DNA from: a virus
Lineage: Duplodnaviria > Caudoviricetes
DNA: 64,000 nucleotides
Reading direction: 5' to 3' (one strand)
Virus record (IMG/VR): IMGVR_UViG_3300027983_001732
Location: 1,035-65,034 of that record
The position numbers and the translations under genes were made by a program. The first letter of the stretch is position 1, and the number at the start of each line of letters is the position of its first letter. Under the pieces are notes generated by a model, which was not told the DNA's origin, searched no databases, and saw only the letters and a list, made by a program, of their open reading frames with translations. Positions 1-64,000 of this stretch are shown here, piece after piece.

Positions 1-785
1 GAATAAACCGCATAAAAGATTATTTTATTAACCGCATCTACGGCAAAGTTATAAATATACTGGGAACTCAATAAAACTGAAGATCCATTAACAAGAACTT
101 TCTTTATTCCTACTTCATTTTGAGACAATGAGGCAACGTAAACATCCATAGGAACATGAGCCACTCCACCTACAACAATATTTCCAGATCCTTTCTCTAA
201 ATAAGGCATAGACTTAGCTATTCCGCCACATCTTACTCCGCCACTAGCCATGATGTTAATTGTGTAAATTATGCGAACTATAGAAGATCCTCTGACAACA
301 ACGCCACCATGTCCCGGCAAAAATTTAAGTACACTTGAAGATCCTCCAACTACAACACCACCTGTAGTAGTCTTAATGATCTTTCTAAGATACGCAGATG
401 TTCCCCCAGCTACAACACCACCTTTTGATTTTATCCTATGATAGCGTCTACAATTGAGTTGACTTTGCAAAGCAGGCAAGAACGAATCATCTTGTTCAAG
501 ATAAAGATCTACGATTTGATACAAATCATCAATTTCTGCAACTGCATTTGAATCCACGTTATAAACAGATCTTCCGTTTCTTGCGAAATCTATCTTAAAT
601 GTGGTTTTTAGGTAAGTAAGAGACACGTCATAGTGTCTATCTTCAACTTTCCAATGAGTCTTATAGACCGCTGGACGGATCTTATTCCAAACCACGGCAC
701 AGCCCTTGGTTTTTTCGATCAATTCAAGAATTAATATTCTTGGATAGAGATAATCTATGCTGTAAAGATTGTCAATCGTTTGCAT
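1..785 (-). CDS. Partial CDS running off the window start; Gly/Val-rich repeats, probable virion structural protein
   Basis: ATG at 785, frame read by hand as open to position 1 (MQTIDNLYSIDYLYPRIL...); repeated GGVVxGG motifs; CTAAATA 5 nt upstream. Confidence 0.6.
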   Translation of the reverse strand, partial: MQTIDNLYSIDYLYPRILILELIEKTKGCAVVWNKIRPAVYKTHWKVEDRHYDVSLTYLKTTFKIDFARNGRSVYNVDSNAVAEIDDLYQIVDLYLEQDDSFLPALQSQLNCRRYHRIKSKGGVVAGGTSAYLRKIIKTTTGGVVVGGSSSVLKFLPGHGGVVVRGSSIVRIIYTINIMASGGVRCGGIAKSMPYLEKGSGNIVVGGVAHVPMDVYVASLSQNEVGIKKVLVNGSSVLLSSQYIYNFAVDAVNKIIFYAVY

Positions 786-821
786 ACCTGTATTTAGGCA
801 CAGGATAATAAATTACACATT

Positions 822-1646
822 TCACATAATCTCTTTCATCGCTTTGAAATACATCAAGTCCATTTTTTCCTGATGATCTTTGTGATAACAAATAATGTCG
901 CTAGACACCATTGGCAAATCAGGATTATCTTTTTCTCTAAGTTCATCAATTGGATTATTAAAGAAATTGTCAGGATTGTAAAATTTAGCTCTGACTGTTC
1001 TGTATACGTATCCTAATTTTCTTATCGCTTCTGCGAGATTAGGCATGCTCCATGGCATTGATTCAATGAACATAATTGGCTTGAATTTCTCAATTGTGTT
1101 TTTTGATCCAATCAACGCCTTGAATTCATCTCCTTCGATGTCTAATTTAATAAAGTCGCATCTATCCAAATTTAGATCATCTATAGAAATCGTTTCTACT
1201 TGAAAATCGGATTCACATCTTGGCTCTTCTGTCAGATATACGCCACCATAGTGTTGCATAGGATCATCATAAAAAGAAATCCCATCTTTGTTTTTAAGCA
1301 ATGGCGATGGACAAAATAACTTCTTGCCGGACACATCTCCAACAGCCTTGCAATGTGCTCTGACATTGTAAAGATTGTTAGAAGCAATATTGCCGCACAT
1401 TGTGTAAAACAAAAATTCTTGAGGCTCAAACGCAATAACAATGCCAGCTTTTTTAGCCAAAGGAATTGTCATGTCGCCAATATTGGCTCCAGCGTCAATT
1501 ACAACATCGCCAGCATTGATGAATCTGAGCATTAAATCAATTTGCTTTTCGTAGCATTCTCCATAAAGATCAAATGATCTCCCAGTCCATTTATCATTGG
1601 ATAGGTACAACATAGGACCATGTTTGCAGTCCTTTATTTTGATCAA
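822..1646 (-). CDS. FkbM-family SAM methyltransferase
   Basis: VIDAGANIG, AFEPQ and FIKLDIEGDE motifs. Confidence 0.85.
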   Translation of the reverse strand: MIKIKDCKHGPMLYLSNDKWTGRSFDLYGECYEKQIDLMLRFINAGDVVIDAGANIGDMTIPLAKKAGIVIAFEPQEFLFYTMCGNIASNNLYNVRAHCKAVGDVSGKKLFCPSPLLKNKDGISFYDDPMQHYGGVYLTEEPRCESDFQVETISIDDLNLDRCDFIKLDIEGDEFKALIGSKNTIEKFKPIMFIESMPWSMPNLAEAIRKLGYVYRTVRAKFYNPDNFFNNPIDELREKDNPDLPMVSSDIICYHKDHQEKMDLMYFKAMKEIM

Positions 1647-2053
1647 GAGTCAACCTCATGGTCAACAACCAATTCTGTTGTTGTTCTATAACTATCTGAA
1701 TCAAAATGCTGTGTTGAGAATTCAAAAATTACAATATCTTCGATTGCTTGAATTTGATGTTTCAATCCGGGTTCCACATGAAAAGCAAATCCCGGCTTCA
1801 TTTCTACACAAGAGAAATCTTGCTCATTAGAACCATATGTCAACCAAGCGTGCCCAGTCTCTGTAAACAAAACCTCGTCCTTTAAATCATGCGAATGATA
1901 CGACAACCAATGTCCTTGTTTTATGAAAATTTTCTTTCCACAATATTTTTCGCCATTGCAAATCCAAAGTTCCCAACCCCATGGTTTACTTACAAAATTC
2001 ATGTCTTTTGGTTTTATTAATCCGCTCATGATGTCTTCTTCCGGCTTCTTCAT
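1643..2053 (-). CDS. Cupin-domain protein (mannose-6-phosphate isomerase-like)
   Basis: KPWGWE, SYHSH..KDE, PGLKH cupin motifs. Confidence 0.75.
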   Translation of the reverse strand: MKKPEEDIMSGLIKPKDMNFVSKPWGWELWICNGEKYCGKKIFIKQGHWLSYHSHDLKDEVLFTETGHAWLTYGSNEQDFSCVEMKPGFAFHVEPGLKHQIQAIEDIVIFEFSTQHFDSDSYRTTTELVVDHEVDS

Positions 2054-2056
2054 GGT

Positions 2057-2197
2057 TTATCTGGTGTGATGGACCAGTTCATGAAACACTGTTTCGTAAA
2101 AGTTGCCCATAGACACAAACTTACGTTTGTTTGGCACGGTGATCTCGTCTTTGTCCACTGAGTAAAATGCTCGATTTCCACGATAGTTGATCTTGGC
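2057..2197 (-). pseudogene. Remnant of an ArdC-like zincin metallopeptidase domain
   Basis: Hand translation AKINYRGNRAFYSVDKDEITVPNKRKFVSMGNFYETVFHELVHHTR* with HExxH; in-frame TGA just upstream and no start codon before the motif-bearing segment. Confidence 0.6.
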
Positions 2198-2280
2198 TGA
2201 AAGGCATCAAAAATAATTTAAGGCAGGTCTATATTGACGCATCAAATTGGGAATCTCATCCTGATAAGTTCCCTGATGTC

Positions 2281-2881
2281 CTATTCATTAAAATAAACGC
2301 CTTTTTTCCCTCGGATGCCCAAATATGGCTGGTTCGCTGCATTGTAAGCAGCCCACACATCATCATCATAGAATTCTGAGATCGCTTTTAAGAAAAAAGG
2401 AATCGCTTCATCCAAATTATGTGGCACAAAATGGTTGGCATCTACACCAACGTTCACCGAATTCAATTGATACTTCCATGCCCCATGGATATGCCCTACT
2501 AGATTGAACATACCATGAACTGCACGACTTGGATAATGTGTTAAATTACACTGAATCCCAGCCACGTCGAGTTCCAGACCTTTACCTTCGGGAATAACTT
2601 CCTGAAAATGCTTCAACAACTGATCGTCTGTAAAAACACGATCATGATTTCCACGCAAGACAATCTTTTTTGCCATTGAACCGATCAACTTCTTCAAGAA
2701 ATTCTGGATACTTCTGGTAGCAGACATCTCCTACCACGTAGACCAAATCATCCGGTCCAACAATTGCATTATGTCGTTCAACCAAAACTTCGATCATCTC
2801 ACGCTGATCTTTGAATGGTCTTTGCATGATTGCCATACGATCTTCGCCCAAATGCCAATCGGCTGTAATCCATCTTATCAT
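2281..2881 (-). pseudogene. Calcineurin-like metallophosphoesterase split by a frameshift
   Basis: ORF 2642-2881 has ADWHLG and VGD; ORF 2281-2727 has GNHD, THYP and GHIH; joined by removing one A from the A6 run at 2666-2671. Confidence 0.75.
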
Positions 2882-2901
2882 CTATATAAATCCTTAAAAA
2901 T

Positions 2902-3411
2902 TTATCGGTTAGAAGCAACTAAAAGTAGAGACTTCAGATCATTATAAATAACAACGGCGTCTTTATTTTCTTGACAAATTAACCAATCCAAATATCTATT
3001 ATTTGGAGCATCATTTGGTCGTCCATAAAGAACACGTTCTGGAGACTTAGCAACCCAATATCCAAATTCTATGTTGGTGGTCAAAGCAGGCATATCTTCC
3101 ATATGCCGAGGAACCCAAAATAGAATTGTTGACGCTAATTCCAGTCCTATACGTTCCCATTGAACTTGATCTGTATAATCAAATTGCACAGACCAATCTT
3201 TCCTTTCTGGAATTAAGACGGTTCCATCAAATCCAGCTTCTTTTAGAATCTCTATCGCTTTAGGTCGCCATGAAACAACATCAGATTTTCTTGGTGTTGG
3301 ACCAGCTAAAAAAATCGCCTTGCCACAACCATCGAAATGACCTTCATCTGAATACAAAACTTTCAACTTTATCTCCTTGTTTAAGAAATTTTTAAAGTGC
3401 CTGTATTCCAA
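2902..3411 (-). CDS. Nucleoside 2-deoxyribosyltransferase-like protein
   Basis: IFLAGPTPR..SWR, QVQWE, TTNIEFG motifs. Confidence 0.7.
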   Translation of the reverse strand: MEYRHFKNFLNKEIKLKVLYSDEGHFDGCGKAIFLAGPTPRKSDVVSWRPKAIEILKEAGFDGTVLIPERKDWSVQFDYTDQVQWERIGLELASTILFWVPRHMEDMPALTTNIEFGYWVAKSPERVLYGRPNDAPNNRYLDWLICQENKDAVVIYNDLKSLLLVASNR

Positions 3412-3971
3412 ATATCGCCATTTTCCATACGCTTTTCATCTTCGTAACACATTGTATTACGTCTGTAAGTTTCATGTTTAACATGATCAAGAACGCCTCG
3501 AATCACTAATTGGCGACGAAAAGCCATGGTTGCATCTTTGTTATTTCCCGAAACACTAAATGTCTCCATCTGACTGATGATCTTATCCAAAACACCATTC
3601 AGATATGCTCTAATCCCATAACCTGCTCTGGCAAATGCTGCGGCGTCTCCAAGAAAACCCCAATACACAGCACTTACAGCATAATTCATCTCTCCTGCTG
3701 CTGACATTGGATCAGATCGACTGAGCGAAGCAGCAATGCTATCAGCAGCATTTTCCAATGATTTTCTCTTGCTTTCATTAAAGAAAGTAGAGTTGAATGC
3801 AGGACTTGTATAGTCCGGTGTTCCTAAGAACTTTCTGAGCAAACGATTGACAAAAAATCCAAAAAACTCTCCTTTAAGATAAGGATTGTCGTTAGGGTCA
3901 TTAAGAATCCCTAATACGGATTCTATAAATCCTTGATATTTGTCTCTGTCTTCTGTTTTAATATATGGCAT
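3381..3971 (-). CDS. Hypothetical phage protein
   Basis: 196 aa ORF in operon; MPYIKxEDR start and YEDEKRxENGDI end. Confidence 0.6.
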   Translation of the reverse strand: MPYIKTEDRDKYQGFIESVLGILNDPNDNPYLKGEFFGFFVNRLLRKFLGTPDYTSPAFNSTFFNESKRKSLENAADSIAASLSRSDPMSAAGEMNYAVSAVYWGFLGDAAAFARAGYGIRAYLNGVLDKIISQMETFSVSGNNKDATMAFRRQLVIRGVLDHVKHETYRRNTMCYEDEKRMENGDIWNTGTLKIS

Positions 3972-3973
3972 TG

Positions 3974-4654
3974 TTATATTCCTTTAAATTCAAATACAAA
4001 ATGATCCACGAATTGGACCAATTTACTATCAATTGTTTCATAAAGTTCTTCAATCGTTCCATCATTCCTGACGAACGCATCAAACTGGTTCATGTATTCT
4101 GGTGGTTTGACAACTTCAGGCAAAATTTCATCCAATGTTGCATAGTCAATATCTCTCAAATCCACGAACTTTGTAGTGGGAGAAAATGCTTTAAGGCACC
4201 AATCGATATATGGTCGAATCTCTGCTTCTGACGCATTTGGATCATCATTAAGTCTGTCGGGTCTTCCTACAAGAATGTTAAGCCCTCCTTCGGACCTAAC
4301 ACGCCTGAACTCGTTGATATAGCGAACATCAGAAATTATTTTTGGCAATGTGTCACGGAAAGCAAGATCCATCCAAATCTTTGCCATGATTTTTCGAAAA
4401 CCATCACCAATAAATTGAAGAGCCTGTCGTACAGGCATATCAAATCCGGGAGGATTTTCTGGCTTAACTTTCCACTTTTCAACAAATTCAGAATCGACAC
4501 CAAACATCTCGCAAAAAACTCGTTTTACATTTGATGCAAATGCCCGTCTGTACCATTTTCCTTCAGACTTACTATTCAGTCTTTCGCACAGACGATCTGC
4601 CAAAGTGTCTTTGCCATGTTGTGCTTGAGAAGCAACGCCAATTACAAATGCCAT
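3974..4654 (-). CDS. Deoxynucleoside monophosphate kinase (T4 gp1-like)
   Basis: P-loop-like HGKDT, RQALQFIGD, IISDVRYINE, ASE, NDGT. Confidence 0.8.
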   Translation of the reverse strand: MAFVIGVASQAQHGKDTLADRLCERLNSKSEGKWYRRAFASNVKRVFCEMFGVDSEFVEKWKVKPENPPGFDMPVRQALQFIGDGFRKIMAKIWMDLAFRDTLPKIISDVRYINEFRRVRSEGGLNILVGRPDRLNDDPNASEAEIRPYIDWCLKAFSPTTKFVDLRDIDYATLDEILPEVVKPPEYMNQFDAFVRNDGTIEELYETIDSKLVQFVDHFVFEFKGI

Positions 4655-4671
4655 ATATTTCCTCCTTAAGT

Positions 4672-4968
4672 TTATTTCGACAAAGCATCTATCTTATTCT
4701 GGATAGTTTCTCTGCTAACAAGTCCTGTCAACTGATCAACTACCTGTCCGTCTTTCATAAACAGCAACTTTGGAATTGCCGATATGTTATACCTAGCTGC
4801 AATATTTGCATTTTGATCTGTATCAACCTTTGCAATTTTTGCACCAGTTACAGATTCCAATACTGGGGCAAGCATACGACAAGGACCACACCATGCAGCA
4901 TGAAAATCAACAAGAACCAATCCTGTGCTTGTTTCTGAATCAAAATTTGATTCATTAAGTTCTATCAT
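4672..4968 (-). CDS. trxA: Thioredoxin
   Basis: WCGPC active site, 98 aa. Confidence 0.92.
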   Translation of the reverse strand: MIELNESNFDSETSTGLVLVDFHAAWCGPCRMLAPVLESVTGAKIAKVDTDQNANIAARYNISAIPKLLFMKDGQVVDQLTGLVSRETIQNKIDALSK

Positions 4969-5080
4969 TTTTTCTTCCTTGTTTGAATTAATAGTTTAAG
5001 CAACTGTATTATAGTGTGATTCAGGATTTATTGAGTGTTCCTGTATTTCACCATTTTTTAAGAAGAGAGTCAACATCAAT

Positions 5081-5404
5081 ATGACTAAGAAAAAAATAAA
5101 ACGAATCTGTATGAACTGTAAGCTTTACAATTCAAAAGCTGAAGAATGCTCTGTTGTTGTTCTTCATGAAGGAAAGAGGCTTAAAGTGCCAATGTGGCCA
5201 GAAGATAGATGTATGTACGAATCCGAATATTTTGATCCAACTACAAAATCAATGGAAAACTTTACAGACGATATTCAAGAAGTGAAGTTCTGGGTTGAAA
5301 ACGAAAAAGGAGATAAAGTCAAAGGAGACGGCATTGTTAAAATTCAATATCCAAAAGGATTTTTTGGCAAAGAAAAAGAAATCAATGAAAACGAAGATGT
5401 CTAA
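5081..5404 (+). CDS. Hypothetical protein (CxxC)
   Basis: 107 aa ORF. Confidence 0.55.
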   Translation: MTKKKIKRICMNCKLYNSKAEECSVVVLHEGKRLKVPMWPEDRCMYESEYFDPTTKSMENFTDDIQEVKFWVENEKGDKVKGDGIVKIQYPKGFFGKEKEINENEDV

Positions 5405-5631
5405 AATCCATCTTTATTCCAATTTACAATATTTTCTTCTTTAACCACTTTTTTCTTATTCCAAATTTCGTCAAATAACAAACATTCAGAAGATCCAACT
5501 TTGCGAACGCTCATTCGAGCAGTGCCTTCTGGATCATATGTCTTAATGAAAAAAGCACATTTGATTAATGTAGAAAAATTATACAAAAAACGCAAATTTC
5601 CATCGCCTGTATCAATTAAAACTTCATACAT
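5401..5631 (-). CDS. Small hypothetical protein ending NWNKDGF
   Basis: 76 aa ORF coupled to upstream gene; shared C-terminal motif. Confidence 0.55.
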   Translation of the reverse strand: MYEVLIDTGDGNLRFLYNFSTLIKCAFFIKTYDPEGTARMSVRKVGSSECLLFDEIWNKKKVVKEENIVNWNKDGF

Positions 5632-6583
5632 CTATGTTTTCCTTAAGCTCTTCAAACAGTTTTTCTACTGTAACATTTCCAGTAAACTCAAGAACATGTT
5701 TCAATCTTTGATGAGTTATTTTTTTGATGTCAAAAATTGACAATACATCTTTATAATCTGTATCTCCGTAGATCATTTTGCAATGATCTATTGTCAAGAC
5801 ACGTTCTACAGCATCCTTTAATTCTTTCAACACCAAACAAATTCTACCTCTTTTGTTTCCAAGAACAGCACCAAGTCCATGTAAACACTTAATGCTGCTC
5901 AAATCTCCATTATCGCTTCTTAATCTATAAACAACGTAATTCTCTTCGTATCCAACAGGATTGTATAGTTCTGGATATTGAAGAATGAGATATCCAAATG
6001 CGACTTCATCTTGAAAGCATCGGTCATTAGCAGTTGGCACTTTGTCTCTTAGTTCATCAAAGAACTCTATGTCTCCAATTATCACACGAGCGATAATGTT
6101 TTTCCAAATACTGAACACTTCTTTAGAAACAGAAGTGGTTTTATCAAAGTACCAGACTCCAGTGTTTGAAGAACAATAGAACTTTGTGATATCTCCGTTG
6201 TCCTCTTGTTCGTTAAGAGGCAGAGGATTTTTAAGCCAGAAGATATCTGAATCAGTGAACAGTATTTTATTATATCCAATCTGATGAGCATATGCCCAGA
6301 CATCCCAAACACGGGAGCACAACTTTGATGATTTTGGCAAAGACAAATTAAGCAGAGGATTCCACTTCACAACTTTGAAGTTAAGCAATTCTGGGAATAC
6401 ACCCCAATCCTCTGTATCTCTTTGACTAAGATCTAAAACCGTCACAGGCACACTTTTATTGTGTTCCCGTAGAACGGCAATGGATAGAACAACTGGATTA
6501 GCCATATCTTGATATGGCTTAACTGTAGGTTCATCGCACCACCAATGATACAAAATCATTGGCTTTTGTTCTTTAATCATCAA
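5624..6583 (-). CDS. Putative GT-A glycosyltransferase
   Basis: FTDSDIFW DxD motif, NTGVWYF, QDE. Confidence 0.6.
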   Translation of the reverse strand: MMIKEQKPMILYHWWCDEPTVKPYQDMANPVVLSIAVLREHNKSVPVTVLDLSQRDTEDWGVFPELLNFKVVKWNPLLNLSLPKSSKLCSRVWDVWAYAHQIGYNKILFTDSDIFWLKNPLPLNEQEDNGDITKFYCSSNTGVWYFDKTTSVSKEVFSIWKNIIARVIIGDIEFFDELRDKVPTANDRCFQDEVAFGYLILQYPELYNPVGYEENYVVYRLRSDNGDLSSIKCLHGLGAVLGNKRGRICLVLKELKDAVERVLTIDHCKMIYGDTDYKDVLSIFDIKKITHQRLKHVLEFTGNVTVEKLFEELKENIDV

Positions 6584-8627
6584 TCGACGCTTTCAACTCT
6601 ATCAAACGAGCACCTTCCAGTGCTTCTTCAGCCAGCTTGGTGCTACATTTCATAATCTTGGCAATCGTGCCAACATCATAGTTTAAGAAGTCGCCAAGAC
6701 TTTTAATCTTCTTGTCTTTGAGTCTGTTTGCTCTAACGTGTCCAACATTTGGAATCTGGACCAATTCAACTAGATCGGCTTCAACTCCATATTGAAGACG
6801 CATCTTAAAAGTCTTAAACCAATTTTGTTTTTCCCACTTACAACTCATATTGTCGAGGGCATTAATGACCTGCATCGTTCGTTCCAGATCGACTAACATT
6901 GCTCCTTGAAGAGCAGCAAATACATCATTTTTCTTTCCCTTCAACATGTTGAAGTAAACGAACCCGTATTTAATTGCTCCCGGAAGAAATGTCGATTCAC
7001 CGAACATTCGTTCGACTTTTCCTTGGAATGTTGCCATCTGTTCTTTCTCATAACGATTAGCGATAGCCCACTTGTTCGTGTCCACATTGCCCATCGCCAT
7101 CGCCAAGGCATAATCATTATCTTCAAGCTTTTGGTCAAATACCTGTTTGAAGTTACGTCGCAGATCAGAAACATCAAAAGGACTGTAATAAAACATTGAG
7201 GCGACTTTTCCGACAGCGGTACATTTGTACTCGCCATCTTCGACAACGATCGCTCTGCACTGTTCCAGCATTTTAATTGTGCGGTCAACGACCGCATCAT
7301 TGAAGTCTTGGTCCTGATGATGTGCCAAGCTCTTGCGAAACCATTGATGAAACCCTTCTTTTGTTTTTATGCTTCCGTGATGAATTTCACTTACAACATG
7401 AAAAGCCAAGGTTTTATAATGTGGATTTTCATCTGTTCCAACATATTCCAACATCGTTGATCGAATTGGAGACTTCTTTTTCAATCTGGCAATATGTTCG
7501 TCTTTGCTGCTCTCAGGCACCAAAATATACGCATCGCCACGAGGATCATATTTTGGACGACCAGCACGACCAACTTCTTGCCAGATATCGTAATTTTCGA
7601 CTAACTGCAAGCCACGATGAACGCCAGTGACAATTACACGTCGAGCAGGAAGATTCAGTCCCCACGCCAAAGTTGAAGTCGCAACAACAACTCTGAAACT
7701 CGGATCATTCTTAAAACGATCCTCAAGATCACGTCGTTTTTTTAGACCTAAATCAGCATTGTGGAATTCAGCAATTACTCCATGATGGTCAAGCTCCTTA
7801 ACCATCAAATTTCCTGTACGCTTAGTATGAACAAAGATCAGGAATTTGTCATTTGGATAATAATCGACAATAGAGCACGCCGTACTTATCTTCTGATTCT
7901 CTTTGTCGTCATACATCTTATCGCCGTCGTAGTACGCTTCATAGTGAATGCTCAGCGGACAAGGACGATAATCTGATTCCAAGAAGTAAGTGTCTCTTCC
8001 AGTCAGGTTGGTAATCCAACCACAGATCTCATCAACATTCGGCATAGTAGCTGACAACAGAACAATCCTAACTTTAGGATTTATGTCCATCATCTTCATC
8101 AAAGCGACCTCGATGTGATCTCCTCGATTCGGAACAGTCAACAAGTGGCTTTCATCAAATACGATAGTTCCGACATCGGCCAAAAATTTACTCTTGTCTG
8201 ATTTACTGTTGCGACATCTGCTTGCCAACATTTCTGGAGTCATGACAATCAAATCAGATTTATCTAACTCAGATATTCTGCTGCCAGTGAATCTAAAGTC
8301 ACCAGTAACAATGGCTGTATTGACGTTGCTGAAGTGATGTTTGCTATCAGTCCAATCCTGTTCTTTTTCACTAGCAAGAGCTTTCAATGGTCCAACGTAG
8401 ATTCCCTTGCCACCACGCTTGCGAATTTCGTAAGCAAGATACATTTCAGAACAGATAGTTTTTCCTGCTGATGTTGCGGCTGCGATGGCAACATTGCTGT
8501 CTCCTGCAAAGGTGTCCATGAGACGACTTTGAACTGGATTAAAGTCATCAAACTCCCATGAGGCATACTCATAGTCTTTTGTTGGAACCAAAGCAGAACT
8601 ATCACTAATCCTAATCACTTCAGCCAT
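6573..8627 (-). CDS. Ski2/Hel308-like SF2 helicase
   Basis: TSAGKT, PLKALA, DESH, LSAT, ATSTLAWGLNLPA, QEVGRAGRP; C-terminal HhH-like IPNVGHVRA. Confidence 0.9.
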   Translation of the reverse strand: MAEVIRISDSSALVPTKDYEYASWEFDDFNPVQSRLMDTFAGDSNVAIAAATSAGKTICSEMYLAYEIRKRGGKGIYVGPLKALASEKEQDWTDSKHHFSNVNTAIVTGDFRFTGSRISELDKSDLIVMTPEMLASRCRNSKSDKSKFLADVGTIVFDESHLLTVPNRGDHIEVALMKMMDINPKVRIVLLSATMPNVDEICGWITNLTGRDTYFLESDYRPCPLSIHYEAYYDGDKMYDDKENQKISTACSIVDYYPNDKFLIFVHTKRTGNLMVKELDHHGVIAEFHNADLGLKKRRDLEDRFKNDPSFRVVVATSTLAWGLNLPARRVIVTGVHRGLQLVENYDIWQEVGRAGRPKYDPRGDAYILVPESSKDEHIARLKKKSPIRSTMLEYVGTDENPHYKTLAFHVVSEIHHGSIKTKEGFHQWFRKSLAHHQDQDFNDAVVDRTIKMLEQCRAIVVEDGEYKCTAVGKVASMFYYSPFDVSDLRRNFKQVFDQKLEDNDYALAMAMGNVDTNKWAIANRYEKEQMATFQGKVERMFGESTFLPGAIKYGFVYFNMLKGKKNDVFAALQGAMLVDLERTMQVINALDNMSCKWEKQNWFKTFKMRLQYGVEADLVELVQIPNVGHVRANRLKDKKIKSLGDFLNYDVGTIAKIMKCSTKLAEEALEGARLIELKASIDD

Positions 8628-8662
8628 TATTGCCGCTCCTATGATGTGGCTTGCAACTGTAT

Positions 8663-9250
8663 TTAATGAAATTGTTTATAACGAACACAACGCAAGACAT
8701 CAAGTGCATCTTCAACAGCAGTGTGTTCTACTGTTTTTTCAACTCTCGCTCTTCTTAAGCATTCTTCAAGATTAGGAGGAACAATGTCTTTGACAGAATC
8801 GTAGAACATGCTACCAACATCAAGAATTCTCCGATGAAAATTTGTAGAATTTCCAAACCCAATCTTCTGTAAAAATTTCAGGTCAAAATTTGCAAAGTTC
8901 TTTCCGATGATAACAATTTTATCCAATCCATGTTCTTTAAGCCATGAAGAAAAATTTTCATCAAGAATATCGGTCGGAATATAGTTGTAACCTTTTTCAC
9001 GGCTAGCAATTCTCTTAAAGATAGTGCCGTGCATAGCCATAGCGGCAATTTCTCCTTGATATCTGTTTTTGTCATTGGTTAAATAACAATGATATCTTGG
9101 AAGATCTTCCAGCGGAGTGTCCAAGTCATCTAATACTGCTCCAAATTCAATAATGTCGCAATAATTTTCATCGAGACCTAGTGTCTCGATATCAATGCTG
9201 ACAAACTTCCATTCTTTTGCTTTTGCTTTTACTAGCGATGGACCAAACAT
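8663..9250 (-). CDS. DEDDh 3'-5' exonuclease
   Basis: DIETLGL, NFANFDLKFL, HTAVEDA. Confidence 0.85.
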   Translation of the reverse strand: MFGPSLVKAKAKEWKFVSIDIETLGLDENYCDIIEFGAVLDDLDTPLEDLPRYHCYLTNDKNRYQGEIAAMAMHGTIFKRIASREKGYNYIPTDILDENFSSWLKEHGLDKIVIIGKNFANFDLKFLQKIGFGNSTNFHRRILDVGSMFYDSVKDIVPPNLEECLRRARVEKTVEHTAVEDALDVLRCVRYKQFH

Positions 9251-9278
9251 ACTTGTTTTCCTTATTGAATGACGTGAA

Positions 9279-9312
9279 AATAAGTAAGGCGGAACTACCC
9301 GCCTTACTTATT
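9279..9312 (-). terminator. Intrinsic terminator-like hairpin
   Basis: 14-bp inverted repeat AATAAGTAAGGCGG/CCGCCTTACTTATT. Confidence 0.6.
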
Positions 9313-9318
9313 TATTAA

Positions 9319-9585
9319 TTACCGACGTTCTGTTTGAACACCTCGTTTTTTGTACTCTTTTTGTAAAACTTCTGTGATCAAATCGCAGAAGTTATAAACT
9401 TCATCGGCTGATTTTGCAGACCCAAACATTGCATCCATCGCCTTGAAATGGCTGATAAAATCCAATGCTTCTGCAATATCACCCTGAAGTCTTTCATTCA
9501 ATCGAGTGTTGAGAAAGCGTAGATCTTCCTCAGAAATTGAGCCAACAAACTCTACTATTGTATTCCTGCTCATGGTATGCCTCAC
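9319..9585 (-). CDS. Hypothetical protein
   Basis: 88 aa ORF followed by hairpin. Confidence 0.6.
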   Translation of the reverse strand: MRHTMSRNTIVEFVGSISEEDLRFLNTRLNERLQGDIAEALDFISHFKAMDAMFGSAKSADEVYNFCDLITEVLQKEYKKRGVQTERR

Positions 9586-9984
9586 ATGAAAATATTGATT
9601 GCAGAAAAACTGGAACGGTTGCTCCAGTTGAACTGGACAGAATTCCTAGATCGCCAACAAATTGTACGGCTATGCTTAGAATACGCCCGTAATGCAGCTT
9701 ACAAAACGCTGCAACAAAAAGAAATCCCTAAAATACAATTCCGAGCGTCTGTAACAAAATTTATAGTTACAGAAATTACTCCAGAATTTGAAATTTGGAT
9801 TGAGTTCAGTGTGCCGAAGGACAATGGAGTCGTCATCGGCACGCATGTATTATCCCTGAGATTGTCCGGAGAGGTCAAACTTAAAGAATCACATGGAACC
9901 CATTTTTTAATGGAAACTACTAAACAACATCTAAAGTGCGGACAAGAGTTCCATGATTGCCCAGCACACGATCTTCACAAATAA
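9577..9984 (+). CDS. Hypothetical protein
   Basis: 135 aa ORF. Confidence 0.5.
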   Translation: MPHMKILIAEKLERLLQLNWTEFLDRQQIVRLCLEYARNAAYKTLQQKEIPKIQFRASVTKFIVTEITPEFEIWIEFSVPKDNGVVIGTHVLSLRLSGEVKLKESHGTHFLMETTKQHLKCGQEFHDCPAHDLHK

Positions 9985-10231
9985 TCGTATCGTCGCCGTC
10001 TTCAAACTGCAAGCCCAAATTAAATGAATCTAACATTGCTGAACGGCCATCTTTAGATGTTGAAACAACATAACAATAATCATCAACTTTCTTTAATTGA
10101 CCGTGCTTGTCTTCTTGTGTTATTCCAATTTCGAGGGTGATACCATCTGGTAACAAAAGAGAAACATGTCCATTTTCCAAAAGTTGCTGAATCATCATAT
10201 ACTGAAGTTTGAGTTCTTTAGCGTTTTTCAT
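9920..10231 (-). CDS. Hypothetical protein
   Basis: 103 aa ORF with GAGG RBS. Confidence 0.55.
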   Translation of the reverse strand: MKNAKELKLQYMMIQQLLENGHVSLLLPDGITLEIGITQEDKHGQLKKVDDYCYVVSTSKDGRSAMLDSFNLGLQFEDGDDTIICEDRVLGNHGTLVRTLDVV

Positions 10232-10288
10232 TGTGCTTGCCTCTCGATAAAACGACGTTGAATGTATTTATCCAAAAGCACATTCAAA

Positions 10289-10732
10289 TCAGAACAAATC
10301 TACAGTTCCGGGGTGTAATAAATGAAAATCAAAACCTTCATAACTTGTTGGGCTAGTCTTCTTTCCCGGAGACAAACGCTTTTCTTCTAAGGATTTTACA
10401 GCCCAACAATAAACTTTCCTATTGTGTCTAAAAAAATCAATATATGCCAAATTTTTTTTTCCCATAAAAAATTGCCCAACTTTACACACAATATTAAATG
10501 GAATAAACGGAACTTGTGGAGATTGTATTTGTAAAGTTTCTAAACAATACTGCTCATAATCAGCTTTACTGTAACAAACAATCAATTCATAACCATCAAC
10601 CATAATAATTCTTTGCTTAAAACACAAAATTTTCTGTTCTTCTTCAAAAGAAACTTTTGGAAATGTATAAGGAATTAAATGATCGGCCATCGCCTTCATA
10701 GAATCCACAGAATGTGTAATATCATCGTTCAT
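10289..10732 (-). CDS. Hypothetical protein
   Basis: 147 aa ORF. Confidence 0.55.
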   Translation of the reverse strand: MNDDITHSVDSMKAMADHLIPYTFPKVSFEEEQKILCFKQRIIMVDGYELIVCYSKADYEQYCLETLQIQSPQVPFIPFNIVCKVGQFFMGKKNLAYIDFFRHNRKVYCWAVKSLEEKRLSPGKKTSPTSYEGFDFHLLHPGTVDLF

Positions 10733-10849
10733 TATGGGTATGTACCAGTTGTCAATAAATTTACATAAATCTATGCAAATGCCAACAAAAAAAGGGTTTC
10801 AAGTGAAAAATGTTCCAAAAATTAGGTTTTTCTGAACGGCTTGTACCCA

Positions 10850-11875
10850 TCATGCGATCCACTTCTGTCCATAAAGATTGTCTTCAACATCATTGATCCT
10901 TGATAAATTTGAATCTATCTCTAAAAACTGCTTTCGACAAACAGAGCGGCCAGATTTAGACCATATTGCAGAATTTGCCGCATCCACTCCATTTCTTCTA
11001 ATTCTGTCCATAAACCACTGTCGAACCTGCTGCATTCCCGGAGACAACGGCTTGTCAAATTTCAGCAAACTATAAACTTCTTGGAAATCCAACCAAGCTA
11101 ATCCTGAATGTTGATTGCCGTAACTATATGGTCTTGGAAGTCTTTTGTATTTGGTAACTTCAACAAAATGAATCAATAACCTGATCCAATTCTTTACAAA
11201 ATATGGATCAAGACAAGCAGTATTCTCAGCAATTCTAAATTCTATTGTTTGACGACGATCATTCCCAGCAGAAAATCCGCCACCACGGATAAAATGAAAT
11301 GTGTTGATAGAACCATATTTTGATTGAGAAATACGAGTTACAAGCTCCATTGGTCGCATATCAAATTCTGTGCCAAACCAATCTGTCATGCTTATGCACT
11401 GACAATAACGATTCATCTTCCTTTGAGATGGAACAGAATCAAAAAATACATGTTCGCATTTAATATAATAGGCAATTACAGATGCCATCTGTTGTAAGTC
11501 TAAATCATTTACACTAACATGCACATGTAAAGAACAAAGATGATTAGCTTTTATTTTTGGGTCTTTAGAAAGTTCATCTACAACACGTATTAGATTATTT
11601 AGACCATACCACCCTTTTAACACAGGCGTGTTAATCTCAAAACCGCAACTCATATCATGTTTAATGATCCAGTTATTATTGTTGTGAACAAAATCCCATG
11701 GGGCTATTTCAACTTTTCCCTTAGATATTTTCTTTACAATGCAAGCCACATAGTCTGCACCGTTCGGTATTTCCCCAGCATCTGGATCTGGTCTTTTAAT
11801 AAGACCATCCAAAGTATTGAGTTCAATTTCTACGCCAAATCTTCTTAAAGATCGACAATCAATAGGTCTGTTCAT
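10850..11875 (-). CDS. Putative amidoligase (COOH-NH2 ligase type 2 family)
   Basis: FGVEIE, HDMSCGFEINTP, CSLHVHVS, TIEFR. Confidence 0.75.
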   Translation of the reverse strand: MNRPIDCRSLRRFGVEIELNTLDGLIKRPDPDAGEIPNGADYVACIVKKISKGKVEIAPWDFVHNNNNWIIKHDMSCGFEINTPVLKGWYGLNNLIRVVDELSKDPKIKANHLCSLHVHVSVNDLDLQQMASVIAYYIKCEHVFFDSVPSQRKMNRYCQCISMTDWFGTEFDMRPMELVTRISQSKYGSINTFHFIRGGGFSAGNDRRQTIEFRIAENTACLDPYFVKNWIRLLIHFVEVTKYKRLPRPYSYGNQHSGLAWLDFQEVYSLLKFDKPLSPGMQQVRQWFMDRIRRNGVDAANSAIWSKSGRSVCRKQFLEIDSNLSRINDVEDNLYGQKWIA

Positions 11876-11883
11876 ATCTTGAT

Positions 11884-11912
11884 ATTTTAGATATAATGTA
11901 ACTATCAGTCAA
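11884..11912 (-). promoter_or_regulatory. Sigma70-like promoter for the amidoligase gene
   Basis: TTGACT-N17-TAAAAT. Confidence 0.5.
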
Positions 11913-11931
11913 TCCATGTCAAGGGAGAATT

Positions 11932-12408
11932 ATGAATAACTGTTTGCTTGTAAAAACCCCGGACAAGAGGAAGTTTCTTGTCAATGAAAAAAATATGCCG
12001 TCTATTATTGAATTTGTAAAAACGTTCCATGCAGAAGTGTATCAAGTGGAAGTATTAAAAGGCGAAATCATAAACCATCTAAAAAATCTCGCCGGTGCAA
12101 TATGTAACCTTGATTACAACACAGAAATGGATATCAAGATTATTGAGAAGATTTATCCAAAAAGCCGCCCAAGAAGCTCTATTTTGAATAATGCCAAAAA
12201 AATTAGAGAGTATATTTACGAAAAATTGTCAGAAGGAAATCCGGTATCGTTGAAAGACCTTAAGAAAAAATACAAAAATTGTGAAATTACCGACGCTTGT
12301 CTGTGTAATCACTTATCTGCCGTTAGAAAACAAATGGTAAGAAGCGGAAAACAAGTCAAGAAAATCGGTCAGGGGAATTATTGCTTGGTGGAGGCGAAGC
12401 TTTCTTGA
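11932..12408 (+). CDS. Hypothetical protein, possible C-terminal winged helix
   Basis: 158 aa basic ORF, GGGAG RBS. Confidence 0.55.
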   Translation: MNNCLLVKTPDKRKFLVNEKNMPSIIEFVKTFHAEVYQVEVLKGEIINHLKNLAGAICNLDYNTEMDIKIIEKIYPKSRPRSSILNNAKKIREYIYEKLSEGNPVSLKDLKKKYKNCEITDACLCNHLSAVRKQMVRSGKQVKKIGQGNYCLVEAKLS

Positions 12409-12445
12409 TGAGGATGGTATCAAACTATATTTTTACTTACGAAAA

Positions 12446-12477
12446 AAGGCAGATGGTCAGTATTGACCATCTGCCTT
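12446..12477. terminator. Terminator hairpin between convergent genes
   Basis: 14-bp perfect stem AAGGCAGATGGTCA/TGACCATCTGCCTT, A-tract on left. Confidence 0.75.
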
Positions 12478-12496
12478 ACTATCGTAGAAAAGTATT

Positions 12497-13750
12497 TTAA
12501 TCTTCGCTTTCTTCGCTTTCTTCATCGTCATATCCACCAGTTTCAAATGGATTTCCATCAGCGTCGAATTGTACGTTCTTTTCTCCGTACTCTCCACTCT
12601 CAGTAGCCATTAATCCTCCGCCCCATCTATCAAGATACTCTTGAACTTCAGCTTCTGTTTCTGCGTCAATTAACTTTGGGCAATCAAGCAGAACTTGGAT
12701 AGGAACTCTATTATCTGACTTCTTTGCTTTAAACTTATATTCAGCCAGTCCTTCTGGCAAATAATTTTCTGCAACTGAATAGGTGCCTTTGCCTGTAATT
12801 CTCTCATCAGAAATTAAACAGTTAAGCAAACCACTCAATGGATCTACTCCATCATCGAAATACAACTTAATATCATCAGCTACAATGAATGGACGGCAAG
12901 AACGATTCTTTACATTTTTTACCTGCATGTTGATGCCAGAAAATTTCTCCAAGTTCTTGTGTTCAATCTTTTTCTTAGCTGATGTTCTCATTCTTAGAGA
13001 AGCATAAAACTTCACTGCATTTCCACCCGGCGTTGTTTCTGGGTTTCCGTACATAACGCCAATCTTATCACGAGTCTGATTAATGAGGTAAACTGTTACG
13101 TCGTTTTCAACAACCATTGCTTGTAATTTACGCATCTCTGCTGAAATTACTTTAGCTCTTTCTCCCGGCTGTTCTTGACGTCCTACAATCGTCTTCCATT
13201 GAGCAGGATTATAATCCATCGGAAGTTTATTTTCTCTCAGTTCACGTTCACAAGGCGGAACAGTTAAAGAGTCAAATACAAAAAGAATTGGTTTTCTTTC
13301 AATTCCTAATTCTTTTTCTTTATCACGAATTTCTTTCGTAGTAGTGTGAATCTGTCTGAATGCTCGCTCCAAAGATGATGGTGCGTAACGTATAACTCGT
13401 TTCAAATTCAGATGGCTGACTTTTTTCATGAAATCTGCATTTGTTGCATTTTCGCAATCCAAGATCACAGCCCATCCATCAATTTGTTGAACTCCAAACA
13501 AACAATTTGACGCAATAAGTGATTTTCCAGAAGCCTCTGGACCATATGCTTCTGTGATTCTGTTTCCCGGAATGCCGCCTTTAATAAACCTACCAGAGCA
13601 GGAATAATTGATCGAAAGATTTCCAGTGTCAATAAAAAATTTGATGTCTTCAAGACAATCAAGAGTGTCTCCACCAGTTTTTTCTGCAATAGCAGCATAT
13701 GCCGCATCCATGTCCACGACTGATGCGTCTGTTATTTTCTTCTTTGCCAT
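12497..13750 (-). CDS. uvsX: RecA/UvsX-like recombinase
   Basis: GPEASGKS Walker A, FVFDS, INQTRDKIGVMYGNPETTPGGNAVKFYAS; start taken at MAKKK. Confidence 0.92.
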   Translation of the reverse strand: MAKKKITDASVVDMDAAYAAIAEKTGGDTLDCLEDIKFFIDTGNLSINYSCSGRFIKGGIPGNRITEAYGPEASGKSLIASNCLFGVQQIDGWAVILDCENATNADFMKKVSHLNLKRVIRYAPSSLERAFRQIHTTTKEIRDKEKELGIERKPILFVFDSLTVPPCERELRENKLPMDYNPAQWKTIVGRQEQPGERAKVISAEMRKLQAMVVENDVTVYLINQTRDKIGVMYGNPETTPGGNAVKFYASLRMRTSAKKKIEHKNLEKFSGINMQVKNVKNRSCRPFIVADDIKLYFDDGVDPLSGLLNCLISDERITGKGTYSVAENYLPEGLAEYKFKAKKSDNRVPIQVLLDCPKLIDAETEAEVQEYLDRWGGGLMATESGEYGEKNVQFDADGNPFETGGYDDEESEESED

Positions 13751-13795
13751 AATAATAATAATATCCCTCTTAAAACAAGCTTTTAGTAAAAAAAT

Positions 13796-13822
13796 GAGGA
13801 GCGGACTACTCATCCGCTCCTC
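13796..13822 (-). terminator. Hairpin downstream of SSB gene
   Basis: GAGGAGCGGA/TCCGCTCCTC stem followed by T-tract on minus strand. Confidence 0.6.
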
Positions 13823-13834
13823 TTTAGAAAAGGT

Positions 13835-14839
13835 TTACTTTTCCATATCTTCAAGAGCACTTAAGAAATCCTCATCTTCGATGGGAATATCTTCGCTCTT
13901 TGTCGAGACGCTTGTTTCAGAGGCGACTGTTTCAGAGGCTGGAACTCCAGCAGGAACGGACACACCGCCCGGCTTGTGATCCATCAATTCTTGCACTTCT
14001 TCAGCAGCCTTCTTGCCCCACTTGGCATCAAAACTGTTAGTATCGAACTTCTCGAAATCATCAGGAATCAATCCACGATGGATCGCTAGTTCTTTTTCCA
14101 AAACTTCAAGATCACGAGGATTGCGAAGTTTTGTCAAGTCGTGAAGTGCTTCTGCCCACTTCTTAACTTCTTCTGGATTTCCAGCAGGAGAAGTGCTGCG
14201 AGCGAAACCAGACCGATCATACTTCGGAAAACCGTCTCCACTGGTGACTTCCTTTCGAATGATGAAGTCATAACCAGACTTGAGGTCTGTGAAGTTGCCC
14301 AGCTTAGAATCTGGATCACCTTCTTCTCCAACAATGGCACGAATAAGTTGCTTATGCAACAACTTGCCTACGCTAAGAATTCGTGGCCCGACGTTCGTCA
14401 GGATTGCTCCCCCATCACCCGGCATTGAACGGACGATTGCGTTGTAATAGTAACGCTCAACTGGCTTAATGTTACGAGCCTCTTCTTTTAGCTTATTGGC
14501 TTCATTAACATGACCAGCTTTCTCCAACTTGTCCGCTTGTGCCCACAGACCACTGTAATAATCACAAACAGGACAGGCAATGGATCGTTCCCATTTTCCA
14601 TTAACGAGCGGACGAGGGCAATGAATGCTGCGACCGTTCATTTTATGGGTTCTGTTATACTGATAAAGCTTCCCAGAACGCACTGGGGGCAAAATTCGTA
14701 TACAAAGAGTGCCTGTTTGTCCGGGCTTTACATCCGGCATTGGGACGAACTGGTCAAGAAAATTCGCTTGACCAGATTCACTGAGACGAGCGTCTTCGCC
14801 CATCATTTCTTCGAGATCGAGTGTTCCAAAATCTGACAT
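13835..14839 (-). CDS. gp32-like single-stranded DNA-binding protein
   Basis: IRILPP, CPVC, RYYYN, GYDFII, FPKYDRS, acidic C-terminus; adjacent to uvsX. Confidence 0.8.
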   Translation of the reverse strand: MSDFGTLDLEEMMGEDARLSESGQANFLDQFVPMPDVKPGQTGTLCIRILPPVRSGKLYQYNRTHKMNGRSIHCPRPLVNGKWERSIACPVCDYYSGLWAQADKLEKAGHVNEANKLKEEARNIKPVERYYYNAIVRSMPGDGGAILTNVGPRILSVGKLLHKQLIRAIVGEEGDPDSKLGNFTDLKSGYDFIIRKEVTSGDGFPKYDRSGFARSTSPAGNPEEVKKWAEALHDLTKLRNPRDLEVLEKELAIHRGLIPDDFEKFDTNSFDAKWGKKAAEEVQELMDHKPGGVSVPAGVPASETVASETSVSTKSEDIPIEDEDFLSALEDMEK

Positions 14840-14894
14840 GGTTTTTACTCCGTAAATAGAAAAGTATCTGTAACAATGTGTTTCAGATGTTTAT

Positions 14895-14923
14895 GTTATA
14901 GTTCTTTTCGCAAAACGGGTCAA
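14895..14923 (-). promoter_or_regulatory. Sigma70-like promoter for the SSB-uvsX genes
   Basis: TTGACC-N17-TATAAC. Confidence 0.6.
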
Positions 14924-14939
14924 TGGACTTTAGCATTGT

Positions 14940-15434
14940 TTAAGAAATTTCTGTAGATTCATTCGAAGGAGCTTTTATTACAGAAATTTCTGCCGTGTCT
15001 TTCATCGGTTTGTTTACAGAAAAACTCGCACCAGAAGATCCGCCGACACCCATATCTGATTCATAAAATTCACGAGCAGCATTCATTTTTTCTTCCAAAG
15101 TGTAGTATCCTTCAGATTCAAGCCTCTCATTGATCTTCTCTTTTTGTGTTATCTCTCGATTGTGTTCTTCTTCTAGTGCTTTAAGAATCGCAATATTCTT
15201 TTCAAGCTGACTCAAAGTATTGTCACTTGCTTCAAACATTTCACGATCTGTCATCACTTGATCAAACTGTTCCAAATCACGCTGAAGTTTTTTAACTCTC
15301 TTCTGGCGAAGAATCTCTTCTTTTTCTTTGCGAATTGGAGCACGTATTGCTTCTCGTCTTACGAGAATTTTCTTGCGTGTGTCTCTTTCACGAGACACAC
15401 GCTTCTGCAACTTTTTTTGTTGTTTAGATGTCAT
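14940..15434 (-). CDS. Hypothetical coiled-coil protein
   Basis: 164 aa ORF. Confidence 0.6.
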   Translation of the reverse strand: MTSKQQKKLQKRVSRERDTRKKILVRREAIRAPIRKEKEEILRQKRVKKLQRDLEQFDQVMTDREMFEASDNTLSQLEKNIAILKALEEEHNREITQKEKINERLESEGYYTLEEKMNAAREFYESDMGVGGSSGASFSVNKPMKDTAEISVIKAPSNESTEIS

Positions 15435-15446
15435 AATATTTCTTTC

Positions 15447-16385
15447 TTATCTTCTGTTAGGCCGCAAATCCGGCACTTGAAATAATTCTTCCGGTATGGT
15501 TCCATCATCTAACGGGACTCCAGCAGGAATATCCGTTTGATTAAGCCTCCGAACCTGCTTATAAGGCTGCGGCTGCCTTTCTTCTTGATGATTGCCAATT
15601 GTGAGTTCGTTTTCGTGCATAAGCTTTGGTCTTGAATCTCTTCTTCCGTTTGATCCTGAAAACCCCAATTGCTCATCTGCAATTAACCCCCTCCCAGCTA
15701 CAGTAAAGTATTTCTCATCAAGAATCATTACCTTGCCCTCATCATCAGTCAAAGCAATTTCTTGAGCATCTAACCTTATATCGCCAGTGGCAGTCTTCTT
15801 AGGAATTACAGCATGAACAGAATATTTCTTGTCTTCTGTAAATCTCAACTTGTTCTTTCTAGCTTCATTCGTCCATTGAAGCGGCTCAAAATACACATAA
15901 TAAATCACTTTGTTTTGATTAACCTGCGGTCTTGGATTTTGTTTTACTGGAACCCTACTGTTCCCGTCATATAGATTTGACATATCTGTAGAAGTTTTTT
16001 GTCTTTGCATCGCAGCGATTTCATGAGGTTGCATTCCGGGAGGAACAATCATTCCTTGAATTTGTGGCTGAATTTCTTCAATCAAATCTTCAGCCAACGC
16101 TTCAGCAGTGCTTCCCAAATTGTATTTTCTGTTCTTTAAGATTATCCCACGTCCATCAGCCGCCTCTTTAAAATTTATCTCGCTCTTGATGAGTTCATAA
16201 ACTTTAACATCCACAACCCAAACATCTCGACGAGCTAATTGAGCCATGATGGCAGCAGCACACTTCTCTAACGGCATATCGTCGAATGCTTTTCCGACTT
16301 TAACAGTCTTGTCTTCTTTGACATCTGTGTTATAGCCACCATCTTCTTTGCGTGGATGGAAAATATAATTGATTTCGTATCCCAT
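15447..16385 (-). CDS. Hypothetical protein
   Basis: 312 aa ORF, AGGAG RBS. Confidence 0.7.
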   Translation of the reverse strand: MGYEINYIFHPRKEDGGYNTDVKEDKTVKVGKAFDDMPLEKCAAAIMAQLARRDVWVVDVKVYELIKSEINFKEAADGRGIILKNRKYNLGSTAEALAEDLIEEIQPQIQGMIVPPGMQPHEIAAMQRQKTSTDMSNLYDGNSRVPVKQNPRPQVNQNKVIYYVYFEPLQWTNEARKNKLRFTEDKKYSVHAVIPKKTATGDIRLDAQEIALTDDEGKVMILDEKYFTVAGRGLIADEQLGFSGSNGRRDSRPKLMHENELTIGNHQEERQPQPYKQVRRLNQTDIPAGVPLDDGTIPEELFQVPDLRPNRR

Positions 16386-16401
16386 TTTTTCTCCTGTTAC
16401 C

Positions 16402-17019
16402 TTATTTCTGGATAATGCCTACACCATAACGAGTGTTAAAAATTATTGGTTCACGGTTTTTTACCCTGCAAAACTCGTGAAAAACATCATGTTCTGTTAT
16501 ATAGTCTGCGACTAATAATCCTTCTGGAACCAAAAATTTCCACAAGAAATTCAGATGTTTCAGATATTTTTCTTCTCCAAAGTTTTCTGTAAGAAACCCA
16601 AGATCGAATCCAGAAAATTTCTTTGCATTAGGAATCTCAGTTTCCAATATATCATCCGTAAATGATATACAAGAAATAGGACCGGGCATAATATCATTAA
16701 AATATTTCGTGTTTAACTTCAAATTGGCTGTAATTATTTGAACAGTAAATGTTTTGTCGTTGTTCATCGCCAGCCAACTTTCAACTGTCTTACAACTTTT
16801 AAGGAAACATGCTCCTACAAGTCCAAGTTTGGCTCCAATCTGATAAACATTTTTTGATTTAAGCTGTTTTCCAAGATGGTAATAAAACGGCAAGTAGTTG
16901 CCATCCTTGTAATCTCCAGCATTTCTTGAAGATTCGTCTATAAGCTTGGTCCCAGACAACAAAATATCTGGAGATATTAAGCCTAACTCAAGTTGTTTGC
17001 GAATTAATTCAGAGTCCAT
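16402..17019 (-). CDS. Degenerate class I SAM methyltransferase-like protein
   Basis: YQIGAKLG and LVPEGLLVAD motifs. Confidence 0.5.
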   Translation of the reverse strand: MDSELIRKQLELGLISPDILLSGTKLIDESSRNAGDYKDGNYLPFYYHLGKQLKSKNVYQIGAKLGLVGACFLKSCKTVESWLAMNNDKTFTVQIITANLKLNTKYFNDIMPGPISCISFTDDILETEIPNAKKFSGFDLGFLTENFGEEKYLKHLNFLWKFLVPEGLLVADYITEHDVFHEFCRVKNREPIIFNTRYGVGIIQK

Positions 17020-17027
17020 AAACAAAA

Positions 17028-17061
17028 AGAGTGTGACAGAAGTTTTCTTCTGTCACACTCT
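17028..17061 (-). terminator. Strong intrinsic terminator downstream of a solitary repeat
   Basis: 15-bp perfect stem AGAGTGTGACAGAAG/CTTCTGTCACACTCT followed by T-tract on minus strand. Confidence 0.75.
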
Positions 17062-17086
17062 CAGTTAGATGAAGGCACTTTCGAGA

Positions 17087-17122
17087 GTGCCTTGATACTA
17101 TCGTTACGAATAGCATAGGCAC
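17087..17122 (-). repeat. Solitary variant of the array repeat (family A)
   Basis: Minus strand GTGCCTATGCTATTCGTAACGATAGTATCAAGGCAC, 29/36 identical to the array repeat. Confidence 0.8.
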
Positions 17123-17265
17123 AAGTAATGACATCATGTCTAGCCGCAGTTGTGTCTAATTCTTGTCAATCAGACACATAACCCCCATCTTTCATACTAT
17201 AGTGACAACTATTCATATTATGTTTTAGTATTGAAATTTTCGACAAATTTTATTATACATAAGAT

Positions 17266-18054
17266 ATGGGAAATTTTAAAAAATTCATAGAATCAACTGG
17301 AATAGTCAGACACGATTTCAGCCATTTATCAAAAGATGAAAGATTAAAACAAGGAAAAGATATTGGAGAGAAATTTATTAAAGATGAACTTCTCAATCAC
17401 GGAATCAAAATCGTCACAGTCGATAACATGATGTCACTTGACACTAAGTTGAAAATTGACGGATACCTCAACGGAAATCCCAGCGAACCAGTTCAAATTA
17501 AATTGAGAAAAACTGGTCGAGGTAGTGATGATATAGCATATGAACTAATTCTTGGCTTTGATCCAAAACTGCCAGTTGCAGATCAATTAAACAATCCAAG
17601 AACACAAGGTCGTGATTACAAAGGACAATCTGTAAAACATTATTTTGTTATGAATCAAGATGAAACCCAAATATATCACATTCCAGCAGATATGCTAAAA
17701 ACAACAGCACTTGACGCTATAAAGCAAACTAGCGGAATAATCGACAGAGCGTTCAGAACGAAAAATGGTGTTGAAATAAGACCAACTACCGATAATAGTT
17801 CTGGCGTCTCAAAATTGATGGTTTTTATACCAGCAGAACGAGTCGCAAAAGAAGCATACACAGTGGGTCAAGGAAAAATCCAACCTACATTCGGTGCCAA
17901 CTCTGGACCTCACACATCAATGTCAAAGAAAGATTTCAATATAGCTGCCGCAGAAGAACGATTAAAGAATCTTCAAGCAAAACAAAAATTAGCTAATGAT
18001 TTTCGTAAACAAAAGCAGGCAACTCCTGCTCAAACTGATGTTGATATTTCATAA
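17266..18054 (+). CDS. Hypothetical protein, possible PD-(D/E)xK fold, with capsid-targeting-like N-terminus
   Basis: MGNFKKFIE start; KIDG...VQIK motif. Confidence 0.55.
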   Translation: MGNFKKFIESTGIVRHDFSHLSKDERLKQGKDIGEKFIKDELLNHGIKIVTVDNMMSLDTKLKIDGYLNGNPSEPVQIKLRKTGRGSDDIAYELILGFDPKLPVADQLNNPRTQGRDYKGQSVKHYFVMNQDETQIYHIPADMLKTTALDAIKQTSGIIDRAFRTKNGVEIRPTTDNSSGVSKLMVFIPAERVAKEAYTVGQGKIQPTFGANSGPHTSMSKKDFNIAAAEERLKNLQAKQKLANDFRKQKQATPAQTDVDIS

Positions 18055-18464
18055 TGCGTGTTCAAAATAGTTCGATAAACAGACATGTTCGGCACCTTTC
18101 TTTCGAACCAATAATTATCTTCTCCACGACCATGATAAATATTCTCAATTGCAGCAGCAACGGCTGGAGATCGTGACATGCCTGCATGACAATGAACTAA
18201 GAAACATTCTACCTGCGGCCACATCTCTTTGACAAAATCCAAAATTTGCTTAGCCTTCTGTGCGTCAAATATCAACTCAGGAGGCGTTGTTGGTCGAGGA
18301 AAATCAATGTCTTCAAATGACATGTTTAATAGACCAACCCGATTCTCTTTAGAAAGAATCGGGTTTTCGCCTACATTGTCAACAATGCTAATGCCTGCCC
18401 ATGGCACAGAACATACAAACTTGCGAGCATCCGAAAGTGATCTTACTTCAATGGACCTTCTCAT
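18030..18464 (-). CDS. Protein tyrosine/dual-specificity phosphatase-like protein
   Basis: VHCHAGMSRS (CX5R). Confidence 0.8.
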   Translation of the reverse strand: MRRSIEVRSLSDARKFVCSVPWAGISIVDNVGENPILSKENRVGLLNMSFEDIDFPRPTTPPELIFDAQKAKQILDFVKEMWPQVECFLVHCHAGMSRSPAVAAAIENIYHGRGEDNYWFERKVPNMSVYRTILNTHYEISTSV

Positions 18465-19009
18465 TATCTAAAATTTCTTTCTAGCATGTGTTGAAAGCCT
18501 TTTGCTGATTTTGTCAATTCCGGCTTTATTGTAATTGGCTTTGTGTTTCTAACACTAGCAGACAACTCAATCGTTATTTTTGATCCACCACGATATGGTT
18601 CAACTTTGATTACTGTTTTTTGGTCTTCAATCAATCCACTATGAACTTCAATAAGTTTTGAACTGTAATTGTAAGTGTCTCCAGAATCAGAAGAGGATTC
18701 ACGCACTGTGAATTCCATCATACCTTTTTGTGTATCTTGTCTTAATCGTATATTGTCTCCATCCTTAGAAATTATTTCTCCGCCAGTTGATCTAGCGACT
18801 TCCTTTGGATGAGCCTTTAGCCATGTTGAGACAACACTTGGTTTTTCTCTAACTTCAAATTCTTTTGCGTGCCATGATTCTCCACCAAACGATGTAGATG
18901 TCACAAAAAATACGGCTACTACTGTGATTATTCCTTTAAGCATTTTTGTACCTGTAATTTGAAAACGAAAAGAGACCATACTGTTAACACAACAAGCATA
19001 GTCTCTCAT
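18464..19009 (-). CDS. Hypothetical exported protein
   Basis: Signal-peptide-like MLKGIITVVAVFFVTSTSFG; true start may be this downstream Met. Confidence 0.55.
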   Translation of the reverse strand: MRDYACCVNSMVSFRFQITGTKMLKGIITVVAVFFVTSTSFGGESWHAKEFEVREKPSVVSTWLKAHPKEVARSTGGEIISKDGDNIRLRQDTQKGMMEFTVRESSSDSGDTYNYSSKLIEVHSGLIEDQKTVIKVEPYRGGSKITIELSASVRNTKPITIKPELTKSAKGFQHMLERNFR

Positions 19010-19049
19010 CTGGTTTTATTTGAGTTCGGCACAAGCTTTCACTCATACA

Positions 19050-19084
19050 GTGCATAAAAGCTGGGAATTCCCAGCGATTTGCAC
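19050..19084 (-). repeat. Solitary repeat-like unit, family B
   Basis: Minus strand GTGCAAATCGCTGGGAATTCCCAGCTTTTATGCAC; matches the 28788 and 41707 copies. Confidence 0.75.
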
Positions 19085-19225
19085 AAAGAATGAACAAACT
19101 TCCTCATTAGCCTTCCTCTCTGCAATCCAGCTTGAAACATCATTGAGGTTAGTCTCATAACTATTCGAATTGGCAGATGACGGACTTAAACATATCTACA
19201 CTTATGAATTACATAATTTAAGAAA

Positions 19226-19261
19226 GTGCCTTGATTCTATCCTATTGAATAGCATCAGTAC
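19226..19261 (-). repeat. Solitary near-perfect array repeat (family A) overlapping the uvsY stop codon
   Basis: 35/36 identity; TGA stop at 19255-19257 lies inside the repeat. Confidence 0.92.
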
Positions 19262-19797
19262 ATCGCAGAACGTAAGTCATCTGCGAATCCGCCTTTTTCA
19301 TCTTCACTATAAGACTTGATTGTTTCTGAAATCAAATCATCATTAACTCCGCTGTGCATGTAACCTTTGCCACCCATGATGTCACTATTGAGCTTATCCA
19401 TCATCTTGCGTTGCATGTGCCCCAAACTCTGAGCGTTGTCGTGATTCTTGTCCCAAGCACGCAAATGTTGCTTCAATCTATTGACAGCATATTTTGCATC
19501 ATTAACTTTCTCTTTAAAAGCCACAACATCTGGATCAGCCTTTGCCTTTGCTTCAGCTAACTTGTCACTGCCGCCAGACTCCTTTGCTTCAATAAATCGA
19601 TCAGCCGACAGTTTTTCATGGCGTAATTCGAAGTTCTGTAAATTCTTCTCAGCTAATGAGAGATAAGCTCCGAAATTGTCGTAGTAACCAGCTTCAGTCT
19701 GAATATATTGAGACAGATTGTTTTCATTGAAACGAAGGTTTTCTGGATCAATTTCAACAATAACTCCTGCAAACTCTAACTTCTCTTTTCTTGACAT
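19255..19797 (-). CDS. UvsY-like recombination mediator
   Basis: Helical protein with SDKLAEAKAKADPDV pattern, downstream of helicase in a UvsX/gp32 context. Confidence 0.55.
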   Translation of the reverse strand: MSRKEKLEFAGVIVEIDPENLRFNENNLSQYIQTEAGYYDNFGAYLSLAEKNLQNFELRHEKLSADRFIEAKESGGSDKLAEAKAKADPDVVAFKEKVNDAKYAVNRLKQHLRAWDKNHDNAQSLGHMQRKMMDKLNSDIMGGKGYMHSGVNDDLISETIKSYSEDEKGGFADDLRSAMY

Positions 19798-19880
19798 GAT
19801 TTACCTTTCTTTTTTGTATGTTTTATATATGCCTTAATGTAATTTTATCATTTTTTTGTCGGAAAAACAAGTACGATTCT

Positions 19881-21386
19881 TTAGTCTTCTTTTTCGTCAA
19901 CCGCTGGAAGGATTTCATCATCTTCTGGTGCAAACGGCTTAATGATGTGATCCATTTTTACATCATCAACTACACTTTCTTTATGAGAGTTAAGCAGTTG
20001 CATATATGTGGATTGATGTATTTCTGTAATTTTTAGATTTTGTTTATTGAAGCCAAGATAAATTTGGAAGCGACTCAAACCATCACGTTGCTTAATTACA
20101 TACATCCTTCCAATTCCAAGCAATTTTTCTCCATCATTCTGCATTATAGAAAAACATCCATCCAATGGTCGTATCTGACCAAATGAATCAGCCAAATGTT
20201 CATCATCAAGACGACCGCCCTGATTTTTCTGAACTTCTTTCGATCCACGATTAGGCTGCATAGCAGTTGCTACAAAGACATTTTCTTCTGTAGCCAAAGC
20301 ACGCAAATCACGAACAGTTTTTTCACGACTCTCGTAAGTCTTCATTCCGGGCATGTCGGCCATTTCGCCAACATAGTCCACAATCACAAAATCTGGATCA
20401 AATCCATGAAACCTGAGTTGTGAAATATAGGCTCTAACAGTGTTTACTGTAGCTGTGCCAGCCGGAAACTGCTTGATTACCAATGGCATTTTAGATTCAT
20501 AATCTACGCCTTCAATCTTTGCCAATTCTTCAAATATGGACTCACGATGCCCATATAAGTTTTGCACTGGAAAACCAGTAAGAATGGAATCCATGCGGTC
20601 TGCCACTTTAACTTCTGCAAGTTCCAAAGAAATGTACACGCCCTTTTTGCCACGCATTAAATTTGTAGCTGAAAGACACGCCAACATTACTGATTTTCCA
20701 ACCCCTGAACCAGCAACAAATGAGATGATTTCACCTCTGCCATAACCGCCACCATTGATTGATTTGTCAATGGATTCCAGCCCAGTTATAAACCGTTCTT
20801 TATCTTCTTCATCTGTAACCATATCAGCATATCTCTGCTGAATTGTCTTGAAATAATCAAGACCTACTTCAAAATTCTGATGCGTTGTCATCGCTGTACG
20901 CATCATTTCATATATTTTTGTCCAAGTTTCTTCCGATTCAGGACTCTTGTCAATTTCTTTCAGCGAATTAGTAAATGCTTGTTTTACTGATTGAATCTTT
21001 GCAAAGTATGTGATTTTGTCTTGCAAGTATTCACGAGCATCCAATCCCGGCTGAAAATAATCATAAAGAGTATTAATTTCACCAATGTAATAAGATAAAG
21101 CTTTATTGTCCTTAAGACTGCTTTTTATTTCTTGGACAATGAAATCTTTGCCCGGAAGTATTCGGTATTTCTTAAAGAAATTAAATGCTAAAAATGCGGC
21201 TTTTTGATGTGCTTTGTTTGTGAAATACGCTGGCTTTATAAGGTCTAAAGATTGCAACAGAAATTGTCTGTCACAAAGAACAAGAGCGATAATGTGTCTC
21301 TGAAACTCCTCATCCCAACTGTACTTAACATCAGTTCCGTCTTCGTCTGGATCAGATAATGTTGGATCGTCAAAAATATCACTCAT
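19881..21386 (-). CDS. Replicative DnaB/gp41-like helicase
   Basis: AGSGVGKS, ISLEL, IVDY, TAMQPNR, LADSFG, IKQRDG. Confidence 0.9.
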   Translation of the reverse strand: MSDIFDDPTLSDPDEDGTDVKYSWDEEFQRHIIALVLCDRQFLLQSLDLIKPAYFTNKAHQKAAFLAFNFFKKYRILPGKDFIVQEIKSSLKDNKALSYYIGEINTLYDYFQPGLDAREYLQDKITYFAKIQSVKQAFTNSLKEIDKSPESEETWTKIYEMMRTAMTTHQNFEVGLDYFKTIQQRYADMVTDEEDKERFITGLESIDKSINGGGYGRGEIISFVAGSGVGKSVMLACLSATNLMRGKKGVYISLELAEVKVADRMDSILTGFPVQNLYGHRESIFEELAKIEGVDYESKMPLVIKQFPAGTATVNTVRAYISQLRFHGFDPDFVIVDYVGEMADMPGMKTYESREKTVRDLRALATEENVFVATAMQPNRGSKEVQKNQGGRLDDEHLADSFGQIRPLDGCFSIMQNDGEKLLGIGRMYVIKQRDGLSRFQIYLGFNKQNLKITEIHQSTYMQLLNSHKESVVDDVKMDHIIKPFAPEDDEILPAVDEKED

Positions 21387-21486
21387 TTATACCTCTTCTT
21401 TAACTAGGCTTGTTAGCCGAGATATTACAGAAAAGTCTGAATTTCGTCTAGTCAGCTTGAATAAGAAATCTGAACTGTGCAGGCAA

Positions 21487-23355
21487 GTGCCTTGATTCTA
21501 TCCTATTGAATAGCATCAGCACAAGAAAAATCGGTCTTTTAGTGCCTTGATTCTATCCTATTGAATAGCATCAGCACTTGTTCTTTTTGTGGCTCTTCTG
21601 CCAACGTACTTTGCGTGCCTTGATTCTATCCTATTGAATAGCATCAGCACAGTAAGTCTGATTCGTGCCTTGATTCTATCCTATTGAATAGCATCAGCAC
21701 TTTTGACACTTGATGACTTACTGGTCTCTTGCTGGTGCCTTAATTCTATCCTATTGAATAGCATCAGCACGAGGATCAAAGACCTTTGTGAGATCAAAGG
21801 TTTCAAGTGCCTTGATTCTATCCTAGCAATTTGACCGCTGTCGTCGGTTGCTTTGTGCCTTGATTCTATCCTATTGAATAGCATCAGCACCAAACCCTTT
21901 TTTGACATCACTAACTGGTGCCTTGATTCTATCCTATTGAATAGCATCAGCACACCCGAGTCTTCAGTGGACACGTGCCTTGATTCTATCCTATTGAATA
22001 GCATCAGCACCGAGGGGCAATTTTTCACCGTTTGTCGGCAATCAAAGTGCCTTAATTCTATCCTATTGAATAGCATCAGCACCTGATTTCAAGATTCGAA
22101 TCTTGTCCAGTGAGTAACGTGCCTTGATTCTATCCTATTGAATAGCATCAGCACATGAATTTAACTGTTCTTGTCGTGTCATTGTGTCTAGTGCCTTGAT
22201 TCTATCCTATTGAATAGCATCAGCACAAAATAGAAGTGAGTTCCCCGACCTGTAGTGACTTCCGTGCCTTGATTATATCCCATTGAATAGCATCAGCACT
22301 TGTGAGGGAAGAAGACTCAAATCTTATCTGACAAGTGCCTTGATTCTATCCTATTGAATAGCATCAGCACTGTTACTAACCGACACTCAACAAGCGGAGT
22401 CAAATGTGCCTTGATTCTATCCTATTGAATAGCATCAGCACCTCATTGCCGCCGTCAGGGTGATAGGTGCCTTGATTCTATCCTATTGAATAGCATCAGC
22501 ACTGGTGTGTGTATTCCAGAAGAGAGAGGTTGAGAGGAGTGCCTTGATTCTATCCTATTGAATAGCATCAGCACCGTTGGTTCTATTTGTGTTTTTGACC
22601 AACTCAAGAGTGCCTTGATTCTATCCTATTGAATAGCATCAGCACGTGATCAATTGCTCAAAGTAGGCAGTTGGCTGTGAGTGCCTTGATTCTATCCTAT
22701 TGAATAGCATCAGCACTTTAGTGTCTGACCTTTCCAGTGTGTATATCTGCTGTGCCTTGATTCTATCCTATTGAATAGCATCAGCACACAATTCCGTTTC
22801 CGCACATCCACGCAAACCTGTTGGTGCCTTGATTCTATCCTATTGAATAGCATCAGCACGCTTGTCGCTCAAGTTCTCTGATCTCATCAGGATAGTGCCT
22901 TGATTCTATCCTATTGAATAGCATCAGCACGTGTATCCACCTGCTGATAAATCTCCAGTTTCTAGTGCCTTGATTCTATCCTATTGAATAGCATCAGCAC
23001 TTTTTCTGCTGGTGCGTCCGAAATTAACCCCCCAGTGCCTTGATTCTATCCTATTGAATAGCATCAGCACGTATACCCCCCAAAACTCAAAGCGTATGTC
23101 CTTTGTGCCTTGATTCTATCCTATTGAATAGCATCAGCACTGCTGGTCACACAGACAGCAGCAGTTAAGTTTGTGAGTGCCTTGATTCTATCCTATTGAA
23201 TAGCATCAGCACATCTTGACGATCGTTTTCTTTACGAGACGCTTGCTGTGCCTTGATTCTATCCTATTGAATAGCATCAGCACCTCTAAGACAGCAAAAC
23301 TTATCTTTCCTTCAGAGCCGTGCCTTGATTCTATCCTATTGAATAGCATCAGCAC
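21487..23355 (-). CRISPR. CRISPR array: 28 repeats (one truncated), 27 spacers; sense repeat GTGCTGATGCTATTCAATAGGATAGAATCAAGGCAC
   Basis: 36-nt repeats counted by hand; most spacers 34-37 nt; shortened spacers mostly at the cas-distal end; starts 65 nt after the cas12h stop. Confidence 0.98.
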
Positions 23356-23420
23356 TGCTGTCTTCGTAAGTCCAATCAGCCAAACAACATAAACATTCAA
23401 AAATCATGCACGTGGCACAA

Positions 23421-26186
23421 CTAAGCCGTATGATCTTTCAAAATCGTTTTAAAGTCAACGTCTTTTGTCGTAAGTGCTTTAGCACCAACATCTTTTGAAG
23501 AATCATGCACCTCTGGTAAGGCAAAATTGTTGTATCTTCCATCTGGATCACATGTTACGTCAAATTCTTGGCAATTCGGCTTCTCCACGGCTAATTGCTT
23601 GATTTTGTTTACCATCTCGTTGTGCAGTTCGCAAGTAACAATACAAGAGGAATGTGCATAAACAAACTGGTTAATCAATCGAGTTTGAGTGCTATCAATT
23701 TTTTTTGCAAATGTAACTCGACCTCTATCATCCGAAACAAATTTAGGGACAGAAGAACCGTACTTCAAATTGAAAAATCTCTTAATACGCTTGCCAATGG
23801 CTTCTTCAGGTTTCTTAATCGCATTGATGCTATCCTGAGTGGAATTCGGCTTATTTTCATATTCCTTGACATAGAATTTGTATGGACAAACAGAATGGTT
23901 TAAACCTTGAATCAAAATATTCATCGTGGCAGCCAGATCTGAATCAATCCAACCCAATTGTTTGTCTCTGACAACATACAACCTAGATTTGTTTTTGTCA
24001 TCACGCCATCCGGGATTGGAAGTAACAGGATCGCTTTGTGAAGTGCCATTCTTGGCGACTTTTACAAAACCAACTCCAATTTTTTCAAGAGCTTCTATAA
24101 TGTATTTTAATAATGTCGCCGCCGAAAACAAACGCAACAAAGCATTGTTGTTTTTGTCTGAATCAAATATGAAATCAAGATCTTCTCCAAACACAACATT
24201 ACAATCTTTCATTTCATTGGCAATCTTTGACGCAAGTTGTCTCAAAACAAAATTTCTGAAATTTGCTCTGCTTTTATCAAACTTTGCGACTTTTACCAGT
24301 TTTTCTCCCGATTTCAAATGAATTCTATTATAAGATTCAGCCATTGAAGCACACTGATCCATAGCCTCAATCAAACGAATATTATCTGCACAATCACGAT
24401 ATCCTCCAGAACGCATCTCAAACTTAATTTTTCTCAAGCGAGAATTGATTTTTTTAACCCATGACTGAATTAAATATCGAGTTGAAGAAGATTTTGTGTC
24501 TCCACATAAAATCAAAAAATCACGAGTGTCTTCACCCACATGTTCTTTAACTGCGTTAGAAACTTTAAATTCTCTGATTGCTCCAATAACACGTCTGGCA
24601 TCGTCTCTGATTTCTATCAAATTTTTGATTCTTGGACCATTTGCCACCAACATGAATGGTTTTTTAATGAGATTCCCTGAACCATAATCTAAAGCGTTTA
24701 ACTGTCCGCTTTTGTCGTCACGATAAACAACTGCTTTAACGGCAGCGACAGGATTTGACACATTCAGATCAATAGCTCCGACGACTATTTTGTCAGGAAG
24801 ATTCTCTACATTTTCTTTCTTTGGACAAGCCGACATAAAAAATTCTGCAATTTTGAAGTTTTTCTCGTCGTGATGAATCGAATAAGGGAGTGATACAAAA
24901 AACCCAGAATCTGTATTACGCAAACCAATCTCTTTAAGAACCCCAGAAATTTTATCTCCTGTATGAGATGCTGCTTTTACGGCCTTCTTGCCTTTACTTA
25001 TCGACTTATGACAGAAATTCAAAGAATAACCAGTACGACCATTTTTATTCCTAATTTCATCAAAAACAATACCGCTGAAATAACAAGATGCAGCACACCT
25101 TATGACTCCGACACCGACGATTTCAATAAGCACATCGCCAGAATCTTCAACTGACACAGTGAAGTTTCCTAGAGATCCCTGCCCTACAGGAACTTTATAG
25201 TCATTTCTATTTGGATCGAAACAAGGATACAATTTTCTTTTTTCTAACTGTTTCTTTGTCCTCCAGCAAGAATAAGCTGACATAATTTCTGAATATGATG
25301 ATTCAATCAGAATCCTGTATTTATTCTTCTTAAGTTCTTTAACAGCAAGTCTGATATCTGTTTTTTCTCCAGTTCCTTTTTTTACATGATCTATGCCTTT
25401 TGTCAAAACATACTTTGTGAGACCTGAATTTTTCGATTCTAATTCTGCTGCAAAACAACAAATAGAATCATAAACAGGCCCTTGTTTATCATTCATCGAC
25501 AGTTTAATCTTTTCTGTTTCCAACAAATGGTTGTTGTACTTCTCGAAAATGGACCTCAAATCCCTGCCAACCATCTCTATGAGAATGCGACAATAATTAC
25601 AATCTCTTGAACGAATGCAAGACAATCCAAATGCCAATCTGAGATCCACTCCTAGCGATCTTTCAATTGATGCCAATCTGGGAGACACTTCCGCCCAAAT
25701 TTCAGGCAGTGGTAAATTTTTAACTCCATATTCCAACCATTCTTCAATGCAAATTTGAGAAAGTTGTTCATCGGTCTTGAAGTATTCTTTAATCTTGTTT
25801 TCATCGAGCAAAGGCAAGGCTGACAAAAAATCATTCTTTTTTTGTGTTAATTTAGCCTTCCCCAGAGACTTGTAATTTCTATAGAAAACATTGTAACAAG
25901 AAGAAGCATTTTCACCTCCTTTAAGAAGAAGTTCAATAAAACTAACTGCCAACTGTTCTTTTTTGGCGTCACCGATTGTTAATGATCTCAATCTTTCGGA
26001 TTCTTCTTTAGATGTGTAAAACACTTCATCTTCGGCATTTGTGCCATAGCCAATTGCCATCCACCCAAAAAATAAATTCAAAAAAGAACGGTAGTCCGAC
26101 TGTAAATCTGCATACCACTGCATGACTTCTTCAGCAGTATTCTTTGCCTTAAGGTTTCCGGTTCGAATAAAAGATCTTGTAGCCAT
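23421..26186 (-). CDS. cas12h: Type V CRISPR effector, Cas12h-like (subtype V-H), about 921 aa
   Basis: RuvC motifs GAIDLN, VFGEDL, IDSDLAA; segments WYADLQ, LKGGxxxSSCY, ALDYGxG, GLNHSVCPY resemble Cas12h1 as recalled from memory; adjacent array with GTGCTG...GCAC repeat; start at MATRS after an AAAGGGA RBS. Confidence 0.85.
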   Translation of the reverse strand: MATRSFIRTGNLKAKNTAEEVMQWYADLQSDYRSFLNLFFGWMAIGYGTNAEDEVFYTSKEESERLRSLTIGDAKKEQLAVSFIELLLKGGENASSCYNVFYRNYKSLGKAKLTQKKNDFLSALPLLDENKIKEYFKTDEQLSQICIEEWLEYGVKNLPLPEIWAEVSPRLASIERSLGVDLRLAFGLSCIRSRDCNYCRILIEMVGRDLRSIFEKYNNHLLETEKIKLSMNDKQGPVYDSICCFAAELESKNSGLTKYVLTKGIDHVKKGTGEKTDIRLAVKELKKNKYRILIESSYSEIMSAYSCWRTKKQLEKRKLYPCFDPNRNDYKVPVGQGSLGNFTVSVEDSGDVLIEIVGVGVIRCAASCYFSGIVFDEIRNKNGRTGYSLNFCHKSISKGKKAVKAASHTGDKISGVLKEIGLRNTDSGFFVSLPYSIHHDEKNFKIAEFFMSACPKKENVENLPDKIVVGAIDLNVSNPVAAVKAVVYRDDKSGQLNALDYGSGNLIKKPFMLVANGPRIKNLIEIRDDARRVIGAIREFKVSNAVKEHVGEDTRDFLILCGDTKSSSTRYLIQSWVKKINSRLRKIKFEMRSGGYRDCADNIRLIEAMDQCASMAESYNRIHLKSGEKLVKVAKFDKSRANFRNFVLRQLASKIANEMKDCNVVFGEDLDFIFDSDKNNNALLRLFSAATLLKYIIEALEKIGVGFVKVAKNGTSQSDPVTSNPGWRDDKNKSRLYVVRDKQLGWIDSDLAATMNILIQGLNHSVCPYKFYVKEYENKPNSTQDSINAIKKPEEAIGKRIKRFFNLKYGSSVPKFVSDDRGRVTFAKKIDSTQTRLINQFVYAHSSCIVTCELHNEMVNKIKQLAVEKPNCQEFDVTCDPDGRYNNFALPEVHDSSKDVGAKALTTKDVDFKTILKDHTA

Positions 26187-26224
26187 TGATGTCCCTTTGA
26201 GTTGTTGATTGTAATCAAACAATC

Positions 26225-27505
26225 TTAAAGAACACAATCAATGTTGTCAACTCGAATCACATCAGAATTATCCTGTGTTAACTGAGCAAGGATTTCTGCA
26301 TATTTTAACCCAACATTTTGCCATGAGTTTTCTGTAACAAAGTTTTTTGATTTCTGTAACAATGAGTTCCTGTAATCTCCAGATGTGAATACTTTAGCGA
26401 TCTCATCAGCTAATTCTTCTGGATTGCTTGGTCGTGGAACAACTCCATCGAGATCATCAAACAAATGACAGTCACTAGCGATCACGGGAATGCCATTTGA
26501 CATCGCCTTGCGAATCGCACCAGATGCCCCATAAACCGTATTCTTCGGATCGTTCTTGTATGGGAAGACCGCCAACTTAGCAGTCCTCAAGAAGTTCTGC
26601 ATGTGCTGCTCAGACAAATAGCCACGCAACACAACTACGTTATCTTGTAACCCTTTCTTTTCAACTAGATCTCTAATCTCATTGTAATATCGAGCCTGAA
26701 TTGAACGTGTGTGATTGCTCTCGCTGCACAAGAAACAATAAAATATATCCTTAAACTCTTCTGATCTGTTCTTCAATATACTTACAGCCTCTATTGCACA
26801 ATCAAGACCTTTATAATCAAAACCAAACCCAAATTGAATAATCGTGCGTTCGTTTTGAAATATATTCCACAATTGCTGTGTGTTTTCATATAAGTTGCAA
26901 CCATGCGGCAAAACAAAAACTTCATTACGATGACCCAGCCTCTCCAAACATATTTTTCCATTTGGATTATGAGTAATGATGTTTTTGATATAAGAAGTGC
27001 AAATTGTTTTATCAAGATGCTCATAAACCGAATGCAAAGTAATCACATAAGGAATGTTATTAAACATTTCAAGTAATTTAAGGAAATGAGTGGCTTTTGG
27101 AAAAATTCCAAATTCATGTTGGATGAATATTATGTCTGGACCATAATCAATGATCTGTTGAGCTAAATCAATGCAACTCTGCCCACGTTTCCAACAGCGT
27201 TCAACATCATCATGAGCACCTTCCATAGTTTCTGCAAATATCTTGACTTCTTTGACATGTTTGCGAAGTTCTGGAATTAGTTGCTCGCTATAAGTTGCGA
27301 TTCCACATTGATCGCCCCAATTACAGATCCCGGCAACCTTCAGTTTACTCAACGGCTTTGCATTTCCTACAACAACCTTCTTTCCGACCAGAGACTTGTT
27401 TTCTTCCAAGCCCGGCACATAAATGGTTTTGTTGCCGCCGATACGAATGGCTTTATCTTTAGAAACCGCCTGTATCATTCCTGCTTGATTGATCGAAACG
27501 TACAT
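26225..27505 (-). CDS. GT4-like glycosyltransferase
   Basis: CGIATYS, IQHEFGIF, FGFGFDYKG, SGAIRKAMSNGIPVIAS. Confidence 0.85.
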   Translation of the reverse strand: MYVSINQAGMIQAVSKDKAIRIGGNKTIYVPGLEENKSLVGKKVVVGNAKPLSKLKVAGICNWGDQCGIATYSEQLIPELRKHVKEVKIFAETMEGAHDDVERCWKRGQSCIDLAQQIIDYGPDIIFIQHEFGIFPKATHFLKLLEMFNNIPYVITLHSVYEHLDKTICTSYIKNIITHNPNGKICLERLGHRNEVFVLPHGCNLYENTQQLWNIFQNERTIIQFGFGFDYKGLDCAIEAVSILKNRSEEFKDIFYCFLCSESNHTRSIQARYYNEIRDLVEKKGLQDNVVVLRGYLSEQHMQNFLRTAKLAVFPYKNDPKNTVYGASGAIRKAMSNGIPVIASDCHLFDDLDGVVPRPSNPEELADEIAKVFTSGDYRNSLLQKSKNFVTENSWQNVGLKYAEILAQLTQDNSDVIRVDNIDCVL

Positions 27506-28466
27506 ATTTTAGGCTTTCCCGCAATAACTTTTCTTGTGATTTTTTAGCTTGTATTAATTCTGGTTTTTTATCTGAAATCATTTCATTCACAAGAACTTTC
27601 AATTGAGAAGAGCCAAAACTCCAATAAGAAAGACCGAAATTTTCCAAGCCACAAGTATTTAGGAATGATTCATTTTTATCATGATGCAATAAATCAATAA
27701 AAGGTGTGTCGGATAAAATACTAAAAATTGTTGAGTGCAAACGAGTGCTAATTACAACATCACAAGCTGCAATGACATCAAGGGTCTGTTGGACAGACAA
27801 TCTTTCGTAAATTGAAAGGTTTTTCTTCCAAAACTTGCAACGACTTGAAATTAACCCGTTTGTTACCCTGTCGTCATAAGGAGCACCGGTAGACATGGGA
27901 AAAAATACAAAACTAGCTGGAGTCGAATCAGCTACCGCAGCAATATCTTGAGCAGCTTTATTCAATGTAAGAAAATCTCTGGCAAGCTGTGCGTCCTTAG
28001 CTTGCCCTAAATGCCCGTTAAGAACAACTCCTACGACTTTTGAATAAAGATCGATCTTGTTCTCTGAAAACATCGTCTGCAACAAATCTTTTCCTGCGGA
28101 TGGGTTTGGTTGAAGGCAAAAAGCCGAATCAGCCCCCAAATAACAAGGAACGTCATTATCTCTTAAAAGCTGATATGAGGATTTATCACGAACAACAATG
28201 CCGTCAAATTCTTTAAGAAGTGAGAATGGTGAGTGATTATTTGCAGATGCGGAAAAGACATATCTCTTTTCAACCTTAGCATCAAGTGCAATGCGAACAT
28301 AACTCTCAGATAAAATGTTTCCGCCGCCGAGAATACAAACATCAGCGGTCCCAGTATCATTGAACACAAAATCGTATTCAGGAAACAGCATTGGAAATGT
28401 AAGTTTGTAGCTTTCATCGCCAATATTGAATTTTCCATAAAAGCCAACTACCATTACTTTTTTCAT
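27459..28466 (-). CDS. Polysaccharide pyruvyl transferase family protein
   Basis: GFYGKFNIGD, LGGGNIL, VRDKSS, STRLHSTI. Confidence 0.85.
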   Translation of the reverse strand: MKKVMVVGFYGKFNIGDESYKLTFPMLFPEYDFVFNDTGTADVCILGGGNILSESYVRIALDAKVEKRYVFSASANNHSPFSLLKEFDGIVVRDKSSYQLLRDNDVPCYLGADSAFCLQPNPSAGKDLLQTMFSENKIDLYSKVVGVVLNGHLGQAKDAQLARDFLTLNKAAQDIAAVADSTPASFVFFPMSTGAPYDDRVTNGLISSRCKFWKKNLSIYERLSVQQTLDVIAACDVVISTRLHSTIFSILSDTPFIDLLHHDKNESFLNTCGLENFGLSYWSFGSSQLKVLVNEMISDKKPELIQAKKSQEKLLRESLKYVRFDQSSRNDTGGF

Positions 28467-28484
28467 GAAAACTCCGACGATTAA

Positions 28485-28775
28485 TCAAACAAACTCGGCG
28501 ATCCATTTCACATACGTACTTTCTGAGGTAATATTGGCAATCACGACAAAACCTTCTGGTGTGTTGTGTGTACTAATCATATTAACTTGACCAAGACAGC
28601 ACTGTATTCCCTCATGATTGTCTAGGTTTAACCATACATTACGTGGCTGTTGTGTTGTTGGAACAAACACCTCACTCCATCCATGACTAAGTTCCAAAGA
28701 TCCTTTTTCGTGCGGATAGTCTCGATATGGAACCATAACACGCACAATTTCAACCGGTCTTCTAATTCCGCCCAT
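28485..28775 (-). CDS. Hypothetical protein
   Basis: ATG at 28775 after a GGGGGA RBS; the ORF-track extension upstream is the family B repeat. Confidence 0.55.
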   Translation of the reverse strand: MGGIRRPVEIVRVMVPYRDYPHEKGSLELSHGWSEVFVPTTQQPRNVWLNLDNHEGIQCCLGQVNMISTHNTPEGFVVIANITSESTYVKWIAEFV

Positions 28776-28787
28776 CAGTCCCCCTAT

Positions 28788-28881
28788 GTGCCATAAAAGC
28801 CGGGAATGCCCAGCGATCTGCACTGTTTGTTATAGTTTAAAATTACTAAAAAAATAGTAATAAATGCCCAGCGATCTGCAC
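28788..28881 (-). repeat. Family B unit: full 36-nt copy (28788-28823) plus 5' half copy (28863-28881), 39 nt apart
   Basis: GTGCAGATCGCTGGGCATTCCCGGCTTTTATGGCAC; the first 19 nt are repeated exactly upstream. Confidence 0.8.
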
Positions 28882-28936
28882 TATTTTCTGCAATATACAA
28901 TCGAAATAATTCTTCTTGTTTTATATAAACATAGCA

Positions 28937-29512
28937 TTATATAGCATTATTGGCTAAATAATCATAGTCCGAAAGCGAAACCAATCCAGTTCTCCAAGAC
29001 TTTTCTCTCGTGATTTTTTTGCCTAGAGACTTTTGGGCATTCCAAATGATTTGTTTGCAATAAGTTGTAAATTTTAGATCCAAATTGAGGACTTTATCTC
29101 GCTTTGGTCGCTCTTTCTCTGGAACGTACTTATTAACTAATTGATCAAGAATGATTTGCTGATGCAGACCAAATTTCTGACGATTAGCTCCATGACGACG
29201 ACGATTTTCCCACAAAATTGTCAGCTCGATAAAAACTTTCATAATGAACTTATCTTTGATGTATTTGTTAAGAACATCAAAACAGCTTTCGATATATGTC
29301 TGCCTTTTGTAATAGCTGCCCGCCCTGACTAAGGCAATTCTTAGCTCTTGAACATCGTCATCTGGGTCATTGACATTGGCGTTATTGGCATTTTTTCTTT
29401 TGAGTTCCCATGCTGCATAATGCGCCAATTTTCCGAACTTTTTATCCAAAACCTCATATTCCGAATCTGTAATCGGAAATAAATTCATAATATTTTCAAG
29501 CGTTCCTAACAT
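28937..29512 (-). CDS. Sigma-factor-like protein (possible late sigma, gp55-like)
   Basis: Region-2-like DDDVQELRIALVRA and KFTTYCKQIIWN; no region 4 evident. Confidence 0.5.
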   Translation of the reverse strand: MLGTLENIMNLFPITDSEYEVLDKKFGKLAHYAAWELKRKNANNANVNDPDDDVQELRIALVRAGSYYKRQTYIESCFDVLNKYIKDKFIMKVFIELTILWENRRRHGANRQKFGLHQQIILDQLVNKYVPEKERPKRDKVLNLDLKFTTYCKQIIWNAQKSLGKKITREKSWRTGLVSLSDYDYLANNAI

Positions 29513-29549
29513 GTGCCTCCTTTAATTTGACCACTTTTTTCGAAAATTC

Positions 29550-30872
29550 CTAGTTGTTCCATAACACCCTCATATCATCGAGTCTAACTCCAAATTTGAT
29601 CTCGACGCTCATCTTCAAGCCGGGACAAAGCCGTGATTCTGCCTCTAATGTATCTTTCATTATTCTGTAGGTGTTTTTTGCTATTTGTGTAGAACAAATT
29701 ACGCCGTAACCGTCATGTATGCTGAAAGCTAATTGTGCTCCAGTGTTGTTTAATGCTCGCCAAAGTTCAATCAATTTCTCTTGACATACTGTGGCGGACA
29801 CAGACTGTACAACAAAATTGCGAGCTAAGTAGGCTTTATTGGATTCGTATTTTCTTGGTCTTCCAAAATGATCTTTAACTGTTCCTGTGTCGCATGCAAT
29901 TCTTTGTTTCTCTTTAACCCAATTAATAGCTGTCGAGAAAATAGAATTTATATTTTTTATTACGCTAACTGCCGCTGACTCTGGAACTCCTAACATATCT
30001 GCGAGAGATACAGGTCCAAGTCCATATACGACAGGTAGAAACATCTTCTTTGACATTTTGCGTTTAATCTCTGTGTCGCATGGCAAGCCAGTAACAACTT
30101 CATAGATCTTGCAATGTAAGTCTTCTCCTGAATCTAAAATTTCTTTGAGTTTATTGTCACCTGATAACCATTGCAAAACAACCACTTCGCAGAACCGAAA
30201 GTCAGCAGTTGCGAAACGAAGGCCGTAACCCTTTGTTTTCATAACTTTTTTAACATCTGGTCCCAAGTTGTGAGGCAGGTAGCATCGTGAAAATTTCTTA
30301 GAACAACTTAACCTTCCGTTCCTTTGTCCCTCAATTTCATAGTAGGGATGCTCGGTGCGTCTGGTCTCGCTGTTTAATAATCCTGTCGTTTCGATTGTTG
30401 GTAAAACTCGATAGGACAACGGAATGTGAATGGATTTGTATATATCTTTCCAATCATTGTTTTGAAAAACGATGTTAATTCGATTAGATGCTTCTACAAA
30501 ATTATCAGGGACATTTTTTTGAATGTCCAAAAAAGCTTCAATGACTTTTAGATCAAGAATATTGTTCTTTGGTGTTACAAATTTTGTAGTATGATATTTG
30601 CAAAAGCTTGCTAAAGATTTGAAGTTCCAAAAAAACACTCTAGGCACAAACTCTTTATTAAAAATTGTGGCGTCGAGAAGACCCATAACAGAAGCTGTGT
30701 TGCCTGATGAAATATCTAACTCCACTCGTGAGTTTTTACCACAAACAATAATCTTAAATAAAATACTGTCTGTAAAATCCAATGTTTCTGGTTCTGTTTT
30801 CACAAAAACCACTTCATTGGATTCCAGTAGTTCAGCCAGTAAAATTGATGTCTCTTCAAGATTCATACTCAA
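29550..30872 (-). CDS. Short family A DNA polymerase-like protein
   Basis: Motif A ADFRFCEVVVL, DLH, motif B RKMSKKMFLPVVYG, FGRPR, NFVVQS, motif C IHDG. Confidence 0.8.
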   Translation of the reverse strand: MSMNLEETSILLAELLESNEVVFVKTEPETLDFTDSILFKIIVCGKNSRVELDISSGNTASVMGLLDATIFNKEFVPRVFFWNFKSLASFCKYHTTKFVTPKNNILDLKVIEAFLDIQKNVPDNFVEASNRINIVFQNNDWKDIYKSIHIPLSYRVLPTIETTGLLNSETRRTEHPYYEIEGQRNGRLSCSKKFSRCYLPHNLGPDVKKVMKTKGYGLRFATADFRFCEVVVLQWLSGDNKLKEILDSGEDLHCKIYEVVTGLPCDTEIKRKMSKKMFLPVVYGLGPVSLADMLGVPESAAVSVIKNINSIFSTAINWVKEKQRIACDTGTVKDHFGRPRKYESNKAYLARNFVVQSVSATVCQEKLIELWRALNNTGAQLAFSIHDGYGVICSTQIAKNTYRIMKDTLEAESRLCPGLKMSVEIKFGVRLDDMRVLWNN

Positions 30873-30939
30873 ATCTTATCAGATCAGAGATTCCGAAACT
30901 ACCCTGAATCAATTAAATACTTTGTAACTTATCTCAGTC

Positions 30940-30976
30940 GTGCCTTGATCCTGATCCTGTTGAATGGCATAAGAAC
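30940..30976 (-). repeat. Solitary degenerate array repeat (family A) upstream of the polymerase gene
   Basis: Minus strand GTTCTTATGCCATTCAACAGGATCAGGATCAAGGCAC; 5 substitutions and 1 insertion relative to the array repeat. Confidence 0.75.
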
Positions 30977-31059
30977 CTTCAGTCCATAAGGGATGCCATG
31001 GTTGTGATCATAATAGATATAAAAAATAAAATCACTTTATATTTCCTTAAGTAATAAGG

Positions 31060-31432
31060 CGATTTACAAAGTGCGTGCATTCTCTACACCCAGTGAAAAT
31101 GACTCTCACTGCGTCTATTATGATACAACTTGAAGTTGTTTTAATTGATGGTAGTTGTGCTTCACACTTGGGTGATTCCCAAGTGATAATCACGAATCTC
31201 CTAACCAGATGACCTGCTCGTAGCCCCGGCAGCCGCTTTAAAAAGCAGAACGAGCATTCATGGCATCGCCGGGTTTAGTGATCTGGATTACCTAGATTCT
31301 TGACACAAGACGCTGAGTTCCCTAAACTCGTCCGGTTGCGGTAAGACCTACCCGCTGTCAAGGTTTTTCGCCGGATTTCAAGTGACCATCTGACCTGAAA
31401 TACCCGACCTGTTAATTTGAAAGTAGCTTCAA
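31060..31432 (-). ncRNA. Candidate structured non-coding RNA or long leader
   Basis: No ORF; many inverted repeats; GC-richer than flanks; downstream of a sigma70-like promoter. Confidence 0.4.
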
Positions 31433-31437
31433 CTCTA

Positions 31438-31466
31438 ATCTTATCAAGTTAACTTAAAGAAAGCAA
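31438..31466 (-). promoter_or_regulatory. Sigma70-like promoter with extended -10
   Basis: TTGCTT-N17-TAAGAT with TGn immediately before the -10. Confidence 0.55.
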
Positions 31467-31555
31467 GACCTTTTCTGTAAAAAGATCCATTGTTATAAAC
31501 TTTTAAAACAGATACAGTACATGCTCACAAGCATAAATATGAAAATTCTTTAATT

Positions 31556-31591
31556 GTGCTGATGTTATTCAGCAGGATTGCATTAATGCAC
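31556..31591 (+). repeat. Solitary array-repeat variant (family A) containing the RBS and start codon of the next gene
   Basis: GTGCTGATGTTATTCAGCAGGATTGCATTAATGCAC, 29/36 identity; ATG at 31586. Confidence 0.75.
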
Positions 31592-32314
31592 AGATACGAC
31601 GCTATTTTTGAATGGAATATGACTTCTCCAGAGACCGAAGCCTTTAAATTGGCTGTTCTTTATGAGCAAGAATTCTTAAGATTGTTCGAAGGAACAGAAG
31701 AAATTGATGGACAAGGGTTCAGAAGAAATACAATTCCAAAACGTGGAGACCCTCGAAAGTCAGATTTGTTTCGCCAATGCTGGAAACTCCGTCGAGAAAC
31801 AAGAGGTTTGTTAACAGGAGAGCAGTACGTTAATTATGTTAAGGCTAATTTGGCGATATTGAAGATCAACAAATCTCATGTTTCTCCCAATGCCATTTGC
31901 GGAGACAAAGCGTGGATTAGATGGAAGGTTTGGGAAAGATGGTACACTCAAAAAATGAGCGAAAAATCTTGTGTCGCACCACCACCATCTGTATCGACCA
32001 CAGATCCGAAGATCATTCGAGAAATTGATAGAACGAAAAAGTTTTTGTTCGAAAAATGTGATGGAGAACCATCATCTGAAAAAATTCGTGGATTCATGGA
32101 AAATGGATTTTTTAAACTTTGGATTGTTTCTGGCAAGGCTTCAATCTATTATGTTATGATGTCTCCATATGCCCAACCATTCATCAATGATTTAGCTCAA
32201 TCGTGTTCTTTTGACCCTCCAGTGTTTCGAGAAAAAATAACTTCTGAAGTAAGGGATTACTTTCATTATGAGTTCAATCACGAGTTTGACAGAATTCGGC
32301 TCCCTTCAAATTGA
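31586..32314 (+). CDS. Hypothetical phage protein
   Basis: 242 aa from ATG 31586; AGGA upstream within the repeat. Confidence 0.65.
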   Translation: MHRYDAIFEWNMTSPETEAFKLAVLYEQEFLRLFEGTEEIDGQGFRRNTIPKRGDPRKSDLFRQCWKLRRETRGLLTGEQYVNYVKANLAILKINKSHVSPNAICGDKAWIRWKVWERWYTQKMSEKSCVAPPPSVSTTDPKIIREIDRTKKFLFEKCDGEPSSEKIRGFMENGFFKLWIVSGKASIYYVMMSPYAQPFINDLAQSCSFDPPVFREKITSEVRDYFHYEFNHEFDRIRLPSN

Positions 32315-32621
32315 TGGAATAAAAATTCCAATTCACATTGGATTGGTTAAAAACATCTCAACTGAATCACAAGACTATAATTACCGTCCTGTTTTTTCTT
32401 CAGAATTATATGGAATTCTGCGGTCATCAAGAAATTATTTGACAAGTATAGTTTTTTATGAAGCAGGGGATCGTAATTACTTTGATATTTGTTATATTAA
32501 CTGGGAAATGAATGGAGAGGTCGAACATTTTGCATTAACAAAATATGAAAGTCATAGACTTTTTGACTTTTATTGCAATATGATTAAAACCACAATTGAC
32601 TGGAAGGAGTACGGATTCTAA
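32268..32621 (+). CDS. Small hypothetical protein ending IDWKEYGF
   Basis: 117 aa ORF; shared C-terminal motif. Confidence 0.55.
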   Translation: MSSITSLTEFGSLQIDGIKIPIHIGLVKNISTESQDYNYRPVFSSELYGILRSSRNYLTSIVFYEAGDRNYFDICYINWEMNGEVEHFALTKYESHRLFDFYCNMIKTTIDWKEYGF

Positions 32622-32721
32622 TGCAATTACTTGGAGTTATTTTATTGGTTTTGGCTATAAATATTTTAGTTCGTTCTATGTCACTTAAATGGCGTAATCA
32701 TGATGATTGCGATGATGATTA

Positions 32722-33276
32722 ATGACATGTATCATTGTAATGGGTTGTTTTCGTAGCGGAACCAGTGCAGTAGCTGGAGCCTTGCGACACATTGGAGTCT
32801 TTATGGGAGATCAATTCGAACAACCAAACAAGAACAACAAAAAAGGGTTTTGGGAAGATCTAGAATTTAAAAAAATCCTAAATCAATACGAAAATTGTGA
32901 TACATCCGCAAGTGAATTTTGCAAAGTTCTTGTTGAACAAAGAATTTCTCAACATGAAATTTGGGGATTCAAAGACCCGTTAATTTGCAATCATCTTGGG
33001 CAATTCAACTTCATCGATTCAAAATTGATTGTCTGTCGCAGACCAGTAGAAGATATTGCATCTAGCATGGGCAGAGCCATTGGCGTGAGTGCTAGAACTG
33101 TTTTCATTCCGCTTGCTGAGCACTATGTAAAAAAACTTAATCAGTCATTAAAAGAATACACTGGACCTATTTTGGAAGTTCATAAAACAGATTCGATGTT
33201 ACAAATTTTAGAACCGATTTGCGAGTTTGTTGGATTACCTTCAAATCAATCGGCTATTGATTTCTTAGTTTTGTGA
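32722..33276 (+). CDS. Sulfotransferase-family protein
   Basis: GCFRSGTS, NKKGFWED, WGFKDP, RRPVEDIASS. Confidence 0.75.
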   Translation: MTCIIVMGCFRSGTSAVAGALRHIGVFMGDQFEQPNKNNKKGFWEDLEFKKILNQYENCDTSASEFCKVLVEQRISQHEIWGFKDPLICNHLGQFNFIDSKLIVCRRPVEDIASSMGRAIGVSARTVFIPLAEHYVKKLNQSLKEYTGPILEVHKTDSMLQILEPICEFVGLPSNQSAIDFLVL

Positions 33277-33471
33277 TTTCCACTTTAATACCGCCACATC
33301 AAAATAAGCTCTTCCTATCTCTTTCCCTTGATGATCATCGATTATAAAAATTGGTCCTTTGTTTGAGTGTTGGCTCATCTTAACAGAATAACCAGTTCCA
33401 TTAAAGGTGTGCCATTCTCCTTGATTTATAGTGTTTTCCATCCAATTCTTGAAATTCATGATTTTATCCAT
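33265..33471 (-). CDS. Small hypothetical protein, putative internal head protein
   Basis: MNFKNWME motif. Confidence 0.45.
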   Translation of the reverse strand: MDKIMNFKNWMENTINQGEWHTFNGTGYSVKMSQHSNKGPIFIIDDHQGKEIGRAYFDVAVLKWKSQN

Positions 33472-34256
33472 TAGTAATATTTGTAATGTACGGCAGCAAG
33501 TTCACTGATTTCATCTCTTCCTTGAGATGGGAAGCAATACACATCAAGATCTGATGGATTAATTTTCCATGTGTGCGGACCACCAACTGGTGATTCGATG
33601 TTATAATTTGTCATTCGAATAGTACCACATTCTGGATCATAACTAATCATAGTTTGATTTTGTTCTACACGTCTTTGGCTTTTTCCTTCTAAGCCATGTC
33701 CACGCACGCCCATCTTGATAATATAAGCGTGATCATTCACTTTTCGAATTCCTTCTGGAATGAATATGTTCTTCATTACCTTTTTGACTTTCGTGTAGAT
33801 TTGCTGTGTAAGATGCTCAAGATCTGTATAATCTATGATTGGAGACTCAAGTGGGACTTCATATGCCTTTGAAAGTTCATTGTGAATTTCTTGAGAGACA
33901 ATCTCTTCTAATCCGCCGTAACCTTGTCGATTTAGCTGAAACATCTTTTTTGATAACCAGCGATTGTTACCTTGTTTGTCTTTGCCAAGTTTTTTAACAT
34001 AAAATGTGTACCCTGTATCGACTTCTAGTTTTATGGCTCCCGGTTCGCTTCCCCAACGAATTTCGTTCATAAAAGGCATTTGTGGCTTTAGGTTTCCAAT
34101 GGATTTCTTTGACAAGAGTTCCATCATCAATTCGACATTGAATTGATGAATTGGGCGATCAAGCATACTTTGGTCTGGAACCGTTTTATCTTTATTGCGG
34201 TCAAACCCAAATATATCTGTATTTTCTATAAATTTTTTGAATGTCAATTTTTCCAT
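33471..34256 (-). CDS. Hypothetical protein, putative internal head protein
   Basis: LTFKKFIE motif; GTAAATA upstream. Confidence 0.6.
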   Translation of the reverse strand: MEKLTFKKFIENTDIFGFDRNKDKTVPDQSMLDRPIHQFNVELMMELLSKKSIGNLKPQMPFMNEIRWGSEPGAIKLEVDTGYTFYVKKLGKDKQGNNRWLSKKMFQLNRQGYGGLEEIVSQEIHNELSKAYEVPLESPIIDYTDLEHLTQQIYTKVKKVMKNIFIPEGIRKVNDHAYIIKMGVRGHGLEGKSQRRVEQNQTMISYDPECGTIRMTNYNIESPVGGPHTWKINPSDLDVYCFPSQGRDEISELAAVHYKYY

Positions 34257-34340
34257 TGCATATTATTTACTGTGTATTGACTTAATTTTACAAGAAGGTT
34301 CTTTCTTTGTGAAATGGCTGTTGGAAAGCTAAATAATGAC

Positions 34341-34889
34341 ATGGGAAAATTTATCATTTGGTTAGAAGATAACGAAAGTCAAAAGAATCAACAGATGAGA
34401 GATATCTGGTCTGATACTTTCAAGGCTTTGGGCGTTAATGGGTTGTCTGATGAAGACGCTGCATATCAGTCTCTTGGCAAAATCACATATGGGCAGCGTG
34501 CTGCTACAGGAGCTTCTAGCACTTTCAAAGGAAAAAAAGCTGCTTACAAAAGATTGGAAAATGGACAAATCTTCAATCGACTGTTGCAACTTCAAGATCC
34601 TGAAATTGTCAAACAAGTTCAAGATGCTAAAGAATGGCTTGGAAAAAATGATGATGACCCCAAGACTCAAAACAATGGCGATACAACTATTGCCACATTA
34701 TTACAGAAAATCTTTGGTAAAACTTATCAGCAGTTGATTGATTCAGATTCTCCTACAGCAGATGATGTGTCTCTTAATAAGGCACCTCAAATGGCACCAA
34801 AAAACGACATGGGTCAAGGCGGTCCTGCTCCAGATATGCAACAGCCTGTTCAAAATCCGAATCAAATGCCTTCAAACTTAGCAATATGA
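34341..34889 (+). CDS. Hypothetical protein, putative internal head protein
   Basis: MGKFIIWLE start; CTAAATA 5 nt upstream. Confidence 0.6.
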   Translation: MGKFIIWLEDNESQKNQQMRDIWSDTFKALGVNGLSDEDAAYQSLGKITYGQRAATGASSTFKGKKAAYKRLENGQIFNRLLQLQDPEIVKQVQDAKEWLGKNDDDPKTQNNGDTTIATLLQKIFGKTYQQLIDSDSPTADDVSLNKAPQMAPKNDMGQGGPAPDMQQPVQNPNQMPSNLAI

Positions 34890-35455
34890 AAACATTTAAG
34901 CAATTTTTTCAAGAGACGACAATTATTAGCGATTTACAAAATACAGCTAAAGGGGAGGGGAGAGTCCCTATACACGGCAAACCATTTGAATTTCATTTCT
35001 TCAGGCACAATAAGTCTGCCGGAAATTATGGAAGTGTTTTTGGACAAGATATCGAGCCTCACGGGCGATATGTGACTCAAATCAATCCATTAAATTACAA
35101 CAAATCGCTGGTTTCGGACTTTCCTCACGAATACGAATCAGGAAAGATAAATTTCAAAAGACCTTATGTTTTGGAGTTTGGCGGCGGTTATGGAGCCGAT
35201 ACAAATTGGAAAATGACATTAAGCAAGCAATTCAATGGCAAGAAAGGCAAGAGGCTCAGTCAGGCTATTGTGGACGCAGGTTACGACGGCGTTGTGACAT
35301 ACACTAAGAGCACTGGTCCTAATCGTCCCGCACACACGGATGAAATCGTTGATTTAACAAGTTTTACTCCAAATATACAACAGTCTGTTCAACAGACAAA
35401 ACCTCAGACAAAACCTCAGACAAAACCAATGGAACTTCATCATGAAAACATTTAA
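34886..35455 (+). CDS. Putative internal head protein, possible ADP-ribosyltransferase-like fold
   Basis: MKTFKQFFQE start; GRYVT...AGYDGVV...EIV pattern. Confidence 0.5.
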   Translation: MKTFKQFFQETTIISDLQNTAKGEGRVPIHGKPFEFHFFRHNKSAGNYGSVFGQDIEPHGRYVTQINPLNYNKSLVSDFPHEYESGKINFKRPYVLEFGGGYGADTNWKMTLSKQFNGKKGKRLSQAIVDAGYDGVVTYTKSTGPNRPAHTDEIVDLTSFTPNIQQSVQQTKPQTKPQTKPMELHHENI

Positions 35456-36158
35456 ACAATTTTTGCAAGAGATGCCAATGAGCTTAAATTTTGCTGGCAA
35501 TAATTGGAATGATTTAGAACAAAATGCGAAAGCGGGACAAGCAACAGGTCGTTTCGACGCTGCATCTACAAGAATGTTATATTCTAATAAAGCTAAAGCA
35601 AAAATCGTAAAAAGACTTGAAAATGTTCCTTATGATTTTAATGTTTATTTTGTTAAAACTAAACGAGGAATATCCAATACTAAAATTGATAAATCACAAA
35701 TGAATTCGTATTACAATCAAATGGGCATAACTCCAGATGAAGCTCCGATCATTGATGGAAAAATTAATATGTTTATTTGTAGTTGGGAAAATGATCCTCC
35801 AACATCTTGGATGATTGTTCATAGATTTGCTCATTCTAACAACGAACTAACTCAATCCTTATACAAAATAATACACCAACATGGCAAAAATATGCACGGA
35901 ATTAGAAGTCAATATCCAGAGTTTGACATCATATCAAAATATGGAACCATGAAATCTGCAACAACTGGAAGATTAGGTGCTAATGACGAACCTATTCACG
36001 AAATTATCGCACAATTTATTATGAATGGAAAAGTTACATTTAAAACCTCTCCAAATTCAATAATAGACTCACAATTGAAAAACATTGAATCTATGATTAA
36101 TGTTACAATAAAAAGCGGTCTGGAAAATGCAGAACAATATGTTTATTTTTTATTCTAA
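35442..36158 (+). CDS. Putative internal head protein
   Basis: MKTFKQFLQE start; WMIVHRFAH motif. Confidence 0.55.
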   Translation: MKTFKQFLQEMPMSLNFAGNNWNDLEQNAKAGQATGRFDAASTRMLYSNKAKAKIVKRLENVPYDFNVYFVKTKRGISNTKIDKSQMNSYYNQMGITPDEAPIIDGKINMFICSWENDPPTSWMIVHRFAHSNNELTQSLYKIIHQHGKNMHGIRSQYPEFDIISKYGTMKSATTGRLGANDEPIHEIIAQFIMNGKVTFKTSPNSIIDSQLKNIESMINVTIKSGLENAEQYVYFLF

Positions 36159-36166
36159 GGAAATAA

Positions 36167-37012
36167 GTGGCTACAAGAAGATCTAAGACAGAACCAATAC
36201 CAGTCAAGTTAGAAGAAGTGTTCGGAGAACCAAAAGAATTGTTAGTGGGCACTGTCTTTTCAAAAGATGATTCTTTACAACGAGGTTGGTTAGATCTTCA
36301 GCTTAAATTTCTCAAAGCTACTACACACAATTTTGACCATGTTACAATCCTTTACAGCGATGAAGAATCTGAATATTTTTCTTCACAGACTGAGGTTGTT
36401 CGTTTAAAGCCATTTACTTCTAACAACAACAGTAAGGCTCATGTTACTGGATTGAATTTTCTTGCCGAGATATTTCGCAGTCGTCGGACGATCTATCGGA
36501 ATTTTTTGTTTTTGGACAGTGATGCTTTCCCAATCCGATGTGATTGGCAGAATGTTCTTGAACAAAAAATGCAAAACCATTCTGTTGCTCTTGCTATAAG
36601 AACAGAAGATTTAGAGACAAGATTTCACGCTTCTATCCTTTACTCAAAAGTCGATGCTTTAAGTAGATTAAACTTCAACATTGGACTTGTTGGAAAAGAT
36701 CTTCTTGGAGATCCAGAGTCTGACATCAATATCGGAAAATTTCAGAGCGAAGATAGCGGAGAAGTTTTTTCTTTAGTCCGCAGCAATCAAGTCAATTATC
36801 ATCCAGCACTTTTCGGCATTTATTATGATTGTTTTTATCATCATTGTTGCGGATCTGGAAGATCGTACAATTTGAGATCCAGAGACTATTGGGACATTTT
36901 CTGTGATAAAGATATTAACGTAAACTCTTATACCGAGGCATTAATGTCGAATCCAAATGATTTTATAAGAAAATTGGCCGGATGGTCTCAAGAAATGTAT
37001 GCAAAAATATGA
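36167..37012 (+). CDS. Putative GT-A glycosyltransferase
   Basis: FLFLDSDAFPI DxD motif, FYHHCCGS. Confidence 0.6.
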   Translation: MATRRSKTEPIPVKLEEVFGEPKELLVGTVFSKDDSLQRGWLDLQLKFLKATTHNFDHVTILYSDEESEYFSSQTEVVRLKPFTSNNNSKAHVTGLNFLAEIFRSRRTIYRNFLFLDSDAFPIRCDWQNVLEQKMQNHSVALAIRTEDLETRFHASILYSKVDALSRLNFNIGLVGKDLLGDPESDINIGKFQSEDSGEVFSLVRSNQVNYHPALFGIYYDCFYHHCCGSGRSYNLRSRDYWDIFCDKDINVNSYTEALMSNPNDFIRKLAGWSQEMYAKI

Positions 37013-37298
37013 TGAATTTTTTACAATTGGTCTATTTCTTACAATTGGTTGGAAATCATTTAAAAAAATCATAAATAAACAAGCTCAGCCACAAGCTCAG
37101 CCAATTAGTTTAAGTCAATATGCTGATAGAATCGGCGACATAAAGTGGCACCAAGTTTACAACACATTCGCAAGACAATATAAAGGATATCCAAATGATC
37201 CTAACGTCACAAAAATGGGACAAGCACTTCACCAAGCCGCAACAACTAACGATATGAATTTAATCGCACCTTTTTTGACAAATCAGAAAATAAATTAA
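36999..37298 (+). CDS. Hypothetical protein (start uncertain)
   Basis: 99 aa ORF. Confidence 0.4.
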   Translation: MQKYDEFFTIGLFLTIGWKSFKKIINKQAQPQAQPISLSQYADRIGDIKWHQVYNTFARQYKGYPNDPNVTKMGQALHQAATTNDMNLIAPFLTNQKIN

Positions 37299-37340
37299 GG
37301 AAAAATAATGACAACGCCAGACAGGGGTTAAAATAAAGGC

Positions 37341-39548
37341 ATGAGATTCTACGAATTCCACCAAATTGTTAAATCAGAAAATCCGCCAGCACTCAAGCTG
37401 CAATGGGACTATAACGCCGATACGTTCCGATCATGGCTTATGTCTGAAGTTACTAAGGATATTGTCAGGGAATTGGAATCGTGGAAAGATGAAAATCCAG
37501 ACGAACTGCCATTTCATGGACTATTTCCTGCTGAAAATGATGAGTCAATCACCCGGAAAGTCATTCCATTCACCGCTGATCCAAACGCAACAGGAATTTT
37601 AGATAAAATCAAAAACGCTGGACTCACTATCGACTTCAAAACAGGTACAGTGAGCAATGGACAACGTGCTAATCGCTTAGGTAAATTCGTATTAAACAAA
37701 AACTCTCCGTTCTCATCAGAAGAAAAGATTTGGTGGAACCGTAGCGGTGAACCGGTGCCAGAACTTCAAAGAACACAAAGCACTCACCAATACTCAATAG
37801 TTGTATCTCGCAATCCTGTTGATATTGCTCGCATGTCAGATCATGACGGATGGACATCATGTCATTCTCCAAGTCGTGAATATTTTCAATGTGCCTTAGC
37901 TGACGCTAAAGGTGGTGGGGCAGTAGCTTACGTCGTTAGAAAAGATGATCTAGCTGGCATTGACCTCCAAGAGCCAGAAATCTTTTCAGATAAAAGACGG
38001 GGAGTCAGTGGCGTAAACCCCATGTCCAGAGTGAGACTACGCAAATTCGTTCATAAAGAAGATGGATATGATCTCGCAGTTCCCGAAAATGTCGTTTATG
38101 GAGAAAAATTCCCCGGACTAGCCGATAGCGTAAGAGATTGGGCATTACAGTCTCAACAAGATATTCTAAAAGGTCAAAGAGTCCGTATGAAGGATTTCCG
38201 ATTAATGGGCGGCAGCTACCAAGACACAAGAGGAAGCCGTTTATTTAACTATCTATTTGACGATGAACTCGATACTGGAGATGCTGATTACGGCGGCGAG
38301 GATGAAGGACAAGGAATGTTTGACCAATACGAAGAAGAAGTCGAAATAATTGAACAAGAATACAGAGATAAATTCACTATTTGTTCCTTTTATGTAGAAG
38401 TACACGACTCCGAAGGTCAACCATATGTTGATTTCAGCGGCACTGCATACATCAAAATTCCAGAAGAACTACTTCTGACACCACCAGATGAAGCAGATAA
38501 ATGGGACCCAAAATCTAAGCGACGACAACTCGATGAAGGTCTCAAAAAATGGGCCAGAGAAAACGACATCTATAATGTCAATGAAATTAAATTACTTGAT
38601 GACGGAGTGCGTATCGACATTTATTCTGATGACGACGATGCCACGCCAGATGGTTTTAGAAACTTCCTCAGACACAAACTCAGCGATATTGACGGCAGGA
38701 AAGATGAACTCACAGCCAGCTTGTATCACAAATTGGTCGAACTCGGATTAGCAACTGCAAATAAAGTCTCAGAAATTAATCTGGATGACGACAAGACTGA
38801 TGAAGAACATATATTCCAAAACTTTGAATGGCAAGGCGAAAGCCCAGAAATCTCAATAGCACTCAAGCAACCAATGGAACTACCATCGCCGCCAACACCA
38901 AAATCTGGCGCTGCCCCTCAACACGAATATCCACATTGGCAAGATCAATTCAAAAACACAGTCACACAACAAATCAAAGCGTGGGCGAATAGAGTTTTTG
39001 TCAATCAGAAACAACAATTATCGCTCTTTCCAGATGCGAATGACCATAAAAAACCATTTGAACTGCATATCAAACCTGAGATCGAACTGAAGTCAAGTCA
39101 GAGAATATGGGAACAAGGACAACCATTATTAATGTATATGACGCTTAAATTCGAGACATTCTCAGATGATGAACATGTTGAAGAAGCAATTAATTTCGTT
39201 AAGTTTTTAGATAAGAGCTTCCCTAAATTTGAGAGTATGATACATCAGATATACATGAATTGGAGCAAAAATTTTTACAGGTCGATCATGAATCAGCAAC
39301 AGTGGCAGCCTCAGCAAACTGGTAACTGGAACTCCACTGGGTTCTGGAATTCACAACAAGATTCTCAGTCACAACAAGCTCAGTCACAACAACAAGCTCA
39401 GTCACAACAACAAGCTCAGTCACAACAAGCTCAGTCACAACAACAAGCTCAGTCACAACAAGATTCTCAGTCACAACAAGATTCTCAGTCACAACAAGAT
39501 TCTCAGTCGAAAGGTACGAAAAAACATGACAAACATTCCATTGTTTAA
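37341..39548 (+). CDS. Large hypothetical phage protein with Gln/Ser-rich tail
   Basis: 735 aa; SRNPVDIARMSD..WTSCH motif. Confidence 0.7.
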   Translation: MRFYEFHQIVKSENPPALKLQWDYNADTFRSWLMSEVTKDIVRELESWKDENPDELPFHGLFPAENDESITRKVIPFTADPNATGILDKIKNAGLTIDFKTGTVSNGQRANRLGKFVLNKNSPFSSEEKIWWNRSGEPVPELQRTQSTHQYSIVVSRNPVDIARMSDHDGWTSCHSPSREYFQCALADAKGGGAVAYVVRKDDLAGIDLQEPEIFSDKRRGVSGVNPMSRVRLRKFVHKEDGYDLAVPENVVYGEKFPGLADSVRDWALQSQQDILKGQRVRMKDFRLMGGSYQDTRGSRLFNYLFDDELDTGDADYGGEDEGQGMFDQYEEEVEIIEQEYRDKFTICSFYVEVHDSEGQPYVDFSGTAYIKIPEELLLTPPDEADKWDPKSKRRQLDEGLKKWARENDIYNVNEIKLLDDGVRIDIYSDDDDATPDGFRNFLRHKLSDIDGRKDELTASLYHKLVELGLATANKVSEINLDDDKTDEEHIFQNFEWQGESPEISIALKQPMELPSPPTPKSGAAPQHEYPHWQDQFKNTVTQQIKAWANRVFVNQKQQLSLFPDANDHKKPFELHIKPEIELKSSQRIWEQGQPLLMYMTLKFETFSDDEHVEEAINFVKFLDKSFPKFESMIHQIYMNWSKNFYRSIMNQQQWQPQQTGNWNSTGFWNSQQDSQSQQAQSQQQAQSQQQAQSQQAQSQQQAQSQQDSQSQQDSQSQQDSQSKGTKKHDKHSIV
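39351..39508 (+). repeat. Coding tandem repeat of 15/18-nt units (SQQ(Q)AQ / SQQDSQ)
   Basis: CACAACAAG(ATT)CTCAGT-type units. Confidence 0.9.
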
Positions 39549-40653
39549 AGTTTTCATGGCTGATACCGCCGCTAAAGAAACAGGGGAAATTCTTAAATCT
39601 GGGTATATTGGGCAAGGTCCAAAAGTTGATGAATTTGAGAGGTTATTAAAGAGACATTTCAATAATGACTATGTTGTGACAGTTAATTCTGGAACTTCAG
39701 CCTTGCAATTAGCTGTTCATTTGATAAAGCCGGAAAATGGATTTTCTAATAGCGATGAAATCATTGTTACTCCATTGACATGTTTTGCGTCAATATCTGC
39801 GATTATAGCAAATGGTTGTAAGGTCAGATGGGCTGATGTTGATCCAAAAACATGTAACATTGATTTGGTTGATGTTGAGAGAAAACTTGGCCCTAATACA
39901 AGGGCTGTGATGGTGGTTCATTGGGGCGGAACTCCTGTTGACATTGATGAATTGTCAAGGATCAAAAAGAGATATAAAGAAACTTATCAAAAAGATCTTC
40001 ATATCATTGAAGATTGTGCTCATTGCTGGGACTCTAAATATAAAAATCGGTTAATTGGCAATAGCGGAAATTTTTGTTGCTTTAGTTTTCAGGCTATAAA
40101 ATTTTTGACTACAGGAGATGGTGGACTGCTAATCACACCTGATGCCTCTCTGTACAAAAGAGCAAAAAATCTCAGATGGTTTGGATTAGACAGAGATTCT
40201 GGTGCATCTTTTCGTTGCATCCAAGATATAGAAGAAAGTGGTTTCAAATACCATCTTCATGATATTGGAGCTACTATTGGCATAGAAAATCTATATCACA
40301 TGTCGGAAGTTGTATCTAAGCATAAATCCAATGCGTCGTTTTTTAACAAAAATTTATCATCGGTTTATGGCGTTACTCTGCTTGAGGAAAGTCGGCATTC
40401 AGAATCAAGTTACTGGTTATTTACAATGCTTGTTGAAAGAAGAACTGAGTTTATTGCCAAGATGGAATTAAAAGGAATCATGTGTAGTCCTGTTCATGCT
40501 AGATGCGACAAACATAGCTGTGTTTCTGATTTTAGGTCATTTTTGCCCGGAATGGATTATTTACAAACACAACATGTTTCTATTCCTTGTGGATGGTGGG
40601 TCAGCGATAAAGATCGAAATTATATTGTCGATTGCATTAAAGAAGGTTGGTAA
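39526..40653 (+). CDS. DegT/DnrJ/EryC1/StrS sugar aminotransferase
   Basis: NSGTSALQLA, IIEDCAH, FSFQAIKFLTTGDGG. Confidence 0.92.
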   Translation: MTNIPLFKVFMADTAAKETGEILKSGYIGQGPKVDEFERLLKRHFNNDYVVTVNSGTSALQLAVHLIKPENGFSNSDEIIVTPLTCFASISAIIANGCKVRWADVDPKTCNIDLVDVERKLGPNTRAVMVVHWGGTPVDIDELSRIKKRYKETYQKDLHIIEDCAHCWDSKYKNRLIGNSGNFCCFSFQAIKFLTTGDGGLLITPDASLYKRAKNLRWFGLDRDSGASFRCIQDIEESGFKYHLHDIGATIGIENLYHMSEVVSKHKSNASFFNKNLSSVYGVTLLEESRHSESSYWLFTMLVERRTEFIAKMELKGIMCSPVHARCDKHSCVSDFRSFLPGMDYLQTQHVSIPCGWWVSDKDRNYIVDCIKEGW

Positions 40654-41189
40654 GAATGTTTAAGCACAATGGATTGAACTTAACAAAATTGCAAAGAGAA
40701 GATCTTTCTTTGTTGTTAGATCTGAAATCTGAGAGTTGGGAGACAACACATCATATTACAATTGCAACAATGGAAGATCAGGTTCGATGGTTCGAGTCTC
40801 TTGATAAAGATGTGCATTCACCTTGTAGCCTTGTTCTTATGGCTTGTGATAAAGAAAATTCAAAAATCGGAATATTCAAAATTTCCAGTGTTGATTGGGT
40901 GAATCGAACAGCGGACGTGGCATGGGATATTTTCAAGCCTCATCGTGGCAATGGATTCGGTAAATCATTAGTCGCCGCTGGGTCAACATTCTGTTTTCAG
41001 ATTTTGAATCTTTGGCGTTTGAATTGTGAAATCTTAGAAACAAATACCGTTTCTCAGAAGTGTGCATTTTCAGCCGGGTTCGAAAAAGAAGGTGTCAAAA
41101 AAGAATCGGTGATCAAGCTTGGATCTTATGTGGATTCAGGAATTTATGGATTGTTGGCAGAAAACTTCATCGCTTTACATCCATTGTAG
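40647..41189 (+). CDS. GNAT N-acetyltransferase (PseH/RimJ-like)
   Basis: HRGNGFGK, LETNTVS, GFEKEG; follows the aminotransferase. Confidence 0.8.
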   Translation: MVRMFKHNGLNLTKLQREDLSLLLDLKSESWETTHHITIATMEDQVRWFESLDKDVHSPCSLVLMACDKENSKIGIFKISSVDWVNRTADVAWDIFKPHRGNGFGKSLVAAGSTFCFQILNLWRLNCEILETNTVSQKCAFSAGFEKEGVKKESVIKLGSYVDSGIYGLLAENFIALHPL

Positions 41190-41224
41190 AATTAAGTATG
41201 ATGCAATATTTACTGGAGCCAGAA

Positions 41225-41704
41225 ATGATTGTTTTGAAAAAAATTATCTCGGGGGCACAGTCGGGGGCTGATTTAGCGGCATTAGAGGTCGCAAAGAAGT
41301 TTGGATATGAAACTGGCGGAGTCATGCCTTTTGGTTACAAAACTCTTGAAGGGTTTAAACCTCAGTATAAAGAGATGTACGGATTGACAGCCCATTCTTC
41401 CTCTAGTTATACCCCTCGTACTCGCCAGAATGTGAAGGATTCTGATGGCACTATCCGATTTGCATACAATTTTGAATCTCGTGGCGAGATTTGTACGTTG
41501 AAAGCCATAGAATATTACAAAAAACCTCATTTAAATGTGGATTTAAATGATGTTCTTCCGATTTTTACCGTTACAGACTGGATTTTGTGCCATAGAATAG
41601 AAGTGTTGAATATCGCAGGAAACTCCGAACAAACTTCTCCGGGCACTCATGAAGCCACAACTTGTTACTTAGAAAGTCTTTTTCAAGCTTTAAAGGACAA
41701 TTAA
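41225..41704 (+). CDS. SLOG-family (putative molybdenum carrier-like) protein
   Basis: IISGAQSGADLAAL, RTRQNVKDSDGT, LNIAGN. Confidence 0.75.
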   Translation: MIVLKKIISGAQSGADLAALEVAKKFGYETGGVMPFGYKTLEGFKPQYKEMYGLTAHSSSSYTPRTRQNVKDSDGTIRFAYNFESRGEICTLKAIEYYKKPHLNVDLNDVLPIFTVTDWILCHRIEVLNIAGNSEQTSPGTHEATTCYLESLFQALKDN

Positions 41705-41706
41705 CC

Positions 41707-41738
41707 CAGATCGCTGGGTATTCCCGGCTTTATGGCAC
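41707..41738 (+). repeat. Solitary repeat-like unit, family B
   Basis: CAGATCGCTGGGTATTCCCGGCTTTATGGCAC, at a gene junction in sense orientation. Confidence 0.75.
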
Positions 41739-42322
41739 ATGGAACACGGATGAATATGAACGAATTAGAAAAAAAATTGATTGTGTTAAGAGGGCTTCCG
41801 TGGACAGGCAAAAGTTATCGAGCAAAACAGTTGCTTGAAGAAGCTGCAAAGGATGGAATCCAAGGGTTGATTTTTTCAACTGATGATTATTGGCATCAGG
41901 TCAACTATCCTGACAAGCCTGATGAATATTCTTTCAACCCAAGATTTTTGGCTTATGCTCACAAGTGGAATCAACTTCGAGCACACCGTGCCATTGATAT
42001 TGGCGAAAAGCTCATCATTATTGACAACACTAATACTGTTGCTTCCGAGTTTTGTTGCGGATATGCAAAATATGCTCACTTTCAGGATTACAAAATTTGT
42101 ATTGAAGAGCCTACGTCAGAGCGGTGGCTTGAAATACGTGAAATATTGAAAAACAAACGAGCAAACAAAAAGTTGCTAAAAAATTGGGCTGTTACACTTG
42201 CTGAAGGAAGCAAGGGAATTCACAATGTTCCATTTTTTGCCATTGAACGAATGATGTGGAGATGGGAAAATAATTTAGATCCAGATTTTATATTAAACAA
42301 TTGCAAGGAACTGCATACATAA
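41732..42322 (+). CDS. P-loop kinase (AAA_33 / polynucleotide kinase-like)
   Basis: RGLPWTGKS, FSTDDYW, IIDNTN, HNVP. Confidence 0.8.
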   Translation: MAHGTRMNMNELEKKLIVLRGLPWTGKSYRAKQLLEEAAKDGIQGLIFSTDDYWHQVNYPDKPDEYSFNPRFLAYAHKWNQLRAHRAIDIGEKLIIIDNTNTVASEFCCGYAKYAHFQDYKICIEEPTSERWLEIREILKNKRANKKLLKNWAVTLAEGSKGIHNVPFFAIERMMWRWENNLDPDFILNNCKELHT

Positions 42323-43053
42323 TCAAAAACACCATTTACATGAAGTGTATGATTATGTCAGGAAAGCCTAAATATAAAATCACTAAAGAGTTTCTTCATA
42401 TAAATTATATTGATGAAAATAAATCAACTATTGATATTGCGTTGATGATCGGATGTTCTGTTAATACAGTAAATTTTTGGATTAAAAAACATGATCTGAA
42501 GATGCGAGGAAAAGGGACTCATCGGATAAAGAATATTGTTGGCAAAGAATTTAACAACTGGACTGTTTTAAGTCGTGTTGAAAGTGATCCAAAAACTAAA
42601 TGTTCAATATGGTTGTGTCGTTGTAAATGTGGTGTTGAAAAAACTGTCCATTATGGAGCTTTGACAACAGGACAACGTAAACAGTGTAGAAAATGTTCTG
42701 CACTATCTCAGAGATCAAAAGACGCACTAACTTTTACATTTTGGAACAAAATAATTCAAGGAGCACAACAACGTAACTTGTTGTTTGACATCACTCGTGA
42801 ATATGCTTATGATTTGTTTTTAGAACAAGGTGAAAAATGTTCACTAACTGGTTTGGATTTAACCTTTTCAGATACAACTATAAGTTTTAACGGAACTGCA
42901 TCTTTAGACAGAAAAGATTCTAAATTTGGATATACCAAAGACAATATCCAATGGGTGCATAAAGATGTAAATAGAATGAAGTGGAAGCATAAAGAATTGT
43001 ATTTTGTTGATTTGTGTAGAATTGTTGTTCAACATTATGACCAAAAGTTTTAG
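42301..43053 (+). CDS. HNH-like homing endonuclease
   Basis: WLCRCKCG, CSLTG, SLDRKDSKFGYTKDNIQWVHKDVNRMK. Confidence 0.75.
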   Translation: MQGTAYIIKNTIYMKCMIMSGKPKYKITKEFLHINYIDENKSTIDIALMIGCSVNTVNFWIKKHDLKMRGKGTHRIKNIVGKEFNNWTVLSRVESDPKTKCSIWLCRCKCGVEKTVHYGALTTGQRKQCRKCSALSQRSKDALTFTFWNKIIQGAQQRNLLFDITREYAYDLFLEQGEKCSLTGLDLTFSDTTISFNGTASLDRKDSKFGYTKDNIQWVHKDVNRMKWKHKELYFVDLCRIVVQHYDQKF

Positions 43054-43063
43054 GAGACATGAC

Positions 43064-44905
43064 ATGAAATTGCGTTTAACTCTGGCGGCTATTCTTGTGA
43101 TGGTCGTTTCGACCGTACAAGCTCAGCAACAAACATTTGAATCTTTGGTTGGCAAAGTTGATACAGGACCAGTGTCGCCTGATCCAATTGTACAAGTTCC
43201 GTTCATCACATGGGGCGGCGATGTTTCTACGTTCGTTGCCAACGGGGGACTGATTACAAATCCTAATTCCATTTATGGAAAATCAGGATTGAATTTCAAG
43301 CTGGTCCCCGGCGATGATTTTCAACAACAAGTGCGAGACTATATCTCAGGCAAAAGTCCATATCTTCGTGGCACATACCATATGGTGTCCTTGGCATCTG
43401 AAATAATGAACAAGGATGCTCGTACAAAACCTGTAATGATTATGCAGCTTACGTGGAGCCTTGGAGATCATCTTGTTTCTCGTGAAGGTATTAAAACAAT
43501 CAATGATCTCAAAGGAAAAAAGATTTGCCTTCAACAAGGCGGACCACACATAGGACTTATTGATGATTCTCTCAAAGCGGCGGCTTTGCAATGGTCTGAC
43601 ATTACTGTGGTTTGGGTTAAAAATTTGACTGGCGAAGAAAGCCCAGCGGCAATGTTTCGAAAAGATCAAAGTATTGATGCCTGCTGTGTTATTTCTCCTG
43701 ATATGATTGGTTTAACTTCTGGACTTGAATCTGTTGGTTCTGGAAGCGAAGGAACAATCAAAGGTGCTCACGTTGTGAATTCAACTGCATCTATGAGTCG
43801 TTCGATTGCGGATGTTTATATTGTTCGCAGCGATTATTTTGCCAGCAACAAGAATGATGTTGAAAAATTTGTTGTCGGCTATCTTAAAGCCACAGAAGAA
43901 CTGATGAAAGGCAAAGAAGCTTACGACAGCGGGCGTGGTCAATCTCCTTCATATGTTGCGTCTTTGAAAATGGCACAAACCATTTATGGAGCAGCAGTTC
44001 TTCCAACAATTGAAGAAGATGCTCATGGTCTGGTGTCTGATGCAAATTTTGTACGCATCCCCGGCAACGAAATTTTCTTCAACGATGAAAATAATTTGAC
44101 TGGTTTTGCATCACGTCAAACAGCAACGCTTGATTTGGCGGTTCAATTGGGATATGTGACTCAAAAGCTTGGATTTTCAAAAGCTGATTGGGATTACAAA
44201 AAGATTTCTGAAGAAGTCGGAGCTCCATATGTTTCACCAGTTTATTCAAAGGGTCGTATCAAAGCAGAAGTTACTGACTTCGGCGAAGACCTTGATAGCA
44301 GCACAATCTTTTCGTTTGAGATCCAGTTTAAACCAGAGCAGACAACTTTTCCTGCTGAAACATATGCTGCCGATTTCAAACGTTATCTGGAATCATCAGC
44401 AACATTTGCCAATGCGGCTGTTATAATTGAAGGACATTCTGATCCAACTTTGGCATTACAACATTTCTTTTGGGCGTCTAAAGCCAAAGGATTAATTACC
44501 GGCGAATCTGGAAATTACAAGTTCCGTGGTCAGAATCTTGATTTGGCTGATACTGGTTCTGTAGTTCAAGCCATTCAAAACGAAAATCTTGCTGGTCAAA
44601 AACGCAAAGATAACGGTGGTCAGATTGTTGAAATCCCTGACCCAAAGATCACTGTAGCAGCCGCACTGACATTGAGTCGCTCTCGTGCAGAGTCTGTTAA
44701 AAAGGCAATTGAAGATTTTGCTAAAGAAAGCAAAATCCAGTTTGATATTTCTCAGTCTTTGCCGAATGGCGTTGGAATTTCTTCGCCTGTCAATGCTCGT
44801 CCAAGAAACATGCAGCAAGCACAAGAGAACATGCGAGTCGTCTTCCGAGTGGTTCGGGTAAAGGCAGAAGCAATTTCCGCTGACGACTTCAATTTTGACA
44901 AGTAG
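43064..44905 (+). CDS. ABC-type substrate-binding protein with C-terminal OmpA-like domain
   Basis: Signal peptide; NMT1-like DLKGKKI; IEGHSDP, LSRSRAESVK, NMRVVFRV. Confidence 0.75.
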   Translation: MKLRLTLAAILVMVVSTVQAQQQTFESLVGKVDTGPVSPDPIVQVPFITWGGDVSTFVANGGLITNPNSIYGKSGLNFKLVPGDDFQQQVRDYISGKSPYLRGTYHMVSLASEIMNKDARTKPVMIMQLTWSLGDHLVSREGIKTINDLKGKKICLQQGGPHIGLIDDSLKAAALQWSDITVVWVKNLTGEESPAAMFRKDQSIDACCVISPDMIGLTSGLESVGSGSEGTIKGAHVVNSTASMSRSIADVYIVRSDYFASNKNDVEKFVVGYLKATEELMKGKEAYDSGRGQSPSYVASLKMAQTIYGAAVLPTIEEDAHGLVSDANFVRIPGNEIFFNDENNLTGFASRQTATLDLAVQLGYVTQKLGFSKADWDYKKISEEVGAPYVSPVYSKGRIKAEVTDFGEDLDSSTIFSFEIQFKPEQTTFPAETYAADFKRYLESSATFANAAVIIEGHSDPTLALQHFFWASKAKGLITGESGNYKFRGQNLDLADTGSVVQAIQNENLAGQKRKDNGGQIVEIPDPKITVAAALTLSRSRAESVKKAIEDFAKESKIQFDISQSLPNGVGISSPVNARPRNMQQAQENMRVVFRVVRVKAEAISADDFNFDK

Positions 44906-44987
44906 CAGTTATCTTCCCACCTCTATACCGACACTCTTGTCCGTCAATGAGAGACCGGTGTAGAGGTGTATTTTTTGGAGCAATCAA

Positions 44988-45365
44988 GTGAAGAAAAAAA
45001 AGTATATTCTCTATGGAATTGGAGTGTTGCTGTTTCTGTTGGTGTGTGTAAAAGGGTGCCTTTCAATTGGCAGCATTACTTACTCTGATGGAGAGCGAAC
45101 AGGAACTATTACTAAGTTCAGCCACAAAGGTCTTATTGTAAAGACTTGGGAAGGCGAACTGAATATGGGCGGATTGGAAGTTGGCGGAAAATCAACAACA
45201 TGGACATTTTCTGTAGATGATCAAGCAATCGTGGAAAAGATTCAAAAATCACAACGTATAGGCGGATACTGGACATTAAAGTACCGTCAGCAATTATTCC
45301 AGCAAAGCTGGAAAGGTTCTACGGAGTATTTCATCACCGATGTCATTAAAGCTGAAAAGGAATAA
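44988..45365 (+). CDS. Membrane-anchored hypothetical protein
   Basis: N-terminal TM; YSDGERTG...KTWEGEL. Confidence 0.65.
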   Translation: MKKKKYILYGIGVLLFLLVCVKGCLSIGSITYSDGERTGTITKFSHKGLIVKTWEGELNMGGLEVGGKSTTWTFSVDDQAIVEKIQKSQRIGGYWTLKYRQQLFQQSWKGSTEYFITDVIKAEKE

Positions 45366-45367
45366 TT

Positions 45368-46279
45368 ATGAATAAGTTCATTACATTTGTTCTGTTGACT
45401 CTCGCCTTTACGAGAACCGTTGTTGCTGATGATTATATCGTTATTGTGATTGATACATCCGGCAGCATGGAAGACAAAATGAGAAGTGTTGACAAAACAC
45501 GCATGAATGTCGCACAAGATGCTTTAATTGGTGTTTTGTCAAAGATTCCTTCTACAACAAAAGTTGGAATTCTGACTTTCAATGGATGGGTTTATGATAT
45601 TCAAAATGTTGATCGTGAAGAGTTAGTGACGGCAATCCGTTCAACAAGTCCAAGTGGCGGTACTCCTCTGTACCAATTCATAAGTGATGGTGCGACCAGA
45701 CTTTTGGAGGAACGTGAGAAACAAGGAAACATCGGAAGTTATAAGTTGCTGGTCGTAACTGATGGTGCTGCCAGCGACAACTATCTGAATGAAGATAGTT
45801 TTTTTGGGGATGACAGTGAAAAGCCCGGTGTGCTGAAAGATATTTTGAATAGATCAATTGCCGTTGATGCCATTGGTTTGGATATCGCCGAAGATCATGC
45901 TTTGGCAACTCAAATAAATGGAATTTACATGCGTGGTGATGATCCAGAATCATTGAGCAAGGCGATTACGAAATCTGTCGCTGAAGTTGGATTCGGAACA
46001 AATCAAGATGCTTCCGATGAATCATTCAAAGAGATTTCTGAATTGCCAGAAGGATTTGTATTGGCTTCTTTGAAAGGATTGACAACTTTCTCTAATCAGC
46101 CAATCGGACGAAAATCACCAGTAGAAGTTGTCCAAGAAGACGGAACAATAATTATTGTTCCTAATCCAGCAAATGTGGAAAAAGGTGGTTTTACATTTTT
46201 AATTATGTCTATCTTCTCTTTTGTTATTGTGCTTGTTTTGTTTGTAGCGTTTGTTGCTAACAAGTCTGGGGGTCGCTAA
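45368..46279 (+). CDS. vWA-domain membrane protein
   Basis: DTSGSM MIDAS, GGTPL, VTDG; signal peptide and C-terminal TM. Confidence 0.85.
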   Translation: MNKFITFVLLTLAFTRTVVADDYIVIVIDTSGSMEDKMRSVDKTRMNVAQDALIGVLSKIPSTTKVGILTFNGWVYDIQNVDREELVTAIRSTSPSGGTPLYQFISDGATRLLEEREKQGNIGSYKLLVVTDGAASDNYLNEDSFFGDDSEKPGVLKDILNRSIAVDAIGLDIAEDHALATQINGIYMRGDDPESLSKAITKSVAEVGFGTNQDASDESFKEISELPEGFVLASLKGLTTFSNQPIGRKSPVEVVQEDGTIIIVPNPANVEKGGFTFLIMSIFSFVIVLVLFVAFVANKSGGR

Positions 46280-46280
46280 A

Positions 46281-47831
46281 ATGGACGAAAAGACAGCGAT
46301 GACAAAAAGTCGCATTGCGGCGATGCTGTTTATTTGGTTTTCTCTTCTTGGTGTTGTATTGTTTGCTTGGAAATTTTGGGTTCATCCACAACAACAAGCT
46401 GCTAAACAACAAGCTGCTGAACAAGAACACAAAAATACCATTGAAAAAACAAGTGCTCCTTCACGTTTCAAACATACTGTTAATTTTGCTGTTGATTCAT
46501 TTTCTGGATATGCGGCGATTCGCAGTAGTGCGTTTCGAGATGAAAATGCAAAATTTGGAATCAAGATCGAGTTGACAGATGATGGAGCCAACTACCAGCA
46601 ACGCTTGAAAAAATTGGCAAGCGGCGAGTTGGACATGGCAGTGTTCACAATTGACGCCTTGATGAAGTCTTCCGCTGAATATAAAGATATTCCGGCGACC
46701 ATTGTGGCTTTAATTGACGAAACAAAAGGCGCCGATGCAATGGTTGCATCAAAACAAAAATTTCCGAACATCGACGCTTTGAATTCTAGTGGTTTAAAGA
46801 TTGTGTGTGCTCAAGACTCGCCTTCAGAAACATTGACACGAGTTATCATGACACACTTCAATTTAGATAATCTTCCAGAAAATCCATTTCAGTTTATGGA
46901 TAGTGTTGATGCGGTTTATCAAGAATACCAGAAAACAAAGCCCGGCGACAACAAGGTATTTGTTCTATGGGAACCATACGTCAGTAAAATAGTCGATAAT
47001 CCTGATTATCATGTTTTGGTTGACAGCAGTAAATTTCGAGGGTACATCGTTGATGTTATTGTGGCTCGTCGTGGCTTTCTTGTACAAAATGAAGCTCTCG
47101 TTGAAAACGTGGTCAAGTCGTATTTGAAGTCGATGTTTGATAGTCGCAACAACATGGTGGATCTTGTTTCTAATGATGCGAAACAAATTGGCACGCCTTT
47201 AAAGCCAGAACAAGCTCAAAAACTTGCTGAAAAAATTTGGTGGAAAAACACTCAAGAGAATTTTTCTCACTTCGGTTTAACAATTGGGAATAATATTCAA
47301 CACATCGAAGAGATGAATTCAAACATTATGGATGTGTTGCTAAAAACCAATGCGATCACTTCTGATCCAACTAATGGTCAGCCTAACTTATGGCATTACG
47401 ATGGCATTATGCGAAAATTATTTGACACATCGTGGCATCCGGGTTTTGGACCAGAAATTATCAGACAAGAGAAATCTCTGGCTGCTCTCTCTGACGAAGA
47501 GTGGAAAACATTAAAGCCAGTTGGCACACTTCAGGTTCCAAGGCTCGTGTTTGCTCGTGGCGGAAGCAAGCTAAATGATAGTAGTTTTTCTACTCTTGAT
47601 AAACTTGTGGAAAGCTTGAAATCGTGGCCGCAATTTTATTTGCTGGTTCAAGGCAATCATGCGTCAAATGGAGACGCTGAAGCGAATAAAATTCTGGCTG
47701 AATCAAGAGCTACAACGGCTGTGGATTATTTGGTTAGCAAGGGTGTTGATATTTCTAGGATTCACATTGAAATATCTAAACCAAATGGCTCAACAACTGT
47801 TGCATTTGTTCTTGGGGAACTTCCTTATTAA
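46281..47831 (+). CDS. Substrate-binding protein with OmpA-like C-terminal domain
   Basis: N-terminal TM; DSFSGY, LWEPY; NKILAESRATTAVDYLVSKGV. Confidence 0.75.
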   Translation: MDEKTAMTKSRIAAMLFIWFSLLGVVLFAWKFWVHPQQQAAKQQAAEQEHKNTIEKTSAPSRFKHTVNFAVDSFSGYAAIRSSAFRDENAKFGIKIELTDDGANYQQRLKKLASGELDMAVFTIDALMKSSAEYKDIPATIVALIDETKGADAMVASKQKFPNIDALNSSGLKIVCAQDSPSETLTRVIMTHFNLDNLPENPFQFMDSVDAVYQEYQKTKPGDNKVFVLWEPYVSKIVDNPDYHVLVDSSKFRGYIVDVIVARRGFLVQNEALVENVVKSYLKSMFDSRNNMVDLVSNDAKQIGTPLKPEQAQKLAEKIWWKNTQENFSHFGLTIGNNIQHIEEMNSNIMDVLLKTNAITSDPTNGQPNLWHYDGIMRKLFDTSWHPGFGPEIIRQEKSLAALSDEEWKTLKPVGTLQVPRLVFARGGSKLNDSSFSTLDKLVESLKSWPQFYLLVQGNHASNGDAEANKILAESRATTAVDYLVSKGVDISRIHIEISKPNGSTTVAFVLGELPY

Positions 47832-48614
47832 ATGTGGAAGAATTACGAAAACATCCTTCAGAATGATGGTCGGGATTCGTCAATGAAAGATTTGCAAAAA
47901 CAAATTTTGTTAGAATTGTTAATCACACCGGCTACTGTGTTGCCTACTTTGATTGGCGGCAGTATTCTGTTACTTTCTCCTATGTTTGGCGGATACACTG
48001 CTTTCTTTGGTTTTGTTGGGTTGCTTATTGGATTTGGTTCATTTCTCACAAATCTTGTATTTAACTTAAAAACAATAAGCAATCGTGCTCTGAATCAATG
48101 GAATGCACAACAAACCAAGGATCGTGAACGATTGCTTGATTCCCTCGACAGGAAGCTTCAGAAAACAGAAAGTGATCGTGACGAAAACGTCTTTCGTAAT
48201 TTGCGAGTTTTGTATAAGTCTTTCAGCGGAGATGTGGTTGGAGGCAAACTGAGTGATCATGTCCCTTCACAGATGTTGGATTCGATTGATGACATTTTCA
48301 AAACATGTATTGAAAAATTGCAAAGATCGTATGAGATACACAAAACTGCTAATACTATGACTGGCAAATTAAAAAAAGATTTGCAAAATCAGAGAGACAA
48401 TGTGGTCTCAGAAGTTGAGACAAGTGTTCTTGAACTGTCCAGTGTGATCAACGAAGTTCGGGCATTAAAATTTAAGAACGAAACAAACGATCTTCGTAGG
48501 TTGCAAAGCAGATTGTCATCTCAATTAGAAGTCGCCAAAGCGACAGAAGAGGGAATGGCTTCGATCATGCGTGATGATCAGCGAATTGAAGAAACGCTCA
48601 AGGAATACGAGTAA
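47832..48614 (+). CDS. Two-TM coiled-coil membrane protein
   Basis: Hydrophobic N-terminal pair followed by a helical domain. Confidence 0.6.
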   Translation: MWKNYENILQNDGRDSSMKDLQKQILLELLITPATVLPTLIGGSILLLSPMFGGYTAFFGFVGLLIGFGSFLTNLVFNLKTISNRALNQWNAQQTKDRERLLDSLDRKLQKTESDRDENVFRNLRVLYKSFSGDVVGGKLSDHVPSQMLDSIDDIFKTCIEKLQRSYEIHKTANTMTGKLKKDLQNQRDNVVSEVETSVLELSSVINEVRALKFKNETNDLRRLQSRLSSQLEVAKATEEGMASIMRDDQRIEETLKEYE

Positions 48615-48683
48615 ACAACCTTTACTAAACACGTTTTATGCCCTAAAATACAGTACTAAAACAATCCCTCAACTAAGGATAAA

Positions 48684-49481
48684 ATGATGTATCGATTGAT
48701 CAGAGCTTTCTGGTATCTGGTGACTGGTCGTTTTCAAGCAGCGGCAGATTCACTTCAAAGTAACAAACATGTCATGACTGCCACTTATGACAAATCAATC
48801 ACCAAAGGGGCCGAAAGATTCAACACTGTTCGCAACGCTGTCGCTCAGTTGATGGCGATTGAGAACACTCGCATTCAAGATATCAAAGATCTCAACGGCA
48901 CTTCTGAGAAGCTTGCGAAAATTAAAGCTGGTTCTCAAGTTGCGATGCAGAAGCGAATCGATGCCTTGAGGAATTCTGGAAAGACTAAAGAAGAAATCCA
49001 ACAAGATCCAGAATTCATCAAACACTCTGGAAATTACAAGGATGCTTCCAGTAGTCTTGATCAGACTACACAGCAGATTCACGACAAAGAAGAAGACCTC
49101 AAAGAGAGATCTAAGCAGATCGCTCAGTACAAGCTCGAACTTCAGGCGATGCAGAAGAATCAGGAAAAACTCAGGGAAGAGAAAAGCGAAGCTGTTGCCG
49201 ATGTCGCTATCGCTCAACAAGCTCAGCAAATCGCTGATGTTCTCGGTGGAATTGCAGAAGACACAACTGACAAAGATTTGCAGGCAGTGCGGGAAGCTCG
49301 CAAACAGGCACAAGCCAAAGCAAAAATTACAACTGAATTGTCTGGCAACGATGCACATCTCGCTGAAAACGAATACTTGCAACTCGCAAGCAGCAGTAAT
49401 ACAGATAAAGAGCTTGACAATTTGTTGAACTGGGGCGAAGAGACATCTTCAAAAATGGAAGATGCTAAGCTACACGAATAA
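48684..49481 (+). CDS. PspA/IM30-like coiled-coil protein
   Basis: Amphipathic N-terminus, long coiled coil, about 265 aa. Confidence 0.5.
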   Translation: MMYRLIRAFWYLVTGRFQAAADSLQSNKHVMTATYDKSITKGAERFNTVRNAVAQLMAIENTRIQDIKDLNGTSEKLAKIKAGSQVAMQKRIDALRNSGKTKEEIQQDPEFIKHSGNYKDASSSLDQTTQQIHDKEEDLKERSKQIAQYKLELQAMQKNQEKLREEKSEAVADVAIAQQAQQIADVLGGIAEDTTDKDLQAVREARKQAQAKAKITTELSGNDAHLAENEYLQLASSSNTDKELDNLLNWGEETSSKMEDAKLHE

Positions 49482-49530
49482 CTTGGCGATGTTCGCCAAG
49501 TTAATATTACTTAAATTTAGGAGAACTAAG

Positions 49531-50661
49531 ATGAAGAAAAATGCAATTTTTTCATTGTTATCCATGATGTTTGTTTTTACGTCTGGATGTGCCGAAAATA
49601 AGTCAACCAGTACCACTGCTGATGGCGGGACAGACACATCAATTGTAATACAAACTATGGCTCCTACTGGACCGATTCCAGTGTTCTCAGTGGCTTCGTC
49701 GGAATATCCGAGTTGGTCAACTCTGATGGTTGCTGCCAAAGCAGGACTCATTAATGGTGCCCAAGGTGGCGATCCGGGTACTCTTGAAACAAAATGGAAA
49801 GTCGATCTTGTCCTTGAAGTCAAAGACTACGATCCTTGTTTGTCTATGTTTGCTAATAATGTTGTTGATGCCGTTTGCATGACAAACATGGACGCACTCA
49901 ATCCATCCTTGGGTCGTCCATGCACTGCAATTTGTCCAACAAGTACATCAGTTGGTGCAGACAAGGTGATCGCTGTTGGTTACACTAAGCTGGAAGAATT
50001 GAAGGGTGTGAAGGTGTATGGACTCTCAAAAAGTGTTTCTCAGTTCTCATATGTTCGAGAACTCGAAATTAAAGGTTTGAATCCTGCGGAATTCCCTTTT
50101 GAAAATCTTGATCCAGCCGCCGCCGCCATCGCTCTTCAGAGCGGCAGCGGAGAAATCACTGCAATTTGTGTTTGGAATCCGTTTGCTTTGCAAACACTTC
50201 GCACAAATTCAAAAAGTACAACTATCACAGATTCATCGGTTATCCCTGAAGAGATCATTGATATGATAGTTGTAGGCAATGACAGTCTTGCAAAAGACGG
50301 CGGAGAAAACTTTGCTGCACTTCTGTGTGACACTTATTACGAGGTTTGTAATAATCTCAACAGTTCTGACAAAGCCAAGGCTGATGCTACTTTAACGGCT
50401 CTGGGAGAAGATTTCAGCAATCTCCCACTGGATGACATGCGAATCATCGTGAAAGAAACTCAGTTTTACGACACGACAGAAAAGGGCATCACTCTTTTCA
50501 AAAGCGATTCTTTCAAGAACACAATGAAAACGGTTGTCAGCACATGCCAGAGAATTGAAATTCTGGATGAGACAAAGGCGGAGCCAACTATTGGCTACAA
50601 CGACGATGGGAAACAGTTGAATTTTTCCACAAAGTACATGGAGAAGGTCGCTTCTAATTAG
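49531..50661 (+). CDS. ABC transporter substrate-binding lipoprotein
   Basis: Lipobox TSGC; SEYPSW, VWNPF, IPEEIID. Confidence 0.75.
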   Translation: MKKNAIFSLLSMMFVFTSGCAENKSTSTTADGGTDTSIVIQTMAPTGPIPVFSVASSEYPSWSTLMVAAKAGLINGAQGGDPGTLETKWKVDLVLEVKDYDPCLSMFANNVVDAVCMTNMDALNPSLGRPCTAICPTSTSVGADKVIAVGYTKLEELKGVKVYGLSKSVSQFSYVRELEIKGLNPAEFPFENLDPAAAAIALQSGSGEITAICVWNPFALQTLRTNSKSTTITDSSVIPEEIIDMIVVGNDSLAKDGGENFAALLCDTYYEVCNNLNSSDKAKADATLTALGEDFSNLPLDDMRIIVKETQFYDTTEKGITLFKSDSFKNTMKTVVSTCQRIEILDETKAEPTIGYNDDGKQLNFSTKYMEKVASN

Positions 50662-50675
50662 CCTTTTATCGGAGG

Positions 50676-50710
50676 AATCCCCGTCACGGCGAGAACGTGA
50701 CGGGGATTTT
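50676..50710 (+). terminator. Intrinsic terminator
   Basis: AATCCCCGTCACG/CGTGACGGGGATT stem plus T-tract. Confidence 0.7.
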
Positions 50711-50790
50711 GTTTGTGTAATCGTTAGGATCTTGTTTTTCAATGAGTTAAAAATTAAATCACGATCTATCAGAAATACGAAATTAATGTC

Positions 50791-51669
50791 ATGAGAATTA
50801 AACAGCCGATTAAAAAACGATGGAAAGTTTTGTTGGGCGTGATTGGAGTTGCGATTTTGTTGGGTTCATATAGTTATTTGTCTCGACTTCAACACGCAAA
50901 AAATCCAACAGACACAACGATGCCAAATTTGACTCAGTTGATGGATGGATTGAGATTAGTGACTACTCCTCGTGAAAATAGTATGCACGCTGCGTTTGGA
51001 GTCGTTGAAGAGAAATCAAGTAATCCGATCATCAGACTTTGGACTCAAGCATGGAAAACCATGCTTATTAAAGATGGCTGGGCAACATATAGTCGCCTTG
51101 CCAAAGGATTAGTCTGGGGTTGTGTAATATCTGTTGTGCTTGGCACATTGATGGGTTGTTTTGAGAGTTTGGCTGGCTTTATTTTGCCAACCCTCTCATT
51201 CTTGTCAAAAGTTCCCGGAACTGCTATGCTTGCTGTGTTCTTCGTGTTGGCTGGAACTGGCGAGACAATGTTTATTGCCATGATTGGATTCGGAGTTTTA
51301 CCAACACTAACACAATCTGTATATCTTTCAGCCAGAGACGATCTTCATCATGAAGAAATTGATAAAGCTTATACGTTGGGAGCGAGTAATCTTGAGGTGA
51401 TTTGGGAAGTTGTTTTTCCTCAAATTCTTCCAAAAGTTTTAGACAACATTCGATTGCAATTAGGTCCAGCGATGGTTTTTCTGATTGCTGGCGAGATGCT
51501 TGTTGGTCAAGTCGGAATGGGATACCAGATTCGTATGCAACAAAGATTATTGCACATGAACGTGGTTTATGATTACATCTTGATTCTTGGTGCTACTGGA
51601 CTGTTGTTGGACAAAGGGATGTTGTCCTTCCGTCAGTGGTGGTGCCCTTGGTATGATCGAAACAGATAA
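50791..51669 (+). CDS. ABC transporter permease (SsuC/TauC-like)
   Basis: Multiple TMs; EAA-like DKAYTLGAS..VVFPQILP. Confidence 0.88.
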   Translation: MRIKQPIKKRWKVLLGVIGVAILLGSYSYLSRLQHAKNPTDTTMPNLTQLMDGLRLVTTPRENSMHAAFGVVEEKSSNPIIRLWTQAWKTMLIKDGWATYSRLAKGLVWGCVISVVLGTLMGCFESLAGFILPTLSFLSKVPGTAMLAVFFVLAGTGETMFIAMIGFGVLPTLTQSVYLSARDDLHHEEIDKAYTLGASNLEVIWEVVFPQILPKVLDNIRLQLGPAMVFLIAGEMLVGQVGMGYQIRMQQRLLHMNVVYDYILILGATGLLLDKGMLSFRQWWCPWYDRNR

Positions 51670-51670
51670 C

Positions 51671-52639
51671 ATGAGTGGAAAAGTCGTCCTGAATATTGAA
51701 CACGTGAGTCAATGGTTCGGCAAAAACCGTGTCTTACATGACATAAATCTAAAAATTGTACAGGGTCAATTTGTTGCCCTTGTTGGTCCTAGTGGATGTG
51801 GCAAATCAACTTTGTTGAGAGCCATTCTTGGAACTCAACCACCAAAAGAAGGTGTGGTAGAGACAGATGGCGTTCGAGTTCTTGGACCAAATCGCAATGT
51901 TGGAATTGTGTATCAAAAATACGGATTGTATCGATTTTTGACCGTTCAAGAAAATGTAGCATTTGGTCCAAAGCTTGACAAAACTCAGATTCGTCATCGT
52001 GCGTTCATGCCTTGGCATTGGTTGCCGCTTAAAAAGAAACAGCATGAGGAGTCACAGGCGATGCTGGAAAAGCTTCGCTTAAAAGATTCTCATGATAAGT
52101 ATCCCGGCGAGCTTTCTGGCGGGATGCAACAGCGTGTTGCGATTGCACAAGCTCTTGTAATGAAGCCAAAAATATTGTTACTTGACGAACCATTTGGTGC
52201 TCTTGATGAATCAACTCGTGAAGAGTTACAGTTAATGCTGCTTAAACTTTATCAGGAAAATTTGATAGCCATTAAGAGCGGTGAAGATCCACCTTGGACT
52301 GTCATCATCATAACTCATGAGTTAAATGAAGCATTTTACGTTTCTGATCGAGTTATTGGGCTGTCAAGAAACTGGTATGAAAATCACGAATATATGAAAA
52401 AAATAAATTTTGGGGAAGAGCTAGGCTCAACTAAAGTTTGGGATAAAGCTGCTCCAACATTTCATCCAGACGAACCAAAAGATATTACACGATTTATCAC
52501 TATGCGTGACGAATTGAGAAATTCAGTTTTAAATGGGACTGACAATGTTGAGCGCAATGCTCATGTTAGTTTTTGGAATGACCTCGAAAACGGGGTCGGA
52601 ACTGGCGTTGCATTTACAAAAGGAATAAGTCATGAGTAA
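51671..52639 (+). CDS. ABC transporter ATP-binding protein (SsuB/TauB-like)
   Basis: GPSGCGKS, LSGGMQQR, LLLDEPFGALD, ITH. Confidence 0.92.
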   Translation: MSGKVVLNIEHVSQWFGKNRVLHDINLKIVQGQFVALVGPSGCGKSTLLRAILGTQPPKEGVVETDGVRVLGPNRNVGIVYQKYGLYRFLTVQENVAFGPKLDKTQIRHRAFMPWHWLPLKKKQHEESQAMLEKLRLKDSHDKYPGELSGGMQQRVAIAQALVMKPKILLLDEPFGALDESTREELQLMLLKLYQENLIAIKSGEDPPWTVIIITHELNEAFYVSDRVIGLSRNWYENHEYMKKINFGEELGSTKVWDKAAPTFHPDEPKDITRFITMRDELRNSVLNGTDNVERNAHVSFWNDLENGVGTGVAFTKGISHE

Positions 52640-53180
52640 TAAAGCTGTCGAACAACGATCAAATGAAACAAATGTCAGTCTTGCCAAAAGTATTCAACAA
52701 AGTCTTGTAGAACTCAATGACAAGGTAGTTTTTGCAGAAAGTTGCACTGGCGGAGAGATTTCGGCTACTCTGGCAAGTTTGCCCGGAATTTCACAAAATT
52801 TGTGTGGCTCATTTGTTTCTTATCGTTCTTATAGCAAGCAACAGTGGTTGGGAGTTGATTGCCGAACTATCGCAAAACACACAACTGAAAGCGAAGAAGT
52901 CGCCAATGAAATGGCTAAAGGAGCTTTACAGAAGACTCCAGAAGCGTCATGGGCTCTGTCTGTTGTCGGTCACTTTGGACCTGATACTCCTTCAGATAAA
53001 GATGGAGTAATTTACATCTGCGTCATGCGTAGAACGAGAAAAGGCAATTTGAAGATTCAAGAAAATGTAAAACATCATCTTAGTGTTGTTGATCGTTCTG
53101 TTCGTCAAAAGATAGCAACAGAAGTGTGTTTGAGTACGTTGGGTCGAATTTTGATTAAACGTAAATCAGATATAAAATAA
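52632..53180 (+). CDS. CinA C-terminal domain / PncC-like NMN deamidase
   Basis: AESCTGG, SEEVANEMAKGA. Confidence 0.82.
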   Translation: MSNKAVEQRSNETNVSLAKSIQQSLVELNDKVVFAESCTGGEISATLASLPGISQNLCGSFVSYRSYSKQQWLGVDCRTIAKHTTESEEVANEMAKGALQKTPEASWALSVVGHFGPDTPSDKDGVIYICVMRRTRKGNLKIQENVKHHLSVVDRSVRQKIATEVCLSTLGRILIKRKSDIK

Positions 53181-53280
53181 TTGATATTGCCGTTGAGAAG
53201 ATTGGACCTAAAGTCGTCACCGATTGATCCAGAAATTACTACTGCCACATGCGAAAAACTTTTCTTAGAACGGTGTAATA

Positions 53281-54210
53281 ATGGCTAAAGTTGTTTTGGT
53301 TATTGGCTATAACGCTTCTGGCAAAAGCACGCTTGTGAAAGAGTTTGTTGATGCTGGATACAAACGCATCAATCGTGATGAGATGGGAGGAACTCTTGAA
53401 AGTCAAGCAGAATATGCTCGTGTTTCTCTTGATCATGGAGATGATGTTGTTCTTGACAACACATATCCAACAATTGAAAGTCGGAAGTCGATAATTGCTG
53501 TAGCCAAATCATTCAATGCGTCTGTCACTTGTGTTTGGCTGACCACAAGTTTTGAAGATGCGCAATTTAATGCTTGTCTTCGCATGGTTGGCAAGTATGG
53601 AAAATTGATAGAGCCAGAAGGTTTCAAGAAAATCAAAGATCCAAACTGCTTTCCTCCAGCAGCACTTTTTAATTATAGAAAGATTTTTGAAAAGCCTGCT
53701 TTGACTGAAGGGTTTGATTCCATCGACAAACGTCAGTTTGTTCGTGTGTGGCCTGTTGATTACACTAACAAAGCTCTTCTGCTAGATTATGACGGAACAC
53801 TCCGTGTGAGCGTTGGTGAAAAAGAGTGGCCAGAAAAAACATCTGACGTGAAAGTTCTTCCGGGCCGCACAGAGCGGTTACAAAAATATGTCGATGAAGG
53901 ATATTTGCTACTTGGCATTTCAAACCAATCTGCTATCGCCAAAGGACTTGATGAACAGAAGGTGATTGATTGTTTTAAAAAGACGAATGAACTTTTGGGA
54001 CATGAAATTGAATTCATGTTTTGTCCTCACAACATCCCTCCTGTAAAGTGTTTTTGTAGGAAGCCACATACTGGCATTCCTGCATATTTTATCAACAAGT
54101 ACAAGCTAAATCCAGCAGATTGTATTCTTGTTGGTGATCAAACAACAGACCAAACTTGTTCTACAAGAGCAGGAATGAAATTTTCTTGGGCCAAAGATTT
54201 TTTCGCATAA
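53281..54210 (+). CDS. Bifunctional polynucleotide kinase / HAD-IIIA phosphatase
   Basis: GYNASGKS, DNTYP; DYDGTL, SNQS, RKPHTG, GDQTTD. Confidence 0.85.
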   Translation: MAKVVLVIGYNASGKSTLVKEFVDAGYKRINRDEMGGTLESQAEYARVSLDHGDDVVLDNTYPTIESRKSIIAVAKSFNASVTCVWLTTSFEDAQFNACLRMVGKYGKLIEPEGFKKIKDPNCFPPAALFNYRKIFEKPALTEGFDSIDKRQFVRVWPVDYTNKALLLDYDGTLRVSVGEKEWPEKTSDVKVLPGRTERLQKYVDEGYLLLGISNQSAIAKGLDEQKVIDCFKKTNELLGHEIEFMFCPHNIPPVKCFCRKPHTGIPAYFINKYKLNPADCILVGDQTTDQTCSTRAGMKFSWAKDFFA

Positions 54211-54291
54211 ATGGAACATTTATGAGCGATCGCAAAACAGAAAAAAGTCGCTTCGAAGCAAGAGAATTCATAATAAGAAGAAGATCAGAAC

Positions 54292-55971
54292 ATGAGTTTT
54301 GTTAAAGCCCTTAAAAAGATCATCAACAGCGGACAATCTAGGTCAATTATTTTGACCGGTAATGTACACGATCTTTTCTTCGATGGAAAAAAATATGTTC
54401 CTTTGATGCCTTTTTTATCTTCTCAGTGTAAAGCTGATCCAGATTCAAAAAGCAAGGGTATCACTCAAATTTTGTTTGAGTTAAATCATCCAATTGAAAT
54501 CGTTGGTCCATGTGCCGATGAATTCAAAGGAATTTGGTCTTCTTCAAATCAAAAATCATTAGATGATCGACTCAGCGAAAGTAATTCCAATGCGACTTTT
54601 GCATTAGAATTACTGCGTCAAATGGCAGAGTGTAATCGTCGCAGTAAGACTTCCAGAAACAATCTTCTGATGTTTATTGAATCAGCAGACATGTTGCTGC
54701 CAGAGGAAGAGATTAGTCGAATGTCGCTGTCTGATCGCAAGCGTGTTGCGATTATCCAAGATTGGTTCAGTGATCCTTTTTTTATGGAGGCTGGAGATAG
54801 CGTAGTTCTGATTTCAGAATCAAGGTCTGCTTTGCATAGTCGAGTCACTCGACTGCCACATGTACTTTCAGTTGATATACCGCTTCCAGATCATTCGGAA
54901 CGTCTGGATTTTATCAATTGGTTTAGAGAACTGCGTTTTGACGTACATACAATATTTTGTACCATCAACCCAACGATTGTCGCAGATCAAACATCTGGCT
55001 TGTCGATCCACGCAATTCGACAGCTTATTTTATCTGGAGATCTGTCTCCTTCAAACATCAGCGGAAAAGTCGAAGAATACATGATCGGACAGCTTGGAGA
55101 AGGGGTCGTTGAGTTTCAACGTCCTGTTCACAAATTGGATGATGTGATTGGGTTTAGTCGAGTTAAATCATTCATGAAGAATGAACTCATTCCCGGATTT
55201 ATGGATGGGTCAATTAGTGGTGCTGCTGTAGGTGGACCAATTGGTAGCGGAAAAACATTTATTTGTGAAGCTGTAGCTTCTGAACTTGGAATTCCAGTTA
55301 TTGTTCTTAAAGCTATTCGATCAAAATGGTTTGGAGAAACTGATCAAATTTTTGAGCGTCTGCGTCGTTTGTTAGAGACATTCCATAAGGCTGTTATTTT
55401 TGTGGATGAAGCTGACACTCAATTTGGAGATATACAAGATGACAGTGGAGGCGGCACAGAAAAACGTCTGACAGGCAAGATTCAAGCGATGATGAGTGAC
55501 GTTCGTCTTAAAGGAAGAGTAATTTGGTTCCTTATGACAGCAAGAATTCATCGTTTGTCTCCAGACATTAGACGACCGGGTCGTATGGATTTAATTATTC
55601 CGATTCTTGACCCAGAAGGACAAGACAAAATTGATTTTATTTCTTGGGCTTTTCGTGACATAGAATTAGAAAAAGATCTTTTTCTAATTCTTGCAGCAGT
55701 TGACGGCTATTCAGCCGCCACATTTTCTGCTCTTAGGTCTCGAATAAAATCAAAAGGATGTAAGACTGTTGAACAAGCACTTGAAGTTGCAGACGATATT
55801 CTCCAACCAGACATTGAGGACACACGTCGCTATCAAACACTTCAGGCACTGATGAACTGCACTCGAAAGAGTTTGTTGTTTGACAATTCAGTGACACCGT
55901 TGCAAGTCAAACAAGAACGAGCTAAGTGGAAAAATGAACTTGTTGAGTTAGAAAAAAAAGGGCTTAAATAA
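54292..55971 (+). CDS. AAA+ ATPase
   Basis: GPIGSGKT, FVDEAD, RRPGRMD. Confidence 0.85.
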   Translation: MSFVKALKKIINSGQSRSIILTGNVHDLFFDGKKYVPLMPFLSSQCKADPDSKSKGITQILFELNHPIEIVGPCADEFKGIWSSSNQKSLDDRLSESNSNATFALELLRQMAECNRRSKTSRNNLLMFIESADMLLPEEEISRMSLSDRKRVAIIQDWFSDPFFMEAGDSVVLISESRSALHSRVTRLPHVLSVDIPLPDHSERLDFINWFRELRFDVHTIFCTINPTIVADQTSGLSIHAIRQLILSGDLSPSNISGKVEEYMIGQLGEGVVEFQRPVHKLDDVIGFSRVKSFMKNELIPGFMDGSISGAAVGGPIGSGKTFICEAVASELGIPVIVLKAIRSKWFGETDQIFERLRRLLETFHKAVIFVDEADTQFGDIQDDSGGGTEKRLTGKIQAMMSDVRLKGRVIWFLMTARIHRLSPDIRRPGRMDLIIPILDPEGQDKIDFISWAFRDIELEKDLFLILAAVDGYSAATFSALRSRIKSKGCKTVEQALEVADDILQPDIEDTRRYQTLQALMNCTRKSLLFDNSVTPLQVKQERAKWKNELVELEKKGLK

Positions 55972-56050
55972 TAAATTTAGGAACAACACGGATTTGACTC
56001 TGTGTCATAAATTATTTGCAGTTTGATGTCCTCTGTTGCAATCAGTGAAC

Positions 56051-56090
56051 ATAAATTTCGAACGGCGATTTCCCGCCGTTCGAAATTTAT
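56051..56090. terminator. Bidirectional terminator between convergent genes
   Basis: 17-bp stem ATAAATTTCGAACGGCG/CGCCGTTCGAAATTTAT. Confidence 0.75.
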
Positions 56091-56100
56091 TCTAATGTTC

Positions 56101-57546
56101 TTAAAAATTTGTATTTTCTAACATTACAACATCGTGTCCTTCTCTCTTCAGAACTTCAATTCTCCATTCTGAATGTTTGCGAAGATAATCATTGATGTTA
56201 AACATAAAATCGTGATATCTCAGTTTCTCTTTATCGTTGGCTGTTCTCAATCCACGTCCCATCAACTGGATTACGTTGTGTGCTCCTTCGCCGCCAGCAG
56301 CGTTAATCAGGTCATGAATTTTAATATTGATCCCAGCAGTAATGATCTGTCTCATGACAATTGCAACTGATTTATCTCCTTCTTTCAAAGCGTTGATTAC
56401 CGGTTCTCTTTCTTTAAGAGAATTGTTTCCCTGAATAAATTTTGATCCCGGAATCAATTGTTCAAGATAATGCCCTTGTTCAATTCTTTCGACAACAATC
56501 AATGTTCTTCCCGGACAAGTAGCTGTAAGATTTTTTACTACATCATGAAAATGAAAGTTTTGTTCGATGCCAAGTTTAACCGCATCTTGATATGGTTCGT
56601 GAATTAGACTTGGATTGTTAATGGGATACACAAAGCAGTTGCTGTTTGACAAAATATTTCTTTCTTGAAGATCTTTTGTTGTAAGCAATCCACTTTCGGT
56701 TGTTGTTGTTTTAAATACAGGTCCAAAATATCCTTTTACACTGTATTTGTGGACTTGATCAATTTTCTTTTTATCCCATTTGAACGGAGTGGCCGAGAAT
56801 CCGATACGTATCGCCGCATTGGACATTTTCTTATAGCCACGAATTGGAACATCAGACATACAATCATGAACTTCATCCACGAGCAACACTTTGAATTTTG
56901 GCAACAAATTCTTTAATGATTCAAATGTTTGTTTGTGAACGGTGGCACACATGACAAAGTTTGGTTCTTTGTATTTGTCATACCATCTTCCAAGACCTTG
57001 CACTCCCCAATTATTCATTTCTTCCCAGTTCTGATGAACCAAGCTGGCGTTCTTTGTTAGAAATAAAACTGGAGTCTTTGGCGGCAATGACTTTAGAATA
57101 GAAACTAAAATGAACGTCTTTCCTGCTCCAGTTGGTGCCACAACAATTCCACGATTGTGCTTGAAACATTGATTTGCTAAGTCTGGCTGATAATCATGCA
57201 ACGTGATTGGATTCATTCCTGTAGGAAGACATTGATTAAGGAATTGATCGTCAATTGATTGATTGAGCCATTTTGTTGGCGTTCTATCGTCAATGAATGT
57301 GTATGGTTTTTTTAACACACGTAGAGCGCCCATGATCTCTGGCAGCAAACCGGTTAAAAACTTTCCGGTTTTGAGATCAAAAAACTCTTTCCATCCATCC
57401 CACTTCTTTTTCTTGTAAGCAATGTTGTGCCAATAATTGGGCGGACGAAACCTGAGATTTTCGTGAAGCGTGTTGAGAAGGTCTCGATCTGTCGAAACCA
57501 ATCGTCCGTATAGATTGTCTGCCTGTAACACCGTCGTGTGGTCCAT
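56101..57546 (-). CDS. uvsW: UvsW-like SF2 helicase
   Basis: KKWDGW, APTGAGKT, DEVH, SATP, QLMGRGLR. Confidence 0.85.
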   Translation of the reverse strand: MDHTTVLQADNLYGRLVSTDRDLLNTLHENLRFRPPNYWHNIAYKKKKWDGWKEFFDLKTGKFLTGLLPEIMGALRVLKKPYTFIDDRTPTKWLNQSIDDQFLNQCLPTGMNPITLHDYQPDLANQCFKHNRGIVVAPTGAGKTFILVSILKSLPPKTPVLFLTKNASLVHQNWEEMNNWGVQGLGRWYDKYKEPNFVMCATVHKQTFESLKNLLPKFKVLLVDEVHDCMSDVPIRGYKKMSNAAIRIGFSATPFKWDKKKIDQVHKYSVKGYFGPVFKTTTTESGLLTTKDLQERNILSNSNCFVYPINNPSLIHEPYQDAVKLGIEQNFHFHDVVKNLTATCPGRTLIVVERIEQGHYLEQLIPGSKFIQGNNSLKEREPVINALKEGDKSVAIVMRQIITAGINIKIHDLINAAGGEGAHNVIQLMGRGLRTANDKEKLRYHDFMFNINDYLRKHSEWRIEVLKREGHDVVMLENTNF

Positions 57547-57706
57547 TTTGCCCTTCCTTGGATATGTAGGATTATAGCCGATAACTCTTTAACCAGAAAC
57601 CTCAAATCTCAGGCTTTACATGTCGAATATCTCATCGTAAAATCTGTTTTTCAATTGACGATTGTACTGGTGACATCGGAATGTTCATGATTCAGAATGT
57701 GTGACA

Positions 57707-57735
57707 TTGACTCAGGGATTTTTCTAGTGTAAAAT
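57707..57735 (+). promoter_or_regulatory. Sigma70-like promoter
   Basis: TTGACT-N17-TAAAAT. Confidence 0.55.
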
Positions 57736-57789
57736 TTTGTGATCGTGTGTGCGGTGTGCTTCTTGATTTTTTAATGCCAGATTGGGGAA

Positions 57790-57990
57790 ATGAAAATGCC
57801 AAAGTCAAAAACAACTGTTGATTGTGATCTCAACAATACAATTTCTAAAACCTTCTCTTCAGAGCAGGTTCGGATTGCCGCTTATCTCAACTGGGAAAAG
57901 CAAACAGGTGGGAATCCTGTTGACGAAGATTCCACTCGCCAATTCTGGCTGGAAGCAGAACAGCAAGTGACATCACAGGACAATCAATAG
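57790..57990 (+). CDS. DUF2934-like small protein
   Basis: RIAAYLNWEK..G.P....FWLEAE. Confidence 0.6.
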   Translation: MKMPKSKTTVDCDLNNTISKTFSSEQVRIAAYLNWEKQTGGNPVDEDSTRQFWLEAEQQVTSQDNQ

Positions 57991-58024
57991 TCGAATTTGT
58001 CGCTAGCAACAAGGAATATGAAAT

Positions 58025-58735
58025 ATGTTATCAGCCAATGGTCGCAGTCGAACACTGTTTGAAGTTCTAGCTGGTCGGAATCAGAAAGACATGAGACCAT
58101 TAGAATTGCAGTATCATAACCCGCTCGAAGCCAAAGTTGGTTGTACAGTTACTTTTGAACATGAACCTGAAATCGCTGGTATCAAATTTGTTGTTGAAAG
58201 CATTTCTGTCTACAAGACAAGGATTGGTTCAAAAGACTTCTTTCATACAGACTATCACCTCAAAGGAATCAGTCTTTATCACGACGACCCAGTGTGTTTG
58301 AGATTGCGGCTTTTATCCGATGATAAAGCTGACAACGGAATGCGAGTGCAAAAGTTGTATTTGCACAATGAAATGGAATACGATGAGACGTTTTACAAAG
58401 ATCGTCTTGGCGATCCAAGCGGTGAAATTAAGCTTACGGAAGATGACGAAGGAAACGCTCTTGAGGAACCATATAAATATTGGCGTGTAGAAGATGTCAT
58501 CGATCCATACAATTCTCGTTTGACTGTCCTGCGGGACGTAGACGGGGATGGAACCATCGACGATGAAGAACTTGAACACAAAGATGTGATTTACTGGGAG
58601 TATTCTCGTCTAACAGACGATGTAGCAGGCAATGAAATTACTGAATTCCTGACCGTTGAGATGGATAAGTCAACTGGTTATTTCAGGCTTCTTTGTGGAA
58701 CATCTGTGATGCCGTCTCAAATTTCAGTGTTCTGA
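58025..58735 (+). CDS. Hypothetical acidic protein
   Basis: 236 aa ORF; DVDGDGTID EF-hand-like loop. Confidence 0.6.
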   Translation: MLSANGRSRTLFEVLAGRNQKDMRPLELQYHNPLEAKVGCTVTFEHEPEIAGIKFVVESISVYKTRIGSKDFFHTDYHLKGISLYHDDPVCLRLRLLSDDKADNGMRVQKLYLHNEMEYDETFYKDRLGDPSGEIKLTEDDEGNALEEPYKYWRVEDVIDPYNSRLTVLRDVDGDGTIDDEELEHKDVIYWEYSRLTDDVAGNEITEFLTVEMDKSTGYFRLLCGTSVMPSQISVF

Positions 58736-58804
58736 ATCGCAAATGAAAGGTCCGTTGCGACCTTTCGTTTTTATTTTTGTATGTCATTGGATTAGGATAA
58801 TTAC

Positions 58805-59890
58805 ATGTTTATATTGTTTTTGTTGCCGTTCGCCGTTGGATTTATCTCTTTCATTATTGTATCTCTGATCAAAAAAAATGGTCAGAAAAAATTTACTGCT
58901 GACAAGGATCATTGTCTTCCAATTTGTGAAGATTCAGAAAAGGTTTACAGCTTTGATAAGGCTGAAAATAAATTTAAACGGGGTTTCTCATGGTTGTGGC
59001 CGCTCTGGCCTCAGCTTCAGATCGATCCCACATCATCGAATGTAAATAAAGATTCAGAAAAAGATTTAGTAAAAGATTCAGAAAAGGTTTACAGCTTTGA
59101 TAAGGCTGAAAATAAATTTAAACATGTTGCTACTTTAGGTGGCGATCGGGGTTTCTCATGGGTTCAGGTGAAGGACGCTGGACTCTGTCCTCAGCTTCAC
59201 ATCACTGCCAGCACTCAAAATCATGTTTCAATTACATCAGATGAATGGAACGATATTAAAGAAAAGATGAAACATAGAGAGTTTGTTGGATCGACTTCTA
59301 AAGAAAATTTCTTTATGCCGGAAGTTGGTCTAAATGAGTTTCGGATTTTGCCAATTTTGAACAGTTCTAATATCCATATTTTACGTCGTCAACATTATGT
59401 AAATTGCAAAGTTGCTCAATGTGGAAAACATTTTGATACATCTATAAAAAATAGATGGTCAGGCGAGTGTCCCTTATGTGATGCTTTTGAAAATGGAGAT
59501 AACAAATCAAAGTATTTTAAGCCTACTGAAAAATTCTATTATAATGTCTTACATAATGGTGAAGTTAAGATGTTCTCCGCTGGCAGTGCTGTTCATCAGC
59601 AAATTGTACAAGGAATCGTTGGAAGCCTTGCAGAAGTTAACCCACTTGGAGACATCACAGATCCAGTAAATGGTAGAAATATAAAGATGACAACAAATAT
59701 GGTTACGACCTCTTCCGGTCTTAGTTACCCTAATCACAAAATCAGTTTTTGCCCGCCATCGTCAATGGGTACAAAAAAATTCGTAGAAGAATCCATGAAA
59801 AGTTCATACGATCTGAATTTTGTTGCAAAATCTTGGAGCAAAACATCAGATGAATTATTGTCATTCAAAGCACAAGTTTGCTTTACATAG
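58805..59890 (+). CDS. Second gp32-like SSB with N-terminal hydrophobic segment
   Basis: FRILP, CPLCD, KFYYNV, GDITDPVNGRNI, YPNH parallel the 13835 SSB. Confidence 0.6.
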   Translation: MFILFLLPFAVGFISFIIVSLIKKNGQKKFTADKDHCLPICEDSEKVYSFDKAENKFKRGFSWLWPLWPQLQIDPTSSNVNKDSEKDLVKDSEKVYSFDKAENKFKHVATLGGDRGFSWVQVKDAGLCPQLHITASTQNHVSITSDEWNDIKEKMKHREFVGSTSKENFFMPEVGLNEFRILPILNSSNIHILRRQHYVNCKVAQCGKHFDTSIKNRWSGECPLCDAFENGDNKSKYFKPTEKFYYNVLHNGEVKMFSAGSAVHQQIVQGIVGSLAEVNPLGDITDPVNGRNIKMTTNMVTTSSGLSYPNHKISFCPPSSMGTKKFVEESMKSSYDLNFVAKSWSKTSDELLSFKAQVCFT

Positions 59891-59914
59891 TTGCTCCAGT
59901 GACATACAATAAGT

Positions 59915-61018
59915 TTGTTTGGCAAAATTTCAACGCTGGAGAGTAACGTGAATCGTAATAAAGTTCGTGGAATGATCATCGGCGGAGCTATTGGCGATGC
60001 ACTCGGAATGGCTGTCGAAACTTGGAGTCCAGAAAAGATCCTTGAGGTTTATCCTCAAGGTATCAAACGATTTATTCCTCCAACAAATCACAAGTGGTTT
60101 GATCCAGAGAAAACTCCGGCTGGAAGCACGACAGACGACACACAACTCACGCTTGCTACAATGCGTGGTTTTGTGATTGGTCAAAATCAAAATAAGGCAA
60201 ATTCTGAACTAGATTTTGCTGACCATTACATGAAAGGCATAGCCGAGGCTCATTGTGATGCTATGAAAAAGACAACGGATGGCTGGGGACACACAACACG
60301 TGATGCCATCCGTCGTCTTTCCAATGGCGTTCACTGGACGCTCTCCGGAAAAACAACTGAAGCTAATCGTGGCACTGGCAATGGCGTGCCAATGAAATGC
60401 TCACCATTAGCGGCATGGTATGTATCTTCGATTGGAAAATCATTAATTGAATTTTTTGATTTTGACAAATTCTGTGTCGATTATTCAGCGATGACACATT
60501 ACTCAAAGATGTCCGCTAAAGCATGTTATTGCCATGTAAATGCTGTTCATGTATGTTTGATAAACACGCCTTCAATTTTTAATCCTTCTGACTTTGCCCA
60601 AATTGTTTCACAATGTGCAGAAGAATTAAATAATGATGTATCTCATCTCAACGACGCTCCTGATAGACTTGAAACAAGAATGATGGATTTAATTCGTCTT
60701 TGCGACGATCTTCCATCTATGTCTCAAGAACAAATCATTACAGAATTTGGTAACGGTTCATGTTATGTCTATGACAGCTTGCCGTTTTCATATGCGTGGT
60801 TTTTGAAAAACCCGTTTTCTTTCCAAATTTTGGAGCAGGTAGTTATGGCTGGTGGAGATACTGACACTAACGCAAAAATGGTTGGCGAAATGTTGGGAGC
60901 ATTGCATGGATTTGACGCCATTCAAACTTACATGCCATGGGCAATGGAAGAACTTATTGATTCCGATGAAATCTTGTCAGTAACTGATCAATTCTGCGAT
61001 GCTTTCGGGATTAATTAA
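59915..61018 (+). CDS. ADP-ribosylglycohydrolase
   Basis: AIGDALG, TTDDTQ, GNGVPM, GGDTDTNA. Confidence 0.9.
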   Translation: MFGKISTLESNVNRNKVRGMIIGGAIGDALGMAVETWSPEKILEVYPQGIKRFIPPTNHKWFDPEKTPAGSTTDDTQLTLATMRGFVIGQNQNKANSELDFADHYMKGIAEAHCDAMKKTTDGWGHTTRDAIRRLSNGVHWTLSGKTTEANRGTGNGVPMKCSPLAAWYVSSIGKSLIEFFDFDKFCVDYSAMTHYSKMSAKACYCHVNAVHVCLINTPSIFNPSDFAQIVSQCAEELNNDVSHLNDAPDRLETRMMDLIRLCDDLPSMSQEQIITEFGNGSCYVYDSLPFSYAWFLKNPFSFQILEQVVMAGGDTDTNAKMVGEMLGALHGFDAIQTYMPWAMEELIDSDEILSVTDQFCDAFGIN

Positions 61019-61089
61019 CATGGAAAACAATAACACGTCGGATGCTGATGATCGAAACAAGCTTGTAACTCCTTGTGAAATAACAAAAT

Positions 61090-61452
61090 TTGCATTATAA
61101 CATGAAAATCGGTAATATCCCGATCGTCATGTATTCATATACTTTCAACGAATATGTTGTCCCCAATTTCATGCTAAAAACTAGGAATGGAGATCAATGG
61201 ACTGTCGAATATGAGCCTTTGGATTCCACTCCTGTTATTCAAGGTTCTTTAGCAGGAACACTACATAATAACAGTGCTCCAGCCTCTGCTTTTATTTGTT
61301 TACGTGACGGAGGTGATTGGAAATTAAATGAACTTACAGGAGTGATAACTGCTGTGTTTGATGATGAGCCACATAGCGAACATTATCTTTATGTTAATTA
61401 CGAGGCTGGAAATAATCATCAAAAAATTAATTGGTTGCAGGAGGGGTTTTGA
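61090..61452 (+). CDS. Hypothetical protein ending INWLQEGF
   Basis: 120 aa ORF. Confidence 0.55.
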   Translation: MHYNMKIGNIPIVMYSYTFNEYVVPNFMLKTRNGDQWTVEYEPLDSTPVIQGSLAGTLHNNSAPASAFICLRDGGDWKLNELTGVITAVFDDEPHSEHYLYVNYEAGNNHQKINWLQEGF

Positions 61453-61970
61453 TTTCGACAAATGACACAACGATTTTGGCTATGCTAAGTCGCTATCCAG
61501 ATATTTCAGTCGCAGAACAAGATGAATATATTTCTAAAATTCAATATGAAGAAAATATTCCAATTTGTTTGGCAGTGGTTGGAAGAATTTCCAAAGAAGA
61601 ACTGACGCCTTCAGCAAGAGGCGTTTTTGATGAATTTTCAAGGTGGTCTGTAAATCGAACCAGAATGTTCAAAAACGAGCAAGTGTCAGATCGTTATCGC
61701 ATGAAAGAAAATAGAACTGCGATTCGGATGGCACAGCTTCATCAGCAAGGAAAAATTTCTGATCAAGTAATGATGTTGTATGGAATTTCTGGTGATTTGC
61801 CAGAAAGAATAGTTTATGCACAACTTACCGAAACAGAAAAGCGAGAATTGTGGGAGGAACGAATGGTCAGTCGTCTTGGACCTCAATGGAGAAGGCATGT
61901 CAGTAATTTACCTGCCATATTCTGCGAAATACAACATGGCACTCACAACTGGCTTCAGGAAGGATTTTAA
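61431..61970 (+). CDS. Hypothetical protein ending HNWLQEGF
   Basis: 179 aa ORF. Confidence 0.55.
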   Translation: MVAGGVLISTNDTTILAMLSRYPDISVAEQDEYISKIQYEENIPICLAVVGRISKEELTPSARGVFDEFSRWSVNRTRMFKNEQVSDRYRMKENRTAIRMAQLHQQGKISDQVMMLYGISGDLPERIVYAQLTETEKRELWEERMVSRLGPQWRRHVSNLPAIFCEIQHGTHNWLQEGF

Positions 61971-62043
61971 TTCAACATTGTGTCAAAACAGTGGACAAGC
62001 TTATTTAAAACACTATAATCGTGTAAATTTGGAGATTCTTTAA

Positions 62044-62313
62044 ATGAAGCTTTCAGACGCAGCGAAATCTGGAATCAGTAGATTGCGACGACCAATGTGG
62101 GCAAACAAAGACGCTTACTTAAAAATAGATCTCTTGGACGATGGCGTCATGGGACCGTGGTTCCATTTGTACGACCGAGGAATGCAAGAACTACTTGGTG
62201 AGCCAACTCCTCAAAGTTTTTTATCCACTCCAGACGCAGTACGTGATTATGTTGAATACTCCGGTGAATTAGACATGTCAGAAAAGATTTTGGTCGCAAA
62301 GTCTCAGGCATGA
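62044..62313 (+). CDS. Hypothetical protein
   Basis: 89 aa ORF with GGAG RBS. Confidence 0.55.
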   Translation: MKLSDAAKSGISRLRRPMWANKDAYLKIDLLDDGVMGPWFHLYDRGMQELLGEPTPQSFLSTPDAVRDYVEYSGELDMSEKILVAKSQA

Positions 62314-62341
62314 AACCTCTAAATTTTTAAGGAATTTCGTT

Positions 62342-63571
62342 ATGGACAATAAAATTGTTCACATCATTGGCGGCGGAACTGTCAGCCATCTGGCATCCCA
62401 TCTAGCAACTTGTGCTCCAGCTTATGGCGGCACTGCTCGTAGGCTCTATGAAATCTGCACTGGAAAGTTCTCCAAACTGGAGATCCGACTTCATCTTACA
62501 AAAATGGCAAACGCTGGTCGAGGCGATCTTGAAACAAATGGAGACATTGAGAGTCTGATCGACAAACTGATTGATGATGATCGAACTAGAATTATTATTT
62601 TGAATGCTGCGTTGGTTGATTTCGGCAGCACAGACGACAACAAGCACGGCGAGAGATATTCGACTCATAAAAACAAAGCCATCTCTTTAGAATTGTTTGC
62701 TCTTCCAAAAATTGTAATGAAGATTCGCAAGAAGCGAAAAGACATATTTTTAGTGGCATTTAAACAAACTTGCGGGCTGACTGAATCGGAGCAATATATT
62801 GCCGGACTCGATTTGTGTAAAAGAGCATCGTGTAATCTTGTTCTGGCAAATGATGAAAAGACACGATTGAATATGGTCATTACTCCTGAAGAGGCAAAAT
62901 ACCATGTGACTACCGATCGCATGGAGGCTCTTGTCGGTTTGGTTGAGATAGCAAAGTGTCGTAGTCATTTAATGTTCACTCGCTCAACAGTAGTGGCTGG
63001 CGATCCAATTCCGTGGAATTCTGAATTGGTTTATCCATCACTGCGTGCTGTGGTGGATTATTGCATCGCACAAAGAGCATACAAGCCATTCAATGGCTCT
63101 ACCGCTGGACATTTTGCTTGCAAATTAGATGAAGACACATTCCTTACATCTATTCGCAAAACTGATTTCAATGATCTTCCAAAGAATGGATTGGTGAAAG
63201 TCATTACTGATGGGCCCGACAGTGTAACTGCTTATGGTGCAAAACCATCTGTTGGAGGTCAGTCGCAACGTATTGTGTTCCATGATCATATCGACTATGA
63301 TTGCATCGTTCATTTTCACACCTTAATTAGACACGGCAGTCAAGTGCCCGTGGTTTCACAGCGTGAATTTGAGTGCGGGAGCCATGAATGTGGACGTAAT
63401 GTGTCAACAAACTTAAAACGGTTTGGAAATTTAAGTGCTGTTTATCTCGATCAACATGGACCAAATATTGTATTTCATCATTCTGTTGACCCCGCTGAGG
63501 TTATCTCGTTCATCGAGGAAAATTTTGATCTATCGACCAAAACAGGAGGTTTTGTCAGCTTGTCTTCCTAG
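62342..63571 (+). CDS. CoaB/DFP-like domain fused to a class II aldolase-like domain
   Basis: GGGT, NAALVDF, FLVAFK, NLVLAND; GHFA, KPSVG, IVHFH, HGP. Confidence 0.6.
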   Translation: MDNKIVHIIGGGTVSHLASHLATCAPAYGGTARRLYEICTGKFSKLEIRLHLTKMANAGRGDLETNGDIESLIDKLIDDDRTRIIILNAALVDFGSTDDNKHGERYSTHKNKAISLELFALPKIVMKIRKKRKDIFLVAFKQTCGLTESEQYIAGLDLCKRASCNLVLANDEKTRLNMVITPEEAKYHVTTDRMEALVGLVEIAKCRSHLMFTRSTVVAGDPIPWNSELVYPSLRAVVDYCIAQRAYKPFNGSTAGHFACKLDEDTFLTSIRKTDFNDLPKNGLVKVITDGPDSVTAYGAKPSVGGQSQRIVFHDHIDYDCIVHFHTLIRHGSQVPVVSQREFECGSHECGRNVSTNLKRFGNLSAVYLDQHGPNIVFHHSVDPAEVISFIEENFDLSTKTGGFVSLSS

Positions 63572-63621
63572 TCTGTAGATCATTTTCATTATTTTCTTTT
63601 TTCAACATTACGGAATTTAAA

Positions 63622-64000
63622 ATGTTTTGGTTAGCTTTGTTGGTTTTGTTTATTATTAGCATATTTGCATACATCTTTATTGCAATTATTACAATGAAAA
63701 CGAAACCACGATCGAAATATTCTGTTGTGCATTATGATGGATGGGGAGATTTTAGGATGGTTCATACATCTCAACTAAACCATGATGATGACAAATCTGT
63801 CGATGATGACAAATCTGTCGATGATGACAAATCTGTCGATGATGACAAATCTGTCGATGATGACAAATCTGTCGATGATGACAAATCTGTCGATGATGAC
63901 AAATCTGTCGATGATGACAAATCTGTCGATGATGACAAATCTGTCGATGATGACAAATCTGTCGATGATGACAAATCTGTCGATGATGACAAATCTGTCG
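63622..64000 (+). CDS. Partial membrane-anchored protein with DDDKSV repeats
   Basis: ATG 63622, N-terminal TM (MFWLALLVLFIISIFAYIFIAII), open to the window end. Confidence 0.6.
   Translation, partial: MFWLALLVLFIISIFAYIFIAIITMKTKPRSKYSVVHYDGWGDFRMVHTSQLNHDDDKSVDDDKSVDDDKSVDDDKSVDDDKSVDDDKSVDDDKSVDDDKSVDDDKSVDDDKSVDDDKSVDDDKSV
63784..64000 (+). repeat. Perfect 18-nt tandem repeat GATGATGACAAATCTGTC, at least 12 copies
   Basis: Directly visible; runs off the window end. Confidence 0.95.

Follow-up and report, generated by a model that had tools for sequence, protein, structure and literature searches.

Why should a phage that encodes Cas12h and a CRISPR array of its own carry, just in front of other genes, single units that are built like its repeat from a different sequence? 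The question is raised by a 64,000-nucleotide stretch of a virus genome (Caudoviricetes, IMG/VR record IMGVR_UViG_3300027983_001732), called here the window, in which such a unit heads the genes that lead into cas12h. Cas12h is a rare effector, and to our knowledge its natural carrier was previously unknown. Solitary repeat units were reportedly first listed by Faure et al. in 2019.

Camara-Wilpert et al. (2023, PMC10651486) describe solitary repeat units of viruses that work as RNA anti-CRISPRs (Racr). Among them are three against type V-A, and one shares its transcript with a protein gene; type V-H goes unmentioned in the main text. For Cas12h, the 2025 structure paper could go no further than to suggest a phage origin (PMC11830025). 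In that cryo-EM structure the mature crRNA retains the repeat in full, as a 36-nt elongated stem-loop with no flank on its 5' side; the protein contacts lie at G(-35) to G(-29), and 26 nt belong to the spacer (PMC11830025).

Repeat units around the cas12h locus

Table 1. Repeat units and adjoining genes, numbered from the first nucleotide of the window.
Feature	Position	Strand	Description
B1	28788..28823	-	Complete family B unit of 36 nt; same sequence as the array repeat of the sister phage
Half copy of B	28863..28881	-	Covers 5' flank, 5' stem arm and loop, the first 19 nt of a B unit; upstream of B1, with 39 nt between them
B2	19050..19084	-	35-nt unit; centre a perfect 16-bp palindrome; ATG at 19009, 40 nt downstream
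B3	41704..41738	+	35-nt unit; degenerate 5' end (ACCC); overlaps the stop codon of the upstream gene by its first base
Family A CRISPR array	21487..23355	-	27 repeats of 36 nt, mostly 70-73 nt period
Solitary family A repeat	19226..19261	-	1 mismatch; overlaps the stop codon of gene 19255-19797; 141 nt upstream of B2
Solitary A-like repeat	17087..17122	-	Fold kept; strong terminator 24 nt later
Degenerate A-like unit	30940..30976	-	Upstream of DNA polymerase A gene; E 1.1e-5
Degenerate A-like unit	31556..31591	+	Overlaps 5' end of first plus-strand ORF; no longer folds
cas12h	23421..26237	-	938-aa ORF; E 7.9e-191 to Cas12h1 (PDB 8y9l); PADLOC Cas12h, 1508 bits
Glycosyltransferase gene	26225..27505	-	3' end matches L100 at 97.7% identity; in L100 the B array comes next
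Polysaccharide pyruvyl transferase gene	27459..28466	-	PF04230, 1e-21
96-aa gene	28485..28775	-	Follows B1 directly and opens the run toward cas12h; no family match
181-aa gene	18464..19009	-	Downstream of B2; no family match
P-loop kinase-like gene	41750..42322	+	Downstream of B3

Within the window, family B occurs as solitary units only, all in sense orientation and just upstream of genes, in short intergenic or leader stretches (Table 1). The 36-nt string of B1, GTGCAGATCGCTGGGCATTCCCGGCTTTTATGGCAC (28788-28823, minus strand), is found once in the window and in none of 100 shuffled sequences. A degenerate pattern of the B core gives three sites (19060-19084 and 28799-28823 on the minus strand, 41704-41728 on the plus strand), again with no match in 100 shuffles, and a profile search of the window returns the three full copies and the half copy (E 0.004), with nothing further. 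A strict structural descriptor matches true elements only; shuffled sequence gives about 0.03 matches per genome. By pattern, profile and shuffle controls, the second repeat family proposed in a preliminary description of this DNA is real and has the same predicted fold as the array repeat, family A, with which it is identical at 16 of 36 positions, mostly at the ends. At gathering score no Rfam family is found in the window, and the matches in 30900-31600 are all sub-threshold.

B1 stops 3 nt short of the ribosome-binding site GGGGGA (at +4), and 12 nt separate it from the ATG at 28775 (at +13), in agreement with the earlier placement of the full copy. B1 heads a closely spaced minus-strand run of the 96-aa gene, pyruvyl transferase, glycosyltransferase, cas12h and array, with cas12h 2.5 kb downstream of it; no sigma-70-like promoter sequence was found in front of the unit. 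B2 and B3 each lack one base of the 3' tail, and B2 differs from the repeat of the sister phage described below by three substitutions and one deletion. After B3, the next in-frame ATG is at +12 (41750). Searches of Pfam and PHROGs with the genes beside the units gave no pointer to an anti-CRISPR protein. A search for sequencing runs yielded eight DNA runs and no RNA run. At least one further B copy, with other flanks and followed by AAGGAG in the B sense, occurs in a run (X1) in which this phage is present.

Several details of the preliminary description need adjustment. The third copy starts at 41704 instead of 41707, and the ends GTGC...GCAC assigned to the family hold for B1 but not for B3, whose first four bases, ACCC, mean that the basal stem is lost. 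The reported loop variation (CATT, AATT or TATT), the G/A stem change that keeps pairing and the half copy upstream of the full one are all borne out. The label "relic mini-array" fairly describes the half and full copies together, although the units are gains in this lineage rather than old arrays, as discussed below.

The family A array contains half repeats and shortened spacers. Two of its spacers (22371-22405 and 23002-23034) have matches in run X7, with non-repeat flanks and a preceding ATG, which is the PAM in Cas12h1 assays (PMC11830025); on the strength of these matches the A system of this phage appears to be live. Spacer targets were also sought in the window, L100, L123, L124, G001, G003 and G004 with 27 inter-repeat or trailer segments of the A array, three spacers and the trailer of L100 and one spacer of family D, and nothing beyond chance was found. 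An exact A repeat lies inside a tRNA operon of another viral contig of the same GC content. Apart from the repeat, G004, which carries a solitary A unit, resembles neither the window nor G001-G003 at the DNA level. All ten solitary units (the three B units, the X1 copy, four A-like units, one C unit in G003 and the A unit in G004) have the sense of their neighbouring genes.

Family B in a sister phage and the fold of the repeats

A metagenome pattern search gave 121 matches in 119 loci, and full-length B is present in L100 only, with three exact copies whose flanks agree at 15 of 15 positions, the next best of the 119 loci reaching 10/15. L100 is collinear with the window (97.7%, 88.7% and 83.7% identity) and carries, in the order glycosyltransferase end, four B repeats, DnaB-like helicase, a B array in place of window positions 21393-26208, the slot of cas12h and the 27-repeat A array. 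Three repeats of this array are exact at 36 nt and the fourth is a variant of 37 nt; the period is 72 nt and the spacers measure 21, 36 and 36 nt. Run X7 contains this array too, its three spacers unchanged and the end of the glycosyltransferase gene joined to it, and in G003 the slot also holds cas12h and an array. The suggestion that B is the repeat of another V-H-like system, with a competitor phage among the candidate owners, is supported by these regular B arrays in L100 and X7.

Regular spacing and unique spacers are accordingly found for B outside the window, whereas inside it B stands in no array. Family B resembles the known V-H repeat in its length of 36 nt, in the folding of the whole repeat into one stem-loop and in the conserved 5' end, and the system in its spacers of about 36 nt and in the ATG PAM seen for A spacers (PMC11830025). 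No cas12h was seen beside the B array within 4,062 of the 24,689 nt of L100, and its three spacers have no match in the window. Taken together, B is very probably a genuine subtype V-H (Cas12h-type) repeat, with its array in a sister lineage at the cas12h/A-array locus.

A second Cas12h phage, G003, is the only other one found (Cas12h identity 28%, E 3e-63), and provides two more repeat types: D, in a mini-array of its own, and C, a solitary repeat 17.6 kb away. Two further pattern matches in G003, at 61489 and 52253, were set aside, the former lying inside a DnaB-like coding sequence. Types A, B, C and D share the predicted fold ((((.(((.((((((....)))))).)))...)))), in which 94 of 104 pair cells are standard pairs, as against 27-43% with slid partners, and each pair of the upper stem is represented by two to four pair types. 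Columns 1-4, 6, 30 and 32-36 are invariant over the four types, and B keeps all 11; A and B differ at one of the first 7 nt. The predicted fold matches the published Cas12h1 crRNA handle, the comparison being of the shape as described (PMC11830025). The consensus stem retains a U-G pair, which a G-to-A change turns into U-A in B2 (the copy at 19050), and this pattern suggests an RNA-level rather than a DNA-level logic.

Cas12h itself is seldom encountered. Only three Cas12h proteins, the window's own included, were found in a collection of 5.8 billion proteins, and P0002 is an orthologue 71% identical to the enzyme of this phage. No relatives were found in IMG/VR with a single protein, or in IMG/VR and the species genomes with a three-sequence alignment; these are weak negatives, since the same approach missed the G003 homologue in IMG/VR. 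GenBank phages gave no relative either. Family B has no match in IMG/VR with two patterns and none in GenBank phages. In 185,579 species genomes its core gives 22 single chance matches, none with B-like flanks (best 6/13). The preliminary description would have given way to a REP-like or MITE element had the motif proved to be one in genomes without type V systems. No such element was found in these species genomes, where the chance matches have unlike flanks, and a REP/MITE origin is largely ruled out.

Possible decoys, scars or sites for the resident enzyme

The B units represent an insertion polymorphism. B2 is missing from both L100 and L123, against which it stands out as some 36 nt cleanly inserted, with a 3-4 nt direct match at its two junctions (TGTG/TGTA). 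At the B1 site L123 has an ordinary terminator and ribosome-binding site, the sister-phage contig in X7 has 219 other letters in place of 28787-28977, and G001 is without B3. The absence of B from outgroup relatives at all three sites indicates gains in this lineage rather than old arrays decaying in place. Homology with the sister phage resumes at 28787, the first base after B1, and at 31592, after an A-like unit. Positions 26220-28476 are 97% identical to the sister phage against about 84% beside them, a mosaic which points to recent exchange between the two phages.

Our tentative preference is that the B units are Racr-type RNA decoys in a conflict between sister phages. The units would be transcribed within phage mRNAs, take on the elongated 36-nt stem-loop shape of a Cas12h crRNA handle and act as crRNA mimics, as Racr-type solitary repeat units do. 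A B-recognising Cas12h brought by a co-infecting sister phage would bind and load these handles, and the "guide" acquired would be the phage's own sequence downstream of the unit. As this sequence is preceded in the DNA by the repeat end CAC and not by a PAM, the loaded enzyme would be harmless; withdrawn from real crRNAs, it would be inhibited. In favour of this reading are the B array of the sister phage, the shared fold with its covariation, the gains in this lineage, the uniform orientation of the units, the live-looking A system and the precedent of the Racr units. The situation in G003, with its own D mini-array and a solitary unit of another type, may be a recurrence of the same arrangement.

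Like Racr loci, the B units are single, intergenic repeat mimics in a viral genome that keep the fold of the repeat, and type V examples, against V-A, have been validated (PMC10651486). Unlike them, they mimic a phage-borne V-H system of a sister phage and not that of a host, and are carried by a phage with its own Cas12h and a different repeat. They are also present in several copies, some partly degraded, and B1 shares a gene run with cas12h at 2.5 kb, in contrast to typical Racr loci, which are not associated with cas genes; the array of this cas12h uses another repeat. SRUFinder calls a solitary unit when it is intergenic, at least 90% identical to a known repeat and without another repeat within 100 bp (PMC10651486). 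B2 passes this rule and B3 falls below 90%, while B1, which has a partial copy at a distance of 39 nt, would count as a mini-array. Viral CRISPR mini-arrays, which serve in conflicts among related viruses, have repeats identical to those of the host system and spacers against such relatives (PMC11656645). The sister phage's four-repeat B array, with no cas gene seen beside it, resembles them, but for B no spacer match to the window was found.

Several observations speak against decoys. Two of the three copies are partly degraded where a decoy would need them, B3 in the 5' GTGC and B2 by a base of the 3' tail; the 5' GTGC region is in contact with the protein in the Cas12h1 structure (PMC11830025), and such degradation fits neutral decay as well. 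B keeps every position invariant in the family, so the phage's own Cas12h may bind it, and a decoy would then be costly to its owner. The solitary A-type copies are left unexplained by a purely anti-competitor role. The lack of a B-using effector beside the L100 array, of window matches to its spacers and of a promoter-like sequence before B1 also counts against this reading.

It is possible, if rather doubtful, that the units are scars of recombination or escape without present function, each formed when one repeat was copied from the B array of a co-infecting sister and then left to decay. In one such route a spacer would pair with its protospacer and the adjacent repeat would replace the PAM, giving escape from that crRNA. 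In staphylococcal phages, protospacers are known to recombine with the spacers of arrays. The graded series from the perfect B1 through the structure-keeping B2 to the 5'-degraded B3 would be expected of such decay, as would A-like solitary units that range from one mismatch to barely recognisable. The single-unit insertion at B2 with its short direct match, the resumption of sister homology exactly after B1 and after the A-like unit, and the recent exchange between the two mosaic phages are consistent with copying, and the half repeats and shortened spacers of the A array indicate that rearrangement at the level of repeats occurs here. The uniform sense orientation of all ten solitary units is not expected from strand-neutral repair, but it is confounded with the direction of replication, as the coding strand and the GC skew change over at the same place, near 31 kb. 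The sequences that follow the B units are matched by none of the three B spacers known so far, and the fold of B2 has been kept through a change that improves a pair, both of which argue against scars.

Less probably, the units serve as sites for the resident Cas12h, which would bind A-like and B units on mRNAs through their invariant ends and shape, cut at the 5' edge of the unit and remain on the leader. It would then control translation of the next gene, or use the first 26 nt of that gene as a hard-wired guide against relatives without the insertion, and B1 would tie the whole run from the 96-aa gene to cas12h to the level of Cas12h. The 11 invariant positions, kept across the repeats of Cas12h proteins with as little as 28% identity, are in line with such binding, as are the published contacts to the first 7 nt, with their single A/B difference (PMC11830025). 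The same can be said of the position of B1 at the head of the run containing cas12h, of the retention of solitary A copies, one of which is followed by a strong terminator after 24 nt as in a small RNA gene, and of the exact A repeat in the tRNA operon. V-H loci have no adaptation module (PMC11830025), so that fixed guides would have value. The L123 counterpart of the sequence after the 31556 unit is identical at 25 of 26 positions with GTG before it, but it lies in conserved coding sequence and this unit no longer folds. At B2 the sister sequence offers TTC where the PAM should be and departs from the guide at position 4, and the downstream "guides" have no partial match above chance in the rest of the window. 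Self-regulation would lead one to expect a unit of type A in front of the cas12h run, where a copy identical to the sister phage's repeat stands instead.

A related comparison is with the crRNA-like regulatory RNAs found beside cas genes (crlRNA, CreR and tracr-L types), since a repeat-like unit upstream of the cas run could likewise tie expression to the effector. Those RNAs reportedly act through a partly matching spacer on a promoter, and no such match was found for any unit here; the 36 nt downstream of each of eight units match other parts of the window over 12 nt at most, which is chance level.

A further and quite improbable possibility is that a solitary V-H repeat is a homing handle, by which the phage's own Cas12h would turn the first 26 nt of a gene into a guide. 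The repeat end would replace the PAM and keep the carrier safe, siblings without the insertion would be nicked there, and repair from the carrier would copy the repeat into them, amounting to spacer making without adaptation. Of four testable sites, one (31556 against L123) has the PAM-like GTG and near-perfect match that a self-derived guide would need, within the conserved coding sequence.

A DNA palindrome acting as operator, an intrinsic terminator or a REP/MITE element unrelated to CRISPR, to which the perfect 16-bp palindrome of B2, the G+C-rich stem followed by TTTTAT (B1 is scored as terminator-like in a consensus scan, with 1 such site where 0.4 would be expected) and the closeness of the units to gene starts would point, is largely refuted by the regular 72-nt-period array with unique spacers in the sister phage's CRISPR slot, by the length, ends and fold of V-H repeats, by a T-G mismatch of the consensus stem that is a wobble pair in RNA, by a T-run partly paired within the predicted long stem-loop, by the silencing that an efficient terminator 3 nt before the ribosome-binding site would impose on the following gene, and by the database searches described above.

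Implications for CRISPR-carrying phages

Solitary repeat units as such are already known; the present ones are set apart by the V-H type, by a repeat that belongs to a sister phage's array and by a carrier with its own Cas12h. Cas12h is placed in a huge-phage fragment together with a live-looking array of 27 repeats, two spacers of which have ATG-flanked metagenome matches, and the stray B units form a link between two sister phages, for which the cas12h/array locus is exactly the point of difference. If the B units are decoys, repeat mimicry operates between CRISPR-carrying phages and not only between phage and host. If they are scars, they record repeats copied out of arrays and bear on the origin of solitary repeat units. 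The four co-varying repeat types separate the 11 fixed positions of the V-H handle from its freely changeable parts, a distinction useful for the engineering of Cas12h guides.

Family B units and their array in a sister phage

The B1 unit has exactly the sequence given in the preliminary description and is reproduced in none of 100 shuffles. A degenerate form of the B core occurs at three window sites (again 0/100 shuffles), and a profile built from these three copies recovers all of them together with the half copy, and nothing further in the window. The copies reported near 19050 and 41707 are both present and 35 nt long, the latter beginning at 41704, while the GTGC 5′ end ascribed to the family is absent from B3, which has ACCC instead. 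The loops vary as described (CATT, AATT and TATT), and the single stem change, U-G to U-A in B2, keeps the pairing. The 3′ end of B1 lies 3 nt ahead of GGGGGA and 12 nt ahead of the ATG at 28775, and B2 is 40 nt from its ATG. In B3 the first base coincides with the final base of the preceding stop codon, and an in-frame ATG follows its 3′ end at a distance of 11 nt.

Repeat units and the cas12h locus in the window
Feature	Position	Strand	Remarks
B1	28788-28823	-	
B half copy	28863-28881	-	
B2	19050-19084	-	
B3	41704-41738	+	
Solitary A-like unit	19226-19261	-	1 mismatch
Solitary A-like unit	17087-17122	-	fold kept
Solitary A-like unit	30940-30976	-	degenerate
Solitary A-like unit	31556-31591	+	degenerate
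cas12h, 938-aa ORF	23421-26237	-	Cas12h1 PDB 8y9l, E 7.9e-191, near full length; PADLOC Cas12h model, 1508 bits
Family A array, 27 repeats	21487-23355	-	directly downstream of cas12h

The B core was scanned against 241 million metagenome records, with at least 121 matches at no fewer than 119 loci. Among the 121 matches listed, 118 are lone hairpins, with flanks agreeing with B at 10 of 15 positions at most; the remaining three reproduce the 36-nt unit exactly, are spaced at 72 nt and belong to a single locus, L100, a contig of a sister phage that was read over 4 kb. On its minus strand, the end of a glycosyltransferase gene is followed after 20 nt by a B variant of 37 nt, then by a 21-nt spacer, three exact B repeats with two 36-nt spacers between them, and a DnaB-like helicase gene. 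L100 and the window are collinear (97.7% identity in the glycosyltransferase, 88.7% in the helicase region, and 83.7%), and the 316-bp B array stands in place of the 4.8 kb of cas12h and A array in the window. The B array recurs in contigs of sequencing run X7, where its three spacers are unchanged and it again adjoins the end of this glycosyltransferase gene. Taken together, L100 and X7 identify B as the CRISPR-array repeat of the sister phage at the homologous locus, which bears out the earlier proposal that B is the repeat of another system.

The second spacer of the L100 array (3455-3490, minus strand) is itself a 10-bp hairpin whose centre, GGGGATTCCC, is similar to that of the B repeat, which is unusual for a spacer.

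Structure of the V-H repeats

In the predicted fold common to A and B, a basal helix of 4 bp leads through a small asymmetric interior loop to a short middle helix, above which stand a 6-bp upper helix and its 4-nt loop. A loose pattern of the shared ends gave 110 single matches over IMG/VR that look like chance; one stood out, GTGCTGATGACCAGCCTTGGCTGGTCATCAAGGCAC, in the virus record G003 (64.7 kb, 60% G+C, 13% complete). It is identical to A at all 19 flank positions, and its upper stem is different and fully paired. In G003 a gene for a Cas12h homologue (28% identity, E 3e-63) precedes an array with two repeats of a further type, D; next come a Nudix-like ORF and a DnaB-like gene, and cas12h, array and helicase are ordered as in the window. 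This homologue was initially missed by the protein-pattern searches, which are insensitive; G003 and the record of the window are the only two Cas12h phage records in the searched collections.

The homologue is located in L261 (G003:60756-64711) at 823-3945 on the minus strand. The two-repeat array is open in frame and continues directly into the Nudix-box ORF, and codons 6-17 of the DnaB-like gene happen to fit the loose V-H end pattern.

In eight sequences of types A-D, where C is the solitary repeat of G003, standard pairs occupy 94 of 104 pair cells, against 27-43% with slid partners, and each upper-stem pair occurs as 2-4 pair types. Columns 1-4, 6, 30 and 32-36 are invariant across the four types. 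When a search strictly requires GTGC...GCAC ends, a length of 35-37 nt and a 6-bp stem in the correct position, only these V-H-type elements match in six sequences, and shuffles give about 0.03 matches per genome. The Cas12h1 structure paper reports an RNA of this shape: the crRNA contains all 36 nt of the repeat, which form an elongated stem-loop without a 5′ flank and lie with their first seven nucleotides in a groove of the protein, and its spacer part is 26 nt long (PMC11830025). By its predicted structure, B belongs to the V-H repeat family.

The cas12h locus and the gain of B units

The source record of 65,034 bases, nearly all of which is covered by the window, is rated 13% complete in IMG/VR, so the window represents a fragment of a roughly half-megabase phage. 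Minus-strand genes occupy the window up to ~30.9 kb and plus-strand genes from ~31.5 kb, where GC skew also flips. The divergent intergenic region between the two blocks (~31150-31400) contains a G+C-richer stretch of ~250 nt, conserved at about coding-sequence level in the more distant relative L123 (~6230-6440, minus strand); it has no ORF and no Rfam family match, and could represent a structured RNA or an element related to the origin. Tandem repeats of 18 nt and mixed 15/18 nt are found at 63730-63999, reaching the window end, and at 39347-39532, where they lie inside a 735-aa ORF and code for a Q-rich run.

Upstream of cas12h, the closely spaced minus-strand run comprises genes for a glycosyltransferase, a polysaccharide pyruvyl transferase and a 96-aa protein (ATG 28775). 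Spacers 22371-22405 and 23002-23034 of the A array match contigs of X7, in which non-repeat sequence continues on both sides, and both matches are preceded, in the crRNA sense, by ATG, the PAM of Cas12h1 assays (PMC11830025). They are thus likely natural targets with a Cas12h-type PAM, and the A system looks active. X7 also contains the sister phage that carries the B array.

At its DnaB-proximal end (21487-21975) the A array is eroded: spacers there measure 14, 19, 21, 25 and 27 nt, and a 19-nt 3′ half repeat lies in a gap of 84 nt (21771-21854). A variant of the array without 22983-23101 is present in run X1. In L123 (11216-14360), four other ORFs (127, 363, 300 and 169 aa) occupy the glycosyltransferase-DnaB slot, a variable region of the phage group, in place of any CRISPR part.

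Judged by comparison with relatives, the B units of this phage are lineage-specific gains. In a three-way alignment B2 is a clean insertion of ~36 nt in a well-conserved leader, missing from both L100 and L123, with a direct match of 3-4 nt at both junctions. A contig of the sister phage in X7 agrees with the window as far as 28787, next to B1, and has 219 other letters replacing 28787-28977. L123 has an ordinary terminator and RBS at the B1 site, and at the B3 site the intergenic sequence of G001, the record containing L123, is a different one. Neither A nor B units were found in L123, G001 or L124 (another relative), nor was cas12h in L123, L124 or their whole records; in G002 the shared-ends pattern gave chance-level matches only. 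Run X1, which contains the window phage at full identity, has one contig with a further B copy in other flanks, with AAGGAG downstream in the B sense.

Solitary repeats and their candidate roles

Solitary units are not confined to family B. The C unit of G003 is 17.6 kb from the D array and 3 nt past a stop codon, and G004, a viral contig of 36.4 kb and 38% G+C, has one exact A repeat (L262 6675-6710 = G004:26570-26605, minus strand), standing alone between tRNA-Phe and tRNA-Ser in a six-tRNA cluster. All 10 solitary units are in sense orientation relative to their neighbouring genes.

Past the G004 repeat there is a T-arm-like stretch, not called a tRNA by ARAGORN. Window 17020-17285 (minus strand) forms a small-RNA-like unit around the A-like repeat 17122-17087, with sigma-70-like promoter matches ahead of the repeat (17280-17252 and 17246-17217) and 24 nt, then a terminator with a 16-bp stem (17062-17027), after it. 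The 24-nt stretch has an inverted copy of the repeat 3′ end, giving an alternative hairpin that would compete with the basal stem (fold z-score -6.3). In L100 (691-1160), opposite the solitary A repeat (window 19223-19257), a degenerate repeat-like stretch ending CCAAGGCAC is followed by an extra gene of ~130 aa, so gene content differs right beside a solitary repeat.

Given their sense orientation and their placement in leaders or intergenic stretches, the units should be co-transcribed into phage mRNAs, and the transcripts are predicted to fold into the Cas12h handle. It is tentatively suggested, by analogy and with a chance somewhat short of even, that the B units are Racr-type decoys. A co-infecting sister phage would bring a Cas12h using B, onto which B handles from this phage would be loaded; its guide would then be the carrier phage's own sequence, the DNA copy of which is preceded by the repeat end and not by a PAM. 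The heterotypic units in both phages (B in the window phage, C in G003) and the identity of B1 with the repeat of the sister phage are in line with such decoys, and solitary repeat units are reported to block CRISPR systems, type V-A among them, and in some cases to act from a bicistronic RNA (PMC10651486).

It is somewhat unlikely that the units are scars, copied from a co-infecting array in recombination or break repair, possibly including escape by PAM replacement. Such an origin would fit units in graded stages of decay, microhomology at the B2 junctions and a mosaic pattern of identity between the two phages, whereas the sense-only orientation, although confounded with replication direction, favours a role at the RNA level, as decoy or as site for the phage's own Cas12h. 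The latter, putative sites appear quite improbable; in their favour, all positions invariant among repeats that serve proteins only 28% identical are retained in B, which makes discrimination between A and B by a single Cas12h doubtful, and the homotypic A solos likewise need explaining. B1 fits the terminator consensus, but its RBS is only 3 nt downstream and its T-run is partly paired in the predicted full fold. A REP-like/MITE element or DNA operator, the alternative raised in the preliminary description, is disfavoured by the 22 single, chance-type B-core matches in 185,579 prokaryote species with one genome each (flank agreement at most 6/13), by the absence of B from GenBank phages and from IMG/VR beyond this record, and by the T-G mismatch of the consensus stem as DNA, a wobble pair as RNA.

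The nearest described counterparts are solitary repeat units of viruses (Racr, PMC10651486) and viral mini-arrays (reviewed in PMC11656645). Unlike in these, the cognate system here is a phage-borne V-H system without known host counterpart, the carrier phage encodes a Cas12h of its own whose array uses another repeat, and one unit stands at the head of a gene run containing cas12h. V-H is absent from the main text of the Racr paper and from the review, and no solitary V-H repeats are described in the titles and abstract beginnings of the literature searched. Solitary repeats are a wider habit of these phages, and in both Cas12h phages found, the type of the phage's own array differs from that of at least one solitary unit.
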